Positions 1 through 64,000 of a stretch of 64,000 nt of DNA are shown here, piece by piece. The notes beneath the pieces were generated by a model that saw only the letters and a program-made list of their open reading frames with translations, searched no databases and had not been told where the DNA came from. Source of the DNA: a virus; the IMG/VR virus record IMGVR_UViG_3300017728_002360; one strand, 5' to 3'. Both the position numbers and the translations under genes were made by a program. Within the stretch, counting starts at the first letter, position 1, and every line of letters starts with the position of its first letter.

Positions 1-1277
1 ACAATAGGTTTGGTTATAAGAACAAAGGCAATAACAAAGCCAACGAAGCTAGTGAACAAGAGATATCAAGTGCTAGTGAAATATACGTTGACATGGACGG
101 TGTCCTTGTAGACTTCTTTGATGCCTGGACAAAACTATTAGGTGTAAACGATTGGAAAGAAATAAAAGATGTTCCAGCCGCATTACAAAAGATTAGAGAT
201 ACAAAAGACTTTTGGATAGATTTAAAACCTACTTCAAACTCACAAAACTTATTAAACATCATTAAAGATCTAAAAGGAGAGTACACAATATTAAGTGCTC
301 CTATGTCTGATGATGAAAGAGTAGAACCTAGTAAACGTGAATGGGTAAAGAAACATTTAACACAGTTTCCTCCCAAAGAAGTTATTATTAGTGCAAACAA
401 AAGTCAATACGCAACACAATCAGACGGAACTCCTAACATACTAATTGACGACTTTGGTCAAAACGTTAGTAAGTGGGAAGCTTCAGGTGGTGTAGGATTT
501 AAACACAAAGATCATAAGTTCGAAAGAACTGCAAATAATTTAAAACAGTATTTTGAAAAACCTGTTGAGGAAAGAGAATTGAGTAAGGGCGAAGAAAAAG
601 ATAAAGAACGTTTCGTAAAAGGCATGAAGAAGAATTCAAAGGACTTTAAGAAACGTTATGGTAAAGATGCTGATGCGGTTATGTATGCAACAGCAACAAA
701 GATGGCTAAAGAAGGCGATCTTATTCCTTTACCAAAGAACAGCTTTTCAATAGATTCAGATGCTACAGATTACGACTTTATGAAACTAGGACGTAACATG
801 GCCAACATAGCAACAACAAATAAAGATGATGCTAACATGGGTGATCAAGATATTATGTTAAACTTCTTTGGTGGAGATGTAGAAGCTAAACACATGATCA
901 AGAACCTAAAACGTTTAGGTTACAAAGTTGGTGATGTAGCTGGCTATCAAGATCATAACTTTGATCCTGAGCCTACAGATGGAGAAGCACCACCACAGGT
1001 TAAAAGCAAAGATGTACCACAGTTTATATCACACAAGGGCAAGGTGCCATTAGACAAGCTAAAGCCCGTACAACGTGACCGTAGCTGGGCTAAACTAGGT
1101 AAAGCATTACAACGTACAGGCGATAGGAAATACTCTCCTATACTAGTTGATAGAGATGGTTATATTGTAAATGGACATCATAGATACGATTCACTACGTT
1201 TACGTGGGCAAAAAGAAGCTAGAATACACATGATCAATGGAAGTTTAAAAGAGATCATGCAACTAATGAAAAGATAA
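1..1277 (+). CDS. Multidomain protein, 5'-truncated by the window: HAD-type 5'(3')-deoxyribonucleotidase (NT5C-like) domain plus C-terminal ParB/Srx-like domain
   Basis: The frame is open from nt 3 (NRFGYKNK...EIYVDMDGVLVDF), so M93 is not the start. It has the DxDGVL HAD motif, ILSAP, K..W and ILIDD motifs. The C-terminus VPLDKLKPVQ...PILVDRDGYIVNGHHRY is ParB-like. Confidence 0.75.
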   Translation, partial: NRFGYKNKGNNKANEASEQEISSASEIYVDMDGVLVDFFDAWTKLLGVNDWKEIKDVPAALQKIRDTKDFWIDLKPTSNSQNLLNIIKDLKGEYTILSAPMSDDERVEPSKREWVKKHLTQFPPKEVIISANKSQYATQSDGTPNILIDDFGQNVSKWEASGGVGFKHKDHKFERTANNLKQYFEKPVEERELSKGEEKDKERFVKGMKKNSKDFKKRYGKDADAVMYATATKMAKEGDLIPLPKNSFSIDSDATDYDFMKLGRNMANIATTNKDDANMGDQDIMLNFFGGDVEAKHMIKNLKRLGYKVGDVAGYQDHNFDPEPTDGEAPPQVKSKDVPQFISHKGKVPLDKLKPVQRDRSWAKLGKALQRTGDRKYSPILVDRDGYIVNGHHRYDSLRLRGQKEARIHMINGSLKEIMQLMKR

Positions 1278-1280
1278 ATA
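1273..1280 (+). promoter_or_regulatory. T4-type late promoter (GATAAATA), 5 nt upstream of ATG
   Basis: Resembles T4 late consensus TATAAATA; followed by TTACT then ATG at 1286, with no Shine-Dalgarno. Confidence 0.6.
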
Positions 1281-1285
1281 TTACT

Positions 1286-2524
1286 ATGCGTTTAAGAGAA
1301 GTTAAAAAACCTAAAGCTAACAAGCCAAGAGATCCTAATGCAAAGGCTATGCAAGACCTACGTAAAAGTGGGGCCGCAGGAAGCCATGGTGACAAAACTA
1401 AAGATATTCCACGCAACGATAAGCACAAAGGAAAAGCATACGATGTAAACGAGGCTCCTGGAACACCTCCTGCTCAAGGACAACAACCAGCACAACCGGA
1501 TCCAAAAGCACAACAAAAAGTTGCACAAAGAGCCACAGCACTAAAAGGTGTTGCTGGTGGAAATGCAAGTGGTTCAATGGTAGCTAAAGGATTAGATAAA
1601 GTAGCACAGGGCGGTACATTACCACCTAACATAGTTAAAGCTATTGCTCCTTACGCCACAGCTATACAGAACATGATGCAAGACCCACAGTTGTTTGGTA
1701 AGTTTAAATTGCTTATGAAACAAGCACAACCGGCTCCAGCAGAAGCAATGGAAACTGCTACAGCAGGTTCAACTAGTGCCGGTAACATAGCAACAGTGGC
1801 TAATCCACACATAGCAAACAGTAAGAAGAAGCCTAAGACACAGAAACCAGGAGATAACGCACTAGATAACAAGAGTCACGGATTATTTGGTCAACCCTTA
1901 AAAAGGCTAAATAATAGTAAGGAACTTAACATGAACAGTAAAGACTTAATTAAAGAAAATTTAGCCGACGAGGCTTCTAAAGTAGAGCAAGATCATGAAG
2001 TACAAATGGCGAGAGCACAACTGTACAAGATTGCAAAGTACTCTATTAAGTTACATGAAATGCTTAAGAACGTTTCAGAACAAGAAGGCTTAGAAGGTTG
2101 GGTACAATCTAAGATTACTAAAGCATCAGACTACATTGGTGCAGTATATCATAACATGGACTACGAACAAAAGTTCGAAGAAGTTAGTGAAAGCCTTACA
2201 GAAAAAGAAGGTTATTGTTCAGATAAATGCTGTGGTGCAGATGTAAAAGAAGCAGACTGTACGTGCAAGGCAAGTTGTAGTCATTGTGATTGCAACGAAA
2301 GTGTAAAAGAAACAGTAACAAAAGAAGTAAGTTACAAAGAGTCTTTAGCAGGTAAATTAGCAGAAGCTATTTCAAAATGTCCAGATTGCGGCAACCCAAG
2401 TTACACAACACTTGATGAAGAAAAACAAAAAGGTGTTGATGGCAAGGTATGCTGGAAGGGTTACAAACGTATGGGCACAAAGAAAAAGGGCGGTAAGACT
2501 GTTGATAACTGCGTAAAGATGTAA
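1286..2524 (+). CDS. Modular, probably head-associated hypothetical protein with Cys-rich segments and a terminal CWKGY...NCVK module
   Basis: 412-aa ORF after a late promoter. Low-complexity K/A/P/Q segments, CSDKCCG...CTCKASCSHCDC, CPDCG, CWKGYKRMGTKKKGGKTVDNCVK. Possible internal start at 1931. Confidence 0.6.
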   Translation: MRLREVKKPKANKPRDPNAKAMQDLRKSGAAGSHGDKTKDIPRNDKHKGKAYDVNEAPGTPPAQGQQPAQPDPKAQQKVAQRATALKGVAGGNASGSMVAKGLDKVAQGGTLPPNIVKAIAPYATAIQNMMQDPQLFGKFKLLMKQAQPAPAEAMETATAGSTSAGNIATVANPHIANSKKKPKTQKPGDNALDNKSHGLFGQPLKRLNNSKELNMNSKDLIKENLADEASKVEQDHEVQMARAQLYKIAKYSIKLHEMLKNVSEQEGLEGWVQSKITKASDYIGAVYHNMDYEQKFEEVSESLTEKEGYCSDKCCGADVKEADCTCKASCSHCDCNESVKETVTKEVSYKESLAGKLAEAISKCPDCGNPSYTTLDEEKQKGVDGKVCWKGYKRMGTKKKGGKTVDNCVKM

Positions 2525-3024
2525 TGAAAATAAAACACCTCACAAACGAAACATTCAAATTCAACGAAAATCCATTAGGAACTGCCTTTAAAAAAGCTAA
2601 GGCAGGTGCAGAATACTTTACTGGTGACGATGGTGCAATATCTAACTTTGCCAAGAAGGCAAGTAAAAAGTATGGTGGTGCTCATGGTAACAAAGAGCCT
2701 ATCAAACCAGGCTTTGGATCAGCATTACGTAAAGGACTAGGACTTGGACCAGACGACGGCAAGGGTAGTAAAACTGCAAAAGCACCTAAAACAAATACAA
2801 AAGCATCGGCTCCAAGTGTAGAGCCTAAGGTTGTTGCAAAAGGAGATCCTGTCAGAGACGTAGGTGATCTTCCAAGCGGTAGTGCATACCAAGATGGAAA
2901 GTCTACTTGGACATATACAGGTACTGAGTGGACAGATGGAAAGAACAAGCTAGACGCAAATACTGGCTGGAGAAAATTCCAAAAGGCCATTCAAAAAGGC
3001 CAGGCTTTCGTAGCTAAAAAATAA
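2524..3024 (+). CDS. Hypothetical basic protein, possibly virion-internal
   Basis: 166-aa ORF coupled by TAATG overlap; N-terminus MKIKHLTNE; K/G/A-rich. Confidence 0.6.
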   Translation: MKIKHLTNETFKFNENPLGTAFKKAKAGAEYFTGDDGAISNFAKKASKKYGGAHGNKEPIKPGFGSALRKGLGLGPDDGKGSKTAKAPKTNTKASAPSVEPKVVAKGDPVRDVGDLPSGSAYQDGKSTWTYTGTEWTDGKNKLDANTGWRKFQKAIQKGQAFVAKK

Positions 3025-3030
3025 ACTTCC

Positions 3031-3038
3031 GATAAATA
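3031..3038 (+). promoter_or_regulatory. T4-type late promoter (GATAAATA)
   Basis: Intergenic; upstream of GAGGAG RBS and ATG 3066. Confidence 0.55.
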
Positions 3039-3065
3039 CTTTAAATTAACACAACGAGGAGTTCT

Positions 3066-3728
3066 ATGGCTTTCTTGGTCCATAACATACCACCCGTCGA
3101 AGTATTCGTTAAAAAGGAATACTTATATGATCTGCAAAAGGGTCACGGAGAGTTTACTCCTGGTATATGGATTTCAATCAGAAGTATAATGGGCAAGGCG
3201 TTGTATGTGGAAACACTACTAACAGAGTATGGTGCTCTATATGATAAACTTCCTTTATCAGCATTTGTCTGGAAAACAGACATTAATCCAGAAGACCAAT
3301 TACCACTAGATACATTACAGATATGGGATTGCTTTGATTATGATATTACAGTAATCAAAAAACCTATGTTAGCAGATTGTGAGTTCTTTGGTAAGGATAA
3401 GAATATGCACAAGGGCGAATATATGTTTACACTTGATACGTGTCATTCACAACATTCAACTCTTAATGTTAATTTTTCAGAACACGATCCAGAACACAAA
3501 TCATTTAATTTTATTAAAATGAACAATGGTCAGTTTGCCGCACAACCAAACAATAGAACAATATTCACAGACCAAAGTCTTGTTGTTGGCGATCGTAAAA
3601 TACCAGACTTCAAAGTATGTACACAAAATTACACAGTAGAAAATAATCCAAAGTGGTCCGTCGGACATACTGACGAGTGGCAATATAAATCAAAGGACGA
3701 GGAAGAGATTGGATCCAGTAACACGTAA
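3066..3728 (+). CDS. Conserved T4-like phage hypothetical protein
   Basis: 220 aa with strong RBS; LYDKLP, WDCF, EHK, GQFAAQPNNR motifs recalled from marine myovirus hypotheticals. Confidence 0.7.
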   Translation: MAFLVHNIPPVEVFVKKEYLYDLQKGHGEFTPGIWISIRSIMGKALYVETLLTEYGALYDKLPLSAFVWKTDINPEDQLPLDTLQIWDCFDYDITVIKKPMLADCEFFGKDKNMHKGEYMFTLDTCHSQHSTLNVNFSEHDPEHKSFNFIKMNNGQFAAQPNNRTIFTDQSLVVGDRKIPDFKVCTQNYTVENNPKWSVGHTDEWQYKSKDEEEIGSSNT

Positions 3729-3906
3729 AGATGCTTACCGAGTTTTTTGGATAGTAAAAGGTCATTTTAATACAACGGAAGAATGTATCTTAAGTTGTTA
3801 CGATAGTTATTTCAAACGAGTTTGGTATAACGAAGAATCATATATATACCTAGAAGGTTTTGAAGAGGCATACAAAGCCACCTTAAATACTACCAAAATA
3901 AAATAA
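3709..3906 (+). CDS. Hypothetical protein
   Basis: 65-aa ORF, TTG start after GAGG, fills the gap between genes. Confidence 0.5.
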   Translation: MDPVTRKDAYRVFWIVKGHFNTTEECILSCYDSYFKRVWYNEESYIYLEGFEEAYKATLNTTKIK

Positions 3907-3920
3907 GATTAAATAGATGT

Positions 3921-4466
3921 ATGTTGACACCCAACGTACAGAATTTACAATTTAATGAACCGGCAGATGTTTTCACAATGATTTATTCAGAGGCTGAAAG
4001 CATCAAACCAATTCTTACGGAAAAGATCAAAGCACAAGGAGATCAGCAATATAGAAAAACTAATGTCCAGGCAGACATGACTAAATGGACAATGTTTCAA
4101 GATGCTGATTTTAAAAAAATTATTGACTTTGCTATTGATGTTATCAAGGGTGGATTAGTAAGTATTCCTAATGGAGAGTTCTATGCAACTGACTGTTGGG
4201 GTGCTTGTTATAAGAAAGGTGATAGCTGTCGACCACACGCACATCACCCGGCCATTTGGAGTTTCGTTTACTACGTAGACGCTGAACCAGATGATTCACC
4301 ACTAGTGTTTCCAACTAGTCAGAATGCAATATATCCAAATTCAGGATTAATGATTGTATTTCCAGGTTGGGTAACGCATAGTGTTCCGCCACAAGAAAAA
4401 GATAAAGAAAGAATTGTCATTGCCGGCAATATTTCAGTTGACAGACCACAGGCAATTAGTGTATAA
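3921..4466 (+). CDS. 2OG-Fe(II) oxygenase-like protein (TIGR02466-type)
   Basis: HxH (PHAH), WSFVYY, G..IVFPGWVTH.V, RIVIAGN; preceded by TAAATA-N5-ATG. Confidence 0.75.
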   Translation: MLTPNVQNLQFNEPADVFTMIYSEAESIKPILTEKIKAQGDQQYRKTNVQADMTKWTMFQDADFKKIIDFAIDVIKGGLVSIPNGEFYATDCWGACYKKGDSCRPHAHHPAIWSFVYYVDAEPDDSPLVFPTSQNAIYPNSGLMIVFPGWVTHSVPPQEKDKERIVIAGNISVDRPQAISV

Positions 4467-4467
4467 T
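4438..4467 (+). promoter_or_regulatory. Sigma70-type early promoter
   Basis: TTGACA-18 nt-TATAAT upstream of AGGAG and ATG 4492. Confidence 0.6.
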
Positions 4468-4491
4468 ATACAATTAAATTAGGAGAATATA

Positions 4492-4752
4492 ATGAGTGAT
4501 AGAGTATATGGACAGGACGAAAAGCAAAAGCTAGAACGTCTTGTAAATGAAGGTGCTCAAGTAATGCAAGAAGTTGAAGATCTTAATGCAGGACTTAAAG
4601 ATACTGTAAAAGCAGTAGCAGAAGAACTTGACATCAAGCCTTCATTAATTAACAAAGCAATCAAAGTAGCACACAAAGGTGATTGGTCACAAGTTGCAGA
4701 TGCATTTGACGATCTAGAAACTTTGGTAGTTACAGTAGGCAAAGACAAGTAG
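4492..4752 (+). CDS. Small dsDNA-binding protein (T4 DsbA/GapR-like)
   Basis: 86-aa helical protein, LKDTVKAVAEELDIKPSLINKAIKVAHK pattern; upstream of the DNA polymerase. Confidence 0.6.
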   Translation: MSDRVYGQDEKQKLERLVNEGAQVMQEVEDLNAGLKDTVKAVAEELDIKPSLINKAIKVAHKGDWSQVADAFDDLETLVVTVGKDK

Positions 4753-5024
4753 TGGGTATTAGGGGCTTTTTTAAACAGAGTTACGATACTCACCCAACAG
4801 CATTTTATCTAGAAATGGTAAGTGCTATTACAGTTATTATAGGTAGCGGTATTCTTACCTATACGGTTCTTGCACCAAGACCAGATATATTCATTCCATT
4901 TTATTGGATAGGAAGTATAGCAGGATTCTTTGGAGCATACTATAGAAGTTCAGCATGGGTTATGATCTTAACCGCATGGTTTACTACTATGAATACCATA
5001 GCACTTTGGAGAATGTTTATATGA
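4752..5024 (+). CDS. Small membrane protein
   Basis: 90 aa, about three hydrophobic segments. Confidence 0.6.
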   Translation: MGIRGFFKQSYDTHPTAFYLEMVSAITVIIGSGILTYTVLAPRPDIFIPFYWIGSIAGFFGAYYRSSAWVMILTAWFTTMNTIALWRMFI

Positions 5025-5332
5025 TCTTTATGGTTGACATCGACGGAACTTTATGTTATACTGAAGGTAGTAATTATGAGGAAAGTCGACCAATTCAAGA
5101 ACGTATTGATCACTTTAATAAATTGTATGACGAAGGTAACGAGATACATTATTGGACAGCCAGAGGTGCTAGATCAGGCAAAGATTGGACAGACTTTACA
5201 AAACAACAATTATTCAGTTGGGGTGTTAAAGCTACCAGCATTAAAACAGGCAAACCACATTACGATAAATGGATAGACGACAAGGCAATAAATGACAAAG
5301 AATACTTTAGAAACAAAAGATATACAGGCTAA
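5021..5332 (+). CDS. Minimal HAD phosphatase (EcbF/BcbF-like)
   Basis: Likely start is ATG 5021 (ATGA overlap); MVDIDGTL, WTARG, GKP, IDDKA motifs. Confidence 0.75.
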   Translation: MIFMVDIDGTLCYTEGSNYEESRPIQERIDHFNKLYDEGNEIHYWTARGARSGKDWTDFTKQQLFSWGVKATSIKTGKPHYDKWIDDKAINDKEYFRNKRYTG

Positions 5333-5552
5333 ACCATATCAGCCGTTGGCATGGTTTTTTACTGCAACCTTAATAGGGGCCGCAACATTGGCCGCGTTTA
5401 ATATGTACCCTTGGTATAGTTATGCGTTTACATTTTCAAATTTAGGTTGGGTAGCAATAGGCATACTATGGAAAGAAAAGTCCTTGATTGTTTTAAATGC
5501 AGGACTTACAATAATATATATAATCGGTCTAATCAGTGATTGGATCAACTAG
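5292..5552 (+). CDS. Small membrane protein
   Basis: 86 aa, three hydrophobic helices, W...GILWKEKSLIVLN. Confidence 0.6.
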   Translation: MTKNTLETKDIQAKPYQPLAWFFTATLIGAATLAAFNMYPWYSYAFTFSNLGWVAIGILWKEKSLIVLNAGLTIIYIIGLISDWIN

Positions 5553-5560
5553 AAGGTATA

Positions 5561-5615
5561 GTCGGCCACAAGCGACAGTTTGGTATTTGTCAGCCTTAAA
5601 TGACATACAAAGGAG
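5561..5615 (+). promoter_or_regulatory. Twin-hairpin leader, candidate translational operator of the DNA polymerase gene
   Basis: GTCG-GCCACAAG-CGAC (5561-5576) and TGTCA-GCCTTAAA-TGACA (5588-5605) directly before AGGAG (5611-5615). Confidence 0.5.
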
Positions 5616-5620
5616 AATAA

Positions 5621-8302
5621 ATGAGCTACGTAGATGCACAATTCGATCGTGACCAAGACGTTATAAGAGTAGTAGAACGTAAAGAAGGTAAACGACATTT
5701 CACAGAATATCCTGTAAAGTACACTTTCTATTATAAAGATCAAAGAGGAAAGTATAAAAGTATTTACGGTGATCCCCTAAATAGAATAGTAGCTAGAAAT
5801 ACAAAGCAGTTTAGAAAAGAACTTGCTATAAATCAAAACAAAGAATTATTTGAGAGTGATGTCAATCCAATATTCCAATGCTTGAGTGAGCAATACTTAA
5901 ATGTAGATGCTCCTAAACTAAACGTTTGCTTTTTTGATATTGAGACTGACTTTGATCCAGAAAGAGGATTTGCTGATCCAAGCGATCCGTTTATGCCAAT
6001 AACTGCAATCACAGTACACTTACAATGGCTAGATAGTCTTGTAACATTTGCACTTCCTCCTAAGACACTTACAATGGAAGAAGCAAAAGAACAATGCAAA
6101 GAATTCCCTAATACATACTTGTATGAAAAAGAAGGTGATATGCTTGAAGCATTTCTTGATATCATACAAGACGCAGACATACTAACTGGTTGGAACAGTG
6201 AAGGTTATGATATTCCTTATACTGTAAACAGAGTGAAACGTGTATTGAGCAAAGATGACACAAGACGTTTTTGTTTATGGAAACAACTTCCTAAGAAACG
6301 TGAGTATGAGAAGTATGGTAAGAAGGCTGAAACCTATGACCTAATAGGTAGAGTGCATTTAGATAGTTTAGAATTATATCGTAAATACACATATGAAGAA
6401 CGACACACATATAGACTTGACGCTATTGGCGAACTTGAGATCGGTGAAAACAAAACTGTTTACGAAGGTACACTCGATCAACTTTATAACAATGACTTCA
6501 AGACATTCATTGAGTACAACAGACAAGACGTTGCACTACTGGACAAGCTGGACAAAAAACTAAGGTTTATTGATCTTAGTAATGAACTAGCTCATGCAAA
6601 TACTGTTTTGCTACAGACCACAATGGGTGCAGTAGCAGTTACAGAACAAGCAATTATTAATGAAGCACATCACAGAGGACTACAGGTTCCTAACAGGCCT
6701 AAACGTGACGAAGAAAATACTGCGGCGGCAGGTGCCTATGTTGCATTTCCTAAAAAAGGTTTACACAAATGGATAGGTTCAATGGACTTGAACAGTCTAT
6801 ATCCTAGTGTTATTCGTGCATTGAATATGGATCCTGCAACTATTGTAGGACAACTACGTCCTGAACATACAGAAGCATTCGTGCAAGATCAAATGACATT
6901 ACAGAAGAAGTCGTTTGCAGGTGCATGGGAAGGTAAGTTCGGTACACTAGAGTATGAAGCAGTTATGGAGAAAAGAAAAGACTTCAACATAACAGTAGAC
7001 TTTGAGAACGGCGATAGCGAGATGTTAAGTGCCGCGGAAGTTAACAAACTAATATTTGACAGCAACCAACCATGGATGCTAACTGCTAACGGTACTATAC
7101 TAACTAACGAACACGATGGTGTTATTCCAGGCTTGTTAAAACGTTGGTATAGCGAACGTAAAGAGCTTCAAGCTATGAAAGGAAAAGCCATTGACGCAGG
7201 TAATAAAACAGAAATTGCGTTTTGGGATAAACGTCAGCTTGTTAAAAAAATTAATCTTAACAGTTTATACGGTGCTATTCTTAACCCTGGTTGCAGGTTT
7301 TTTGATAAACGCATTGGCCAAAGTACTACACTTACTGGTCGTGCTATCGCAAAACACATGAGTGCAGAAGTTAATAAAGTTATTACAGGCACATATGATC
7401 ACGTAGGAGATAGTATTATATATGGTGATACTGACTCTGTGTACTTTAGTGCATTTCCAATACTAAAGAAAGAGATTGAAGCAGGACAGATTCCTTGGAC
7501 AAAAGATAGTGTTATTAAACTTTATGATCAAGTATGTGAAGAAGCAAACAAAACATTTCCTAAATTTATGATGGATGCTTTTCATTGTCCTAAGAGCAGA
7601 TCAGATGTTATTGCGGCAGGTAGAGAGATTGTTGCAGAAAGCGGATTGTATATTACAAAGAAACGTTATGCGGCTTTGATATATGACAACGAAGGACAAC
7701 GTATGGACGTGGAAGGTAAAGATGGTAAGGTTAAAGCTATGGGCTTAGATCTTAAACGTTCTGATACTCCTGTGTTTATGCAAGACTTTCTAAGCGAACT
7801 ACTAATGATGGTGTTACAAGAAACTCCTGAAAAAGAGATACTAGATCGTATTAGTGAATTTAGAACAGAATTTAAACTACGTCCTGGTTATGAAAAAGGT
7901 TCACCTAAACGTGCAAACAGGATTGGTGATTATCAACGTAAGGAACAACGTGAAGGTAAAGCAAATATGCCTGGACACGTAAGAGCAAGTATCAATTGGA
8001 ATACACTTAAACGTATGAACAACGACAAGTATTCGCAAGAGATTGTAGATGGAATGAAAGTTATTGTATGTAAACTAAAACAAAATCCATTAGGCTATAC
8101 AAGTGTTGCTTATCCTACAGATGAACTACGTATTCCTGAATGGTTCAAAGAACTTCCATTTGATGGAGATGCTATGGAGTCAACTATTATTGACAACAAG
8201 CTAGATAATTTAATTGGTGTGCTTAATTATGATGTTGCAAGTACACTACAAAAAAATACATTTAATAACCTATTTGACTTTGGAGGTGCAGATGAAAGCT
8301 AA
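5621..8302 (+). CDS. gp43: Family B DNA polymerase (T4 gp43-like)
   Basis: Exo motifs FFDIET, GWNSEGYDIPY, YNRQD; polymerase motifs DLNSLYPS, KINLNSLYG, YGDTDS, KKRY. Confidence 0.97.
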   Translation: MSYVDAQFDRDQDVIRVVERKEGKRHFTEYPVKYTFYYKDQRGKYKSIYGDPLNRIVARNTKQFRKELAINQNKELFESDVNPIFQCLSEQYLNVDAPKLNVCFFDIETDFDPERGFADPSDPFMPITAITVHLQWLDSLVTFALPPKTLTMEEAKEQCKEFPNTYLYEKEGDMLEAFLDIIQDADILTGWNSEGYDIPYTVNRVKRVLSKDDTRRFCLWKQLPKKREYEKYGKKAETYDLIGRVHLDSLELYRKYTYEERHTYRLDAIGELEIGENKTVYEGTLDQLYNNDFKTFIEYNRQDVALLDKLDKKLRFIDLSNELAHANTVLLQTTMGAVAVTEQAIINEAHHRGLQVPNRPKRDEENTAAAGAYVAFPKKGLHKWIGSMDLNSLYPSVIRALNMDPATIVGQLRPEHTEAFVQDQMTLQKKSFAGAWEGKFGTLEYEAVMEKRKDFNITVDFENGDSEMLSAAEVNKLIFDSNQPWMLTANGTILTNEHDGVIPGLLKRWYSERKELQAMKGKAIDAGNKTEIAFWDKRQLVKKINLNSLYGAILNPGCRFFDKRIGQSTTLTGRAIAKHMSAEVNKVITGTYDHVGDSIIYGDTDSVYFSAFPILKKEIEAGQIPWTKDSVIKLYDQVCEEANKTFPKFMMDAFHCPKSRSDVIAAGREIVAESGLYITKKRYAALIYDNEGQRMDVEGKDGKVKAMGLDLKRSDTPVFMQDFLSELLMMVLQETPEKEILDRISEFRTEFKLRPGYEKGSPKRANRIGDYQRKEQREGKANMPGHVRASINWNTLKRMNNDKYSQEIVDGMKVIVCKLKQNPLGYTSVAYPTDELRIPEWFKELPFDGDAMESTIIDNKLDNLIGVLNYDVASTLQKNTFNNLFDFGGADES

Positions 8303-8420
8303 AAGAAATAGACTTGAAAGAAAGCTGGACGAGTACAATCATATAATGGAACTAGTAAGAACCATTGTGCCGATTGCAGTTTTAGTAATACAAGTAATCA
8401 TCTTAATGAAGTTGGTATAA
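8292..8420 (+). CDS. Small protein with C-terminal hydrophobic helix
   Basis: GGAGG RBS then ATG 8292; 42 aa. Confidence 0.5.
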   Translation: MKAKRNRLERKLDEYNHIMELVRTIVPIAVLVIQVIILMKLV

Positions 8421-8421
8421 T

Positions 8422-8964
8422 ATGGCTGTACATGGAATGATAGACTTAGAGACACTAGGCGTTGAGCCAGATAGTGTTATCATCACCGTAGGTGCTATTA
8501 AGTTTGATCCATACACCGACGTTGAGCCTCATAGTGGTTTATATTTACGTTGTGACATTGAAGAACAGTCTGAAGAACTAGGTAGAACAATAGACGATAA
8601 CACAATGGAATGGTGGACTAAACAACCACAAAACATTCAGGACGAAGCATTTGGAGAACATAAAGACAGAGTTGATATGGATCAACTTACAAAAGCTCTA
8701 AATAAGTTCTGTGTAGGTGTTGATCAATTATGGTGCCAAGGACCATTGTTTGATTATGCTATACTACAAAACTTGTATAAGAATGTTGGCAAACCTTGTC
8801 CGTGGAACTTCTGGCAGATTAGAGACAGTAGAACTGTGTTTAGTATGATGCCAAGTGATCCACGTAAAGCAATACAAGAAGAAATGCACAATGCACTTGC
8901 TGACTGTTACTACCAAGCAAAATGTATTCAATCAACCTTCAAACACTTTGGAGTTAAAAAATGA
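8422..8964 (+). CDS. DEDDh 3'-5' exonuclease (DexA/ExoVIII-like)
   Basis: MIDLETLG, W.QG..FD, RDSRT, HNALADCYYQ. Confidence 0.88.
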   Translation: MAVHGMIDLETLGVEPDSVIITVGAIKFDPYTDVEPHSGLYLRCDIEEQSEELGRTIDDNTMEWWTKQPQNIQDEAFGEHKDRVDMDQLTKALNKFCVGVDQLWCQGPLFDYAILQNLYKNVGKPCPWNFWQIRDSRTVFSMMPSDPRKAIQEEMHNALADCYYQAKCIQSTFKHFGVKK

Positions 8965-9161
8965 AGTACAAAGCAAAGAGTAATATACTAAAGAAAGGTA
9001 ACGATAGTATTTCCTTTAGTGTAAACAGACGTAAGAAAGTTGCACACATAGGTTATTATTATGAATACGATAAACACAAAGAAGATGTCATTTGTAGTCT
9101 ACCGGACGCAGATGATAGATATGAAAGTGCCATCAAGGCAGGATATAAGGTAGCATTTTGA
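8961..9161 (+). CDS. Hypothetical protein
   Basis: 66 aa with overlapping start and stop on both sides. Confidence 0.5.
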   Translation: MKYKAKSNILKKGNDSISFSVNRRKKVAHIGYYYEYDKHKEDVICSLPDADDRYESAIKAGYKVAF

Positions 9162-9889
9162 AAATATTATTAACAGGAAGTAAGGGGTTTTTAGGTAGCC
9201 ACCTTGTCAAAAAATTGACGGCTCATCAGGTACATTGTATCGATAGAGCTGATGGCAAAGACTTACTTACCTGTGATTTAAACTATGACGTTGATCTAGT
9301 AATACATCTAGCAGGTGAAAGTGGTATAGCTAAAAGTTTAGACCACCCAGAACTGTATTGGGAAAACAATGTTATAGCAACAAAAAGATTATTTGATCAT
9401 TTCAAAGGCACAAAGATTATGTATGCAAGTTCTAGTACTGCAAAAGAACCAAACAGAAATCCTTATGCTATGACAAAATACACATTAGAAAAACTTGCAC
9501 CACATACAAGTACAGGACTACGTTTTTGCACTATATACAGTAACAGTCAGCAAAGGCCTAATATGTTCGTACCTCGTTTACTACGGAAAGAAATAGAGTA
9601 TATTCATACTAATCATAAACGAGACTTTATCCATATAGATGATGTTTGTAGTGCCATTACGTTTCTTATGAATCGTGAAGCACACGGTGTATATGATATT
9701 GGAACGGGTATAAGCACACCCCTAAAAGAGATTACGGATTTTTTCGATATAAACGTTGAAGAAAAGATCGGTGGTGAAAACGAAAGGTTATGCAATAAAG
9801 CTGACATTTCGAAATTAACAGACTTTGGTTGGAAACCTCAAATTAAATTATTTGAGTACTTAAAGTCGCAAAAGGACTTGACTTTATGA
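9158..9889 (+). CDS. NAD-dependent epimerase/dehydratase (extended SDR)
   Basis: TGSKGFLG, HLAG, YASSS, YxxxK (YAMTK), RDFIHIDD. Confidence 0.88.
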   Translation: MKILLTGSKGFLGSHLVKKLTAHQVHCIDRADGKDLLTCDLNYDVDLVIHLAGESGIAKSLDHPELYWENNVIATKRLFDHFKGTKIMYASSSTAKEPNRNPYAMTKYTLEKLAPHTSTGLRFCTIYSNSQQRPNMFVPRLLRKEIEYIHTNHKRDFIHIDDVCSAITFLMNREAHGVYDIGTGISTPLKEITDFFDINVEEKIGGENERLCNKADISKLTDFGWKPQIKLFEYLKSQKDLTL

Positions 9890-9906
9890 CAAAAGTTATG
9901 TACAAT
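9878..9906 (+). promoter_or_regulatory. Sigma70-type promoter for the clamp-transglycosylase operon
   Basis: TTGACT-17 nt-TACAAT upstream of GGAG and ATG 9927. Confidence 0.6.
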
Positions 9907-9926
9907 ATAACAATGGAGAAAAATCA

Positions 9927-10658
9927 ATGAAAGATATCTTACAAGACGTGGTTGCACATACACACTCGCTAGGTTTTCTTAATCTAGTAAAGGTTACGGG
10001 AGATGATGCAAATACACAAATCGAAAGTATGGCAGAAGACAGAAGTGTTATTCTAACTGCTGATACTAAAAATCCTGTGACAGAGTTCGCGGCAACCTTT
10101 GGTATGCCTAACTTAGATAAACTGGCTTTACACTTAAAGAATCCAGAGTATCAAAAGAACGCAAAACTTTCTGTAGAGAAAGCAACTAGGAACGGAGCAG
10201 AAGTTCCGACACACATTCACTTTGAGAATGAAGCAGGTGACTTCCAGAATGATTATAGATTTATGAATCAGGAGATCATTAATGAGAAACTTAAAAGTGT
10301 TAAGTTTAAAGGTGCTAGTTGGGAAGTAGAATTAGAGCCAACTATTGCAAGTATTACAAGAATGAAATTGCAAAGTGCGGCACACACAGAAGAAACTGTG
10401 TTTACTGTTAAAACTGAGAATAACAATCTTGTGTTTTACTTTGGTGATCATAGTACACACGCAGGATCATTTGATTTTGCAAAAGGTATTACAGGTGAAC
10501 TTAAACACGCATGGAGTTGGCCGGTAGCACAGGTACAATCAATTCTAGGACTAGATGGAAAACTTACAATGAAGATTTCCGATCAAGGTGCTATGCAAAT
10601 TAGTGTTGATAGCGGAATGGGTGTATACAATTACATTTTGCCTGCACAATCTAAGTAG
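9927..10658 (+). CDS. Putative DNA polymerase sliding clamp (gp45-like)
   Basis: 243 aa, the size and beta-rich two-domain pattern of a clamp, ending in YNYILPA; close to the polymerase. Confidence 0.65.
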   Translation: MKDILQDVVAHTHSLGFLNLVKVTGDDANTQIESMAEDRSVILTADTKNPVTEFAATFGMPNLDKLALHLKNPEYQKNAKLSVEKATRNGAEVPTHIHFENEAGDFQNDYRFMNQEIINEKLKSVKFKGASWEVELEPTIASITRMKLQSAAHTEETVFTVKTENNNLVFYFGDHSTHAGSFDFAKGITGELKHAWSWPVAQVQSILGLDGKLTMKISDQGAMQISVDSGMGVYNYILPAQSK

Positions 10659-10667
10659 GAGAAGTGA

Positions 10668-12212
10668 GTGAATACGAATCTAACTAATGCACAAAAAGAC
10701 TACGCAGTATTTCTCCCTGCCATTAGTGGGTTCTTTGCAACGTTTGTAGGCAAACAACGTTATGAGGAATATGTTGAGAAAAGTAGAATACCAAAGAACT
10801 TTCCGACTGAAGTAGAAAGCATGAACTGGCTTGAACCTAAAGCTAGTATGTTTCAATATCACTGGAGTTTATATTCGGCAGGACACGCCGAGTTAGATGT
10901 AAACAAAGACTCGCCTAAAGAGGATATGATCCGTAATAGAGATCGTAACAACAGTTGGTTGTTAGGAGACTCAGGTGGTTTCCAAATAGGTAAGGGTGTA
11001 TGGGAAGGTGACTGGAAAGATCCTAATTGTCCTAAAGCTAAAAAGAAACGTGAACAAGTCCTTACGTGGATGGACGCATATATGGATTATGGTATGATAC
11101 TTGATATTCCTGCCTGGGTGTCAAGAAGCCCTGCTGGTGCAAAAGCAACGGGTATTGACAACTATCAGGATGCCGTAAACGCCACTCGTATTAACAACGA
11201 TTACTTTATGAAAAACCGTAATGGTAATTGTAAGTTCCTAAATGTATTACAAGGTGAAAATCATACAGATGCTGAAGATTGGTATCAGCAAATGAAAGAC
11301 TACTGTGATCCTAAGAAATATACAGATCACTTTAATGGTTGGTCCATGGGTGGCCAGAATATGTGTGATATTCATTTAGTATTAAAAAGATTAGTAGCAC
11401 TACGTTTTGATGGTTTACTAGAAAAAGGAAAGCATGACTTTATGCACTTCCTAGGTACAAGTAAACTAGAGTGGGCTACTTTATTAACCGATGTACAACG
11501 AGCAGTTCGTAAATACCATAACGAAAACTATACTGTAACGTTTGATTGTGCAAGTCCTTTCTTAGCAACTGCTAACGGACAACTGTACATTCAAACAGAA
11601 ACAAATGATAGAACTAAATGGGTTTATAGAATGGTTCCAAGTATTGATGATAAGAAGTATTCAAGCGATACTAGAAACTTCCGTGACGCAGTATTGGCAG
11701 ATGGCATCTTTAAAAACTTTACAGACAGTCCGATAACAAAAGGATTAACTGTTAAAGATATTTGCATCTATGCTCCAGGAGACCTAAATAAGATAGGTAA
11801 AGAAGGTAAGACTAGTTGGGATAGCTTTAGTTATGCTATTCAGATGGGTCATAACGTATGGAGTCATATTAATGCAGTACAAGAAGCTAATAGATGCTAC
11901 GACAACGGTATATATCCTAGTATGCTAGTACAGGAGAAGTTCGATAGATTATACTTTAGAGATGTTATAGATGCCATTTTTGCAACTGATGACAGAGATA
12001 AAGCAAATCAAATTGTCGAAGAGTTCTCAAGATTCTGGATGTCAATCATTGGCACTAGAGGGGCAACTGGTAAGAAGACTGTAAATGCACAAACACATTT
12101 TAACGCATTGTTTGATGACGCAGATAGCACACCGGTTGTTGAAGAAACAAACGTTGAAGATTTACAGGAAAGTAAATTGGAGGAGTTAGAACATGAGCAA
12201 CAAAGCAAGTAA
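10668..12212 (+). CDS. dpdA: TGT-fold base-exchange transglycosylase, DpdA-like (7-deazaguanine insertion into DNA)
   Basis: TGT motifs GDSGGFQ, MILDIP, NVLQG, HFLG, TFDCASP, HN. The tRNA-TGT CxCxxC zinc site is absent. Context includes folE, queE and a QueD-like gene. Confidence 0.75.
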   Translation: MNTNLTNAQKDYAVFLPAISGFFATFVGKQRYEEYVEKSRIPKNFPTEVESMNWLEPKASMFQYHWSLYSAGHAELDVNKDSPKEDMIRNRDRNNSWLLGDSGGFQIGKGVWEGDWKDPNCPKAKKKREQVLTWMDAYMDYGMILDIPAWVSRSPAGAKATGIDNYQDAVNATRINNDYFMKNRNGNCKFLNVLQGENHTDAEDWYQQMKDYCDPKKYTDHFNGWSMGGQNMCDIHLVLKRLVALRFDGLLEKGKHDFMHFLGTSKLEWATLLTDVQRAVRKYHNENYTVTFDCASPFLATANGQLYIQTETNDRTKWVYRMVPSIDDKKYSSDTRNFRDAVLADGIFKNFTDSPITKGLTVKDICIYAPGDLNKIGKEGKTSWDSFSYAIQMGHNVWSHINAVQEANRCYDNGIYPSMLVQEKFDRLYFRDVIDAIFATDDRDKANQIVEEFSRFWMSIIGTRGATGKKTVNAQTHFNALFDDADSTPVVEETNVEDLQESKLEELEHEQQSK

Positions 12213-12378
12213 GAGTGAAAAGAAACTACAAGAAGAACACAAATGGTATGACAAGATCACAGGATCACTTACGAAGGAACGTAAGTTTGATAGGTCTTGG
12301 CAAACAGAAGAGCTTTTAAAAAGAACTAAAAAAATTAAATTAGCAATCAAAGATAAGATAGAAAATACTAAAAAATGA
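12193..12378 (+). CDS. Small coiled-coil hypothetical protein
   Basis: 61 aa, GGAGG RBS, K..KLAIKDKI. Confidence 0.55.
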   Translation: MSNKASKSEKKLQEEHKWYDKITGSLTKERKFDRSWQTEELLKRTKKIKLAIKDKIENTKK

Positions 12379-12959
12379 ACGCAACTGCACTATTTTCAAC
12401 TTTATTATTAGAGGAACATCTTGATTTAGATAACGAGTCTGTTAAACAGGCTTGTTATGATATCCAACAAGACAATCCACATAATGAACAAGAAGGTGGT
12501 TGGCAGAGCGATTGGCTTTTAGATGATGATAGATTTAACAGTCTTAAACACGCAGTCGATGATATGGCTAAGAAAGTGCAAGAAGAATACTATAATCTTA
12601 ATTGTACTATAGAAAGAAAAGCTGAATGGATAAACATTAACTATCCGCAAGGTGCAGAAACTAATATCAATCAAGTTCATATGCACGATAGAAATGTTTT
12701 AAGTTTTGTTTACTATGTACAAGCAGATAATGATTGTGGTAACCTAACTTTGTTTGCACCACATCAGCTATATGATTATGCAGTTCCGTATAGATATATT
12801 AAACAACCTAATGAATGGAATAGCACTAGGTTTAGAATACAACCACAAGCAGGCAAGTTGGTTTGTTTTCCAAGTTACTTGTTACATAATGCTAATGCAA
12901 ACAAAAGCAAAAGAGATAGGATTAGTATTGCATTTAACGGAGACATAAATGAAACGTGA
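12375..12959 (+). CDS. 2OG-Fe(II) oxygenase-like protein (TIGR02466-type)
   Basis: GGWQS, WININ, HMH, LSFVYY, FPSYLLH, RISIAFN. Confidence 0.8.
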   Translation: MNATALFSTLLLEEHLDLDNESVKQACYDIQQDNPHNEQEGGWQSDWLLDDDRFNSLKHAVDDMAKKVQEEYYNLNCTIERKAEWININYPQGAETNINQVHMHDRNVLSFVYYVQADNDCGNLTLFAPHQLYDYAVPYRYIKQPNEWNSTRFRIQPQAGKLVCFPSYLLHNANANKSKRDRISIAFNGDINET

Positions 12960-13503
12960 TTACACAGACGGCGAACAAGATAACGTAACGTTGTTTACTG
13001 GTGTTGAAGTAGAACATACTCCTGCATACGGACAAAGGACTTTGTTTGTAGTAGGAATACATAATCCAATTGACTTGATGCAAAAAGCAAGAGAACAAGA
13101 CTGTACACACATTTACTTAGGTGCTAATCAAAGTTTTAATCCTGATCCAAAGAATACAGATAACATAGAAGACTGGCATGATATGATTAGTGTTCTTTTA
13201 GACGAGAATTGGTTAGTTACACTAGACTATGATGTTAAGTATCATGAACTTGTATTAGATAACTTACACGAATCTAGTCAACCATTTTCTACAGTGAACA
13301 GTAATTTTATTCCGCAGATCAGTGTTAAGATTCCAAACATATCTGAATTAAGCTATAATGCTTGTATTAAGATTGACGACACTGACTTTAACCATTCGAA
13401 CCCAGGTGTATGGGTTCATCAAGTACACGACTTAATGGATCGTTCAAAATTTACAGATTGGACACAATATACCAAAGACAAACCAATAAAAGAGGTTGAT
13501 TAA
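12949..13503 (+). CDS. Hypothetical protein within the deazaguanine cluster
   Basis: 184 aa; FTGVEVEHTP..G.RTLFV, HIYLGANQSF, KIDD.DF..SNPGVW, FTDW..Y; function unknown. Confidence 0.7.
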   Translation: MKRDYTDGEQDNVTLFTGVEVEHTPAYGQRTLFVVGIHNPIDLMQKAREQDCTHIYLGANQSFNPDPKNTDNIEDWHDMISVLLDENWLVTLDYDVKYHELVLDNLHESSQPFSTVNSNFIPQISVKIPNISELSYNACIKIDDTDFNHSNPGVWVHQVHDLMDRSKFTDWTQYTKDKPIKEVD

Positions 13504-13507
13504 TACT

Positions 13508-13981
13508 ATGGATGATGTTACAATAAAAGAACTTAAACATTTGTCTACAGACGAGTTTATTAGGCAAAAATACAAAGAGGAAGGCAAAGCAAAGACTATG
13601 GATAATGCAAAGAGAATGATTTGGGTTACTTTTAGAAAAGAAGGTATTCACAAATATCCTGCGGCACTTGACGATCCTAAACTTGCAACAGGCGACGAGT
13701 ATGATGTTTCATTTTTAGGCTACCCACACAGACATATTTTTCATTTTAAAGTTGCTATTGAAGTATTCCACGATGACAGAGATATTGAATTTATTCAGTT
13801 CAAACGTTGGTTGGAAAAAATGTATAGCGAAAAGACTTTAGAACTTGATTATAAATCTTGCGAAATGATCAGTGATGATTTATGGGCTAAGATTAATGAA
13901 AAGTATCCAGGAAGAGAAGTTCACATTGACGTAAGTGAAGATGGAGAGAATGGTGCTCACATCGTATACGCAAAATACTAG
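13508..13981 (+). CDS. dpdL: QueD/PTPS-like T-fold protein with LxxxHRHxF motif (DpdL-like)
   Basis: EGIH, FLGYPHRHIF, SCEM, VSEDGENG. It lacks the QueD CxxxHGH cysteine. The DpdL signature is recalled from the literature and not searched. Confidence 0.65.
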   Translation: MDDVTIKELKHLSTDEFIRQKYKEEGKAKTMDNAKRMIWVTFRKEGIHKYPAALDDPKLATGDEYDVSFLGYPHRHIFHFKVAIEVFHDDRDIEFIQFKRWLEKMYSEKTLELDYKSCEMISDDLWAKINEKYPGREVHIDVSEDGENGAHIVYAKY

Positions 13982-13994
13982 AGGAGATATTGAC

Positions 13995-14210
13995 GTGTCA
14001 TATTTTGCTAAGAACCCCGAAGTCGTAAAAATCTTTGACGACTTAGACAAGTTTCGTGACTTTTGTCGTTTCGAAGGTTACAGATTTAATGAAAAAGATC
14101 TGTATAGTGAAAAGGCTAGAGCTTATCAGGCTTTTTTAGATCCTGTAAAAGCTCGTAAAGAAAGACGTGAGAAGAAACAAGCACGTTTTAAGAAAAGGAG
14201 ATATAATTGA
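13995..14210 (+). CDS. Hypothetical protein
   Basis: GAGGAG RBS then GTG 13995; IFDDLDKFRDFCRFEGY. Confidence 0.6.
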   Translation: MSYFAKNPEVVKIFDDLDKFRDFCRFEGYRFNEKDLYSEKARAYQAFLDPVKARKERREKKQARFKKRRYN

Positions 14211-15271
14211 TATATATTGTAGATATTGAAGCAGTTGATACACGTTACACAAAGCAGTGGAAGGAATATCTTCCAAAGCAATTAAAACGTGCTACCAACA
14301 AAGAAGTTCAAGTAATTAACGGAGGTGACACTCCACAGGCAACAACACCTGGTGCTTTCTTAAACTTTGGCGGAACAAATGTCTACAAGAGTAAGCAGTT
14401 AGAAATTATAGGGGAAATGTTCTGTGCAGGACAAGTTAAGGACGGCGATTATTTTCTCTATACCGATGCCTGGAATCCTACAGTTATTCAACTACGGTAT
14501 ATGGCAGAACTATTGGGTGTTGACATTCGCATTGGTGGTTTGTGGCACGCAGGTAGTTATGATCCACAAGACTTTTTAGGTAGACTTATAGGTGACAAAC
14601 CTTGGGTTAGAAATGCAGAACGTTCTATGTTTGAATGTTATGATAACAACTTCTTTGCAAGTGACTTTCATATAGATATGTTTGTAGAAGCATTTTGGGG
14701 AGTAGCTAAACAATTAAACAATGGTAAGGTACAACGTGTAGGTTGGCCTATGGAATACTTACGTAACAGTTTAGATAGTTATAGAGGTATGCCTAAGGAA
14801 AATATTATACTGTTTCCGCATAGGATTGCTCCTGAGAAACAACCTGAAATATTTAGAGATTTAAGAACACACTTACCAGACTGTGAGCTTATTATATGTC
14901 AAGAACAAGAACTTTCTAAGATGGAATATCATAACTTGTTAGGTAGAGCAAAGCTAGTGTTTAGTGCTAACTTACAAGAAACATTAGGTATTAGTTGGTA
15001 TGAAGGTGCTATAGTAGACACACTACCAATGGTTCCAGATAGATTAAGTTACAGTGAAATGGCACTAGATGAATTTAAGTATCCAAGTCGATGGACTACA
15101 GATTTTAAAGAATACGAAGCAAATAGAGAACAACTTGTTAAAAGAATAAATGACTACATGATAAATTATGAAACTTATCTTCCAGCTTTACAAAAACAAG
15201 TTAAAAAATTACAAAACGACTTTTTTGCAGGTACTGAACTTTATGGAGCAATAAGCAATGACAAAGACTAG
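14207..15271 (+). CDS. GT-B (GT4-like) glycosyltransferase
   Basis: FPHRIAPEKQ, FSANLQETLGISWYEG (ExxGxxxxE), PMVPDRLSYSE. Confidence 0.8.
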   Translation: MIYIVDIEAVDTRYTKQWKEYLPKQLKRATNKEVQVINGGDTPQATTPGAFLNFGGTNVYKSKQLEIIGEMFCAGQVKDGDYFLYTDAWNPTVIQLRYMAELLGVDIRIGGLWHAGSYDPQDFLGRLIGDKPWVRNAERSMFECYDNNFFASDFHIDMFVEAFWGVAKQLNNGKVQRVGWPMEYLRNSLDSYRGMPKENIILFPHRIAPEKQPEIFRDLRTHLPDCELIICQEQELSKMEYHNLLGRAKLVFSANLQETLGISWYEGAIVDTLPMVPDRLSYSEMALDEFKYPSRWTTDFKEYEANREQLVKRINDYMINYETYLPALQKQVKKLQNDFFAGTELYGAISNDKD

Positions 15272-15689
15272 TGATGATAAAAAATATACTATTAACATCG
15301 GTAAAAGTACAGTATCAGATACGGTATCAGTAGTTCCTTCAGTAACATATACGGCAGGTTCAACTGTAGGCGGCATTAATACTGTTGGCATTGATGCAGA
15401 TGATATAACTTTTTCTGGTTGTAGCACAGGTATTGCAACACCGCAGTATACATACACATTCGATTCTACAGTTGATACGTTATCAGGAGTGAATGATACG
15501 GGTGGCGAGTTTTCAATTAACTTTGATGACTTAGAAAGCAGACCTGAAGTATGGCCTTCACAACACACTATTGAAGAAATGATCAAAGAATATCCTGCAT
15601 TGGCTTTGCAGTATCATAGATTTATAGAGCTTTACAATTTATGTAAAGACGATTACTACAGTGGTAAACAAAATGATGAACTTTTTTAA
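15258..15689 (+). CDS. Hypothetical protein with T/S/G-rich N-terminal half
   Basis: 143 aa; C-terminal MIKEYPAL...F..LYNL. Confidence 0.6.
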   Translation: MTKTSDDKKYTINIGKSTVSDTVSVVPSVTYTAGSTVGGINTVGIDADDITFSGCSTGIATPQYTYTFDSTVDTLSGVNDTGGEFSINFDDLESRPEVWPSQHTIEEMIKEYPALALQYHRFIELYNLCKDDYYSGKQNDELF

Positions 15690-16155
15690 GGATAGAAAAA
15701 GAACAATATATGATCGAACAGGAACAGTACCATATCTAATTAGATGGTATATATTCCTTAAGGATCGTAAGAGCTTCCCGTTCAACATCACTTTACATAA
15801 AATACTAGTAAGTGATGAGGCAGTACTACATGACCATCCCTGGAGTTGGGGTACAATGATCCTAAAAGGTGGGTATTGGGAACACACGCCGTTAAGAGCC
15901 ATGGAAGGTCATGTAGTAGGTAGTACAAAAAAATGGTGGGGACCAGGTACTGTAAGATTTAGAAAAGCTGATGATTTGCATTAGCTAGAACTTGAGAAGG
16001 ACAAAGATGGTAACGAGATACCGTGTTGGAGTTTATTCTATATGGGTAAGAAATCCAAAGAATGGGGCTTTATGCGACACGTTAAGGACTTAGGTTATCG
16101 TTGGATACTTCATACAGATTATTTGAAAGATAAGAAAACAGATGAGACAGCCTAA
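15673..16155 (+). pseudogene. Cupin-fold protein interrupted by an in-frame TAG at 15982-15984
   Basis: HDHPW..ILKGGYWEH motif before the stop. The same frame continues after TAG as LELEKDKDGNEIPCWSLFYMGKKSKEWGF...ETA* to TAA at 16153-16155. Confidence 0.65.
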
Positions 16156-17320
16156 AGTAACAGAAATGCTAGATGGAAGAATGTACATCTTTGATGATGC
16201 ATTTGAGCCACCTGAACTAAATGAACTTGTTCGTGATGTACAAAACTGGCCATACTTATATGGTGAAGTTGATGACGGTGATTTACCGCCAACAGGAATG
16301 AGTACAGGAGAATATACAGGTAGTAAAACATTTCATGCACTTTGGGAGTTCTGTGAAAAGTATGTACCACAAGTAAATGGTTGCATACTAAAAAGATCAC
16401 ACGCAAATATATTTGCTCCAAGAGAGCCTGCGTACTATCACGTAGACGATGAAAGTGATGAAGCATGGACTTTTATGTTTTATGCAAACAATAACTGGGA
16501 TATAAATGACGGTGGTGAAACAAAGTTTATTACCAACTTACAAAATAAAAAAGAAGGCTATGAAGGTACAGAGTATCCAGAGATAATTGCTATTCCGCCT
16601 ATTCCAGGTAGAATACTTCTTTGGAAAAGCAACGTATTACATACTGCAACACCTATGAGAAACACACATAGATTTACTCCTACGTTTAAATTTATTAAGT
16701 TCTTAGAAGAAATGCACGGCAAAGGTGAAGGTGGTATTGTTATGGGTAAGCAAGAAACTTATCCTTGGCATAAAGAATATGTTCCACCTATGCCTATTAC
16801 AACTGAATTACATAACATAGTAAACATTAATGTATATGAAACTAACTTGACTAACGTAGACGATAAACAAATAATAGATTGTGTTAGTAGACGTGTTACA
16901 AGGATTGATAATAATCCTGAGGACACACACTACGAAGATTTTGAGTTTCCAAACAATCCGTGTTGTTTACACTTTATGAGTGAAGTAGAAAAAGCAGTTA
17001 AGCAATACACAGATGAAGATTTAGAATTAACAGGAATCTGGACACACAAAACAGAACCAAATGGTAGTACTGCCTTTCATAGTCATACTAAAAGCAAATG
17101 GTCTTTTGTGTATTACCCAGCACACGTGGAAGGCCAAGGTAACTTACACTTCACAGTATTTGTAAATGATATGCCACGTTTCGAAAAAGAGATACAACCT
17201 AAGCCGGGTATGCTCTTAATATTTGATTCAAAGATTTCTCACTACACAGGGAAAAATGTAACAAACAGTGATAGGTATTCTATCAGTGGTAACTTTAATA
17301 TTAGGAGTAATAATGATTAA
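16142..17320 (+). CDS. Tandem two-domain 2OG-Fe(II) oxygenase
   Basis: Domain 1: YHVD, W...GGET, H, R. Domain 2: FHSH, WSFVYYP, H, RYSISGN. Confidence 0.8.
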   Translation: MRQPKVTEMLDGRMYIFDDAFEPPELNELVRDVQNWPYLYGEVDDGDLPPTGMSTGEYTGSKTFHALWEFCEKYVPQVNGCILKRSHANIFAPREPAYYHVDDESDEAWTFMFYANNNWDINDGGETKFITNLQNKKEGYEGTEYPEIIAIPPIPGRILLWKSNVLHTATPMRNTHRFTPTFKFIKFLEEMHGKGEGGIVMGKQETYPWHKEYVPPMPITTELHNIVNINVYETNLTNVDDKQIIDCVSRRVTRIDNNPEDTHYEDFEFPNNPCCLHFMSEVEKAVKQYTDEDLELTGIWTHKTEPNGSTAFHSHTKSKWSFVYYPAHVEGQGNLHFTVFVNDMPRFEKEIQPKPGMLLIFDSKISHYTGKNVTNSDRYSISGNFNIRSNND

Positions 17321-17855
17321 GAAAAAATATTATAGTTGGAAAGACGTGGAGAATATGTGTACAAGTATCGTAAGCGATATGTACAATGACTCTTGGAGAC
17401 CCGACTATATTGTAGGTATTACCAGAGGTGGTAATGTACCAGCAACTATTATTAGTAACATGACTGGCATACGTTGTGAGTCTATTAAGATTAGTCTACG
17501 TGATAACGAATCAGGTAGAGCAGGTGATAGTGTTGACTGGATGGCCGATGATGCTTTTGGTATTCTAGATGGCAAGGTTGCATCAGGTAGCCCAACTAGT
17601 AAGAAAATTTTAATCGTAGATGACATCAACGACACTGGTGCTACATTTAACTGGATTAAAAAAGATTGGGAGTCAAGACACAATGACCCAGACAAGTGGG
17701 CTAGGATATGGGGTGGCAATGTTAAATTTGCTACACTTACAGAAAACCTAGCTAGTAAGTTTGGATCTGTTTCTTACTTCTGTGACGAAGTTAACAAAGC
17801 TGAGGAAGACGTTTGGTTAGTTTATCCTTGGGAGAACGTGGGAAAGTATGATTAA
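17313..17855 (+). CDS. Type I phosphoribosyltransferase (purine PRTase-like)
   Basis: IVGITRGG, ILIVDDINDTGAT PRPP-binding motif, WLVYPWE; AGGAG RBS before ATG 17313. Confidence 0.88.
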   Translation: MIKKKYYSWKDVENMCTSIVSDMYNDSWRPDYIVGITRGGNVPATIISNMTGIRCESIKISLRDNESGRAGDSVDWMADDAFGILDGKVASGSPTSKKILIVDDINDTGATFNWIKKDWESRHNDPDKWARIWGGNVKFATLTENLASKFGSVSYFCDEVNKAEEDVWLVYPWENVGKYD

Positions 17856-18549
17856 CATAGGTTGGTGTTGGACAGGAAGTATACCAGAACTACTGGTTGT
17901 AGAGCCTGAAAGATTCAAGACACCAAAGATAGTAAACAAAGATTATAATAATAGAGGTGTAATAGATTGTCCTTCTTATCAAGGCTTCTATAATAATCTA
18001 TTTCTTTTAAAGTCGCCTGTGTCTTTTACTGCTACGCCTAAAGATGGTGCAGTAGAAATTTCAAGTGACGAAGTAGATACACAACAATTACAAAATTTAG
18101 TTACACTACATCAGCCTAATGAAATGTATGATGTTAAAAAGCCTATGTTTCAATTTAATTTAAACTATTTGTTTATAGCAGATGATCCATGCTTAATGGA
18201 AATACTGCCACCTTTTATGCACATGGATAAATTTCCAGGTGAAGTTATTGGCGGTAGTTATAACATACATAGTTGGATAAGAAGTATTAGTTGGGGATTT
18301 GTGTTTAACGATACCAAAAAGAAATTGGTTATTAAACGTGGAGATCCATTATGCTACGTTAAGTTTACAACACCAAAATTAAATTCATTTGTCCAATTAA
18401 AAGAATGTATTCTTACAGATGACATTATTAAGGAATTAGATAGAAAAAGATTCTTGACACAATTCAAAAAAGGTGGTATAATAAACTTAATGACTAGAGC
18501 TTTGAAATTAAGACCAAAAAAATTAATTAAAATTAAACCCAAGATATGA
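17848..18549 (+). CDS. Hypothetical protein
   Basis: 233 aa; CP, G...I..W.R, IKRGDPL. Confidence 0.65.
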   Translation: MINIGWCWTGSIPELLVVEPERFKTPKIVNKDYNNRGVIDCPSYQGFYNNLFLLKSPVSFTATPKDGAVEISSDEVDTQQLQNLVTLHQPNEMYDVKKPMFQFNLNYLFIADDPCLMEILPPFMHMDKFPGEVIGGSYNIHSWIRSISWGFVFNDTKKKLVIKRGDPLCYVKFTTPKLNSFVQLKECILTDDIIKELDRKRFLTQFKKGGIINLMTRALKLRPKKLIKIKPKI

Positions 18550-18788
18550 CCGATAATATAGTTAAATTTCCTGATATAAAAGATAGGGTACACGTATTAA
18601 ACTTTAAAGTGCCAGCGGTTATCAGTATGCACAAAAAAGCAGATAGCGATATAGCATTGGAAATAAGACGTTTGAATGAACACGAAGGTATAGGACAAGC
18701 CTGGGTACCTGCAAAGAATATAACAGAAGCTAAAAGGAAACTACACGATATGATCAAAGTTACTGAATGGATTGACATAGATGCGTGA
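18546..18788 (+). CDS. Hypothetical protein
   Basis: 80 aa, ATGA-coupled. Confidence 0.55.
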   Translation: MTDNIVKFPDIKDRVHVLNFKVPAVISMHKKADSDIALEIRRLNEHEGIGQAWVPAKNITEAKRKLHDMIKVTEWIDIDA

Positions 18789-19176
18789 AGACTTAATGGT
18801 TCAACAACAGGTAGAAAACTTATGGCAACACTTTGTAGGTGTTATATGTTTAAATCAAACAGGTAGAATACAAGTTAAAAGAGTACTACCAGAGTTTTTT
18901 GATAGATGGCCAACGCCAGAGAAGTTTCTTAGAAGCAGAAAAGCAACTGTTATTAACGTAATAAAAAGTTTAGGATTTTATAATAGACGTGAGAACGCAA
19001 TTAGAAAGATGACAAAAGACTTTCTAACTTGGGATAAGGTAGATGCTACAAAGTTATATGGCATCGGCAAATACGGATCAGATAGTTACGAGTTATTCTA
19101 TAACAAACGTGTACCTGAGAACGTAGGTGATCATGAATTAAAAAGATACATTAAGGAAGAGTTTTATGGAGTTTAG
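18781..19176 (+). CDS. HhH DNA glycosylase, MBD4-like
   Basis: W..FV..I.LNQT, WPTPE, LGFYN.R, HhH LYGIGKYGSDSY, D-H..L..Y aligning to the MBD4 catalytic Asp region. Confidence 0.8.
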   Translation: MREDLMVQQQVENLWQHFVGVICLNQTGRIQVKRVLPEFFDRWPTPEKFLRSRKATVINVIKSLGFYNRRENAIRKMTKDFLTWDKVDATKLYGIGKYGSDSYELFYNKRVPENVGDHELKRYIKEEFYGV

Positions 19177-19588
19177 TCAAATACCTTGGAAAGACGTGTT
19201 AGTAGACACTAGACAATTTACTGTGTTTAAGGACAAGTATCCGGTTACAGAAGGACATATTCTTTTTGTACCTAAAGTAGAAGACTGGGATCATTTGACA
19301 GAATGTTTTAAGGCCGCTTACAAATGGGGCTATGATTGGGTTGAACGTGGATACTGTGATGCTTTTAACATAGGACAGAACGTAGGCAAAGAAGCAGGAC
19401 AAAGTGTAATGTGGCCACACGTACATTTGATTCCTAGGCGTGAAGGTGATATGGCAGATCCTAAAGGAGGTGTGCGAGGAGTGTTGCCACATAAGCAAAA
19501 ATATATAGATAAGGATCTAAATATACGTGAAGGTAAATTTACAACAGAAGAAATTATTGAAGCACAAGAGAGGATCTTAAATAAATGA
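19166..19588 (+). CDS. HIT family nucleotide hydrolase
   Basis: DKYPVTEGHILFVPK, FNIGQNVGKEAGQSV, WPHVHLIPR. Confidence 0.88.
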   Translation: MEFSQIPWKDVLVDTRQFTVFKDKYPVTEGHILFVPKVEDWDHLTECFKAAYKWGYDWVERGYCDAFNIGQNVGKEAGQSVMWPHVHLIPRREGDMADPKGGVRGVLPHKQKYIDKDLNIREGKFTTEEIIEAQERILNK

Positions 19589-20472
19589 GAATTGCGGCTC
19601 TAGGTTGTAGTCATACTTGCGGATATCATGTTAAGGATATGCCTGAGGATAAAGTGTTGGATATTAACACTTGGCCTTTCAGTGGCAAGTGGAATGACAA
19701 CAACTGGGCAGAATTCTACATCAATAACAAAGATGCTGACGGAGTTATATTTGCTAACAGTAGTAATGGCTGGTGGGAATATAGCGAATGGTTAAGTCAT
19801 TTGTTTAAGACATACGATGACATAAAAGAAGTTGTCGTACAGAACACATACTGGAATCGTTTTAGATTAAGCATGATGGATCCACCGGATTATGAGAACA
19901 TGGTTCCTTTAGATGAACTGTATCATCTGGAACATAAAAAAGGCAATATCGACTTATGGTTAAAAAGAATACACAACGAAAAGAGAGATGTATTTGATAT
20001 TCCTTTCCAATGTTACCCTCAGGACTATTCTGATAGGTTACATTTTAACGTAAAATTCAATCCAAGATTTATGGTTGACGAACCTGACTTAAGAGCAGAG
20101 CCGTTTATGAAAGTAAAGACTTGGATGGAAATTATGTCACTTAAAGCACAACGTGAGTGGTTTAAGGAGATGTACATACTGCAAGAGTTATGCAGAAACA
20201 ATGGGGCTGAACTTAAATTATTCAGTCTAAACAAATGGACTTGGATACCAGATGAAATGCTTATTCCAAAGTTAAGAAATTCTTTTTATAACTTTGACTA
20301 CATCCAGGTCGCAACCAATCATGTAGAAGAATGGTTTCTACGTGAAAAGAACGTGGATATTACTAAAGAAACAATCGATGGAGAACACTTCGGAGAAGAC
20401 ATCCATAAGATTATTGCCTTAGAATATCTGCCACAACAATTTGAAAGGAAATCAAATGTCCAACAGAGCTAA
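19585..20472 (+). CDS. SGNH-hydrolase-like hypothetical protein
   Basis: N-terminal ALGCSHT; C-terminal DGEH. Confidence 0.5.
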   Translation: MRIAALGCSHTCGYHVKDMPEDKVLDINTWPFSGKWNDNNWAEFYINNKDADGVIFANSSNGWWEYSEWLSHLFKTYDDIKEVVVQNTYWNRFRLSMMDPPDYENMVPLDELYHLEHKKGNIDLWLKRIHNEKRDVFDIPFQCYPQDYSDRLHFNVKFNPRFMVDEPDLRAEPFMKVKTWMEIMSLKAQREWFKEMYILQELCRNNGAELKLFSLNKWTWIPDEMLIPKLRNSFYNFDYIQVATNHVEEWFLREKNVDITKETIDGEHFGEDIHKIIALEYLPQQFERKSNVQQS

Positions 20473-20665
20473 AATGATAGAAGCACTCAAGAGCCATGCA
20501 CAAGGACACATCGACAAACATAAAATGAATGTTGAAGTGTACCTAAATAATAGTGTAGGGATTGGCGAGCATCCGGACGTATTAGAAGCAATCGAAAAAG
20601 AATTAGCCGTTATTGCTCAGTACATGGATGAATTGGAAGTATTGAACAGATACTTTTCAGAATAA
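20456..20665 (+). CDS. Conserved small phage protein
   Basis: VYLNNSVGIGEHPD motif; AAGGA RBS. Confidence 0.65.
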   Translation: MSNRAKMIEALKSHAQGHIDKHKMNVEVYLNNSVGIGEHPDVLEAIEKELAVIAQYMDELEVLNRYFSE

Positions 20666-20667
20666 AC

Positions 20668-20696
20668 TTGACAAAAAACCTAAATAAGTGTATACT
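20668..20696 (+). promoter_or_regulatory. Sigma70-type promoter upstream of folE
   Basis: TTGACA-17 nt-TATACT; a CTAAATA late-like element lies in the spacer. Confidence 0.65.
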
Positions 20697-20742
20697 ATAA
20701 ACAAGTACAGGCAATCCACTGCCTTAACATCGGAGAAGAGAA

Positions 20743-21429
20743 TTGAAGAAAAGTGAAGAAATAATACAGAGGTTACAAGACTCAGGAGATAGATTCTGGG
20801 CTGGTGACAACATATCACAGCATCTACAACCGGGCGACAAAGATGCACTAATCGAAGAACTTACACCAAAGTTTGAAGAAGTGTTAGACAGCTTGGTTAT
20901 AGATCGTTTTAATGATCCTAACAGTATGGACACTGGTAGACGTCTTGCAAAGATGTATATCAATGAACTTATGCAAGGACGTTATAACCCAATGCCTAAT
21001 GCAACTGCATTTCCGAACCATGTAGAAGATGGTTATAAGGGTATGCTTGTTGTAAGAAGCGAAATTAAAAGTATGTGTTCACATCATCACCAACCAGTGA
21101 GTGGTGTTGCATACATTGGTATTATTGCCGCGGAAACACTCATTGGACTTTCTAAGTATACACGTATTGCTCAATGGTGTGCAAGAAGAGGTACACTACA
21201 AGAAGAACTTAATAATGTTATTGCTAATGAGATTGGTAAGGCAACTAACAGTCCTAACGTAGGTGTTTACATTCAAGCAACACATGGTTGTTGTGAGAAC
21301 AGAGGTATTATGGCAAGAAGTAGTTTAACACAAACTACAGTCTTACGTGGTGCATTTGAAAAAGACATGGGTACTAAAAAAGAGTTTATGGATAACATCA
21401 AATTACAACAGGAGTTTGCACGTGATTAG
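20743..21429 (+). CDS. folE: GTP cyclohydrolase I
   Basis: SMCSHHHQP, IGLSKYTR, LQE, ATHGCCENRG, TQTT..RG.F; TTG start. Confidence 0.95.
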   Translation: MKKSEEIIQRLQDSGDRFWAGDNISQHLQPGDKDALIEELTPKFEEVLDSLVIDRFNDPNSMDTGRRLAKMYINELMQGRYNPMPNATAFPNHVEDGYKGMLVVRSEIKSMCSHHHQPVSGVAYIGIIAAETLIGLSKYTRIAQWCARRGTLQEELNNVIANEIGKATNSPNVGVYIQATHGCCENRGIMARSSLTQTTVLRGAFEKDMGTKKEFMDNIKLQQEFARD

Positions 21430-21805
21430 AGAATGGATTGTATCAGGTTGGAATGGTATTATGGATCATAGAGTTAATCCATTAAGACATATCCCAGACT
21501 TACAGGTGCGTCATATGATGATGCAGATACTAGCATTTATGTGGTCAAGTATTTTTGCAATTTTAATTGTTGATAGTGTTTGGGCATTTGGCATTAGTGC
21601 TATTGCTCATATGCTTTTCGTTGCAGGAGTTGTTATTACTGTTGCAACATTTAAAGTTGTTGAAAGTAATCCAAACGCCTTTAACTTTGTTAAAGGTTAT
21701 CACTCATATGGCAGAGGCAGAGGTCATGTTATTATGAGAGATAAAAATGGTCTTCCTTATAAAGTAGATTTACCTAAAGGAGATCCAGGAGGAGAACATG
21801 AGTAA
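21422..21805 (+). CDS. Membrane hypothetical protein
   Basis: NPLRHIPD..RH..MQILAFMW plus hydrophobic helices; DPGGEHE end. Confidence 0.65.
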   Translation: MIREWIVSGWNGIMDHRVNPLRHIPDLQVRHMMMQILAFMWSSIFAILIVDSVWAFGISAIAHMLFVAGVVITVATFKVVESNPNAFNFVKGYHSYGRGRGHVIMRDKNGLPYKVDLPKGDPGGEHE

Positions 21806-22001
21806 AATTAGTATAGCAAACAAAGACCCAGGTGATAATCACTTTAGTGTAAGCCTTGTTAAAAGTATATTCCGAATGGTAGCCTGTGGCTGTTTAGTCT
21901 ACGGCGGATATATGTTAGAAGCATGGGGCTGGCCTTTTATGGCCGCAGGAGCCATCTTGTTTATTGCAGAGGTCTTAGGAATAATAGAGGAGATAGTTTA
22001 A
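21798..22001 (+). CDS. Small membrane protein
   Basis: HF.VSLVKS..R, AEVLGIIEE. Confidence 0.6.
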   Translation: MSKISIANKDPGDNHFSVSLVKSIFRMVACGCLVYGGYMLEAWGWPFMAAGAILFIAEVLGIIEEIV

Positions 22002-22189
22002 TGAAGGAAGGTCCAATGAAACAACATATCGATAGAGATACTGACGGCGTGATCAAACAAGAATTCATTACGTATCGTAAGAAAGATGGTATGCTTATAA
22101 AAGAATCTACTATTAGAACTTTTAGAGGAACAGACGGTGACTATAACGATAGTTACTACCATGAACCATTAGTTAAAATAAGTGAATAG
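22001..22189 (+). CDS. Hypothetical protein
   Basis: Likely start ATG 22001 (TAATG coupling). Confidence 0.55.
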   Translation: MKEGPMKQHIDRDTDGVIKQEFITYRKKDGMLIKESTIRTFRGTDGDYNDSYYHEPLVKISE

Positions 22190-22191
22190 AA

Positions 22192-23088
22192 ATGGCAGAG
22201 AAGAAATATTATTACAGTGAAATATTTCATTCGATACAGGGTGAAGGACACTATACAGGTGTGCCTACTGCTTGGATACGTTTCTTCTTGTGTAACTTAC
22301 AATGTAGTGGGTTTGGACAAGTAGATCCTACAAATCCTGACACATATGATCTTCCGTTTTTAGATTATGATGTAAGCCAAGTAAAAAGAGTTGAAGACTT
22401 ACCTGTTTGGGAAAAAGGTTGTGATTCTAGTTATACTTGGGCTAAGAAGTATAAACACTTGATGGGTCAAGAAACTCCTGATTCTTTAGCAAACAAGATT
22501 GTTGATATACTAAAGACAGAGTCGAACCCAGAAGGCAAGTTCTTACATCCTATGAGTAAGCAAAGACAACACTTATGCTTTACAGGTGGTGAGCCTTTAA
22601 TGATTACTGGACAACAGGCAAGTGTTGGTATATATGAAGAATTATTAAAACAAGGTAATTTACCAGAGTCAATGACTTTTGAAACTAACGGTACACAAAA
22701 GTTAAGAGAGCCTTTTAAAGAATGGGCTACAGGAATTGATCAAGAAGTATTCTTTAGTTGTAGTCCTAAACTGTTTACAGTATCAGGTGAACAAACTAAG
22801 AAAGCTATTATTCCAGAAGTAGTTGGAGAATATTATCAAGTTTCTAACAAAGGACAATTAAAGTTTGTTGTAGGTAGTGAACAAAGACAATGGGACGAGA
22901 TGGACGAAGCTATAGAGAAATTTAGATCAGCAGGTTGTAATTGGCCTGTATGGATCATGCCCGTTGGGGCTAGAGAAGAAGAGCAAACTGCGACAGCAGG
23001 TGACGTTGCTAAACTGGCATTTCAAAGAGGTTATAACGTGGCGGCAAGAGTACACGTATACTTGTTTGGTAATGCGATAGGCACTTAG
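22192..23088 (+). CDS. queE: 7-carboxy-7-deazaguanine synthase (radical SAM)
   Basis: SEIFHSIQGEG..TGVP..WIRF, CNLQC...GCDS with a long insertion before the third Cys, TGGEP, ETNGT, SPKL, RVH..LFGN. Confidence 0.88.
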   Translation: MAEKKYYYSEIFHSIQGEGHYTGVPTAWIRFFLCNLQCSGFGQVDPTNPDTYDLPFLDYDVSQVKRVEDLPVWEKGCDSSYTWAKKYKHLMGQETPDSLANKIVDILKTESNPEGKFLHPMSKQRQHLCFTGGEPLMITGQQASVGIYEELLKQGNLPESMTFETNGTQKLREPFKEWATGIDQEVFFSCSPKLFTVSGEQTKKAIIPEVVGEYYQVSNKGQLKFVVGSEQRQWDEMDEAIEKFRSAGCNWPVWIMPVGAREEEQTATAGDVAKLAFQRGYNVAARVHVYLFGNAIGT

Positions 23089-23099
23089 GAGGTGTTATT

Positions 23100-23441
23100 A
23101 TGAAAATGTTAATAGCTATATTAGTTTTGTTTACTGCGGTGGCAGTTTACACAGACACAAAGGCGGCTGAATGGAATCAGAAGCCTGTTATGTGTGCGGA
23201 TTGGGAAACAGTGAAACAGGGGTTGCTCAATAGAGGAGAGATACTTCGTTTTCAAGGAACACAGGCAACAAAGGTATATGGTGGTGAAGGACTATCAGAT
23301 ACTACTGCATTTATACCAATGTCAGTTTGGGTCAATCCAAAAACAAATTCGTATACAATACTAGAGTTTCATCCAAGTTATCAATCACATTGTATTCTTA
23401 GTTTTGGTAATGATTGGAGAATAGAAGGAGAAAACTTATGA
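23100..23441 (+). CDS. Hypothetical exported protein
   Basis: Signal-peptide-like N-terminus; KPVMC...C pair. Confidence 0.6.
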   Translation: MKMLIAILVLFTAVAVYTDTKAAEWNQKPVMCADWETVKQGLLNRGEILRFQGTQATKVYGGEGLSDTTAFIPMSVWVNPKTNSYTILEFHPSYQSHCILSFGNDWRIEGENL

Positions 23442-23821
23442 AAGACTTTATAAACAAGGTCAAAGATAAGTTCGTTAAGAAAGGTCCAGTAGAAGAAACG
23501 TCTGAAGAGAAAAGACTACGTATTTTACAGGAAGAAAAGAAACAAGCAACAAAGGATAAAAAGCCTTGGGTTGCAGTTTTGAATACCCATGTTAATCCAA
23601 AGGATATCAAAAACGGATTCTTTGAATTGGATTGGAATAACGAATTTATTGAACAACTACTAGACGCAGGATACTCTGGAGAAACAAACGAGCAGATTGT
23701 TGATGCATGGTTTAAGACTATTGCAAGAAACATTTTGGAAGAACAAGGTTTGGATCCTAAGAGAGATGCTGGTCATATAAAGATCAATAAACGTAAAGAT
23801 GGCAAGACAGAAGTTTCTTGA
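23438..23821 (+). CDS. Conserved hypothetical protein
   Basis: PWVAV, GFFELDWNNEFI..L..AGY.G, WF. Confidence 0.65.
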   Translation: MKDFINKVKDKFVKKGPVEETSEEKRLRILQEEKKQATKDKKPWVAVLNTHVNPKDIKNGFFELDWNNEFIEQLLDAGYSGETNEQIVDAWFKTIARNILEEQGLDPKRDAGHIKINKRKDGKTEVS

Positions 23822-23846
23822 CAACGTGTTAATTTTGTGCTATAAT
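23818..23846 (+). promoter_or_regulatory. Sigma70-type promoter with extended -10
   Basis: TTGACA-17 nt-(TGc)TATAAT, perfect consensus. Confidence 0.75.
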
Positions 23847-23879
23847 TTAAACATAATAGAAAATTAAATAGGTAATAAA

Positions 23880-24866
23880 ATGAAATATGTTCTTATAGAT
23901 ACTGCGAATACTTTCTTTAGAGCTCGCCATGTAGTACGAGGCGAATTGGACATAAAGGTAGGTATGGCATTTCATATTACGTTCAATAGTATTAAAAAGG
24001 CATGGCAAGACTTTGATGGCAGTCATGTTGTGTTCTGTTTAGAAGGCAGAAGCTGGCGTAAGGATTTTTATGAGCCTTACAAACGTAACAGAAAAGAAAG
24101 TAGAGATGCACTAACAGAAGCACAGGCAGAAGAAGAAAAAGTGTTCTGGGAAACATTTGATAACTTTAAAAACTTTGTTACAGAAAAGACTAACTGTACT
24201 GTACTGCAACACAATGAACTAGAAGCAGATGATCTTATTGCAGGTTGGGTACAAGCACACCCAGATGACGAACACGTTATTATCAGCACAGACGGAGACT
24301 TTGCACAACTTATTAGCCCTAAGGTTACACAGTATAACGGTGTTAGCAATACAACTATTACACACGAAGGTTACTTTGATGACAAGGGTAAGAAGATTAT
24401 AGATAAGAAAACTAAAGCAGAAAAACTTGCACCTAACCCTGAGTGGTTACTGTTTGAAAAGTGTATGAGAGGCGACACTAGTGACAACGTGTTTAGTGCT
24501 TATCCTGGTGTAAGAGTAAAAGGCACTAAGAACAAGGTAGGCTTACAAGAAGCATTTGCAGATAAAAGCAATAAAGGCTATGCTTGGAATAACTTAATGT
24601 TACAACGTTGGGTTGATCATGAAGGTGTAGAACATAGAGTATTAGATGATTATAATCGTAATGTAATACTATGTGATCTTACTGCACAACCTGAGAACAT
24701 TAAAGAGAAAATTACAACAACTATTCAAGAGAATGCACAACCTAAGAACATTAAACAAGTAGGTTTGCGTCTTATGAAGTTCTGTGCATTGTATGATATG
24801 CAAAGAATAACTGATAATGCTCAGGCTTACGCCGAACCATTACAAGCGAGGTATCCTGTACTATGA
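23880..24866 (+). CDS. rnh: RNase H / 5'-3' exonuclease (T4 rnh, FEN-like)
   Basis: LIDTAN.FFR, SWRKDFYEPYK.NR, EADDLIA, ISTDGDF.QL, GDTSDNV. Confidence 0.9.
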   Translation: MKYVLIDTANTFFRARHVVRGELDIKVGMAFHITFNSIKKAWQDFDGSHVVFCLEGRSWRKDFYEPYKRNRKESRDALTEAQAEEEKVFWETFDNFKNFVTEKTNCTVLQHNELEADDLIAGWVQAHPDDEHVIISTDGDFAQLISPKVTQYNGVSNTTITHEGYFDDKGKKIIDKKTKAEKLAPNPEWLLFEKCMRGDTSDNVFSAYPGVRVKGTKNKVGLQEAFADKSNKGYAWNNLMLQRWVDHEGVEHRVLDDYNRNVILCDLTAQPENIKEKITTTIQENAQPKNIKQVGLRLMKFCALYDMQRITDNAQAYAEPLQARYPVL

Positions 24867-25345
24867 CACATTTAAAAGCAAACGAAATATTAAAAAATAA
24901 ATTCTGGATCATCGAGGACACTGATAGTAAGACTAAAGTTGGTACTCTGTCCAAAGACAACGATAATAGATATATGTATAGTTGCGATACTGGTTCGTAT
25001 TTCTATGATAATAAAAATGCAGTAGAAAACACATTAGGTAATATACTATGGACAAAAGGTAGTATATCAGATAAGGTATCACCAAGCAAAGAGATCTATA
25101 ACTTGCCTACATCAACTACTCCATATAATACTATGTACGATATTAAACGTAAATTTGGTCTGTTTACTAAAAGTAAAAAGTCTAAGAGTTTGTATTGTGC
25201 AGGTTATTTTTGTATACACTTTGAAAAAGGTTGGGTTAAAAGTTTTTGTCCTAAGCTAGTTACACTAGAGAAGTATCAGTATAAAGGACCATTTAAGACT
25301 GAATTAGAAATGCGTCAGGAGTTAAGTAATGTCAACAGAGGCTAA
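24863..25345 (+). CDS. Conserved hypothetical protein
   Basis: KFWII, FTKSKKSKS.YCAGY, FCPKL.TL..Y...GPFKT. Confidence 0.65.
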   Translation: MTHLKANEILKNKFWIIEDTDSKTKVGTLSKDNDNRYMYSCDTGSYFYDNKNAVENTLGNILWTKGSISDKVSPSKEIYNLPTSTTPYNTMYDIKRKFGLFTKSKKSKSLYCAGYFCIHFEKGWVKSFCPKLVTLEKYQYKGPFKTELEMRQELSNVNRG

Positions 25346-25544
25346 TTATAGTTCACACGATTGGCGTAAGAACACAGATGACGCTATTGTGGTTGCTTCA
25401 GATATAGGAATCAAATTAGAAGTAAACAAAAGCAAAGTAATCTTTACTAATCCTAAAACACTTAAAACTGAAGAAGTAGATGTTTCAAGACTTGTTAGAG
25501 TGTTTGTGAATAATAGAGATGATCTAAAAAGGAGTGTCAAATAA
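25329..25544 (+). CDS. Hypothetical protein
   Basis: 71 aa with AGGAG RBS. Confidence 0.55.
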   Translation: MSTEANYSSHDWRKNTDDAIVVASDIGIKLEVNKSKVIFTNPKTLKTEEVDVSRLVRVFVNNRDDLKRSVK

Positions 25545-25783
25545 TGTCAGAAGTTAAACCTTTAAATCCTATTCCGCTACAACAGTTCATTGATAAAGTG
25601 AAAGTAGCAGATATGCAAAAGACTCCAGAGATTAGACTTACACTACAAGAGTCTAAGATACTTGCATTTACACTAGGCGAAGTAATGTCTAGACTACACG
25701 GCGATTTAGAAAAGCTAGTAGACCAACAAAACAAGACAGAAGAAGTAATTAACGTTACCGCAGATGGCGGTCAATCCTGGTAA
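25544..25783 (+). CDS. Hypothetical protein
   Basis: 79 aa with AGGAG RBS, ending DGGQSW. Confidence 0.6.
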   Translation: MSEVKPLNPIPLQQFIDKVKVADMQKTPEIRLTLQESKILAFTLGEVMSRLHGDLEKLVDQQNKTEEVINVTADGGQSW

Positions 25784-25802
25784 TCCTATAAGCTCATAAC
25801 CT

Positions 25803-25822
25803 AGTAATATACGTATATTACT
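25803..25822. repeat. Perfect 20-bp palindrome (candidate operator)
   Basis: AGTAATATAC|GTATATTACT, intergenic, just upstream of GATAAATA (25833-25840). Confidence 0.7.
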
Positions 25823-25857
25823 CTTGAAAAGAGATAAATATATGTATAGAGGAAAAG

Positions 25858-26148
25858 ATGAGCAGACCTAAACCAACAGTAGTGCTAGAGCACGTTAACA
25901 AAAAAACTTATAAATCTGAGCAAGTCTTAGATGCGGAAGCCATTTGGGCAGTATTCTTTAAGGACAAACCTTTTAATTTAAAAAGTTCAAATGTGTTAAC
26001 AAACTATCCTGGACCTAAATACAAGAAAGTATCTTTTTCAAATCCAGGTCATGCACACAATCTAGCTAAAAAATTAAACGACCTATTCAACTGCGAAGAC
26101 TTTTCAGTAGTCAAACTTACTGCTGGCGAAACAGTAAAAGAAGTTTAG
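25858..26148 (+). CDS. Conserved hypothetical protein
   Basis: MSRPKP, WAVF, GPKYKKVSFSNPGHA.NLA. Confidence 0.7.
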   Translation: MSRPKPTVVLEHVNKKTYKSEQVLDAEAIWAVFFKDKPFNLKSSNVLTNYPGPKYKKVSFSNPGHAHNLAKKLNDLFNCEDFSVVKLTAGETVKEV

Positions 26149-26149
26149 A

Positions 26150-26539
26150 ATGAACTGGAAAGAAACCTATACAAAGGTGTTCTTGAAGCAGGCCAACATA
26201 GCAATAAGCGAAAGCTCATTGAAAGAGTATATGCCATTATGGTGGCAGAATACAAGAGAAGTTGGTGGTCTTAGATTAACAGAAGAAGGTATGTTATTCT
26301 TAATGGAAAAGATAGAACTAGCAACTTATGAAGTTCCTTTTCCGCCCGAATTCAAAATAACAACTCAAGTTATTTTATTTTTGGACAAGTTTATTGACTG
26401 TCCATATTACGTTACCAATAAAGGAATCACTGTTACGGAGGAAAAGAAGGCACTCGAACTGCATCTTTTCAGTGGTGATGTTCGCAAGTACGGCCTAAAT
26501 AAAGCTCTAAAACGGACAGATGAAGTAACAAACCCTTGA
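26150..26539 (+). CDS. Conserved hypothetical protein
   Basis: WWQN.R..GLRLTEEG, LDKFIDCPYY, LFSGD. Confidence 0.7.
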   Translation: MNWKETYTKVFLKQANIAISESSLKEYMPLWWQNTREVGGLRLTEEGMLFLMEKIELATYEVPFPPEFKITTQVILFLDKFIDCPYYVTNKGITVTEEKKALELHLFSGDVRKYGLNKALKRTDEVTNP

Positions 26540-26580
26540 TTTTACTACATAATTTTTCTTAAAAAAAGTGCATTTTCTGG

Positions 26581-26635
26581 TTGACCTTTTGGCTCAATGG
26601 TGTTATTATATATACATACTTAGAAATTAAGTATG
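26581..26635 (+). promoter_or_regulatory. Sigma70-type promoter plus 5' leader hairpin
   Basis: TTGACC-17 nt-(TGt)TATTAT, then CATACTTA-GAAAT-TAAGTATG (26615-26635). Confidence 0.6.
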
Positions 26636-26665
26636 GCACTGAAATAAACATATAAGGAGTACATT

Positions 26666-27760
26666 ATGGAAAACATCGCAATAAGACAAGTTAGTCCAAA
26701 TGGTGCAAAGAAAAGCATTGTTAGGGCATTCAAGAAACAAAGACCTATTTTTATTTGGGGACCTCCAGGTATTGGTAAGTCAGACATTGTATCACAGATT
26801 ACAGATACATTTGATAATTCACACTTAATTGATATTAGATTGAGTTTATGGGAACCTACAGATATTAAAGGTATGCCATATTATTCAGCTAATGATAATA
26901 CAATGAAATGGGCACCGCCTATTGAATTGCCAGACGCAAAGATGGCTAAGAAATATAAGACCATTGTTTTGTTCTTAGACGAAATGAATTCTGCGGCACC
27001 TAGTGTACAAGCCGCGGCATACCAACTAATTCTTAACAGACGTGTTGGTACTTATAAATTACCCGATAATGTTATGATTGTTGCCGCTGGTAACAGAGAA
27101 GCAGATAAGGGTGTAACTTACAGAATGCCTGCTCCATTGTCAAACAGGTTTGTTCACTTAGAAATTAAAGTGGACTTTGATGACTGGTTTGCTTGGGCAG
27201 TTGCTAACGACATCCATAAAGATGTTGTAGGTTACTTGACATTTGCAAAGAAAGACTTATATGACTTTGATCCTAAGAGCCCAAGTCGTTCATTTGCAAC
27301 ACCTCGTTCGTGGTCATTTGTTTCCGATTTATTGGAAGACGATGACGATGAAGCAACCACTACAGATCTTGTAAGTGGTTCAGTCGGCGAAGGACTAGCC
27401 GTTAAATTTATGGCACACAGAAAAGTGTCAGCTCACTTACCTAACCCAAGTGATATACTTGTTGGTAAGGTAAAAACAATGGAGACTAAAGAAATCAGTG
27501 CCATGTATTCCTTGACTGTCTCTCTTTGTTACGAGTTGAAAGAAGCGATTGATAAGAGCGATAAGAAGTTTGACGATAAAGTCAATAACTTTTTACGTTT
27601 TGCGATGGATAACTTTGATACCGAATTGGTTGTCATGGGTATTAAACTTGCTCTTACTCAATATCAACTTCCAATCGATCCAGATGAAGTTGAGTGCTTT
27701 GATGAGTTCCATGAAAGATACGGCAAGTACATTAAGGCCGCTCAAGGAGAAACTGCCTAA
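26666..27760 (+). CDS. MoxR-like AAA+ ATPase
   Basis: Walker A GPPGIGKS, Walker B LFLDE, AAGN, NRF, TPRSW. Confidence 0.9.
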   Translation: MENIAIRQVSPNGAKKSIVRAFKKQRPIFIWGPPGIGKSDIVSQITDTFDNSHLIDIRLSLWEPTDIKGMPYYSANDNTMKWAPPIELPDAKMAKKYKTIVLFLDEMNSAAPSVQAAAYQLILNRRVGTYKLPDNVMIVAAGNREADKGVTYRMPAPLSNRFVHLEIKVDFDDWFAWAVANDIHKDVVGYLTFAKKDLYDFDPKSPSRSFATPRSWSFVSDLLEDDDDEATTTDLVSGSVGEGLAVKFMAHRKVSAHLPNPSDILVGKVKTMETKEISAMYSLTVSLCYELKEAIDKSDKKFDDKVNNFLRFAMDNFDTELVVMGIKLALTQYQLPIDPDEVECFDEFHERYGKYIKAAQGETA

Positions 27761-27773
27761 TTTGGTAGTTTTA

Positions 27774-27807
27774 GGGGAGAATCTTTTTTGGTTCTCCCCA
27801 TCTTTTT
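27774..27807 (+). terminator. Rho-independent terminator
   Basis: GGGGAGAATC-TTTTTT-GGTTCTCCCC hairpin followed by ATCTTTTT. Confidence 0.7.
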
Positions 27808-27809
27808 GG

Positions 27810-27838
27810 TTGACAAATCCATTTAAATATACTATAAT
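27810..27838 (+). promoter_or_regulatory. Sigma70 consensus promoter
   Basis: TTGACA-17 nt-TATAAT. Confidence 0.8.
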
Positions 27839-27860
27839 ATACATATAACAATTAGGAAAG

Positions 27861-29180
27861 ATGGCACACATGACTAATATAGCAACAGATCAAGGGCAAG
27901 AAGTTTTAGACAGATGGGAAGAGATCAAGGAAAAAGCTGATCAACTTCCTGAGATTACTGACGAACTTAAAGCAGAAGTTTTAGATAAAATTATTGTAGC
28001 AAGAGTAGGCTTACTACTTAGACATCCATTCTTTGGTAACATGGCTACAAGACTTATTATTAAAGAAGCAAGTGATTGGTGTCCTACTGCGGCCACTGAT
28101 GGTAGACACTTGTTTTATAGTGTTCCTTTCTTTGCTAAGATGACTAACAAAGAAGTTGAGTTTGTTATTGCACACGAGATATTACATTGTGTATATGATC
28201 ATATGACACGTAGAGAAGATAGAGATCCGCAGGTACATAATATCGCGGCTGACTACATTGTTAACAATACACTTGTTAGAGATAACATTGGTGAAAAGCC
28301 TAAAGACATTCCAATTTTCCAAGACTTTAAATATGATGGTAAAACATCAGAAGAAATCTATGATGAGATTTATAACAAATATGATGAAGAAGAATTAAAA
28401 CAATTAGGTCAATTACTTGACGAGCATATTGATTGGGATAAAGATACCCAAGATGGTAATGCTCCTAGCAAAAAAGGTAAGGGTAAAAAAGCTGGTGACA
28501 AGCCTAGTTACTCTAAAGATGAATTACGTAAGATACGTGACGAGATCAAAGAGAATATGATGGCATCTGCACAGGCGGCTGGTGCTGGTAAAGTTCCTAA
28601 AGAAGTTGAAAGAATGATCAAGGAACTTACAGAGCCTAAGATTACTTGGAGAGAATTACTTAGACAACAAATACAAAGTACTATTAAGAATGATTACACA
28701 TTCCAAAGACCTTCACGTAAGGCTTGGCATAGTGGTGTAGTTCTTCCTGGTATGAACTATGATGAAACAATTGATATTGCTATTGCAATTGATATGTCAG
28801 GTTCTATTATGAACGAACAGGCACAGGACTTCTTAGGTGAAGTAAAAGGTATTATGGACGAGTATCAAGACTATAACATTAAACTATGGTGCTTTGATAC
28901 TAAGGTTTACAACGAGCAAGACTTTAGTCCTGACAATGGTCAAGACTTAATGAACTATGAAATCTTCGGTGGCGGTGGTACTGACTTCATGTGTAATTGG
29001 GAGTACATGAAAGAACAGGACATACAACCTAAAAGATTTATTATGTTTACAGATGGTTATCCTTGGGATAACTGGGGTGATGAAAACTATTGTGACACAA
29101 TATTTGTAATTCATTCACATCATGATAAAAACTTGCAGGCGCCTTTTGGTATTACAACTCATTATGAGGAGCAAAAATAA
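27861..29180 (+). CDS. Metallopeptidase-like plus vWA domain protein (DUF2201-type), partner of the MoxR ATPase
   Basis: TAATDG, HEILH (HExxH), MIDAS DMSGS, GGGGTDF, FTDG. Confidence 0.88.
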   Translation: MAHMTNIATDQGQEVLDRWEEIKEKADQLPEITDELKAEVLDKIIVARVGLLLRHPFFGNMATRLIIKEASDWCPTAATDGRHLFYSVPFFAKMTNKEVEFVIAHEILHCVYDHMTRREDRDPQVHNIAADYIVNNTLVRDNIGEKPKDIPIFQDFKYDGKTSEEIYDEIYNKYDEEELKQLGQLLDEHIDWDKDTQDGNAPSKKGKGKKAGDKPSYSKDELRKIRDEIKENMMASAQAAGAGKVPKEVERMIKELTEPKITWRELLRQQIQSTIKNDYTFQRPSRKAWHSGVVLPGMNYDETIDIAIAIDMSGSIMNEQAQDFLGEVKGIMDEYQDYNIKLWCFDTKVYNEQDFSPDNGQDLMNYEIFGGGGTDFMCNWEYMKEQDIQPKRFIMFTDGYPWDNWGDENYCDTIFVIHSHHDKNLQAPFGITTHYEEQK

Positions 29181-29447
29181 TTGAAGCCAAATGCACTAAA
29201 CTTTTTTGATATGAGGGAGACTAAATTTGCCGGCCCTCATTTCGAAGTTATGAATCTAAAGCAACAGTATAATCTAGAAGATGCTTTACGTAAATGGATT
29301 CTAACCAATTTAAAAGGCAGATTTAACATAGGTAAAGAAATGGTTTTGGACACACAGAACCAATACCAAAATCATTTAACGGTTGGATTTGAAGATCCAA
29401 AAGAACTATCTTATTTCATGTTGGCGTGTCCACATCTGAAGTATTAA
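29181..29447 (+). CDS. Hypothetical protein
   Basis: 88 aa; WI..NLKGRF, GFEDPKELSYF.LACP. Confidence 0.6.
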   Translation: MKPNALNFFDMRETKFAGPHFEVMNLKQQYNLEDALRKWILTNLKGRFNIGKEMVLDTQNQYQNHLTVGFEDPKELSYFMLACPHLKY

Positions 29448-29498
29448 TAAATATTAAGTAGGTATATAATTATACTACTATTAATAGGAGAGACATAA

Positions 29499-29834
29499 AT
29501 GTCAGAAGAAAATAAAACTGCAACGGCTCCGGCAACTCCGGAACCAAGTATGGCGACAGCACCGACGGGTGCTCCAGCTGGTGCTCCAGTTCAAGAACTT
29601 ACAGTTCAAGACTTGGGAGTATTAAAAACAATCATTGAAGTAGCACAAAGTCGTGGGGCATTTAAAGCCAACGAACTTGAGGCTGTTGGAAAGACGTATT
29701 CTAAACTAGAATCATTTTTAGCTTCAATTCAAAATCAACAAGTAGCAAAAGATCCAGCTCAAGCATCAGCAACTGCACCAGCAACTGCTCCTGCAAGTGA
29801 GCCAATTGATCCAACTACAGGAGAGGTAAAATAA
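29499..29834 (+). CDS. Conserved hypothetical protein with Pro/Ala-rich arms
   Basis: LTVQDL...IIEVA.SRGAFKA.E...VG..Y.KL..FL core; AGGAG RBS. Confidence 0.7.
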   Translation: MSEENKTATAPATPEPSMATAPTGAPAGAPVQELTVQDLGVLKTIIEVAQSRGAFKANELEAVGKTYSKLESFLASIQNQQVAKDPAQASATAPATAPASEPIDPTTGEVK

Positions 29835-30445
29835 TGGCCTTAAAACACATAGGAAGATTCAAAGAAACGGGACGTAAAGTTGCCGTTGTCTTTAGAACAT
29901 TACCAGACGATCCAGATAGTGCTTTAGTAGTACAAACTGAGAACCTGAGTGATGGAGACCACGATACTCTAATCAATATGTTAGAGTCTAACACAGGACA
30001 AACTGCTGACGAATTAGCAGATGCTATGCAACGAACACAACTAAACGATGGTAGTGTTATGTTGCCAAACTTTCATGTTAACGGCAAGTTAACTAAGGTG
30101 AAAACTAGCGATGTCGAGATGACACCTGATATGTCAACTACAATTTCACTTGATGAATTAAACAAGGTAATTGCAGAACAAAAAGGCGTATCGGTTGCTG
30201 ACTTGGCTGTTGGTGGAACATCAGTGGAAGAAGTAGGATCTATGTCTGCACCAAGCACTACAGTACCAAGCGGAGAAGCGGCGGCTACTGTAAATGCGGC
30301 AAATGAAAAACCTTTATCAGATGAAGATTTAGCTAAAAATATGAGAGCTGATGCTGATAGGATGTTCAAAGAAGCAGAAAGACTACGTAAAGAAGCTGAG
30401 GATTTAAGCCCAAGTAAGAAGGCCAAATCCAGTGCCAAGGGTTAG
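29834..30445 (+). CDS. Conserved hypothetical protein
   Basis: MALKHIGR...V.FRTLP, MTP, C-terminal coiled coil. Confidence 0.7.
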   Translation: MALKHIGRFKETGRKVAVVFRTLPDDPDSALVVQTENLSDGDHDTLINMLESNTGQTADELADAMQRTQLNDGSVMLPNFHVNGKLTKVKTSDVEMTPDMSTTISLDELNKVIAEQKGVSVADLAVGGTSVEEVGSMSAPSTTVPSGEAAATVNAANEKPLSDEDLAKNMRADADRMFKEAERLRKEAEDLSPSKKAKSSAKG

Positions 30446-30755
30446 TAAGCCCAAGAGTAAAAGGCTTCCTGTAGAGGTTGTTTCCAAATGGCCCGACGTA
30501 TTCGGAGACGTAGACGTTCATGCCATTCCGTTAGAGTACTTAGACTCATTAAGAGTTCGTTTTAATAACGGCAAGAGCTGGGAAGTAACAGTAGACTTAA
30601 CTAAGAACCCTGTTAAACAACTAGAAAAGACGCTAAAAGACCTGTTTAATACTTATGATAGCAGTATTAAGCACGTTGATTTTAAGCTAGATACAGATAG
30701 GCTTAAAAAAGATGTACAAAAACGTACCAGAAAGTTCATTAAGCATCGTAAGTAA
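30432..30755 (+). CDS. Hypothetical protein
   Basis: WPDVF.D..V.AIP.EYL, VDFKLD...K.D..K.T. Confidence 0.65.
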   Translation: MPRVSKPKSKRLPVEVVSKWPDVFGDVDVHAIPLEYLDSLRVRFNNGKSWEVTVDLTKNPVKQLEKTLKDLFNTYDSSIKHVDFKLDTDRLKKDVQKRTRKFIKHRK

Positions 30756-30769
30756 TATATGCAAAAAGG

Positions 30770-30777
30770 TATAAATA
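30770..30777 (+). promoter_or_regulatory. T4 late promoter TATAAATA
   Basis: Exact consensus upstream of a structural gene. Confidence 0.75.
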
Positions 30778-30805
30778 CATATAACAGATCCAGGAGTTAT
30801 TTGAA

Positions 30806-32185
30806 ATGGCATTAAAACTTAGACGAGGTACAGACTCACAAAGACAGCTAATCACGCCAGCTGATGGTGAATTAGTTTATACAACAGACACCAAGAAGTT
30901 GTTCGTAGGTGATGGCTCTACTGCTGGAGGTAATCCAGTTGATACTGCTGGTACTGAGCTAGGTTCAAATCTTTCATTAAACAACTACAACTTAAACGGA
31001 ACAGGTAACATTAACGTAGACGGTAACATGACACTTACCGGCAATATTACTGCTGATGGTAACTTAACGTTGGGTGGTAATTTAACTGTTGGTGATGCTA
31101 ATACAGATACCTTAAATTTAACTGCTAAGATCGAGTCACACTTATTACCAGATGTTGATAGTGCTAGAAACGTAGGTTCTAGTGTATTAAGATGGGGACA
31201 AGGACACTTTGGTACTTTAGCAGTAACTGATGATATTAATGCTGGATCCGTTAATGCTAACATCATTGGTGACGATAGTACAGTAATTTTAAATAAAGCA
31301 ACTGGAGCCATTAATGCTACAGGAACTTTTAAAGGTGATGTCAAAGCAACTGATAACTCAAGTTTCTTTAATGCAACTTCAAAGGCTGTTAACGCAGGTT
31401 CTATTACGGCAACAGGGGCCATTAGTGCTCCAAGTATAACTGCTGAAAGCATTGTTGGTAACTTCAAAGGTACTATTGTTGGAGATGATTCAACTGTACT
31501 AGTTGATGCTGTCAACAGTACTGTAAATTTAGCTAACGGCGAGATTGCTATTGTTGGTGGAGTGCTAAAAGCTACACAGAGTATTTTTCAAATTAGTGAC
31601 ACAACAGAAAACATTAACACAGAATTACATTTATATCACGGACCAGGTGGAAACTTTAGTTCACAGAAGTTTCACTCAATTGGAGGAAGTGAATCACTAG
31701 ATCCAGGAGGAATTGGATTTAGAGGTTATGCAGGTGGCTTCATAGGATCAGGCAATGAAGTACAAATGAGTGCAGGTGATTACCTAGGTCAAATTAACTC
31801 ACAAACATATGACCCAGTACACAATGGTGGAACAAGTATTATTTCATCACAGATTGCATTTAGACTTGATCCAGATGAAACAGTAACAAATGATACTGCA
31901 AAAGGTCAAATTGAATTTGTTAATAACAAAGGAACAGGTACATCAGTTGTTTCAAGTGTTATGATATTTGATGCACAAGGTAGACTTGGTGTAAACAAAC
32001 AGAATCCTGCGTCAAACTTAGACGTAGAAGGTACTGCTGAATTTTCAGGAACAGTAAAATTTGCAAGTATGACAACTGTACAAAGAGACGCTTTAGGTAG
32101 TGTTGCTCAAGGTATGGTAATCTACAATACTACTGCAAGTAAATTCCAAGGACGCACAGGCGTTGCTTGGGTCGACTTACACTAA
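30806..32185 (+). CDS. Tail fibre / virion structural protein (Mtd_N-like N-terminus)
   Basis: MALKLRRGT...GELVYTTDTKKLFVGDGSTAGG; G/N/T-rich beta repeats (two GDDSTV units); C-terminal GMVIYNTT..KFQG...W. Confidence 0.8.
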   Translation: MALKLRRGTDSQRQLITPADGELVYTTDTKKLFVGDGSTAGGNPVDTAGTELGSNLSLNNYNLNGTGNINVDGNMTLTGNITADGNLTLGGNLTVGDANTDTLNLTAKIESHLLPDVDSARNVGSSVLRWGQGHFGTLAVTDDINAGSVNANIIGDDSTVILNKATGAINATGTFKGDVKATDNSSFFNATSKAVNAGSITATGAISAPSITAESIVGNFKGTIVGDDSTVLVDAVNSTVNLANGEIAIVGGVLKATQSIFQISDTTENINTELHLYHGPGGNFSSQKFHSIGGSESLDPGGIGFRGYAGGFIGSGNEVQMSAGDYLGQINSQTYDPVHNGGTSIISSQIAFRLDPDETVTNDTAKGQIEFVNNKGTGTSVVSSVMIFDAQGRLGVNKQNPASNLDVEGTAEFSGTVKFASMTTVQRDALGSVAQGMVIYNTTASKFQGRTGVAWVDLH

Positions 32186-32725
32186 ATTATAAGGATTTTT
32201 TATAAAGCGAATGCTTAAGGCTAGCCGTGTCTTATCAGTATTGTTTATAACTTTGTGTGGTTGATTAATATCAAACAATACAGGTTTGTTTAAAGTGAAC
32301 CTAGCTACTTCTTCAAACGTACTATCAGGACTAAAAACTTTATAGCTTTTACCCCCACCTGCTACAGTTTCATCTTCAATGATAATTTCTTTACCTGTTA
32401 GATGCTTATACATTTCTGTATGTGTATCTTCACAGTTCTGTACAGGAAAGTTTAGTCCGTAATTTTGATCAACGGGTCTGTAATCAGTATGTGGCAATTT
32501 AGTAGCAGGTTGTTCATTATGTTTATGAACCTTGATACCTACTAACCAACCCACTTCACAATCGTTCCATTTACACCATTCTAGGAACAAAGGACAATCT
32601 GTTTTAAACTTATCCACGTCTAGTTTAACAACAGGATCATCAGAGGTCTGTATGTTTTCTAATCCCCACTCTTTGATCTCTTGTGAGACCCTATCATCTA
32701 TGTCAATGTGCTTATAATAAAACAT
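32177..32725 (-). CDS. Cupin/2OG-oxygenase-like hypothetical protein
   Basis: PHTD, LNFP, P.LFDINQPH.V.N, RLALSIRF. Confidence 0.6.
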   Translation of the reverse strand: MFYYKHIDIDDRVSQEIKEWGLENIQTSDDPVVKLDVDKFKTDCPLFLEWCKWNDCEVGWLVGIKVHKHNEQPATKLPHTDYRPVDQNYGLNFPVQNCEDTHTEMYKHLTGKEIIIEDETVAGGGKSYKVFSPDSTFEEVARFTLNKPVLFDINQPHKVINNTDKTRLALSIRFIKNPYNLV

Positions 32726-33281
32726 GATCTTCCCACGGGTGTTTATCTAAATGTGCTAGAAACTCTTTTGGATTAAGTTTCCATACCGTTTGTTTTACAC
32801 CTCTATAATCTATTTCTTTAATCTTTGTAAACAATCCTTGCTTGGTCATTATAGGCAACCATACTCTATGTACTGCTCTTTGTGACCCGCCCTCTGAATC
32901 GTTTGTAGTACAATACATATTGCTATCCATACCACACCATTCAATCATCTTAGGAACGTAAAAACGTGAACTAAGATCTTCACAACGTTTCATTCTTCCC
33001 ATTGATCCTGCATTGTGTAACATACCGCCAACTGCACAGGTTCTTGTTAGTATACGATAACTGTTTTCTCCCATCTCTGGAAATGTATGTACTGCGGTTG
33101 CTCCCATGGCTTTGTCATCTTTAAACAATATAAACACTTGACTCTTTTCTTCATTGTTAAAAGCATCAATCATAATTTTTTGATTTGAGTTGTTTACGTA
33201 ACCCTGTTCGGCCGCTTCCTTGTAAAAATCTGTTAGGTCCATGTCCGGACTATGTTCTAAAAGTTTATAATATGTTTTCAT
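32712..33281 (-). CDS. Hypothetical protein, possible GNAT fold
   Basis: 189 aa; alpha/beta pattern with YRILTRTC and MYCTTN. Confidence 0.45.
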   Translation of the reverse strand: MKTYYKLLEHSPDMDLTDFYKEAAEQGYVNNSNQKIMIDAFNNEEKSQVFILFKDDKAMGATAVHTFPEMGENSYRILTRTCAVGGMLHNAGSMGRMKRCEDLSSRFYVPKMIEWCGMDSNMYCTTNDSEGGSQRAVHRVWLPIMTKQGLFTKIKEIDYRGVKQTVWKLNPKEFLAHLDKHPWEDHVLL

Positions 33282-34101
33282 AATTAAATGCTATTCTGTG
33301 AAGTATTCTATCTTCCATCTTTTCGTATGCCCAACGTTTGTGTATGCTTAACCATTGTTCACTAATTACAACATCACCATCTTCCCAATGATGATCGTAG
33401 ATGAACTGTGGTTGTGTAACGTGTTCTATAAGCCTACCCATTAGGTCTTCAAATTCGTCTTTTGTTTTTCCTGGCATACCAAGTATTTGCAAGAAAGGAA
33501 AATACATACCTGTCTTACCTGCGTCATTGGTGTGTACCAAACTAAAAGGTTTATCTTCTGCATGATGTTCTATAAAGAACTTGCTAGGACTGTATGATCC
33601 GCTTTTATATCCTAGTGTTATTAACGAGTCTTTTATTTCGTGTTTAAGCGAGTCACTCATTGCTTCGTAACTAGCAATATTATTAAGCCAACTTGTTTTG
33701 CTACCTTTAGTACCTTCAACTCCGTATAACCATATCAAAGGATCACGTTCATAGTTACTTGCCTGGTTGGCGTGCCAATCTAATGCAGATGTATGTCCAA
33801 ACAATCCTTCTTCACCCTTGTCATTCTTTTGTCCTGTAACACGAAGTATATGATTACCAACTGCTAGATGTTCTGTGCGTTGCCCTTCTTTGGGCTTCGT
33901 AGGATCTAGTATGTATTGTACGTTACCAATGTGTTTACAAAAATTAACTTCCTGCTCTGGTGTAAGAGTTTGATTCTTTACCACAACTACCATATTAGAT
34001 AAAATTAAACTTGCTATCTCTTTTGCAGTAGCAATATCAACATCTGCTAGATTTAAATCTTCTAGCTCTATGGCCCAATCATTTAAGTAATTAATCTTCA
34101 T
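33265..34101 (-). CDS. TauD/TfdA-family dioxygenase
   Basis: VVVKNQTLTPEQ, DWHAN, H.WEDGDVVI, IHKR, RILHR. Confidence 0.82.
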   Translation of the reverse strand: MKINYLNDWAIELEDLNLADVDIATAKEIASLILSNMVVVVKNQTLTPEQEVNFCKHIGNVQYILDPTKPKEGQRTEHLAVGNHILRVTGQKNDKGEEGLFGHTSALDWHANQASNYERDPLIWLYGVEGTKGSKTSWLNNIASYEAMSDSLKHEIKDSLITLGYKSGSYSPSKFFIEHHAEDKPFSLVHTNDAGKTGMYFPFLQILGMPGKTKDEFEDLMGRLIEHVTQPQFIYDHHWEDGDVVISEQWLSIHKRWAYEKMEDRILHRIAFNYENIL

Positions 34102-34795
34102 TTACGTAACTTTCTAAATCTTCTGGTGTTCCAATACCTTGCATTGACACTACGTCAAATGCACAAACATTCGCACCTTCCTTTATAGTGTAGTTATACA
34201 CAGGGCAAGTGTAAAATTCATTGTTTACCCTATCATTGGCTTCTATCATTTGATCTATGTTTCTAAACATCTGTCCAGCATCACGCCAATAATAATATCC
34301 TACTGTAGCTCTATCTGATATTGCTTTCTTTTCTGCAACCTCTACAACTTTGTCTGCGACAGTTTTTGCAAAACTCCATTTAGGATTTCTGTCAGGACAT
34401 TCAAACGTTGCTATAAGTCCGTCAATGCCATTGTCTATAATTGTTCTAACTTTATTGCTATCCCATTCTACACTCTGATCACAGTTACTAACAAACACAC
34501 TATCGCCTTCAGCAAATAGCTCTTTGGCTTTGTATAGTGTACAAGCAGTACCTTCTGTGAGTTCGTCCAGCTCTATAACTGTTGCATTAGAATATAAATC
34601 TTTTATTGTGTCTGTGATATTATGATCCTTACGTACTATAAAAATACGTTCATCAAAATCAATACCTATCTGTTGTTCAGTATATTGAAACATAGGAATT
34701 CCTTTTACAGGAACTAAAGGCTTAGGTGTATCATATCCTTTTTCTTTAAATCTGTTTCCTTCGCCTGCCATAGGCATTATTAACTTAATACTCAT
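34091..34795 (-). CDS. Sugar-phosphate nucleotidyltransferase-like protein (BcbE/GT2_BcE-like)
   Basis: MPMAGEGNRF..GY..PKPL, TEGTACT, NCDQ, WSF, AEK, NNEFY.CPVYN, GTPEDL. Confidence 0.85.
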   Translation of the reverse strand: MSIKLIMPMAGEGNRFKEKGYDTPKPLVPVKGIPMFQYTEQQIGIDFDERIFIVRKDHNITDTIKDLYSNATVIELDELTEGTACTLYKAKELFAEGDSVFVSNCDQSVEWDSNKVRTIIDNGIDGLIATFECPDRNPKWSFAKTVADKVVEVAEKKAISDRATVGYYYWRDAGQMFRNIDQMIEANDRVNNEFYTCPVYNYTIKEGANVCAFDVVSMQGIGTPEDLESYVNED

Positions 34796-35369
34796 TTAAT
34801 AACCTCTTTAAATGTTCTACATTACTTACTTGTTTTACGGTAGCCGTAGTAGATGTTGCGGCTTGTATACCAACGGGACTATCCTCGAATATAACTGTTT
34901 GTGTAGGTGCAACTCCATAATGATACATAGCATAATAGTACATATCAACTTCAGGCTTTGCTCTGTGTTCCGTTGCAGTTAATACAGGATCAAACATATC
35001 TAACTCTTGTATCTTTAAACTTCTTTCAACAAACTTACGTGTTGCATTTGAGCAAACTGCAAGTTTATATTTTTTACTTAATCTAACAAATATATCTTTA
35101 AGTTCTTGATCAAACTTGATATACTTGCTTAAATCGTTCATTGTATATTCTTGTTTAAGATCCATTAACAAGGTTTCATCAAACTTGTAACCTTTTGCTT
35201 TGATATGTTCTATCTTACCAAAGGTAGGCATTCCTTCGACTTCTTCGTCGGTGTATTGTATTGCATTGTTGACTTTGGTACAAGCCCTTCTAAAGGCCTG
35301 TTGGTGTAATGGCTTACAGTCTGCCAACGTACCATCAAAGTCTAATATTAGTAAGTTAACAGTTTCCAT
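34785..35369 (-). CDS. HAD phosphatase (beta-PGM-like)
   Basis: ILDFDGTL, CSNA, KPE, IFEDSPVGIQAA. Confidence 0.88.
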   Translation of the reverse strand: METVNLLILDFDGTLADCKPLHQQAFRRACTKVNNAIQYTDEEVEGMPTFGKIEHIKAKGYKFDETLLMDLKQEYTMNDLSKYIKFDQELKDIFVRLSKKYKLAVCSNATRKFVERSLKIQELDMFDPVLTATEHRAKPEVDMYYYAMYHYGVAPTQTVIFEDSPVGIQAATSTTATVKQVSNVEHLKRLLNEY

Positions 35370-36103
35370 TCTATCTCATCTCTTAGGAAAATATTTTCTC
35401 CTGCATCACCAGTTAGTATGGCTTGCCAAATATGTGTATTCTTTACCCTGCGTTCTCCAAGTTCCATGAGCCAGGGATTTTCTTGAATTGACTCTATTGA
35501 TGTTAAAGGATCATCAGCCCACGGAAGTAAATTCTTAAACATTTCGTACGGACCTGCATAGTACCAATCCTCAGCTCTAAAGCAATCGTCATCAAAACTT
35601 ATCTCTGGACAATGTATCTTACCTTCTTGGAATTCAGGCAACGGACCTTTGCCTGCCGCATCAGATCTTCCTAGCCAAACATAATCATACTTGTTTGCAT
35701 TCTTTAAATTAAAACCAGCTATGCTTCTAAATGCTTTGGCTCTGCTAATATATTGTCCACAAGGAAAATTGTCAACATTAAAACTAGGATCGTAATCTTC
35801 TACTTCAATAAACTTAGGATTGTATATGCTATACTGATTAAGAATAGTTTCCTTGTTATTTTTTACTATCTCCCAATCGGGCGGATAGTATTTTGTTACC
35901 GCAGATGTTTCTGGGCGTGTACCGTCACCGTAGCGATACTTCTCATTGTCTTTGGTCCACTTACCAATTTGTGTCCAACTGTGTATGTATGTGTGTACCT
36001 TGTACTTCTCACATAACTGTTTATAGATTTCATCTTGCTTGTATGTTTCTGCTACTAGTCTAGCTTCACCGCCAATAACGTATGCTAGTGTTTTCTTTTT
36101 CAT
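35348..36103 (-). CDS. Hypothetical protein, possible glycosyltransferase-like
   Basis: G..R, YIHSW, YD.V...RSD pattern seen in polysaccharide-locus proteins. Confidence 0.5.
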   Translation of the reverse strand: MKKKTLAYVIGGEARLVAETYKQDEIYKQLCEKYKVHTYIHSWTQIGKWTKDNEKYRYGDGTRPETSAVTKYYPPDWEIVKNNKETILNQYSIYNPKFIEVEDYDPSFNVDNFPCGQYISRAKAFRSIAGFNLKNANKYDYVWLGRSDAAGKGPLPEFQEGKIHCPEISFDDDCFRAEDWYYAGPYEMFKNLLPWADDPLTSIESIQENPWLMELGERRVKNTHIWQAILTGDAGENIFLRDEIEWKLLTY

Positions 36104-37560
36104 CTGTACCTCACATGGGTATAATCATTCTTTATACTTTCGTTTAGATCCATAGCCACGTAATCATGTCCGTACAATGTAAGGTCTGGAGGAATAAGTC
36201 CTTTAAACTTTTTATACTTTAATTCTAACTGCTCCGGCTCTTCATTCCAATGTAACATTTCGCTTGACCAAATGTTTGTGGTCCATAATACTTTGTTACC
36301 CTGTTGGGCTTGTATAAGGTTAAACAAGTTTTCACTTTCGTTAACAATATCTATTTTGTAGAAGTTATGTTCAAGTTCTACATACCTATCCCACAACTGT
36401 TTAAATGCTATTGCACCACCAAATTCATTTAATTCTTGATGCCAATATGACTCGTAATTGCCTCTATACGTTGAGCTGAAGTTATACTTTAGGTCGTGTT
36501 CCAGTAGCCATAGGTGTAAATCCAAGCCATCCCACGTCTCTAATAGGTGTCTTTTGTATAGTAAACTAGCATCGCACCAATCAAAGTAGTGTACCCTTGT
36601 AAGTTCGTTGAATCCGTTTGTGTTTAATATTGCTAAAGGCTTAAAGCCTGCGGCCGCACTAAACAAGTGATCTATAGTTCCTGTGCGTTTACCTTCTGCT
36701 GATAATGTTTCTGTGTTAAACGCATATACTCTATCCTTTTCAATTTCTTCTTGATATCCTAGTTTGCGTATCCACGCCTTTTGATTATACTCTAATGTAT
36801 CTACTATAGGATCATATCGTTTGTTTAACCATACTTTTTCTAATGACTTGCTTTTATTGTATGGATATAAGAATACCTTGCACTCACGCATATCTAAAGT
36901 AAGGTTGTCTATTTGAATATTGTTTCTACAAGCTAGGTCAATCCAGTTGCTACCGTCTGATGTTATTTCCCATTTAGATTCGCCTGTATCTGATCTTACC
37001 CAAGCTGGAGTGTATTCACTGTTTACTGTATTTTTACTGAACGTTACATTTCTGTATGTAGGTTTTCTATCATGGAATATGCCTAGTTCATCAAACTCTG
37101 GCTTTCCTAGTTCTGTCCATTTGTCTAAATTAACAAATAGGTATTGTCTGTGCAATCCGGGATAAGCACCATGTGTTATATAATGGTGTTGACTTTTCTT
37201 GTCCATGATATGTCCAACTACAAAAAAGTCTGGTTTGTCTTTTGCGTATTCTAAACTTTTTGTAACTAAACTAGGTCCTCTAAATAACAAAAGACCTTGA
37301 CAAGCAATCATGCAATATTTTTTATTCTTTTGTATTGCATTTTCTAATAACTGTTTTACACTACTATCAAAGCCAACGTATGAAGCTAGTTTCATTTTTA
37401 ACATACGATTAACATAAAAGTATGTCATGTCGAATGTACGTTTACTTACAAACTCGCTTTCTATATCACGAGATATGTCAAGTATACCTATACCTACTTC
37501 GTTATTGTTTGATAAATCCTCGTAGTATCTATCTACTGATAGACTATTCCAATCCTTCAT
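36100..37560 (-). CDS. Large hypothetical protein
   Basis: 486 aa; GHI.D, LHRQ.LFVNL..W, AAGFK, YFD. Confidence 0.65.
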   Translation of the reverse strand: MKDWNSLSVDRYYEDLSNNNEVGIGILDISRDIESEFVSKRTFDMTYFYVNRMLKMKLASYVGFDSSVKQLLENAIQKNKKYCMIACQGLLLFRGPSLVTKSLEYAKDKPDFFVVGHIMDKKSQHHYITHGAYPGLHRQYLFVNLDKWTELGKPEFDELGIFHDRKPTYRNVTFSKNTVNSEYTPAWVRSDTGESKWEITSDGSNWIDLACRNNIQIDNLTLDMRECKVFLYPYNKSKSLEKVWLNKRYDPIVDTLEYNQKAWIRKLGYQEEIEKDRVYAFNTETLSAEGKRTGTIDHLFSAAAGFKPLAILNTNGFNELTRVHYFDWCDASLLYKRHLLETWDGLDLHLWLLEHDLKYNFSSTYRGNYESYWHQELNEFGGAIAFKQLWDRYVELEHNFYKIDIVNESENLFNLIQAQQGNKVLWTTNIWSSEMLHWNEEPEQLELKYKKFKGLIPPDLTLYGHDYVAMDLNESIKNDYTHVRYR

Positions 37561-38263
37561 GCAGTCTATCCTTATTCGTGTAATAACTTTTTCTTAAAAT
37601 ATAGAAGAAGTCTCTTGCACGTCTACCTATTTCAGAATGTATTATCATATGTATTCTTGGTTTGTCGCTTTGATTCCATACACTATGTACGTTGCTTATA
37701 TCCATTAAGAAAGCACTACCTTGATCTTTGAAAGGAACTATACCTTGGTCCTTCATTACAAATACACAACCTTCAGGATTATTTAAACTGATGTTGCATA
37801 CACTTAAACGTTTTTCTTCGTCCTTGCGATCTTGGTGTGGCATAATGTATCCACCTGGTTCCAATAACATAAATCTTACTCTGTTAAGATATTCTGCTGG
37901 CCATACATCTGTTAAAAACTTTTTAGTTTCGGGACAGTTATCTGCTACCCAAGTCCAATCTAATTGTTTTAAAACTTCGTCACGTTCTAGTCCGTAACTG
38001 TTTAGCGATTGCGTATCTTCATTAAGTCCGTGTAGTGTAAGGCTCTTCCAACCATGTCCGTAATCATCCCTATGACTGTGAAACTTATCAATTAAGTTTT
38101 CTGCTTCTACATACATACCATTAAAAGGTTGTTTGTCTAATGCACTTAAATGAAAGTAAGGCCACTGTGATTCTTCAAGTAACCATTGTACGTCAAATAG
38201 ATCTGGGTATTGTTTGTTAATGATTTTACCGTTTTCTTTGTGGAATGACATGAGATGTTTCAT
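37544..38263 (-). CDS. Aspartyl/asparaginyl beta-hydroxylase-like 2OG oxygenase
   Basis: GWKSLTLHG, RVRFMLLEPGGYIMPHQD, H.V.N, RIHMIIH. Confidence 0.8.
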   Translation of the reverse strand: MKHLMSFHKENGKIINKQYPDLFDVQWLLEESQWPYFHLSALDKQPFNGMYVEAENLIDKFHSHRDDYGHGWKSLTLHGLNEDTQSLNSYGLERDEVLKQLDWTWVADNCPETKKFLTDVWPAEYLNRVRFMLLEPGGYIMPHQDRKDEEKRLSVCNISLNNPEGCVFVMKDQGIVPFKDQGSAFLMDISNVHSVWNQSDKPRIHMIIHSEIGRRARDFFYILRKSYYTNKDRLHEGLE

Positions 38264-38323
38264 AGTAATATTTACCGCCAGGTCCCAGTTAAATGCTCAG
38301 TTTTGAGCTTAAATAGTAGTATG
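38261..38323. promoter_or_regulatory. Divergent pair of late promoters, each TAAATA-N5-ATG, separated by a small hairpin
   Basis: Minus strand GGTAAATA-TTACT-ATG(38263); plus strand CTTAAATA-GTAGT-ATG(38321); GCTCA-GTTT-TGAGC at 38295-38308. Confidence 0.6.
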
Positions 38324-39316
38324 CCATATTTAAATCCAAAGGACATAGATACAATAACTGTTGACTTTACGAGCTATTGTAATGCTATGTGTGGGAATTG
38401 CAGTCGTAATATAGGTGGTACAGAAGTTAATCCACAGATGCCTCTCGAACACATGAAGCCTAATACATGGAAGAAATTGTTTACAGAGGAGATATGTGAA
38501 AATATAAACAAGATTGTTTTAAATGGTGCGTATGGAGATCCACTACGTAACCCTTATATATTTGAGTGCTTAAATTATTTGCGTAATTATAAGATGCCTG
38601 AAATACATATACATACTAACGGTGGAATGAATGGTCCTCAATTTTTTGCAGAGTTGGCAGAATGTTTGAAACCCTTTCCATTTCCAACCCATGTTGTTTT
38701 TAGCATAGACGGATTGGAAGATACTAATCATCTGTATAGACGTAATGTACAATGGCACAAGGTTATGGAAAATGCAAAAGCATTCATAGACGCAGGTGGA
38801 CTTGCACGTTGGCGTATGCTAGTGTTCAAGCATAATGCACACCAACTAGAAGAAGCAGAACAGTTAAGCAAAGACATGGGCTTTGGTGCGTTTGATATAA
38901 ATGGCGGTTATACGTTTAGTGCTATAGATAGTGTAGTAAATACAGCTATGGAGCAGTTTAAGGCTAGTAAGAAGGATACTGCACGTACTATTACATATGA
39001 AAAGAAACATTTAGATAACGTAAAACGTGTTGAAGGATTATTAGAAAAAGGATTTGATAAAGGTTGTATTACTTGTAAGTGGCAGAAAAAAGGCAAGATA
39101 CAAATAAGCCATATGGGCGAAGTGTTTCCATGTTGCTATACACTAGCAGATAGATATCCTAAAGACCTAAACAGTCCGTATGGTAAAGACATAAACACTA
39201 TTAAATGGTTAAACGTAAACGATATGCCACTAACAGATATATTAGAAAGTAATACATTAACAGATCCTATGAACAAGAGATTTAAAATTTGTGAGGTAAC
39301 TTGCGGTGAAGTGTAA
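38321..39316 (+). CDS. Radical SAM protein with C-terminal twitch/SPASM Cys cluster
   Basis: CNAMCGNC, G.YGDP, HTNGG, SIDG, C-terminal C...G.VFPCC...C..TC; start reassigned to 38321. Confidence 0.9.
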   Translation: MPYLNPKDIDTITVDFTSYCNAMCGNCSRNIGGTEVNPQMPLEHMKPNTWKKLFTEEICENINKIVLNGAYGDPLRNPYIFECLNYLRNYKMPEIHIHTNGGMNGPQFFAELAECLKPFPFPTHVVFSIDGLEDTNHLYRRNVQWHKVMENAKAFIDAGGLARWRMLVFKHNAHQLEEAEQLSKDMGFGAFDINGGYTFSAIDSVVNTAMEQFKASKKDTARTITYEKKHLDNVKRVEGLLEKGFDKGCITCKWQKKGKIQISHMGEVFPCCYTLADRYPKDLNSPYGKDINTIKWLNVNDMPLTDILESNTLTDPMNKRFKICEVTCGEV

Positions 39317-40343
39317 ATATTTAGAACATCAGGCAATGATACGTCCTGACGGAGAGTTCCGTATGTGTTGTATTAGTACAGAAAAGACTAATAAAGAAAA
39401 CATAAACGATATGTCTCCTGAAGAATGGTTAGCTAGTGAAACTCCTACAAAGGCTAGAGAACAATTAGCAAACAATCAGTTTCCAAAGGCTTGTCAAAAA
39501 TGTGAGCTTATGGAACTAGCAGGTAAACCAAGTATGCGTCAAAGACCAAGAGAGTATGGTCCAGGCATAAGCCATTTAGACATACGGTTTGGTAATCAAT
39601 GTAACCTACGTTGTACTATGTGCTATCCTGGTAGTTCAAGTAGCTTGTATGAAGAACACAACGAGCTAAAAGCTAAAGGTCAAGAAAGCCCATGGGGTTG
39701 GTTTGATTACGGATTGTATAATTGGTATACTGATGAACAAGGCGAAACACTTGCACGTAATCCTAATCTAAGAGAAGTATACCTAACAGGTGGTGAACCT
39801 ATGATGGTCAAGGGCTTAAACAAGTTCTTAGGAAAACTAGACCCTTCAGTGGAAGTAAGATTTAACACTAACGGTACACTATTCAATCCTAAGGTGTTTA
39901 ACGAATTAAAAAGATTTGATCGTGTTAACATGAACTTTAGCATTGACGGTATAGGTAAAACAAACGATTACATACGTTGGGGCAGTGATTGGGATACTAT
40001 CGAATACAACTTAAACAAGTTTAGAGAAGTAGCTGATGTAAGTTTAGGACCAACAGTACAAATAATGAATGTACTAGATCACGACACTTACATAGAATAC
40101 GCACAGGCTAACGACCTAGAAATATTTGATAACTTATTAATGACACCTGATAGCTTACATATTAAAAATGCACCTCAGGCTATGAAGGATAACATAAAGC
40201 ATTTTGATTATTGGATGTCACAACCAACAAGCATAGAAAAGCAAGACGAATTTAGAAAGTGGATAGGAGTGTTAGATAAACACAGAGGCGTAAACATAAA
40301 AGATTACTTACCAGAAGTAGCAGGGTATTATGGAATTAATTAA
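39306..40343 (+). CDS. Radical SAM protein with N-terminal twitch-like Cys cluster
   Basis: N-terminal C...DG...CC...C..C; core CNLRCTMC, GGEP, NTNGT, SIDG, YIRW. Confidence 0.9.
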   Translation: MKCKYLEHQAMIRPDGEFRMCCISTEKTNKENINDMSPEEWLASETPTKAREQLANNQFPKACQKCELMELAGKPSMRQRPREYGPGISHLDIRFGNQCNLRCTMCYPGSSSSLYEEHNELKAKGQESPWGWFDYGLYNWYTDEQGETLARNPNLREVYLTGGEPMMVKGLNKFLGKLDPSVEVRFNTNGTLFNPKVFNELKRFDRVNMNFSIDGIGKTNDYIRWGSDWDTIEYNLNKFREVADVSLGPTVQIMNVLDHDTYIEYAQANDLEIFDNLLMTPDSLHIKNAPQAMKDNIKHFDYWMSQPTSIEKQDEFRKWIGVLDKHRGVNIKDYLPEVAGYYGIN

Positions 40344-40794
40344 AGAGAACAAAGAAAAGCAACGTAAGGTCTATAAGCTAGAAGATAGATATAGAAAAGT
40401 CTGGGAAGGCGTACATCAAGAAATGATGGAAGAACACGTTGCGGTATTGAATACAGTAATGGAGGGTTGGGTAATTGATTGTGGAGTAACTACAAACTCA
40501 ACATGGATTGATTACCATATAGTTCCAGGTGTACCTGCAAATACATTTGAACATACCCCGGAGTTTGTTAGAAAGATATATGACTTCTGTATAGACAGCA
40601 TTAAACAAACGTCACCTTATGTGCATTATGATTGGGTGTTGAGTAACATCTTAATTGACGGAGATAATATGTATCTTATAGATTGGGATAACGTAGGATT
40701 GCACGAACCGTTAGATATACACAAGAAATTGGATAGTGATCTAAGGAGTGCTTTTGGAGAGAAATATGATGAAATGCTTGGCACCTTGGCATAG
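40330..40794 (+). CDS. Small kinase/phosphotransferase (APH/PK-like fold)
   Basis: HYDWVLSNIL (HxD..xN) and LIDWD. Confidence 0.7.
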   Translation: MELIKENKEKQRKVYKLEDRYRKVWEGVHQEMMEEHVAVLNTVMEGWVIDCGVTTNSTWIDYHIVPGVPANTFEHTPEFVRKIYDFCIDSIKQTSPYVHYDWVLSNILIDGDNMYLIDWDNVGLHEPLDIHKKLDSDLRSAFGEKYDEMLGTLA

Positions 40795-41893
40795 TATTTT
40801 GGTACGTTTTAACGGTGATATAGTACCGGACGGAGTGTACTTAAAACGTTACGGAAACGTGCTACAAACACCTTTAAATGACCTTTTAAACAGCTATACA
40901 GCGTCATACACACGTGATTCTATCCGTAGTGGAGTGTTACCGCCCGAGTGCGAACAATGTGCTTTAAAAGAAGCTTCTGTGGGTCATAGCAGGCGTAAAT
41001 TTTTTGAAGATATTTTGAATCCTATGGTTAAGGACAAGGGATATGATTACTCAAAAGACTTCACAGATATCTACTTTTTGGAGTTTAATATGAGTAATAT
41101 ATGTAACCTAAAATGTCGTATGTGTGACGGTATCAATTCTAGTGCTTGGGTCAAGGACGATCTTAAACTTGCACAAAATGGTAACCCGTATTTTAGAAGA
41201 ACTGACGATCCAGAATTTGGTTACACTAATAAAAGCGATCAGATCATAGAAAAATTATTCGAGGATCCCACACCATTTATGAACTTACGTTATCTAAGTA
41301 TCAAGGGTGGAGAACCTTACATGGAGCCTGCAAACAAAAAGATATTGCAGAAGTTTATAGACTTAGGAGTTGCAAAAAATGTTACACTTGACTGGACAAC
41401 GAATGGTACGATCGTTGATGAAGAAATACAGGAACTTGCTAGACACTTTGGCGAAACTAAATGGACAGTAAGTTTAGAAGGAACAGGTAAGCTGTATGAA
41501 TACATTAGAGGTGGAAAGAACTTTACGTTTGATCAACTAAATGAAAACCTAAAGCAGTACGACTTTGATAGAATTATTATTGCTGTAACTGTTATGGCAT
41601 ATAATATTGCACACCTAGATAAGATATGGTGGTGGTTTGAAGAAAATAAAAAAGACAACTGGGAAATATATTTTAATAATGTAGTTGCTAAACCGCCTTA
41701 CTTGAATCCTAGAATATTACCTAACGAGATACTAGATAAGATTGATTTTAGATTTCCTAAGATTACATATGAACAAGATAAGGAACTAGGTAAACATATA
41801 GACTTGTTTGTAAACTATACTAAAGATCTAGATAAGATTAGAAATACAAGTGTGTTAGATTATTGTCCTGAACTTAAAGATCTGTTTGTATAG
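40766..41893 (+). CDS. Radical SAM protein with N-terminal twitch-like region
   Basis: CLAPW, CEQC; core CNLKCRMC, GGEP, TTNGT, YEYIR, D..R...PEL end. Confidence 0.9.
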   Translation: MMKCLAPWHSILVRFNGDIVPDGVYLKRYGNVLQTPLNDLLNSYTASYTRDSIRSGVLPPECEQCALKEASVGHSRRKFFEDILNPMVKDKGYDYSKDFTDIYFLEFNMSNICNLKCRMCDGINSSAWVKDDLKLAQNGNPYFRRTDDPEFGYTNKSDQIIEKLFEDPTPFMNLRYLSIKGGEPYMEPANKKILQKFIDLGVAKNVTLDWTTNGTIVDEEIQELARHFGETKWTVSLEGTGKLYEYIRGGKNFTFDQLNENLKQYDFDRIIIAVTVMAYNIAHLDKIWWWFEENKKDNWEIYFNNVVAKPPYLNPRILPNEILDKIDFRFPKITYEQDKELGKHIDLFVNYTKDLDKIRNTSVLDYCPELKDLFV

Positions 41894-42425
41894 GATCAAG
41901 TGCTATATAGTGAACGTTGGTGTAAGTAGGACTATCAATTACCCACTTAACAAGTTGCCCTGCTTGTTGTAAACTAATTTTGTGTTTATCGTCTTTTAAT
42001 TTTTGTGTTTTAGAATTTAGTTGACCAAAAGCAATATTGCTCATACGTATTTTACTATTACCCCAACATACATTCTTACAAAGTTCTTTGCTTCTTTTAT
42101 CAAGTGCAGTTTTGTTTTCAAGATACCCTTCCGGACTATAACCGTCACCCCAGAAACTTGTTGTACTGCTGATATTAATTATATGTCCTCTTTCAAACTT
42201 ATCGTATACAGCATTTAATATATCTACCTGTTCTCCATCAGGACCATACTGACTGTTTACAAATACATCAAAGTCTTTTGCATAGTTGGCGACTTTTTCA
42301 AAGTCTCCTAGATCCCAGTCATTCCATCTGCCAATGAACTCTACCCTATTATGATTATATGCTTCATAGATACCTTTGCATAAACCTTCGTAGTTAGGAT
42401 TTCCTGTTACTAATATTTTGCTCAT
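41874..42425 (-). CDS. Short SDR-like NAD(P)-binding protein
   Basis: ILVTG, DVFVN, IINISS, YxxxK (YLENK). Confidence 0.7.
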   Translation of the reverse strand: MSKILVTGNPNYEGLCKGIYEAYNHNRVEFIGRWNDWDLGDFEKVANYAKDFDVFVNSQYGPDGEQVDILNAVYDKFERGHIINISSTTSFWGDGYSPEGYLENKTALDKRSKELCKNVCWGNSKIRMSNIAFGQLNSKTQKLKDDKHKISLQQAGQLVKWVIDSPTYTNVHYIALDPIQTDL

Positions 42426-43354
42426 AGTTCTGCTACTTGTTCTTTCTTAATGTATATGTCGCTTAGACAACTGCAAATGCTTTTACCACATACTATAGGT
42501 TCTGTTGGCAACTTGTATCTTTCTAAATTACCTATTGCTCCACCGAACTGACAGTCTGCTCTATACATATTGCCCCACATATCTATATTTACTCCGTCAA
42601 CACCTGCCCAACATTTCCAACCTACAAATTTGTTCTTACCTTCTAGTATTAGTTGATTAGCGTCTACGTCTTTGCTATCCTTGAACCAGTCATTGTATTG
42701 TAATTGCATTTCGCCTCTGTGTACATCTCCGAAATGTATATCTCTACTAAAGGGCCAATTCTTAATTGTATCCTTTTGTTGCTGTGTATATGTAACAACT
42801 TCATTTGTAATACTTTCACTAGATGTTTTATCTACAATAACTTTAGGCTCAATACTTGCTATATCTGTATTGCTATAAATTAGTTCTGATATCTTAAATG
42901 CTTCTTCAAAGTCTGTTGGCAATAACATCATATTTACAACTGTATTGATTCCGCTTTCATTTATTACTTTTATAAAATGTTCTGGATCTGCGTATGCTTT
43001 ATGATAGCTTAACATCATAGCATCTGTATAGGGTGCAATACGTTTGAAGTACTCTGGCTTTTGACTTCCATTACTTACAAATGTAAACTTATGTCCTTGC
43101 TCCTTGGCACACTTTGCCATGTCTATAAAGTGTTTCCAATACGTAGGTTCACCACCACTTATTCTAAAACAGATATCCTTGTTTACTTTTAAATTTTTTA
43201 TAAAACGTTCTACAGTTTCCCAACGTGGTTGTCCTGTGCTACCATTGTGTAGTATGTCGGGGCAGTACTCACAACGATAGTTACACTTATTAGATAGTGT
43301 CCAACTAACTAAGAACCAATCGTTTTTTGTAATGTCCTTGTATACTAGTTTCAT
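42422..43354 (-). CDS. Radical SAM protein with C-terminal Cys cluster
   Basis: CNYRCEYC, SGGEPT, SNGS, F.GW.CWAG, C...C.C. Confidence 0.9.
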   Translation of the reverse strand: MKLVYKDITKNDWFLVSWTLSNKCNYRCEYCPDILHNGSTGQPRWETVERFIKNLKVNKDICFRISGGEPTYWKHFIDMAKCAKEQGHKFTFVSNGSQKPEYFKRIAPYTDAMMLSYHKAYADPEHFIKVINESGINTVVNMMLLPTDFEEAFKISELIYSNTDIASIEPKVIVDKTSSESITNEVVTYTQQQKDTIKNWPFSRDIHFGDVHRGEMQLQYNDWFKDSKDVDANQLILEGKNKFVGWKCWAGVDGVNIDMWGNMYRADCQFGGAIGNLERYKLPTEPIVCGKSICSCLSDIYIKKEQVAEL

Positions 43355-43879
43355 TTAGTAATCCCACTTTTGCCATGGACCTTCTATTGTTATTGATGTT
43401 ATATCTTTATCATTCATTACATCTATAATCTTTGTGGCTACACCATCAACGGGCAATTTAGCTGTATCAAATCCTTCTGTCATAGGCGTGTCCATCCAAC
43501 CTATTTTAATATTTACTACTCTACACTTTTTCTCTATGTGTTGTAATCTCATGCAGGCTTCGTCTAGTGCTTTTTTATGTATAGGATAAAATCCCATTTG
43601 ATAATTTATATGTTTTATTTCAGAAGCAGTACTGCTAATGTTTATAATTGTTTTATCCTCATTCATCCACTTTAAAAAAACTTTTTCTAACATAATAGCT
43701 TGATGAAATCCATCATACGCATTGTTAATAAAAACGTCACAACTTAATAAGGCGTCAATCCAAGGATCAGGATTTTTTATGTCATGATGACTGCCTAAGT
43801 CAAATCCTATACTATCTGGTATGCGTGTATAAAGTTCTTTACCTAGTCCTGACAAATGTCCTGTGATTCCTACTCTCAT
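43355..43879 (-). CDS. Short-chain dehydrogenase/reductase
   Basis: ITGHLSGLG, DVFINNA, IINISS, YPIHK, GWMDT. Confidence 0.8.
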   Translation of the reverse strand: MRVGITGHLSGLGKELYTRIPDSIGFDLGSHHDIKNPDPWIDALLSCDVFINNAYDGFHQAIMLEKVFLKWMNEDKTIINISSTASEIKHINYQMGFYPIHKKALDEACMRLQHIEKKCRVVNIKIGWMDTPMTEGFDTAKLPVDGVATKIIDVMNDKDITSITIEGPWQKWDY

Positions 43880-44997
43880 AATCCGTGTACCTTTTCCATT
43901 TCTTTTAACGTATCTGGTATTGCATCAAAGTATTCTTGGTCTGCATTAATAGGTACAATAAACCTAAAATGCTTATCACTTTTGTTTATCATAAAAGTAG
44001 TGCCAAAGTTTCCGCTGATGTTCCAACCATCGATTGATAAATTCTGTCTTGCAAGTTCTATAACATTATTAACGTTATCCATATACTTGTAATTTTCTAA
44101 AACGTTTAAGTATTCGTCCATACACAATACACCTGACAGGGTCATACTGTATGTGTGTCCATGTAACCACTTTCCGTCTTTTATTTTTTCATGTACTTTC
44201 TCATTAAACATAGCCATTGATAACGGAAAGAAGCCTCCTGTAATTGCCTTGCCCATTACAAATAGATCAGGCTTAACAGGTTGTTTACTCCAACCAAAGA
44301 AGTCTCCTGTTTTACCGCCACCCATAAACACATCATCTATGATTACGAGTACATCATGTTTGGCTTGTATCTCATTTACTTTATTCCAAACGTCATACCC
44401 ATAAGGTGATATATCTTGATCATGTGGACAAGTTTCTACAACGATACAAGCAACATCGTCCCAATCAACTTCCTGTTCTAAATTATTGCGTGATAATTTA
44501 ATTACGTTTTGATATGGATCCATTCCGTAGTATGCACTTTGAAAGTGTACATCTCCAACACTCATTGACAGTAAAGTTGATCCATGATACGCATCGTCAA
44601 ATGATACTATTTTCTTTCTAGTATTTCCACATCTTTGATGATATGCAAAGGCTAACTTGATAGCAACTTCTACTCCGTCACTTCCTGATAATGCAAACAC
44701 AGGTCTGTATCCATCGGTCATGTTATACAATCTATTTGCTAAATCAATGTGTGGTGAATTTACAGCTGGTCCTGAATGACCAAAAAACAAACTGTCACCT
44801 GTCTCGTGTTTGAATCCTTTCATTCTAGTACATACTTTATCAATGATACCATGGTCGTCATATCCTAGACTAAACGCACTATAATATAAAAGGTTGTCAA
44901 TTAACTTGACTCCGTCTTTAATTGTGCCAAACTTCCAGTGTTCAGTGTCTACACTTACGTCAGTCTGTTGTCCTAGTATTAGTCCTTTATATTCCAT
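43876..44997 (-). CDS. Class III PLP aminotransferase
   Basis: SGSDGVE.A.K, YHGST, IIDDVFMGGGKTG, PDL..MGKAITGG, HGHTY. Confidence 0.88.
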   Translation of the reverse strand: MEYKGLILGQQTDVSVDTEHWKFGTIKDGVKLIDNLLYYSAFSLGYDDHGIIDKVCTRMKGFKHETGDSLFFGHSGPAVNSPHIDLANRLYNMTDGYRPVFALSGSDGVEVAIKLAFAYHQRCGNTRKKIVSFDDAYHGSTLLSMSVGDVHFQSAYYGMDPYQNVIKLSRNNLEQEVDWDDVACIVVETCPHDQDISPYGYDVWNKVNEIQAKHDVLVIIDDVFMGGGKTGDFFGWSKQPVKPDLFVMGKAITGGFFPLSMAMFNEKVHEKIKDGKWLHGHTYSMTLSGVLCMDEYLNVLENYKYMDNVNNVIELARQNLSIDGWNISGNFGTTFMINKSDKHFRFIVPINADQEYFDAIPDTLKEMEKVHGL

Positions 44998-46301
44998 TAC
45001 ATATATCTCCCAAGCTCTGGAAATGTTTTTCTAAAGTCTGTTTCACGTCTTTCATCTGTTATCTTTAAGTATTCTTGTAGTGCAGGAAGTTTGTTTCCCC
45101 AATCATCTTGCATCATGTATTTAATTAGTCCTCTCCAACGTTGAGCACCGTATGGGTGTTGATTAAATTCTAAATTAAACTTCTGTCTGTCAATAAAATT
45201 TTCAATCTTTTGTTTAGCCCATAGTTTTGCTTCTTGTGGTAGTACTTGTACATTTAGGTACGATGGCAAATAAACCAAATGCGTTCCTATGATTCCGCCG
45301 CCAAACATTGATGGATTAATCTTGCTAAAGCCTTGATCCATTTTCCATTCAGCTAATTCATCTATGTAACCTACGTTTAATAATTGTATTGCACAGGCAA
45401 TATTGATAACCGTATTATCCTTTGTATTTTGATCTAATCTCTTTAAGTTGGTTTCAACGTCCGACCACTTGCTTGGGTAACGTATATAATCATTACGTTC
45501 ACCATATGCGTCAATGCTAAAATTAAAACGTACTTCCTTAAAATGATCCCATAGTTTAAATAACTTGTCTGGTAATTCTAATCCATTTGAATTATATCGT
45601 AGGTTGCAATTTTTTGCATATCCTTCGTCGACCATAAACTCTAATATTTTATAATGTTCAGGTATTAGTAACGGTTCTCCGCCTGCAAAGTACAGTTCTT
45701 GTATATGCTGTGCCTGGTCTTTCATTGAATCTATAAACGATCCTTTTTTATACCAGGTATAATCATATTGATCGTCCCAACCTTGGTCAGCAACTAGGTC
45801 CTTGTTCTTATACTGCGGATACTGTAGTTTCCATTCTTTAATCCAACTTGAACTATCATGTGGACTACACATAACGCATTTCAATTGGCATAGGTTACCT
45901 AAACGTAAATCAAAGTAAGGAATGTTTACAGGTGCAGTACCATCTTCCTTTGTACTTGCAATAAGTTTATCAAAGTCTAAACGTTCTTTCCATTCTGCAC
46001 TTTCCCATTGGCGTTTACTTGAAATACCTTTTGCTTCTTCATTAAAGCATTTAGTACAACTGGCAGGTATTTCGCCATTGAGCATTTGAAGTCTTGTTCT
46101 TCTCATGTGTTCGCTGTTCCATACTTCTTCTATTGTATGGTCACGTAGGTTCATAGCAATACCATCTTTCTTAACAAGTCCTGCTGTCTTTTCATCTTGT
46201 TTACCCGCACCACTGGCATTGGCAGTACAGCAAACTCTAACATCTCCGTTAGGTCGTGTCGCTAAATGTATCCAGGGTAGTGGGCAAAATGTTTTACTCA
46301 T
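44997..46301 (-). CDS. Radical SAM protein with N-terminal twitch-like Cys cluster
   Basis: FCPLPW.H...NG..VCC, C.KC; core CQLKCVMC, AGGEP, YNSNG, YIRYPS, PEL. Confidence 0.9.
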   Translation of the reverse strand: MSKTFCPLPWIHLATRPNGDVRVCCTANASGAGKQDEKTAGLVKKDGIAMNLRDHTIEEVWNSEHMRRTRLQMLNGEIPASCTKCFNEEAKGISSKRQWESAEWKERLDFDKLIASTKEDGTAPVNIPYFDLRLGNLCQLKCVMCSPHDSSSWIKEWKLQYPQYKNKDLVADQGWDDQYDYTWYKKGSFIDSMKDQAQHIQELYFAGGEPLLIPEHYKILEFMVDEGYAKNCNLRYNSNGLELPDKLFKLWDHFKEVRFNFSIDAYGERNDYIRYPSKWSDVETNLKRLDQNTKDNTVINIACAIQLLNVGYIDELAEWKMDQGFSKINPSMFGGGIIGTHLVYLPSYLNVQVLPQEAKLWAKQKIENFIDRQKFNLEFNQHPYGAQRWRGLIKYMMQDDWGNKLPALQEYLKITDERRETDFRKTFPELGRYM

Positions 46302-47137
46302 TTTATTGCTAATCCTACTTGTTCACCTATTTGTTTATATTCCAATATCTTTCCTGTAACTGTAGACTGTTTCATGTTTTCGTAGTTGATTCCTTTTAGT
46401 GTAATACAATCTCCTACTACCTGTGCAAGTACTCCTACTGCACTATGACAATCACCGTCTAAGAACTTCAATGCTGTACGTTCTGCTAATACACTATAAA
46501 ATGTATCCAAGTGGTTTATTTGCCTTACTAGAGCTGTGTAAGGGCTCATAGTACGTGTCTGTACAGCAATAACACCTTGTCCAACCGCTGGTAACATTTT
46601 ATCAAAGTCAAATGTATGTGTTATATATTTTTCTAATCCTAGTATTTCAAGTCCTGCTCTTGCCAAAATAATGGCATCATAATCACCGTCATTTAATTTC
46701 TTAATGCGTGTTGCAATATTTCCTCTGATATGTTTTATCTCAAAGTCTACCTTAAAGTTATTTTTAAGTTGTGCTATTCTTCTTGGACTACCTGTTCCTA
46801 CTCTTGCACCTGGAAAGAATTTACCCAAGTAACAATCTCTTGGATCGTTACGTTTTAATACTGCCGCAAGTATTAACTCTTTTGGCATTACAGTTGGTAA
46901 GTCCTTTGTGCTGTGTACAGCTACATCAACAGCACCATTGTACAATTCATCTTCTATGCGTTTACAAAACACTCCTTTGCCACCTATATCAGCAATAACT
47001 TTATCTTCGTGGATATCTCCATCTGATTTGATTGGAACAATTTCTACAGTACAGTTTAGTTGTTCTAATTTTCTAGTTACTATTTCTGCCATTGACAATG
47101 CTAGTTCACTACCTCTAACTCCTACCCTTACTTTCAT
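46298..47137 (-). CDS. hemC: Porphobilinogen deaminase (hydroxymethylbilane synthase)
   Basis: RGS.LA, GGKGVF, AVHS.KD.P, GTGSPRR.AQL, RGN..TR, PAVGQG, AER...LDGDC (cofactor Cys). Confidence 0.95.
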   Translation of the reverse strand: MKVRVGVRGSELALSMAEIVTRKLEQLNCTVEIVPIKSDGDIHEDKVIADIGGKGVFCKRIEDELYNGAVDVAVHSTKDLPTVMPKELILAAVLKRNDPRDCYLGKFFPGARVGTGSPRRIAQLKNNFKVDFEIKHIRGNIATRIKKLNDGDYDAIILARAGLEILGLEKYITHTFDFDKMLPAVGQGVIAVQTRTMSPYTALVRQINHLDTFYSVLAERTALKFLDGDCHSAVGVLAQVVGDCITLKGINYENMKQSTVTGKILEYKQIGEQVGLAIK

Positions 47138-47742
47138 TTGTTTTTCCTTCCAACTAACATATACCTTGTATACTTAGGCAGTTCAAGTTCTGCTTTTTCA
47201 GATACATTTAATTTACTTTTCCATTCAAACTCTTTAAGGTCCTTGCTACAGTTTACGTGTTCATCTAATTCAAAGTAATTGTTACTTTGTAAAATAATTT
47301 GTGCTCCATCTGGTACTTTGTCTAACCAAGTGTTGTATTGTTCTTGTGTGATGTGTTCACAGCTTGTATTGATAACAAAGTAAGGCTCTCTAGTATATTC
47401 ATATTCACACATATCAGCAGTTACACTTTCAAACTTACCTTCCATCTCATAACGTTTGTTCATTGTACTTGCTATTTCTTTACACTTAGGATCTATGTCA
47501 ATGCTTGTTATGTGTTTGCAACCTAGTTCACTATTGAACATCATACAAGCTAGTACTCCGTTCCAACCGCCATGTATTACAAACTCTGCATTTCTAATAG
47601 ACTTGTGTTTTTCAAGTGCTTCAATTAGCCAGAGCTTACTTTTAATCTGACCGTCCCAGAAACTCTCAAGTGTACGTTCTTTATCTTCGCTGTTACGTAT
47701 TGCGTCCATCCAGAACTTTATATCGTGTATATCTATTTTCAT
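47134..47742 (-). CDS. Class I SAM-dependent methyltransferase-like protein
   Basis: GGWNG, SIDID, TADM, INTSCEH, LQSNNY. Confidence 0.65.
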   Translation of the reverse strand: MKIDIHDIKFWMDAIRNSEDKERTLESFWDGQIKSKLWLIEALEKHKSIRNAEFVIHGGWNGVLACMMFNSELGCKHITSIDIDPKCKEIASTMNKRYEMEGKFESVTADMCEYEYTREPYFVINTSCEHITQEQYNTWLDKVPDGAQIILQSNNYFELDEHVNCSKDLKEFEWKSKLNVSEKAELELPKYTRYMLVGRKNK

Positions 47743-48131
47743 TAAAAGCCTATTCTTATTCCTATACTGTGATTATCTCTAATAACATCATAATTATAAA
47801 CAACATTATACGTATGCCATATGGATCTATATTTCTCAGGTATCATCTTTGTTGCTTCATAGTGTGCAAATCCTCTAGCAATAAAATAAGTTATAACTTG
47901 AAACTCATTTGGGTGCTTACCTAATATTTTATTCTTTTCATAATAGTTGTCATTGTTTGCTATTTCTAAAGTCTGTAACATATCTATTGTTTGTAATATA
48001 TTAAAAGCAATGATACCTGCCTTATCAGTTTCTGTTAAAGGTTCTTTGTAAAACTGTTTTAAATCTAATGCTTTACTGTCTCCTACCGAAACTATAATAC
48101 ACATAAAAATTGCTACTAATAATAATCTCAT
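47742..48131 (-). CDS. Hypothetical exported/membrane protein
   Basis: Signal-peptide-like N-terminus; D..QT, E.N.ILG.HP. Confidence 0.55.
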   Translation of the reverse strand: MRLLLVAIFMCIIVSVGDSKALDLKQFYKEPLTETDKAGIIAFNILQTIDMLQTLEIANNDNYYEKNKILGKHPNEFQVITYFIARGFAHYEATKMIPEKYRSIWHTYNVVYNYDVIRDNHSIGIRIGF

Positions 48132-48874
48132 TTTCTAACTTTCTTATTATACTCCAATGCTTCTTGTAACAAAGTTAAGTCAACGCCGTTTTGTTTTGCA
48201 GTATAAATTATTGCTTGTATGTCTTTAGGAAAACAATGACCACCAAAGCCTCTTTCCTCTGTAACTTCTGTGTGGCTTGAACCTATTCGTCTATCTTTTC
48301 CTACACCTTCAGCAACCTTATCATAGTCTACACCTGTAGCTTTACACAGATCATAAACTTGATTAAAGAAAGCAACCTTGTTTGCTAGAAAACTGTTGCG
48401 GAAATATTTAACAAGTATTAATTCTTCTGCTTTATTGTAAAGGTTAATTGTTGGCGTACCAAACATAGTTACTAATATTGTACTCCAAAACTGTGTGTTA
48501 CCTTCTGCTAACATAAAATATTCTGAATTAGCTAAATCTTCTGTTGCTGTTTTGTTTCTTAAAAACTCCGGACTAAATGTAATATCATGTTTGGGGAAGT
48601 CTTGTTTTATTGCCTTCCAACCTTCTAAACTTATTGTGCTTTTAATTATTATAGGCACGTTAGGTACTCTGCTTATTACATCATACACAGAGTTTACTAT
48701 ACAAGCACCATTTTCAAATGATGGTGTTGCTGTACATATGATTACTCCGTCTATGTCCTTGCTTATATCGTTATAGCCCTTCATTGGATCGTATATCTCA
48801 ACATCAAAGGAAGGTCTTAGATATGTTTCATGTGCTTTTCCTACTGTTCCATATCCTGCTACTAATATTTTCAT
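48128..48874 (-). CDS. UDP-glucose/GDP-mannose dehydrogenase family protein, short form
   Basis: GYGTVG, IKSTI, PEFLR, KYFRNSFLA.KV.F.N, GFGGHCFPKD; lacks the C-terminal domain. Confidence 0.88.
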   Translation of the reverse strand: MKILVAGYGTVGKAHETYLRPSFDVEIYDPMKGYNDISKDIDGVIICTATPSFENGACIVNSVYDVISRVPNVPIIIKSTISLEGWKAIKQDFPKHDITFSPEFLRNKTATEDLANSEYFMLAEGNTQFWSTILVTMFGTPTINLYNKAEELILVKYFRNSFLANKVAFFNQVYDLCKATGVDYDKVAEGVGKDRRIGSSHTEVTEERGFGGHCFPKDIQAIIYTAKQNGVDLTLLQEALEYNKKVRK

Positions 48875-49863
48875 GATCTCTCCACGAACTGTTCGTTTAA
48901 TTTGTCAAAACTACCACATTGTTTTGAACACTCTTTAAGTCCTGTACTGTTCCAACACCCTGCAATAAGATCAAAGTACCCACTTGCAAAGATACTTTTC
49001 AAGCTAGTGTCGTTTAAGTTTGGCCATATCTTAATTTTATTCAAATAGTCTATACGATTCTCGTGTGACGGTGGATAAAATTGTTGATCTAACCAACAAC
49101 AAGGAGTAACTGTACCTAATGCACTTACGTATAACATACTGTCCTTAACTGCTTTACAGTTTATGGTTGGTAATGTTTCTGCAGATGCTTGTTTTACTTT
49201 GCTGGTCATCTCTTTACTCTTTTGTGATGGATACAAAGTATCTATTTGTTGTCCTTGTTCATTTAACACAGCAAACTTTCCGTCTTTGAAACGTGTAGTG
49301 TGCTTGACAGAGAAGTTTTCCATACCTAAACGTTTAGATAGTTCTCTACATTCATCTATCTGATGTTGATTATGTTCAAACACCAGCATATCCCATCTTG
49401 CTTTTCCACCTGCGTCTACAAAGGTCATAACATTGTGTATGATCTTCTTCCAGTCTGTGTTAATTCTATATTTTGCGTGTGTGTCTGCCAGACCATCTAT
49501 GCCAAACACAACATTTACTTTTAATTTTGCTAATTCTTTCCACCATTTGTCTGTACGACCACTGCCGTTGGTGTGCATTTGTAATCCCATGTGAGGATTT
49601 GACTCACGTAGGTATTCATATATCTGTAGTGTGTCCTTTGCAACTATAGGATCACCCAAGTTACCACACATTCCTAAATGATTTAACTGTTTAATAAAAT
49701 CTACATCAAACCATTCCATAAATTTGTCAATGTTTATTTCATCTAAGCCCATGAAAGGATTTAACGGACCGCCATTCATTCTTCTAGCACACATAGGGCA
49801 CTTTGCCTGACAGCGACTAGTCACTTCTAAATGAATTGCTCTTATATCCGTTAGGTTATACAT
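48871..49863 (-). CDS. Radical SAM protein with C-terminal twitch Cys cluster (paralogue of 38321)
   Basis: CQAKCPMC, GNLGDP, HTNG, GIDG, HN.HQ, PCCW, C..QC. Confidence 0.9.
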   Translation of the reverse strand: MYNLTDIRAIHLEVTSRCQAKCPMCARRMNGGPLNPFMGLDEINIDKFMEWFDVDFIKQLNHLGMCGNLGDPIVAKDTLQIYEYLRESNPHMGLQMHTNGSGRTDKWWKELAKLKVNVVFGIDGLADTHAKYRINTDWKKIIHNVMTFVDAGGKARWDMLVFEHNQHQIDECRELSKRLGMENFSVKHTTRFKDGKFAVLNEQGQQIDTLYPSQKSKEMTSKVKQASAETLPTINCKAVKDSMLYVSALGTVTPCCWLDQQFYPPSHENRIDYLNKIKIWPNLNDTSLKSIFASGYFDLIAGCWNSTGLKECSKQCGSFDKLNEQFVERS

Positions 49864-50480
49864 TACTTTTGATTGAACCTTCGCATTGTTGCTTCTATTG
49901 TTTCGTCATTGGCGGCAACATTTACTATTAGCCAGTAACTATCTGTAAAACTACTGTTGAACAAGTAGTGCATTTTCAAAGTATCTATGAAATACATTCT
50001 ACCTACTTCCCAATGTAACTGTTGTCCTTCTAATATAAAATTAAACTGTGGAGGATTTACATTACGTAATGGCATTATTAATCTAAACGTATCAATGGCC
50101 TCTCCGCTGTAATCCCAATCCCTGTGTGGAGGAAAGAATCCACCTGGACCAAATTTTAAAAAGTGTGTTCTGTAATAATGTCCTTCCCATGGTAATAACA
50201 AATCGTGTATCTGTTTGTTTAGTACAGGAGTTGCTTTGTTAAAGTCCTTTTCTCCGTACTCTGTACCATGCTCCTTGTTGTATTCATACAAGCTATCTAA
50301 ATCAATACCATTAAAAGTACCGTCTGAACTTGTAACACTCAGTCCCCAACGATTAACATCTTTACGTGGGTTGTATTTTTGCCAGTCAAAGTCATTAGCC
50401 CAAGCAACCAGCATTTCTGCATCTGTTGTTGTTTCTAATTCTACTTGATTTCCGAATTGGCTTAAATCTCTATAGTCCAT
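49863..50480 (-). CDS. AspH-like 2OG-Fe(II) oxygenase
   Basis: GGFFPPHRD, YFIDTLKMH. Confidence 0.7.
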   Translation of the reverse strand: MDYRDLSQFGNQVELETTTDAEMLVAWANDFDWQKYNPRKDVNRWGLSVTSSDGTFNGIDLDSLYEYNKEHGTEYGEKDFNKATPVLNKQIHDLLLPWEGHYYRTHFLKFGPGGFFPPHRDWDYSGEAIDTFRLIMPLRNVNPPQFNFILEGQQLHWEVGRMYFIDTLKMHYLFNSSFTDSYWLIVNVAANDETIEATMRRFNQK

Positions 50481-51447
50481 TACTATTACTTATCGTCCTT
50501 TCTTTTGGTATTTTGCTATCTGCACTACTAACACAGGTTGGAGTTATGCACGGCATTGGTGCTTTAAACAGCTCAAATCCGTCGTCTAACGTGCCTAGAG
50601 GCTCATCATGGCAACTATATGCACGTTTTACTTCTCCGCCTGGTTCTCGTATAATACAGCTTTGATAACCAGCCCAACAGTTCCAACCTTTGAACTTGTT
50701 GAAGCCAAAAGCATTTAATCTTTCTGCTTGGTCAACCCAATACTCTACTCCATTAACATCTTGTAACCGCATTTGTTTTTCATCTTGCTGACTGTCTTCT
50801 TGTAATATTTTCTTTTGGGCATCAGTATAACCACTAACGACAAAACTAGCGGTAGGATCAGACTGAGGCTTAAGAGTAACGTGAAGACCACGTTCAATGA
50901 ATCGATTGCTTCTATCATAATATTCCTCCCAATGTTCAGGTACCATTACCTGATTAATAGTGACACCAACATCATTATCCTGTAAGAATAATAACTTGTC
51001 ACCAAATTCTTCTTCATTTGAAAACTCAGCATGGTAACTTGCAGTAATGGTTCTTCTGTCCATAATGTGCGTTGCGTCGAGCCAGCGTTGCCACCAGCGT
51101 TTTGCAGGACTGCAATTACTTGTCATGTGTATGCTTAAATATTTGCTTTCATAATCCTCATAGTGTTTTACTAGATCTATAAATTTTTTATATGCTGTAG
51201 GTTCTCCGCCACTGAAACTAAAATGAAACTTGTCAAATCCATTTGCTCTTGCTTGACGTTTTATTTCATCTATTGCTCTAGTGTACACTTCAAATGGTCT
51301 GTGGTCAACTGTACTGCTTCTAGCATACGGCCAACAATAGCTACAATTATAGTTACAAAAACGTCCAAGGATCCAGCTTACGTTAAACACACCTTTGTCT
51401 AACATATTCTTATGTCCTAGTTTTGTAATATCCTTAAATGGTATCAT
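50470..51447 (-). CDS. Radical SAM protein (paralogue of 42422)
   Basis: CNYNCSYC, SGGEPT, TSN, ASYH, NKFKGWNCWAG, C...C. Confidence 0.9.
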   Translation of the reverse strand: MIPFKDITKLGHKNMLDKGVFNVSWILGRFCNYNCSYCWPYARSSTVDHRPFEVYTRAIDEIKRQARANGFDKFHFSFSGGEPTAYKKFIDLVKHYEDYESKYLSIHMTSNCSPAKRWWQRWLDATHIMDRRTITASYHAEFSNEEEFGDKLLFLQDNDVGVTINQVMVPEHWEEYYDRSNRFIERGLHVTLKPQSDPTASFVVSGYTDAQKKILQEDSQQDEKQMRLQDVNGVEYWVDQAERLNAFGFNKFKGWNCWAGYQSCIIREPGGEVKRAYSCHDEPLGTLDDGFELFKAPMPCITPTCVSSADSKIPKERTISNSNGL

Positions 51448-52129
51448 TCATCTCGTCCATATGGAAACGTTCTTGTAACCAATCAAAATCATTTATTTTT
51501 GCTAGTAAGCTAGGTGCAGTCCTATTAGTATGACCAAAGTCACGACCGCTCCTAGCACCTCGTATACAAAATAGTCCGAACTCTTTTTCTTCTCCTTTTG
51601 TACACCATGCGTTGAGTCGTTGTTCTGTTTCTTCATTTTCTTGTCCTTGTATTACTTTGCTAGATAACTTAACACATTCTCTAAAAGCACTTTTCCAAGT
51701 ACTAAACTCATCTGTGTTAAAACTAGTGATGTTACTCACGATTGGCATAGCCTTGAATCTATCACTTATACTGGTAGTCATATCAGTACTGCTAACGTCT
51801 ACGTTCATGGTGAGTCGTCTTGGTAGGAGTTTAACACCCCCATACCCGTAAACTAAATTGTTGATAGGATTCTGGCTACGCCAAACATGGACACAATCTA
51901 AATCATAATCACTTACTTTATGATCTAAATTGAATTCTGGTAATAAGTCTGCATCACCGTCAATGACCCAAAACATCTTTGTATGACATTTCTTTGCGGC
52001 CTTGATGTGTGCTTGGTGTATTCCTTTTACACCGTGAACTCTCTTTGTATTAGGATAACGTTCTAGTAAACGTTTATATCTTTCATCTGCGTCAGGTTCA
52101 TTATAACTTATAAAAACTGCATCATACAT
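51434..52129 (-). CDS. Glycosyltransferase-like protein (GT-A, DxD)
   Basis: FISY.EP, RVHGVKG, VIDGD, YGYGGVKL, AFRECVKL. Confidence 0.6.
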   Translation of the reverse strand: MYDAVFISYNEPDADERYKRLLERYPNTKRVHGVKGIHQAHIKAAKKCHTKMFWVIDGDADLLPEFNLDHKVSDYDLDCVHVWRSQNPINNLVYGYGGVKLLPRRLTMNVDVSSTDMTTSISDRFKAMPIVSNITSFNTDEFSTWKSAFRECVKLSSKVIQGQENEETEQRLNAWCTKGEEKEFGLFCIRGARSGRDFGHTNRTAPSLLAKINDFDWLQERFHMDEMNDTI

Positions 52130-53021
52130 AAAGTTCTAGCTCGTACGCCAGTTGCTCCTGTAAAGTTCTATCTGGGTGACAGTTATCAGGAAACAACGGA
52201 CTTTCATTCATAATCTTAATTACTTCTTCGTAATCATCAACTATTCTTTTAAATTCATTGTCAGGGCCTTCTGGTATATCTGGAATACCTAGCTCTGGTT
52301 TTTGTCGTTGAAATAAACGTAAACTTTCTGACGCACTTTCAGTTAGGTCAGGTCTACGCCTTCTAATATTATCTATAGTCTGCCAACTACTAAACATTGG
52401 TACAGGTCTATTAATAAGTTTGGCCATCCAGTCTTTGTGAATATGTTTCACAAATGTGTGGTGTTCTTTTAATTCTACTTTGGTCCAACCTTCTATTATT
52501 ACCCAAGGTATGTTGGTTTCTTCATATATTTTTTGTGCACCATCTAGTGCGTGTTGCAATAATCCGTCATTTATTTCTTTAATTGTTTTTGCATTTTGTA
52601 CAAGATCATCTGATGCTTTGTAGTACTTGTCTAGGTCATATAACCCTGCTTCATCTGATAGCTGTTTTAAATCTCTACAAGGTTCTGAAATCATCCATAC
52701 AATACAATCAGGATTGTAAAATACAGGACTTGTAAAGCAAGGTGCTAGTCCTAGTGCTTCTTCTACTTTATATAATGCTTGAAAGTTACCACAGCCGCCA
52801 AACGCATAGTTAACTGTTGCGTGTCCTTTTTGATCTAAGTAATATCCAAAGCCTGGCCAAACAACCTGAAAGGGTTTAGCATGATCGCCTTCTAAATATT
52901 TTTCTTTATTCCATGGACGAAATACTTCTGGGTGATTAGGATTCGCACAGGCAGGTCCTGGAACAATAGTTCCCCATTCTCCTAGTGCGTTGCTATCACC
53001 TGCTATTAGTATTTTACTCAC
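52122..53021 (-). CDS. SGNH-hydrolase-like hypothetical protein
   Basis: ILIAGDS, GG.GN, DNCHP. Confidence 0.55.
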   Translation of the reverse strand: MSKILIAGDSNALGEWGTIVPGPACANPNHPEVFRPWNKEKYLEGDHAKPFQVVWPGFGYYLDQKGHATVNYAFGGCGNFQALYKVEEALGLAPCFTSPVFYNPDCIVWMISEPCRDLKQLSDEAGLYDLDKYYKASDDLVQNAKTIKEINDGLLQHALDGAQKIYEETNIPWVIIEGWTKVELKEHHTFVKHIHKDWMAKLINRPVPMFSSWQTIDNIRRRRPDLTESASESLRLFQRQKPELGIPDIPEGPDNEFKRIVDDYEEVIKIMNESPLFPDNCHPDRTLQEQLAYELELYV

Positions 53022-54156
53022 AAATTATACCTTTGTTTTTCCTTGTGTTTCCATAATAAACTACGTTGGTTCCTTTGTATGTTCTCCAAGGATCGAACAC
53101 AGGTACGTTATCAGGAACTGTATCTCCTTCATGTACCAACACATAGATCATTGGCTTTTCTTTTACAACATAACCGCCATGTTTTTTTATGTAGTGTTGT
53201 ACTAGTAAACTGTAGCTACCGTCAACATAATCAACACCTGGCTTATAACTATCGCTACTAAACTGAACCTTGTTTCCGTATTTTAATATTTCAATAGCCA
53301 TGTTTTCTGCTTGTTTCTCTCTTGCATTCATTACACTATCAAATAAATCGTAACCTAGTCCAAGTTCTTGTGCCATGTAACGTAGAGCAATATTATCACG
53401 TGGGTGACAAGCACCGCCATCGCCCATACCTGCTTTCATATATGCTTTACTAATGATACGCATTGTTGACTTTGAAAGAGCTCTTGTTACAACATCAACA
53501 TTAATGTTGCCTTGCTTCTGTGCTACGTCCTGCATCATATTGACTAGTCCAATCTTTGTACTAATAAATGTGTTGTAGAAAACTTTTATACATTCACATT
53601 CGTCCCAAGTACCTATTTCGTAACGTGGATTGTTTTCCATAATGCTTTGATAAAATTTTACTAACTCTCTAGCATCAGTTGTAGCACTTCCATCTTCGGT
53701 TCCAATCATAATCATTTCAGGATTAATCATATCCCAAGCAACTGTACCCATAGCAATAAGATATGGATTGTAAACAAATCTTGTGTTGTTTACTAACGGT
53801 ACAAATTCTCTACGTGTTGTGCCAGGTAATACTGTACTAATAAGAACAAGCAGTTGATTCTTTGTCATAAACTTGTTGGCTTCTTCTAAACACTCTTTTA
53901 CAATGTCATATGAAAAGTCTTTGGGTTCTAAATGAGCCGTAGGAGCTCTGCCATCATAGGCTGGGTCGTGTGGTGTTGGTACAGCAACAAACACTATGTC
54001 TTGACCTGCTACTGCTTCTGCTATGCTATCTTTTACGTTAATTGTGTCGCTAGTTACGTTTACTATGTCGTAACCGCTTACTGTATGTCCTTTTTGTGCT
54101 ACTGCTTCTGCACAAGGTAAACCAAGTTTACCCAATCCGATAAAACTAATCTTCAC
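53014..54156 (-). CDS. ugd: UDP-glucose 6-dehydrogenase family protein
   Basis: GLGKLG, AVPTP, STVLPGT, YNP, KVFYNTFIS, GDGGACHPRD. Confidence 0.88.
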   Translation of the reverse strand: MKISFIGLGKLGLPCAEAVAQKGHTVSGYDIVNVTSDTINVKDSIAEAVAGQDIVFVAVPTPHDPAYDGRAPTAHLEPKDFSYDIVKECLEEANKFMTKNQLLVLISTVLPGTTRREFVPLVNNTRFVYNPYLIAMGTVAWDMINPEMIMIGTEDGSATTDARELVKFYQSIMENNPRYEIGTWDECECIKVFYNTFISTKIGLVNMMQDVAQKQGNINVDVVTRALSKSTMRIISKAYMKAGMGDGGACHPRDNIALRYMAQELGLGYDLFDSVMNAREKQAENMAIEILKYGNKVQFSSDSYKPGVDYVDGSYSLLVQHYIKKHGGYVVKEKPMIYVLVHEGDTVPDNVPVFDPWRTYKGTNVVYYGNTRKNKGIICE

Positions 54157-54182
54157 ACTAATCTCCTACCATTAAATGCGTA

Positions 54183-54204
54183 TATAAATATAGTAATATT
54201 TATG
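54183..54204. promoter_or_regulatory. Face-to-face late promoter pair at the strand switch
   Basis: Plus strand TATAAATA 54183-54190; minus strand CATAAATA 54204-54197. Confidence 0.6.
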
Positions 54205-54217
54205 GAAGATTATTAAT

Positions 54218-55486
54218 ATGAAACGTATACGTGGCTTCTTAAGATTCAACTCTTTTGTACAAGATCCCGAGTTTACTCAGACTACAGTAGAATTGGAGAA
54301 GGCTTTTAGAACGAATGAAATAGTACATGACGATATCACTGTTATTACTGTGCTAATTGGCTATCCAAAATGGTACCCTGATACTGACTTTTTTACCTAT
54401 GTTAAGAAAAAAGTCCAAAATCAAATGAAGGAAGATAAGAAATGTTTCTTTCTTTTTGATGCAAGTACTGAAGGATTTAGCACTATCTACGGAGAACCGT
54501 ATTTTGATATTCTATATAAGATGGCTAAAAAGTATGACATAGATCCACGCAGGATATTTTTTACCAGTAGTAACATGAAAGACAATGATAACATCATGCG
54601 TTATAACATGGAACATAACATAAAAACAAGTATCAACGTGTTTACATATCTAAACTTTGAACAGATGATATTTGGCACAGCTGGACAAACAGAAGTCGAT
54701 TTGAGTGGGAACATAGACGTCGATGCTATTGTAGATAAAAGAATTAATACCGCAGTAAAAAGAACAAAGTTAAAATACCATCACCCTCAATTCAATAAAC
54801 TAGGATTAAGTTTAAGTAGGGTAAACAGACCACACAGAACTTTTAGTGCTATGGAAATATTCAACAGCAAACATTTTAAAGATATGTATGTTAGTCATGG
54901 AAGTTTAAAAGGTATGAACTTAGATTATTATCTTACTGAGATACCTTTTCCAAACAGTGGTGTAAATTTTCAGCAATTAAAAAATTTTAAGAAACATCTA
55001 CCTTTGATTGTAGACACGGAAGATTTTAAAACTAATCATGCAACTGCATTACACAGTGATCTAAATGATCAATCATTGTTTCAAATAGTAAACGAAACGT
55101 TTGTAAATGATTGGCATGGAACTAGTTTGTTCTGGAGTGAAAAAACTTTTAGAAGCATATATCATATGCAACCTTTTGTTATATGGGGACAACCTGGCAT
55201 TAACAAACGCATGGTAGATTACGGATATAAATTATATGACGATTGGTTTGATTTAAGTTTTGATGATATCCATGACCCTGTAAAACGTTGGAGAGCTTTG
55301 TGGAAAGAAGTATGCAAACAAATAGATTACATTAGAACATTACCAACTGTAAAACAACACATACGATGGAAGTTTAAAAACGAACAGGTATTGGTGCATA
55401 ACTTTAAAACACTTTTAGAAGGTAAGTATACTAAAGAAAAGTTTAAAAATGTGGCACTTAAAATGAGAGATCTAGCAGATGAGTAA
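54218..55486 (+). CDS. Hypothetical protein, possibly glycan-related
   Basis: R..RPHR, IVNET, SEKTFR.I...QPF..WG, GYKLY..WFD.SFD. Confidence 0.6.
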   Translation: MKRIRGFLRFNSFVQDPEFTQTTVELEKAFRTNEIVHDDITVITVLIGYPKWYPDTDFFTYVKKKVQNQMKEDKKCFFLFDASTEGFSTIYGEPYFDILYKMAKKYDIDPRRIFFTSSNMKDNDNIMRYNMEHNIKTSINVFTYLNFEQMIFGTAGQTEVDLSGNIDVDAIVDKRINTAVKRTKLKYHHPQFNKLGLSLSRVNRPHRTFSAMEIFNSKHFKDMYVSHGSLKGMNLDYYLTEIPFPNSGVNFQQLKNFKKHLPLIVDTEDFKTNHATALHSDLNDQSLFQIVNETFVNDWHGTSLFWSEKTFRSIYHMQPFVIWGQPGINKRMVDYGYKLYDDWFDLSFDDIHDPVKRWRALWKEVCKQIDYIRTLPTVKQHIRWKFKNEQVLVHNFKTLLEGKYTKEKFKNVALKMRDLADE

Positions 55487-56357
55487 GAAAGTATTATATC
55501 ATAACAAACCAAAAAGACTGTTTACGTTTGGTTGTAGCTTTACTCACTATATGTGGGGAACCTGGGCAAACGCACTAGGGCAAGAACTAGACTGTACTTT
55601 TGTAAACTTTGGTAGAAGTGGTGCAGGTAATCACTTTATATTCAATATGCTTATGCAGGCCGATGCTGTTTATGACTTTACGCATGAAGATTTAGTTATT
55701 GTACAATGGACCAATGTTTGTAGAGAAGATAGATATGTTCCGCAGGATCCAAACGGACCTTGGATGACTCCAGGTAATATTTACTCACAAAAACAATACA
55801 GAGAAGAATTTGTAAGAGATTACTTTAGTGAGTATGGTGCATACGTAAGAGATTTAGCATTTATAAAAGCAGGACATGAAATGCTAAAACATAAAACACA
55901 ATATCACTTTCTACAAATGTGTGATATACTAGAGCAAACAGATCAGTGGTCTGGTGCAACACGGGATAAGAATCATAGAATAGATGACATGATGAAATAC
56001 TATGCTCCTAGTCTAGGAGAAATATTGCCTAGCTTTTATCAAACATTATATAACAATAATATTGAAAGTAAATTTAAAAGAGATAGAAAAACAGTTCATA
56101 AAAACTTTCAAGACGGACATCCTAGTCCTATGGAACACTATGTATTTCTAAAGGATACATTTAAACACGACTGGAAGGACACTACTGATAGAGCAGTAGA
56201 AGAAGCACAAAACAAATGGATCAAACTATTGCGAGATGCAAGTAATGATAAAAAGGATTTTCATTTGTTTAATATGCAACAACGTTGGTTGGATATGTTT
56301 TATTACGAAACTAATATAAAGCCTGATGAAAAACCAGATCCTATAATACACTTTTAA
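55479..56357 (+). CDS. SGNH-hydrolase-like hypothetical protein
   Basis: FTFGCSFT, NFGRSGAGN, QWT...RED, DGHP. Confidence 0.6.
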   Translation: MSKKVLYHNKPKRLFTFGCSFTHYMWGTWANALGQELDCTFVNFGRSGAGNHFIFNMLMQADAVYDFTHEDLVIVQWTNVCREDRYVPQDPNGPWMTPGNIYSQKQYREEFVRDYFSEYGAYVRDLAFIKAGHEMLKHKTQYHFLQMCDILEQTDQWSGATRDKNHRIDDMMKYYAPSLGEILPSFYQTLYNNNIESKFKRDRKTVHKNFQDGHPSPMEHYVFLKDTFKHDWKDTTDRAVEEAQNKWIKLLRDASNDKKDFHLFNMQQRWLDMFYYETNIKPDEKPDPIIHF

Positions 56358-57516
56358 GTTCAGGAAACGTTTCAATAAATTTTTGATTTCTAATAAAGTC
56401 ATAGTGTTGAGTCTTTGCTCTAAACTGCTTTAACGCACTTTCATCAAACTTACTATTTTCAATATAACGTACAACACCTTCTAGTTGCCACTTATATTTT
56501 CCTGGATTACTATTCATATATTTTTGTATCTTTTCTAACGCAATAGTCTTGTATTCTTCAGGTAATGCGTTTACACTATAATAATGTGGATCAACAATGT
56601 TATACATACTAGCACTATTAGGATCTACGTTTTGTATTTCATTTAAGAAGTCTGTTAGTGTACACAGATTAAAAATACTTACTACTGTGTTAAAACTTAT
56701 TTTTACATGAGGTGCTTGTTCACGTATTACTTTTAAATTAGTCGTAATTAGATCCCAATCAGTTCCTGCTCTAATATATTCTGCTCTTGGTCCGTAACTA
56801 TCTAAACTAGCACTTACTTGAACGTCTTCGAACTGATTCCATAAATCTATAATGCTTTTCTTTTTATATTTTAATTTACTTACGTTTGAGTTGTATTCTA
56901 ATCTTACTTTAGTATTTCCTGTTTCAATTAAATGTTCTAGTATATCATAGTGCTTATCAGTAAGCAACGGCTCGCCACCTGCAAAGTAAAATACTTTTAT
57001 GTTTTTAAAATGAGGTTTGAATTGTTGATACAGGTTATCATTGTTATTACCTCCTGCAAATATATAAACAGGTTTTTCAGGTGCAAACTTTGTTGAGTTA
57101 TCTTCTTGAGCCCAGCTAGAACTATATGTTGAACTACACGTTCTACATTTAAAATTACAAATGTTACTCCAACGCACATCAAAGTAACGTAGATTCATTT
57201 CATCTAAGCTACCATCTTCGTTAGTTGTTTCTATAAATTTTAATTCTTCTTTGAAACGTTTATTGTTACTCATGCGTGAGCTAGTGTTACCTGCTTCTTC
57301 ATGTTTCCAACATTGATTACATATACTAGGCTTTTCTCCATTAAGTAATTGCTTTCTTAATGTTTTATATTCGTGACTATTCCAAATATCTTCTATGCTA
57401 CGATTGTGTGTATTTCCTAAAGGCTGTTTGTAATCACCTATGCAACAAGGTAACACACTTCCGTCAGCATTGACGTACATATGAATCCAGGGTAGTATGC
57501 AAAGTGTCTTACTCAT
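56341..57516 (-). CDS. Radical SAM protein with N-terminal twitch-like Cys cluster
   Basis: CILPW.H...DG..PCC, C..C; core CNFKCRTC, AGGEP, YIR.G, PEL. Confidence 0.9.
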   Translation of the reverse strand: MSKTLCILPWIHMYVNADGSVLPCCIGDYKQPLGNTHNRSIEDIWNSHEYKTLRKQLLNGEKPSICNQCWKHEEAGNTSSRMSNNKRFKEELKFIETTNEDGSLDEMNLRYFDVRWSNICNFKCRTCSSTYSSSWAQEDNSTKFAPEKPVYIFAGGNNNDNLYQQFKPHFKNIKVFYFAGGEPLLTDKHYDILEHLIETGNTKVRLEYNSNVSKLKYKKKSIIDLWNQFEDVQVSASLDSYGPRAEYIRAGTDWDLITTNLKVIREQAPHVKISFNTVVSIFNLCTLTDFLNEIQNVDPNSASMYNIVDPHYYSVNALPEEYKTIALEKIQKYMNSNPGKYKWQLEGVVRYIENSKFDESALKQFRAKTQHYDFIRNQKFIETFPELKSVL

Positions 57517-58436
57517 TACTTGTCCATCAGTGTATAGACATTATATCCCCAAACCTTGTGTGCGGCCGCTACAGGGTGAGGACAATGATCTTGGCTTTGT
57601 TTTAAAAAGTTATTTGACGCTTCAATCTTGTCTAATTGCTTATTGAAATATTTATTTTCTTGAACTACAGGATAATCACTTACAAAGTTCTTTAACCAAG
57701 CCGCAACATAAAAATCAGGACTTTGTAATTTAAAGCCAGACATCCTAGCACTAAATTCCATCCATGTTTCTTTAATCATAGTAAATCCCCAATAGTTTTC
57801 ATTTTGTTGCGTACAAAAGTTTTTCCAGGCAGTGGCTTTTACGTTATTAAACTTTGCAATAGTATCGTTTAATTGTGTGTAAAAAATGTGTTCGTTTTCA
57901 ACACACCAGTCTTTAACACTCATGCCACTTACATAATTTATATCATATAACCTAGCAATAGGATGATCACCTAATTCGTTGATAACAATATCTTCTCTAC
58001 TTGGCTCTGTCATTTGTACTAACAAATATATTTTATCGTATTGAGGTGATAGATATTTTAGTAATCTTTCTACGTTGCCAAAGATATAAAAATTGTTGTT
58101 TCCTGGTATAGCATACTGATAGTAATCTGTGTCCAGTAGTGTAGCAACCTGTGTACCCCAACAGTATCTTATCTGTGTATCTAAGTCCCATTTCATTAAT
58201 GCTGATTGTACACGGCCTTCAAGGCTTTCACCATATGTCCAGCTTTCACCCAATACTAGTGTGCATTCTCTCTTGCCACGTTTGACCCAGAACTCTGTAT
58301 TCTTTACATTTTGATTAATATGCAGAGGCTTTTTATTGTTGTCATTTACTAATACTTCTTGTAAATCCTTAAACAACCTATCTTGATCATTTGCTCCAGG
58401 TGTGTATTTGTAGTACTTAGGTTTTAGAACATTCAT
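57516..58436 (-). CDS. SGNH-hydrolase-like hypothetical protein
   Basis: LVLGESWTYG, PG.NN, TEP.R, HP...H. Confidence 0.5.
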   Translation of the reverse strand: MNVLKPKYYKYTPGANDQDRLFKDLQEVLVNDNNKKPLHINQNVKNTEFWVKRGKRECTLVLGESWTYGESLEGRVQSALMKWDLDTQIRYCWGTQVATLLDTDYYQYAIPGNNNFYIFGNVERLLKYLSPQYDKIYLLVQMTEPSREDIVINELGDHPIARLYDINYVSGMSVKDWCVENEHIFYTQLNDTIAKFNNVKATAWKNFCTQQNENYWGFTMIKETWMEFSARMSGFKLQSPDFYVAAWLKNFVSDYPVVQENKYFNKQLDKIEASNNFLKQSQDHCPHPVAAAHKVWGYNVYTLMDK

Positions 58437-59793
58437 TATAGAACCCTTTTAATTCAGGAAACGTTTCAGTTAAGTTACAGTCTCTACGTTTATCGAACTC
58501 TGTAAACCAACGATAAAAATCTCTACGTCCTTGATCTAATTTAGCAGGTTCAATGTTTGTTGTACGCATATAGTCAACCACACGTCTAAATTTTTCTACT
58601 TCTAATGAACTAAACTTTGTTCTGTCTTGATCATCTTGATAGTCGTGCATATATTTTAAGTGACTTTCCATATACGGCATAAATTCTTCCTTGGGTAATA
58701 TGTTCATGTCATATATGATTGGCTCTTTCAAATGCGGAGTATCAAATCTAACACGTTGCCATTGTGTGGCATTGTCATCACTATTATATTTGTGTCGCCA
58801 TTCTAGTATTTTTTCTAATAATAAATTAAAACTAGTTACACCAAATATATTAAATGTAATCATAAACGTTACAGGCCATCCTGTGTTACTTAGATAGTGA
58901 TCTAAGTTCTGTTCCCATAACTTTATATCTAGTCCTGTACGAGCATATTCGGCCCTAGGTCCCCAAGTGTCAATGCTTGTATACAGTTTAAAACTTTTAA
59001 TACAATTCTTTTCTTTTAATCTTTTAACAGTAGAAGTTAACTTTTCTACTAGCTTGGGCTTAACACCCATGTTACTGTTGACTTCTATTTGTATGTGTGG
59101 TTTTGGATCTGCTTCTAGCTTATCAAACAATTCCCATAAGCTCTTGTGCATTAGAGGTTCGCCACCTGTTATACGCAATATGTTTAGTGTCTTACTTACT
59201 TCAGGCCACCATCTCCACCATGCGTCTACGTATGGATTCTCTTCTTCCTTCTTGTAAATCTTAAACCAATCAATATCTTGTCTATGTGAAGTAGACATAC
59301 TGTATGGTCCGTGTTGTTTTATTTCATTATAGTATCTGCTAGATGCTTTAGGGTGACAATATCCGCATTTAAAATTACATTCATTACTAAAACTTATTTC
59401 AATGTATTCCGGATTTACATTAAAATCCGCCCCTTTTTGTTTTATTTCCGCTAATCTTTCTTCATTATAAATGCTTGTTGTTTTAATATGTCTATCACTT
59501 ACATAGTCTTTACCCATAGCTTCAATCTTCCAACAGTAATTACAACCGTCTGGCTTTTCGCCACATAACATTTTCTTACGTTGGTCTTTCTTTTCTATGG
59601 TGTTATGTAATGCACTTGGATTATCTTTTAGTTCTTCTAATGGTATAGGGTGCGGAGCAGGGTGATAACAACTATGCGTTTCACCTGTTGCTAGATATAT
59701 TGTGGTGTGATGCCATTTGGCCAAGCAGAATGTAGGAGATGTTTGCTCCTCAATCACAGGCATTAATTTTTTAATTTTTTCTAGTTCGCTCAT
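58417..59793 (-). CDS. Radical SAM protein with N-terminal Cys/His cluster
   Basis: FCLAKW, HSCYHP, C.YCW; core CNFKCGYC, TGGEP, D.RR...FPEL. Confidence 0.9.
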   Translation of the reverse strand: MSELEKIKKLMPVIEEQTSPTFCLAKWHHTTIYLATGETHSCYHPAPHPIPLEELKDNPSALHNTIEKKDQRKKMLCGEKPDGCNYCWKIEAMGKDYVSDRHIKTTSIYNEERLAEIKQKGADFNVNPEYIEISFSNECNFKCGYCHPKASSRYYNEIKQHGPYSMSTSHRQDIDWFKIYKKEEENPYVDAWWRWWPEVSKTLNILRITGGEPLMHKSLWELFDKLEADPKPHIQIEVNSNMGVKPKLVEKLTSTVKRLKEKNCIKSFKLYTSIDTWGPRAEYARTGLDIKLWEQNLDHYLSNTGWPVTFMITFNIFGVTSFNLLLEKILEWRHKYNSDDNATQWQRVRFDTPHLKEPIIYDMNILPKEEFMPYMESHLKYMHDYQDDQDRTKFSSLEVEKFRRVVDYMRTTNIEPAKLDQGRRDFYRWFTEFDKRRDCNLTETFPELKGFYNECSKT

Positions 59794-60674
59794 TACCTAC
59801 CTAGTACTCTATCACTGTTTACATAAACAGTTTTAAAGAATTTACTTTGCTCCTCATCTAGTGCAACTTTACTTATAGGTAATCCTTGCTCTTGTAATAC
59901 TTCGCCATACTCGGCAATCATTTGTTCTACAGGATAGTCTTTAATCTCGTTCCAATATTCATTAAGCCATTTAAAATCTCTTGTTACAGAATGATCCCAA
60001 TCGGTTGCTAATATCTTTTGACAACCATCTCTAGCACCCATGATAGCATATAGTCCGTTGTCAACATCTGCACCAACATTTAACCAAACAAGTAATCTAT
60101 GATAATTTTGCCACCAAGTATTGTTTGCAAGATCCTGTACCTTTGCACCTCTGTTTAGTGACATCTTAACACCTTCTCTGAAACCTGCTCTCCAAGCCTG
60201 ATGTGGTGTTGAACTAATAATGCTTGTTGAATAGTTTTGATTAAGCTGATAGTAGTTGTCAAAGTAACAAAACTCTATCTGTGTATCGTCTGACCCGTCT
60301 GTGTTTTCGTGTGTTTTCATATTTCTAACAAAGTCTTTAGTCCACATCTTTAGACTTCCGTTGCCGTATTTTAATCCGTTGATGTCAATGTTACCACACC
60401 AACTAAACTGATAGTCATCATCTACACCTAGTTCGTCTAGATCAAGTACTACGTCTAAAAACTTTTGATCAATTATTGTGTCGCCGTCTACAGTAACAAA
60501 GTGTTTAGTTTCTGATTGCTCTGCACAGACTTTGTGTGCCGCATCTGAACCGTCTACACCGTGTACACGTTTTGCCCAGGGCACCTTCTTACACAGATCA
60601 ACATAATTTTTTTCTGCATTAGGTTCATCATAACTTAAGAATATGATATCTTGTTCAGCAATATTAATTTTCAT
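59793..60674 (-). CDS. Glycosyltransferase-like protein (paralogue of 51434)
   Basis: FLSYDEP, KRVHGV.G, TVDGD, YGNG.LK.W, AWRAGFREGVKM. Confidence 0.6.
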   Translation of the reverse strand: MKINIAEQDIIFLSYDEPNAEKNYVDLCKKVPWAKRVHGVDGSDAAHKVCAEQSETKHFVTVDGDTIIDQKFLDVVLDLDELGVDDDYQFSWCGNIDINGLKYGNGSLKMWTKDFVRNMKTHENTDGSDDTQIEFCYFDNYYQLNQNYSTSIISSTPHQAWRAGFREGVKMSLNRGAKVQDLANNTWWQNYHRLLVWLNVGADVDNGLYAIMGARDGCQKILATDWDHSVTRDFKWLNEYWNEIKDYPVEQMIAEYGEVLQEQGLPISKVALDEEQSKFFKTVYVNSDRVLGR

Positions 60675-61305
60675 TCTTTATCCTTAGTTCAACCCTACGC
60701 AAATCACTCACTGGATTACAAGCAGGAATACGACCATAGTATCTATAATAGTTAATTAGCATCTGCATTTCAGCTTCTTTTACAAGACTGTTGTGCATTG
60801 GCAAGTATGCTTGATATACGTTATCAATGTATTCCTTACCTATCTTTTCCTTAAATGCAGTACCACAACCATATGGTGATAACCTATCGTTACGTACTGT
60901 ACCTTTAAAATCTGTGCGTCTACCTAGCATACAGTTTCTAGTTGTTGCTCTGCTTTCGCCAATGTATATTACACCTGGTTGTAAAATGTCTGCTACTTCG
61001 GGAGCTGAATCCTTAAACATTCCATACATATAACAGCCGGCATCTTTTTTATCAAACCCCCAACTAGCGTCATACTTCTCATCAATATGATGCCATGTTG
61101 TAAACTTGTCAAACTTTGGCATACCTAGTTTGTAAGATTGTGTTGTAAGATATTCTTTTCCACCATGCTCTAACACCTTTTTCATAGTGTATGCAAAGTC
61201 TTCCAAGTTATCTATTTTATCAAATATCTTTACAAGCTGATCCTGTTTAAGACCATGCCCACCAGAACCTTTTACAATGTTTTCTGCTAATATTTTTGAC
61301 TTCAT
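60664..61305 (-). CDS. GIY-YIG-like nuclease domain protein
   Basis: GCYMYG...IYIGES, R, E..L..Y, P..N. Confidence 0.5.
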   Translation of the reverse strand: MKSKILAENIVKGSGGHGLKQDQLVKIFDKIDNLEDFAYTMKKVLEHGGKEYLTTQSYKLGMPKFDKFTTWHHIDEKYDASWGFDKKDAGCYMYGMFKDSAPEVADILQPGVIYIGESRATTRNCMLGRRTDFKGTVRNDRLSPYGCGTAFKEKIGKEYIDNVYQAYLPMHNSLVKEAEMQMLINYYRYYGRIPACNPVSDLRRVELRIKNEN

Positions 61306-61889
61306 TCTATAACCTCATATTTGTAACTGTCGAACTTCTTTATAGTATACACTGAAATCGGCTTGTTGTCAAACTCAAATTGTTCGCTAAATGGTAAAAC
61401 AATGTATTTTCCACCTATAAGTTTGTCAAACGTAAATTGTAGTGTTTTATAAAGAATGTTTGGATCGTCTTTCTTGGTTATACTAAATGATAAATGTCCA
61501 TTTGTCAAGCTAATTTTTTGTGCTAAAATGTTCATTTCTAAATCGCCACCTATTGTTATCTTCCAGCAGGTATCTTTTACATTTTTAGTAACTGTTATAT
61601 CCGCATTGTTTCCTGTTGTTGGTAGCTCGTATATTAAGTCGTCAACAAAGTAACTGTCTATGTCATGATTGCTACGTTGCCTTAGTTCGTATGTATTAGC
61701 TCTTTTAATATAGTGTACATAATAGAAGTGCATACTTTCTCTGCCTTCGATTATACCCTTTACTTCCTCGTCTGCTACAGGAATAAAACTTCCTTCAGTG
61801 GGTTTGATGTTTGGCAATGACAGTAGTTCTCCTGTTGTAGGATCAAATACTGCATAACGTTCATTGACTACTGTAATACCTAGTTGCAT
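61302..61889 (-). CDS. Hypothetical protein
   Basis: 195 aa; FSITKKDDPNIL, SVYT.K.F..Y. Confidence 0.6.
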   Translation of the reverse strand: MQLGITVVNERYAVFDPTTGELLSLPNIKPTEGSFIPVADEEVKGIIEGRESMHFYYVHYIKRANTYELRQRSNHDIDSYFVDDLIYELPTTGNNADITVTKNVKDTCWKITIGGDLEMNILAQKISLTNGHLSFSITKKDDPNILYKTLQFTFDKLIGGKYIVLPFSEQFEFDNKPISVYTIKKFDSYKYEVIE

Positions 61890-62821
61890 CTAAAGTCCTT
61901 TACAGTTTGTACAAAGTTTCTAACATTTTCTACAGGAGTTTCTTTGTTAACTCCGTGTGCTAGATTAACTATGTAAGGTTTGTCTTTCATTTTTTCTAAC
62001 ATTGATGTAGGATTAGCATCAGCAAGTAATTCACTAATGGGTATGCCTCCTTGTAAAACAACGTTAGTAGATACTTCTTCTACAGGTATGTCATCACTTA
62101 AATTGATGCAGTCAGGATTTACTATTTTTGCAAAGTCATTTATATTTTTACCTATCAGCCTTGGAAAAGCAATTATGCTAACTTCAGGGTATATCTTTCT
62201 TATAGCTTCTACTATTTTTGCTGTTGGAGAATAACATAGTTTATCTAGTTCTTGTTCTGTTAGATCTCCTGCCCAACTATCAAATATCTGTACTGTGTCG
62301 CACCCTGCTTCTATTTGGTGTACTAGGTGTTCAATTATGTAAGGAACTAATCCTTCTATAACTTTTTGATCTTTGTTACCACACATATACTTACAAAGTG
62401 TATAAGGTGCTCCAACAAATCCTATCAAGCTCTTGTTACTATCTAGTTCTTGCCTAGTTTGTTTGATTGCATCATACACAGGTTGACATCTTTCTATAAA
62501 AAGAAACCTATCCGTGTTTAGCATATCTTCATTATAAGGTCCTAGCTTTGGTGCAGGATTATAATCTAGTTCTTGTCCGAGTGCATAAGGAATAACAAGT
62601 ATGTCAGAAAAAATTATTGCCGCATCCATATCAAATGCTTTGATGGGTTGCATTGTTATCTCTGTTGCCTTGCTTGGTGTAAGTGCCATATCCAAGAATC
62701 CGTTACTAGCTTCTTTGATTGCCATGTACTCAGGCATATATCTTCCAGCCTGACGCATTAACCACACAGGGTATAAGTTTGTTTCCTTATCTTTAATAGT
62801 TCTTTGTAATATAGTTTTCAT
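61880..62821 (-). CDS. hemE: Uroporphyrinogen decarboxylase
   Basis: PVWLMRQAGRYMPEY, DAAIIFSDIL, GFVGAPYTL, QIFDSW, LQG, NLAHGV...TP. Confidence 0.95.
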   Translation of the reverse strand: MKTILQRTIKDKETNLYPVWLMRQAGRYMPEYMAIKEASNGFLDMALTPSKATEITMQPIKAFDMDAAIIFSDILVIPYALGQELDYNPAPKLGPYNEDMLNTDRFLFIERCQPVYDAIKQTRQELDSNKSLIGFVGAPYTLCKYMCGNKDQKVIEGLVPYIIEHLVHQIEAGCDTVQIFDSWAGDLTEQELDKLCYSPTAKIVEAIRKIYPEVSIIAFPRLIGKNINDFAKIVNPDCINLSDDIPVEEVSTNVVLQGGIPISELLADANPTSMLEKMKDKPYIVNLAHGVNKETPVENVRNFVQTVKDFRCN

Positions 62822-63635
62822 ATTTTTTAATTTTCTCTTCGGTTAAGAACTCTTTTTCTGTGTAATGAAAGATTCCTGATTGTAAATGATTACCTATCTT
62901 TAGTGTTAGGTCATCTGTAAGATATGATCCTACTCTGCTACGCCAAGTAGCACTACCGTTTCTCCAACCTTGTATGTGTGGCTTCATGTGTGTAAACGTA
63001 GGAAACTTAACACGTTTATTTGTAATCTTATCTTCACAGTCTAGTATCTTTGTTACTATAGCTGTGCTTGTATCCACACTTAAAAACTTTTGATATTGTT
63101 CCTTTGCATACTTTCCGTAAAACATCTGCCAGTTATTCATTACAATTTCTAGCAACGTATAAAATTCTTTTGCAAAATTACATTTTTTAAAGTAATGGAA
63201 TCCTGCATATACATTAGGAAGGTTATTTGCTTTGTATGTTTTTCTATAATGGTTGTCTATTACCTTTTCACCTCTATATGTATAAACATTTGAGGTATAG
63301 AACACTTCATAGTTTTCTAAAAACTTCCACCATGTGTCTATGTTCTGCAATACTAACATATCGGTATCCAACACAATAGTTCTATCATAAGGACTTGCAT
63401 GGTATAACTTCCAACGGTTGTCTACCTTCCAATCATTGTCCTTTGCATCATCTAACCAAGGTATGGGTTTGATAACATCAAACAATTTTTCATACCTAGA
63501 TGGCACTTTATCGTTGGTTATTAAACAAATGTTGGCGTCATTAGTAGCTTTAATACTCATAGCTAACACACACGCCTGCTGTACGTAATCGTATTCGCTG
63601 TTTTGTGCTATTAATACGAATCCTTTACTAGGCAC
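62793..63635 (-). CDS. GT8-like glycosyltransferase
   Basis: A..LA.SI, SPYD.TIVLDTDML (DxD), HMK, HY. Confidence 0.7.
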   Translation of the reverse strand: MPSKGFVLIAQNSEYDYVQQACVLAMSIKATNDANICLITNDKVPSRYEKLFDVIKPIPWLDDAKDNDWKVDNRWKLYHASPYDRTIVLDTDMLVLQNIDTWWKFLENYEVFYTSNVYTYRGEKVIDNHYRKTYKANNLPNVYAGFHYFKKCNFAKEFYTLLEIVMNNWQMFYGKYAKEQYQKFLSVDTSTAIVTKILDCEDKITNKRVKFPTFTHMKPHIQGWRNGSATWRSRVGSYLTDDLTLKIGNHLQSGIFHYTEKEFLTEEKIKKYENYITKNY

Positions 63636-63816
63636 TTTTGCTCCCTACTGGTTTACACACATATTCTACTGTGTCCCATTCACCATCTTGTGGTATTTCT
63701 TTGTATAATATAAGCATTGTATTACATTCTTTTTCATCTTTGAACCACTGTACGTCTTGTGTTTTGCAATCACTACCTAAACATACAGTAAGTAGTATAT
63801 GCCAAATGAATTCCAT
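63628..63816 (-). CDS. Small hypothetical protein
   Basis: 62 aa; LLTVC...C..Q..QWF....C...C.P; translationally coupled. Confidence 0.55.
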   Translation of the reverse strand: MEFIWHILLTVCLGSDCKTQDVQWFKDEKECNTMLILYKEIPQDGEWDTVEYVCKPVGSKSA

Positions 63817-64000
63817 TACAGTACTCCTCTTATTTTTACAATGTCGCCTATAATTTTTTCAAAGTCTTCAATCCTAACCATGTTAGGTCCGTCACTAGGT
63901 GCATTGTCTGGATCATTATGAACCTCCATAAAGAAACTATCTATTCCTAATGCCGCTCCGGCTCTTGATAAACCTGGAACGTATGCTCTGTTACCCCCAC
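63816..64000 (-). CDS. kdsA: KDO8P synthase, C-terminal part (gene begins beyond the window)
   Basis: Not in the ORF track. Manual translation: GGNRAYVPGLSRAGAALGIDSFFMEVHNDPDNAPSDGPNMVRIEDF...GVL*. Confidence 0.88.
   Translation of the reverse strand, partial: GGNRAYVPGLSRAGAALGIDSFFMEVHNDPDNAPSDGPNMVRIEDFEKIIGDIVKIRGVL

Follow-up and report, generated by a model that had tools for sequence, protein, structure and literature searches.

A DpdA-like transglycosylase of a giant phage shares an FxxLF tail peptide with the phage DNA polymerase and may be a client of the sliding clamp

The stretch of DNA analyzed here (IMG/VR record IMGVR_UViG_3300017728_002360; 64,000 nucleotides, below called the window) comes from an uncultured marine giant phage. 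A reading of the letters alone (the sequence-only reading) had noticed similar peptides near the C-termini of the DNA polymerase and of a transglycosylase-like enzyme encoded next to a putative clamp, and had suggested that this enzyme travels on the clamp, modifying nascent DNA at the fork in a processive manner. Is the common peptide a clamp-docking element, and could it couple base exchange to replication?

A TGT-fold enzyme and its pathway neighborhood

The enzyme ORF (10668–12212, plus strand) encodes 514 amino acids. Its catalytic body, residues 1–460 (10668–12047), is supported by AF2, Foldseek and hhalign; the AF2 model has a pLDDT of 91.6 and a pTM of 0.90. Foldseek yielded 192 PDB matches at E ≤ 0.001, the best 50 being all Z. 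mobilis TGT, and VIA-align superposed the enzyme on bacterial, archaeal and human TGT across about 300 residues with Z of 18–19.4. The family profile matched E. coli Tgt in hhalign (90% probability, E 1.5e-6) with GDSGGFQ, LD, QG, GG, LG and FDC aligned, and residues D101, S102, G104, P148, H260, G263 and D293 were invariant in 98 sequences. The fold and the aligned catalytic motifs bear out the earlier assignment of the ORF to TGT-fold, DpdA-like enzymes.

The enzyme matched no Pfam family (TGT included) and no PHROG family, lacks the CxCxxC zinc motif, and fits none of the named DpdA subfamilies that could be tested. The phiST DpdA3 profile is distant (86 columns only, 81.5% probability), this protein having half the length of the enzyme and no DSGGFQ. 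Viral relatives of the enzyme by structure include the Motura TGT (E 4e-11), DpdA2 of nt-1 (1.8e-10) and phiST DpdA3 (4e-3).

Three further plus-strand genes of the window belong to the 7-deazaguanine pathway neighborhood: a DpdL-like T-fold protein (13496–13981; phrog_17812), similar by tblastn to phiST CGPG_00067 (1e-9) and to PA5oct and Phosso neighbors (1e-39 to 1e-51); GTP cyclohydrolase I, FolE (20743–21429; Pfam GTP_cyclohydroI, 1.7e-37), which performs the first step of 7-deazaguanine synthesis; and a QueE-like radical SAM enzyme (22192–23088; phrog_2076, 4e-52). Homologs of the enzyme in PA5oct and Vibrio phage 2.275.O adjoin QueE, QueF, QueC and GCH1 genes, and PA5oct DNA is resistant at G-containing restriction sites (PMC12191111). 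As a member of the TGT/DpdA superfamily, the 514-aa enzyme would exchange guanine in DNA for a 7-deazaguanine-type base supplied by FolE, QueE and DpdL-like enzymes that the phage itself encodes; we infer both DNA as the substrate and the identity of the inserted base.

A peptide common to the enzyme tail and the polymerase end

The family B DNA polymerase (893 aa; 5621–8302, plus strand) was identified by Pfam (DNA_pol_B, 1e-33; DNA_pol_B_exo1, 7e-20) and PHROG (phrog_262, 3e-196), and is 41–50% identical to polymerases of Phosso, Atu_ph07, Vibrio phage 2.275.O and 121Q-type jumbo phages. Direct reading of the ORF shows the end KNTFNNLFDF followed by GGADES, with FNNLFDF (residues 881–887; 8261–8281) six residues ahead of the stop, exactly where the sequence-only reading had placed it. 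In the enzyme, a disordered linker of low pLDDT (residues 465–477; 12060–12098), which varies among distant homologs and shows no conservation, leads to the candidate clamp-interacting peptide FNALFDD (residues 478–484; 12099–12119), defined by conservation and by the modelled interface. The longer segment AQTHFNALFDD had been placed at 12090–12119; the peptide and its end hold, while the start lies at 12087, three bases away. The acidic tail noted behind it is also present, 30 residues following FNALFDD: it is a facultative extension (12120–12209; homolog comparison and AF2) ending in an amphipathic helix of the ESKLEELE type at residues 501–513 (block-mean pLDDT 79 for 501–510 and 66 for 511–514).

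Of the 225 ORFs called mechanically in the window, only the polymerase, the enzyme and one antisense ORF contain the pattern F..LF[DEGT]; no other credible ORF carries it. Across 47 enzyme sequences with identities as low as 33%, F482 never varies, while F478 and L481 are at least 90% conserved; the motif is kept in 120 of 120 close homologs. The acidic extension is present in 51 of these 120, with an acidic run of 25–46 residues past the motif; forms of 482–487 aa without it stop 1–4 residues past the motif. Eighty-five diverged representatives (mutual identity at most 50% per library clustering) contain 18 copies of Fxx[LM]F within their last 45 residues and four in all remaining sequence, that is, 4.7 vs 0.11 per 1000 residues, an approximately 44-fold difference. 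At the polymerase end, TFxxLFxF is kept in 80 IMG/VR loci, and related peptides stand at the extreme end in PA5oct, 2.275.O, Phosso, Atu_ph07 and four distant lineages (L087, L088, L102 and L103). The alignments proposed in the sequence-only reading thus show FxxLF kept both in enzyme tails and at polymerase ends. Since the pattern is rare in the window ORFs and the motif is kept in relatives, the match is more than chance, and these comparisons support FxxLF as a conserved short motif common to the enzyme tail and the polymerase C-terminus.

Several observations count against clamp docking. In the window the enzyme motif is internal rather than terminal and lacks the final aromatic residue (FDD vs FDF in the polymerase); a few close relatives carry degenerate motifs (for example, NRNY, YANF and NKHF); and in Phosso the enzyme end retains GLF alone and its gene is far from the clamp gene.

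The enzyme peptide resembles the polymerase end of the same phage in eight lineages, for example, DLFGW and DLFDW (enzyme and polymerase, respectively) in 2.275.O, SLFEF and KLFNY in L088, and LFEF and FFEF in L102. For the eight peptides, aligned by hand, six flanking positions gave 17 identities against a permutation mean of 9.9, and 378 of 40320 permutations reached 17. A 74-aa protein of 2.275.O likewise ends in SLFEW.

The tail motif could instead serve the enzyme itself: it might fold onto the active site or the DNA-binding face, mediate TGT-like dimerization, or act as a DNA mimic together with the acidic extension, its likeness to the polymerase end being convergent or coincidental. 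TGT enzymes are dimers (PMC6884629), the acidic extension with its conserved helix has the look of an element for autoregulation or partner binding, and the internal position of the motif in the window fits such a role. However, residues 465–481 and 483–494 have pLDDT below 50 in the monomer model, and this very low confidence indicates that the motif is not packed on the enzyme body; moreover, the motif persists where the acidic extension is missing, tracks the polymerase end by lineage, and is absent from members outside phage replication modules. The latter (L091, L094 and L100) adjoin integrase, restriction-type or regulator genes on contigs with no polymerase and no clamp. We regard a purely self-serving tail as very improbable.

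The clamp gene and its position

The clamp (243 aa, two domains; 9927–10658, plus strand) was modelled by AF2 with a pLDDT of 70.4 and a pTM of 0.66. At least 500 PDB matches were found by Foldseek at E ≤ 0.001, and the best 50 all are PCNA-type (best E 9e-11, TM 0.6–0.67), in agreement with the initial identification of this ORF as a putative sliding clamp. It also matches phrog_12062, and some phage records label its homologs as PCNA or as a clamp. The clamp stop (10656–10658) and the GTG start of the enzyme at 10668 leave the gap of 9 nt reported earlier, and a GGAG-type ribosome site ahead of the GTG overlaps the clamp stop. The single sigma70 promoter that had been proposed for both genes has a candidate ahead of the clamp gene, TTGACT-17-TACAAT (9878–9906, plus strand), the joint best match to the consensus in the scanned stretch (10/12); the claim is only plausible, because promoter-like sites were no more frequent there than in shuffles (17 vs 14.1 ± 3.4).

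In relatives, the clamp gene adjoins the polymerase gene. It lies just upstream of the enzyme gene on the same strand in 79 of 80 IMG/VR loci (the exception is L034), and in all four distant motif-bearing lineages the polymerase, clamp and enzyme genes form one run.

Modelling of the clamp–peptide complex

The complex of the clamp with enzyme tail residues 455–514, a prediction that the sequence-only reading had suggested, placed the peptide in the clamp peptide pocket. Its median score over three runs was 0.86 (0.73, 0.86 and 0.86), compared with at most 0.02 for three controls. Of 80 solved complexes 58 attained this mark, as did 2 of 110 mismatched pairs; these rates are only rough because the analysis used its own alignments. 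At least 72% of the contacts agreed between runs, and the partner pLDDT was at least 47. The interface comprises tail residues 471–478 and 480–486 and clamp residues 38–42, 123–130, 197–199, 220–222 and 237–243, with F478, L481 and F482 sitting in the canonical peptide pocket at low expected error. As PCNA- and gp45-peptide complexes have already been solved, the score may reflect memorized peptide geometry, and the model is to be read as showing likeness, not binding. Invariant columns of the distant clamp alignment, counted by hand, showed no enrichment in the pocket (2 of 25 interface vs 15 of 218 other positions), which counts against docking; in the close clade, 16 of 25 interface and 84 of 218 other positions are invariant.

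The peptide might dock on another replisome hub, such as the clamp loader, the single-strand-binding protein, the helicase-primase or the host beta clamp. The comparative data show a common conserved peptide without naming its partner, the clamp being named from the T4/RB69 analogy and one model; LF is also the end of bacterial beta-clamp motifs, and many enzyme tails read Q-x-x-x-L-F. Against this, the enzyme gene is in almost every lineage locked beside the clamp gene of the phage, and the model puts three hydrophobic residues in the canonical pocket, whereas a control in which another protein took the place of the clamp scored 0.02. The spacing from Q to LF is at odds with the five-residue beta-clamp motif, which speaks against the host clamp. 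Clamp binding is established for peptides of this kind at polymerase C-termini (PMC6212786). Another hub is thus quite unlikely, and the enzyme peptide probably docks on the phage's own clamp, as the model predicts.

Proposed replication-coupled base exchange

In our opinion, the data are best explained, with fair though far from full confidence, by a DNA guanine transglycosylase that is a clamp client via its FxxLF tail, with base exchange coupled to replication. FxxLF would dock in the hydrophobic clamp pocket under the interdomain connector, beside the clamp C-terminus, making the enzyme a client in the way that the polymerase, the ligase and gp33 of T4 are clients of gp45. Held by clamps on freshly synthesized DNA, the enzyme would stay on phage DNA and could scan the duplex, so that exchange would be tied to replication in time and place. 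The tethering is well supported computationally; riding on the clamp and processive modification of nascent DNA behind the fork are our inference.

Docking could also be real and have another purpose: restriction of the enzyme to phage as opposed to host DNA, timing, recruitment to intermediates of repair or recombination, or competition between clients regulating replication or late transcription. Clamps have many clients, including T4 transcription factors (PMC6212786), and the SLFEW end of the 74-aa protein suggests a wider clientele. The data are compatible with such purposes, which differ from clamp-coupled exchange only in the consequence of tethering. Nevertheless, as a TGT-type enzyme flips and exchanges bases singly, a tether to a sliding ring would be the simplest benefit, and we consider a different purpose unlikely.

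Comparison with known systems

The known DpdA proteins comprise bacterial DpdA and phage DpdA1, DpdA2 (Vibrio phage nt-1), DpdA3 (phiST, CP220) and DpdA4 (PMC6884629, PMC10516641, PMC10164549). Like them, the present enzyme has a TGT fold, has kept the catalytic aspartates and is linked to genes of the FolE, QueE and DpdL types; it differs in its clamp-type tail peptide, which the same papers do not mention. DpdA-type insertion was published as post-replicative, with no replisome link stated (PMC10516641). We found no paper in the literature connecting DpdA-type enzymes with a clamp.

Cellular DNA-modifying or base-flipping enzymes are brought to newly replicated DNA by short clamp-binding peptides in a similar manner. 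The maintenance methyltransferase DNMT1 and the uracil-DNA glycosylase UNG2 bind PCNA through PIP boxes; they differ from the phage enzyme in class, chemistry and domain of life, and no evolutionary relation is implied.

Closer parallels are the clients of T4/RB69 gp45, where one hydrophobic peptide (of the LDFLF type, FxxLF here) is likewise reused by the polymerase and other enzymes. T4 gp43 and ligase have the LDFLF peptide in common, internal in ligase; the ligase peptide was crystallized on gp45, and the case of gp33 was inferred from sequence (PMC6212786). In both systems a flexible segment, at the end of the protein or within it, carries the peptide, and the hydrophobic pocket lies on the outside of a PCNA-like trimer; here pocket and docking are modelled, with contacts to the interdomain connector and the clamp C-terminus, whereas the T4 ligase peptide was seen in a crystal. 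The clamp and the polymerase of the window resemble those of T4 at the family level only, without close sequence similarity, and, unlike the gp45 clients listed in PMC6212786, the present client is a DNA-modification enzyme of the base-exchanging kind.

A DNA-hypermodifying phage enzyme joined to the replisome via the clamp has one precedent, now contested: T4 alpha-glucosyltransferase was proposed to bind gp45 and to glucosylate DNA during replication, an interaction that could be reproduced neither in vitro nor in vivo (bioRxiv 10.64898/2025.12.06.692756). No polymerase-shared peptide is reported for it in that preprint, whereas here the main evidence is the conserved peptide common to the enzyme and the polymerase.

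Gene order around the enzyme and the two related peptides

In the window, which comes from an uncultured jumbo phage and has a G+C content of 32-38%, seven genes of one run lie on the plus strand: a family B polymerase (5621-8302), an Rv2179c-type exonuclease (8422-8964), a small ORF, an NAD-dependent epimerase (9158-9889), a 243-aa protein (9927-10658), a 514-aa protein with a tRNA-guanine transglycosylase (TGT) fold (10668-12212; below, the enzyme) and a 2OG-Fe(II) oxygenase. The enzyme gene begins 9 nt past the stop codon of the 243-aa protein gene, which is the gap given in the sequence-only reading. The polymerase carries FNNLFDF (8261-8281) six residues before its end, and the enzyme carries FNALFDD at residues 478-484 (12099-12119), after which come 30 mostly acidic residues; the coordinates reported earlier for these peptides were correct, except that the start of the second string was off by three bases. 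A scan of 225 mechanical ORFs from the window found F..LF[DEGT] in the polymerase, the enzyme and one antisense ORF only.

Compared with the polymerases of Sinorhizobium phage Phosso, Agrobacterium phage Atu_ph07, Vibrio phage 2.275.O and the 121Q group, the window polymerase shows 41-50% identity. A megablast search of region 5600-12400 against the phage collection yielded zero matches. The source phage is uncultured and known from metagenomes only.

The 243-aa protein as a probable sliding clamp

The 243-aa protein belongs to no Pfam family, its PHROG match is unnamed, and a profile search against PDB sequences gave nothing meaningful. Folds were compared with that of a clamp, which has two domains and about 240-260 residues. 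The AlphaFold2 model (pLDDT 70.4, pTM 0.66) shows a doubled beta-alpha-beta-beta-beta pattern, and Foldseek retrieved at least 500 PDB matches over the whole chain at E <= 0.001; the 50 matches listed are all PCNA-type clamps (best E 9e-11, TM 0.6-0.67). Model and structural search thus agree with the earlier proposal that 9927-10658 folds as a clamp. Its gene follows the polymerase gene at a distance of 1.6 kb in the window and of 0.1-0.4 kb in PA5oct, 2.275.O, Phosso, Atu_ph07 and four further contigs (L087, L088, L102 and L103); some phage records label the homologues PCNA or clamp. We take the 243-aa protein to be the probable sliding clamp of the phage, which would form a closed trimeric ring.

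No clamp loader was identified within the 64-kb window. The AAA+ gene at 26666-27760 was considered for this role and rejected, since the VWA/DUF2201 gene that partners it suggests a pair of the MoxR type: region 26666-29180 encodes an AAA+ ATPase (AAA_5/AAA_3) and then a DUF2201 metallopeptidase-like protein with a VWA-like domain, and looks like a MoxR-VWA type pair within the replication and modification region of the phage.

The enzyme belongs to a separate clade of DpdA-like proteins

The AlphaFold2 model of the enzyme (pLDDT 91.6, pTM 0.90) is a TIM barrel of the TGT type. Foldseek found 192 PDB matches at E <= 0.001 with probability 1.00, the 50 listed being all Zymomonas mobilis TGT, and VIA-align superimposed about 300 residues on bacterial, archaeal and human TGT (Z 18-19.4, rmsd 4.1-5.0 A). 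In hhalign the family profile matched E. coli Tgt with 90% probability (E 1.5e-6), pairing GDSGGFQ, LD, QG, GG, LG and FDC of the enzyme with the Tgt motifs (TDSGGFQ, FD, QG, GG, FDC). DSGGFQ and FDC, which carry the catalytic aspartates of TGT enzymes, and the base-pocket motifs LD, QG and GG are thus all present, as in the TGT superfamily. An alignment of 98 sequences down to 25% identity showed D101, S102, G104, P148, H260, G263 and D293 to be invariant; D146, Q195/G196 and G224 are almost invariant.

The zinc-binding CxCxxC...H subdomain is absent from the enzyme translation, and no cysteine is invariant or nearly invariant in the 98 sequences; the enzyme is therefore not a canonical tRNA TGT. 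Pfam PF01702 (TGT) gave no above-threshold match to the window enzyme or to the 98 family members, PHROG has no family for it, and an HMM-level search against PDB sequences produced no meaningful match, so that the enzyme and the clamp were identified solely by fold comparison and by hhalign against E. coli Tgt.

The closest named viral structural relatives are the Motura TGT and nt-1 DpdA2. Membership in DpdA3 (phiST CGPG_00065, Campylobacter phage CP220) was rejected upon comparison with phiST CGPG_00065: the BFVD structural match to this protein (E 4e-3) is far weaker than that to nt-1 DpdA2, the hhalign match (81.5% probability, E 1.1e-5) spans merely 86 columns, and phiST DpdA3 has 259 aa and no DSGGFQ motif, whereas the window enzyme has 514 aa and contains it. 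This weak and short similarity places the enzyme in a separate clade of DpdA-like enzymes, and the window adds a member to a clade that is abundant in the sea.

Another jumbo-phage clade of TGT-domain proteins comprises those of Vibrio phage vB_VcorM_GR7B (L095:2608-4224) and of P. putida and Xanthomonas phages; nt-1 was absent from the matches when the GR7B protein was the query. The proteins of this clade end in a lysine-rich basic tail and not in FxxLF, and this tail may be a different way of gripping DNA.

Conservation of the tail peptide

The enzyme tail has the features of a short linear motif, namely a disordered segment with a conserved core and varying flanks. Model pLDDT falls below 50 at residues 465-481 and 483-494; when members at 33-59% identity are added to the alignment, F482 stays invariant and conservation of F478 and L481 is at least 90%, and the flanks are not conserved. 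[FY]xxLF is kept in 120/120 closest homologues (77-94% identical), 68 of which end 1-4 residues after the motif, the remainder having an acidic extension of 25-46 residues.

More diverged sequences were then considered. A first search scored at least 7975 homologues, and an exhaustive one retained 1001 representatives with at most 50% mutual identity by library clustering. In 85 full-length representatives, the final 45 residues contain 18 occurrences of Fxx[LM]F versus four in the other 37,108 residues, an enrichment of about 44-fold, and 45 of the 85 tails have an [LM]F pair. The conservation of FxxLF among homologues of both proteins, proposed earlier as a check, was found in enzyme tails as well as in polymerase ends.

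Many tails end in a second element (12120-12209 in the window), an acidic stretch with an amphipathic helix of the [DE]-x-K-L-E-x-L-E type. It is carried by 51 of the 120 close homologues, is recognisable in PA5oct (L001:5995-7617) and several relatives at 35-60% identity, and is absent from the short forms.

Polymerase, clamp and enzyme across lineages

Across the close clade, represented by 80 IMG/VR loci, the clamp gene is just upstream of the enzyme gene on the same strand, with a single exception (L034); the two genes are separated by up to 1.4 kb or overlap. The polymerases of these loci end in TFxxLFxF, and the enzyme tails contain the motif, which is degenerate in a few cases. All four distant, motif-bearing contigs with enough context (L087, L088, L102 and L103) have polymerase, clamp and enzyme in one run.

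The motif is found at the C-terminus of the cognate polymerase in eight lineages, for example (polymerase end/enzyme peptide) DLFDW/DLFGW in 2.275.O, SLFGW/SLFDV in PA5oct, DLFDF/NLFDF in L087, KLFNY/SLFEF in L088, FFEF/LFEF in L102 and KMFTF/KLFDF in L103. The enzyme peptide resembles the polymerase end of the same phage in each lineage. The true pairings in the eight lineages give 17 identities at six positions flanking the LF core versus a permutation mean of 9.9, and 378 of 40320 permutations reach 17 in this small, hand-aligned set. The polymerase and enzyme tails may instead bind another partner that they have in common, an explanation less well supported than one invoking the clamp.

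Three motif-less members that could be placed (L091, L094 and L100) have no polymerase or clamp in their contigs; their neighbours are integrases, a ResIII helicase with an N6/N4 methyltransferase, regulators, QueE/PTPS (radical SAM) genes and a Vut_1 (YhhQ-type) transporter. These bacterial-looking islands may represent a cellular Dpd-like restriction-modification system built on the clade of the enzyme. As regards the clamp, the neighbourhood comparison leaves out four homologues (P0309, P0331, P0360 and P0362) with contigs too short or sequence lacking.

In four complete relatives the DNA pattern LF[GD][WF]-stop was no more frequent than the reversed pattern used as a control. Among the annotated gene ends of 2.275.O (349-kb genome), the polymerase-type peptide is found on the polymerase, the enzyme and one 74-aa protein only. 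The latter (NVP2275O_204, L097:1714-1938) has a zinc-ribbon-like CxxC...C pattern and ends in SSLFEW; it may be a third client of the clamp, perhaps a factor of the gp33 type.

The polymerase gene is interrupted in several relatives, by a homing endonuclease gene in PA5oct (L001:1-4831) and an intein in L088 (4955-9154), and is split into two ORFs in Atu_ph07 (L005:3001-5970); the C-terminal peptide stays on the last piece of the interrupted polymerases. The L088 contig, a 272-kb phage sequence, also contains a Cas12f1/TnpB-like gene (13616-14971) near the replication module.

Modelled docking of the tail on the clamp

The complex of the clamp, represented by its alignment, with enzyme residues 455-514 was modelled. 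The score was 0.86 (median of 0.73, 0.86 and 0.86), the best of three controls reaching 0.02; this mark is reached by 58/80 solved complexes and 2/110 mismatched pairs, counts that hold only roughly here because our own alignments were used. At least 72% of contacts agree between runs, and partner pLDDT is at least 47. The contacts join tail residues 471-478 and 480-486 to clamp residues 38-42, 123-130 (the interdomain connector), 197-199, 220-222 and 237-243 (the C-terminus), and F478, L481 and F482 have the lowest expected errors. The modelled site is the pocket in which PCNA and gp45 canonically bind peptides. By hand counts, pocket residues are enriched among the invariant columns in the close clade, and no such enrichment is seen in an alignment of eight distant clamps.

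Since complexes of PCNA and gp45 with peptides have already been solved, the high score shows likeness and may reflect memorised geometry, and it is no evidence of affinity; in this sense of likeness, the tail peptide is predicted to bind the hydrophobic pocket of the clamp. An intramolecular role for the tail, whose pLDDT is low in the model of the enzyme by itself, is less well supported than this docking.

Linkage to 7-deazaguanine genes

As in DpdA-type systems, the enzyme gene is linked to genes for 7-deazaguanine precursors: a DpdL-like T-fold gene two genes downstream (13496-13981), FolE (20743-21429) and a QueE-like gene (22192-23088). QueE, QueF, QueC, GCH1 or PTPS genes adjoin the homologues in PA5oct, 2.275.O, L087, L091, L092 and L103, those of PA5oct and 2.275.O lying beside QueE, QueF, QueC and GCH1 genes. 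This neighbourhood fits a DNA 7-deazaguanine system.

The PA5oct homologue is 33% identical to the window enzyme. Iyer et al. listed a deazaguanine synthesis and incorporation system in this phage (PMC7824862), and its DNA resists cleavage at G-containing restriction sites, is targeted by modification-dependent nucleases and behaves as G-modified (PMC12191111). By analogy with PA5oct, and hence indirectly, the enzyme may exchange guanine for a 7-deazaguanine in DNA, and the modified nucleoside may be present in virion DNA; DNA as the substrate and the choice of the inserted base are what we infer from this context. A clamp contact that is real but serves a different purpose is less well supported than one that serves base exchange.

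Other genes recur in these neighbourhoods. A phosphoribosyltransferase-domain gene near the TGT-like gene (window 17268-17855, L092:2846-3301, L103:7981-8430 and the P0309 contig) may belong to the modification pathway. In distant lineages the TGT-like gene is flanked by sugar-metabolism genes (L087:9232-12326; L103:3639-4937) for phosphomannomutase, mannose-1-phosphate guanylyltransferase/isomerase and inositol-1-phosphate synthase. Region 18781-19588 of the window, between the modification genes and FolE, contains the gene of a HIT-family hydrolase and a short gene resembling those of HhH-GPD base-excision glycosylases.

Proposed mechanism and comparison with known systems

We propose that the tail would hook the enzyme onto clamps on freshly copied phage DNA, and that tethering would raise its local concentration and let it slide; processive action at the fork may follow from such an arrangement. 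A wider scheme, which we offer tentatively and hold to be somewhat improbable as a whole, makes the clamp a platform for DNA hypermodification in very abundant marine and soil jumbo phages: the tethered transglycosylase would follow closely behind the replisome, scan the new duplex and exchange its guanines with high efficiency and in phage DNA only, and the second acidic helix would recruit a further partner, such as the tailoring enzymes (oxygenase, glycosyltransferase) encoded immediately downstream. If true, this platform would explain post-replicative base exchange across a 300-kb genome within one infection cycle.

Restriction, and some CRISPR nucleases too, are warded off by 7-deazaguanine modifications of phage DNA. 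If a large clade of these enzymes, abundant in the environment, has a conserved peptide that docks on the clamp, this would provide a concrete mechanism coupling base exchange to replication and a new class of client for phage sliding clamps; PA5oct and Vibrio phage 2.275.O are cultured relatives. A polymerase-type peptide on a non-replicative enzyme would also be a simple sequence marker for other replisome-coupled DNA-modification enzymes. No paper drawing a link between DpdA or deazaguanine and a clamp came up in full-text literature searches.

Clamp-recruited DNA modification has a precedent in eukaryotic DNMT1 bound to PCNA. Insertion by DpdA is described as post-replicative, the clamp being unmentioned (PMC10516641 and other DpdA papers), and free DpdA enzymes modify from under 0.1% to 100% of guanines, a spread that is unexplained (PMC10516641). 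T4 alpha-glucosyltransferase with gp45 is a precedent for the general idea, and was not reproduced in a 2025 preprint (bioRxiv 10.64898/2025.12.06.692756). T4 gp43 and DNA ligase have one LDFLF peptide in common, the ligase copy, located in an internal flexible loop, having been crystallised on gp45, and gp33 was inferred from its sequence to bind gp45 likewise (PMC6212786). The simplest reading of our data is that the device used by T4 gp43 and ligase on gp45 is here applied to a base-exchange enzyme.
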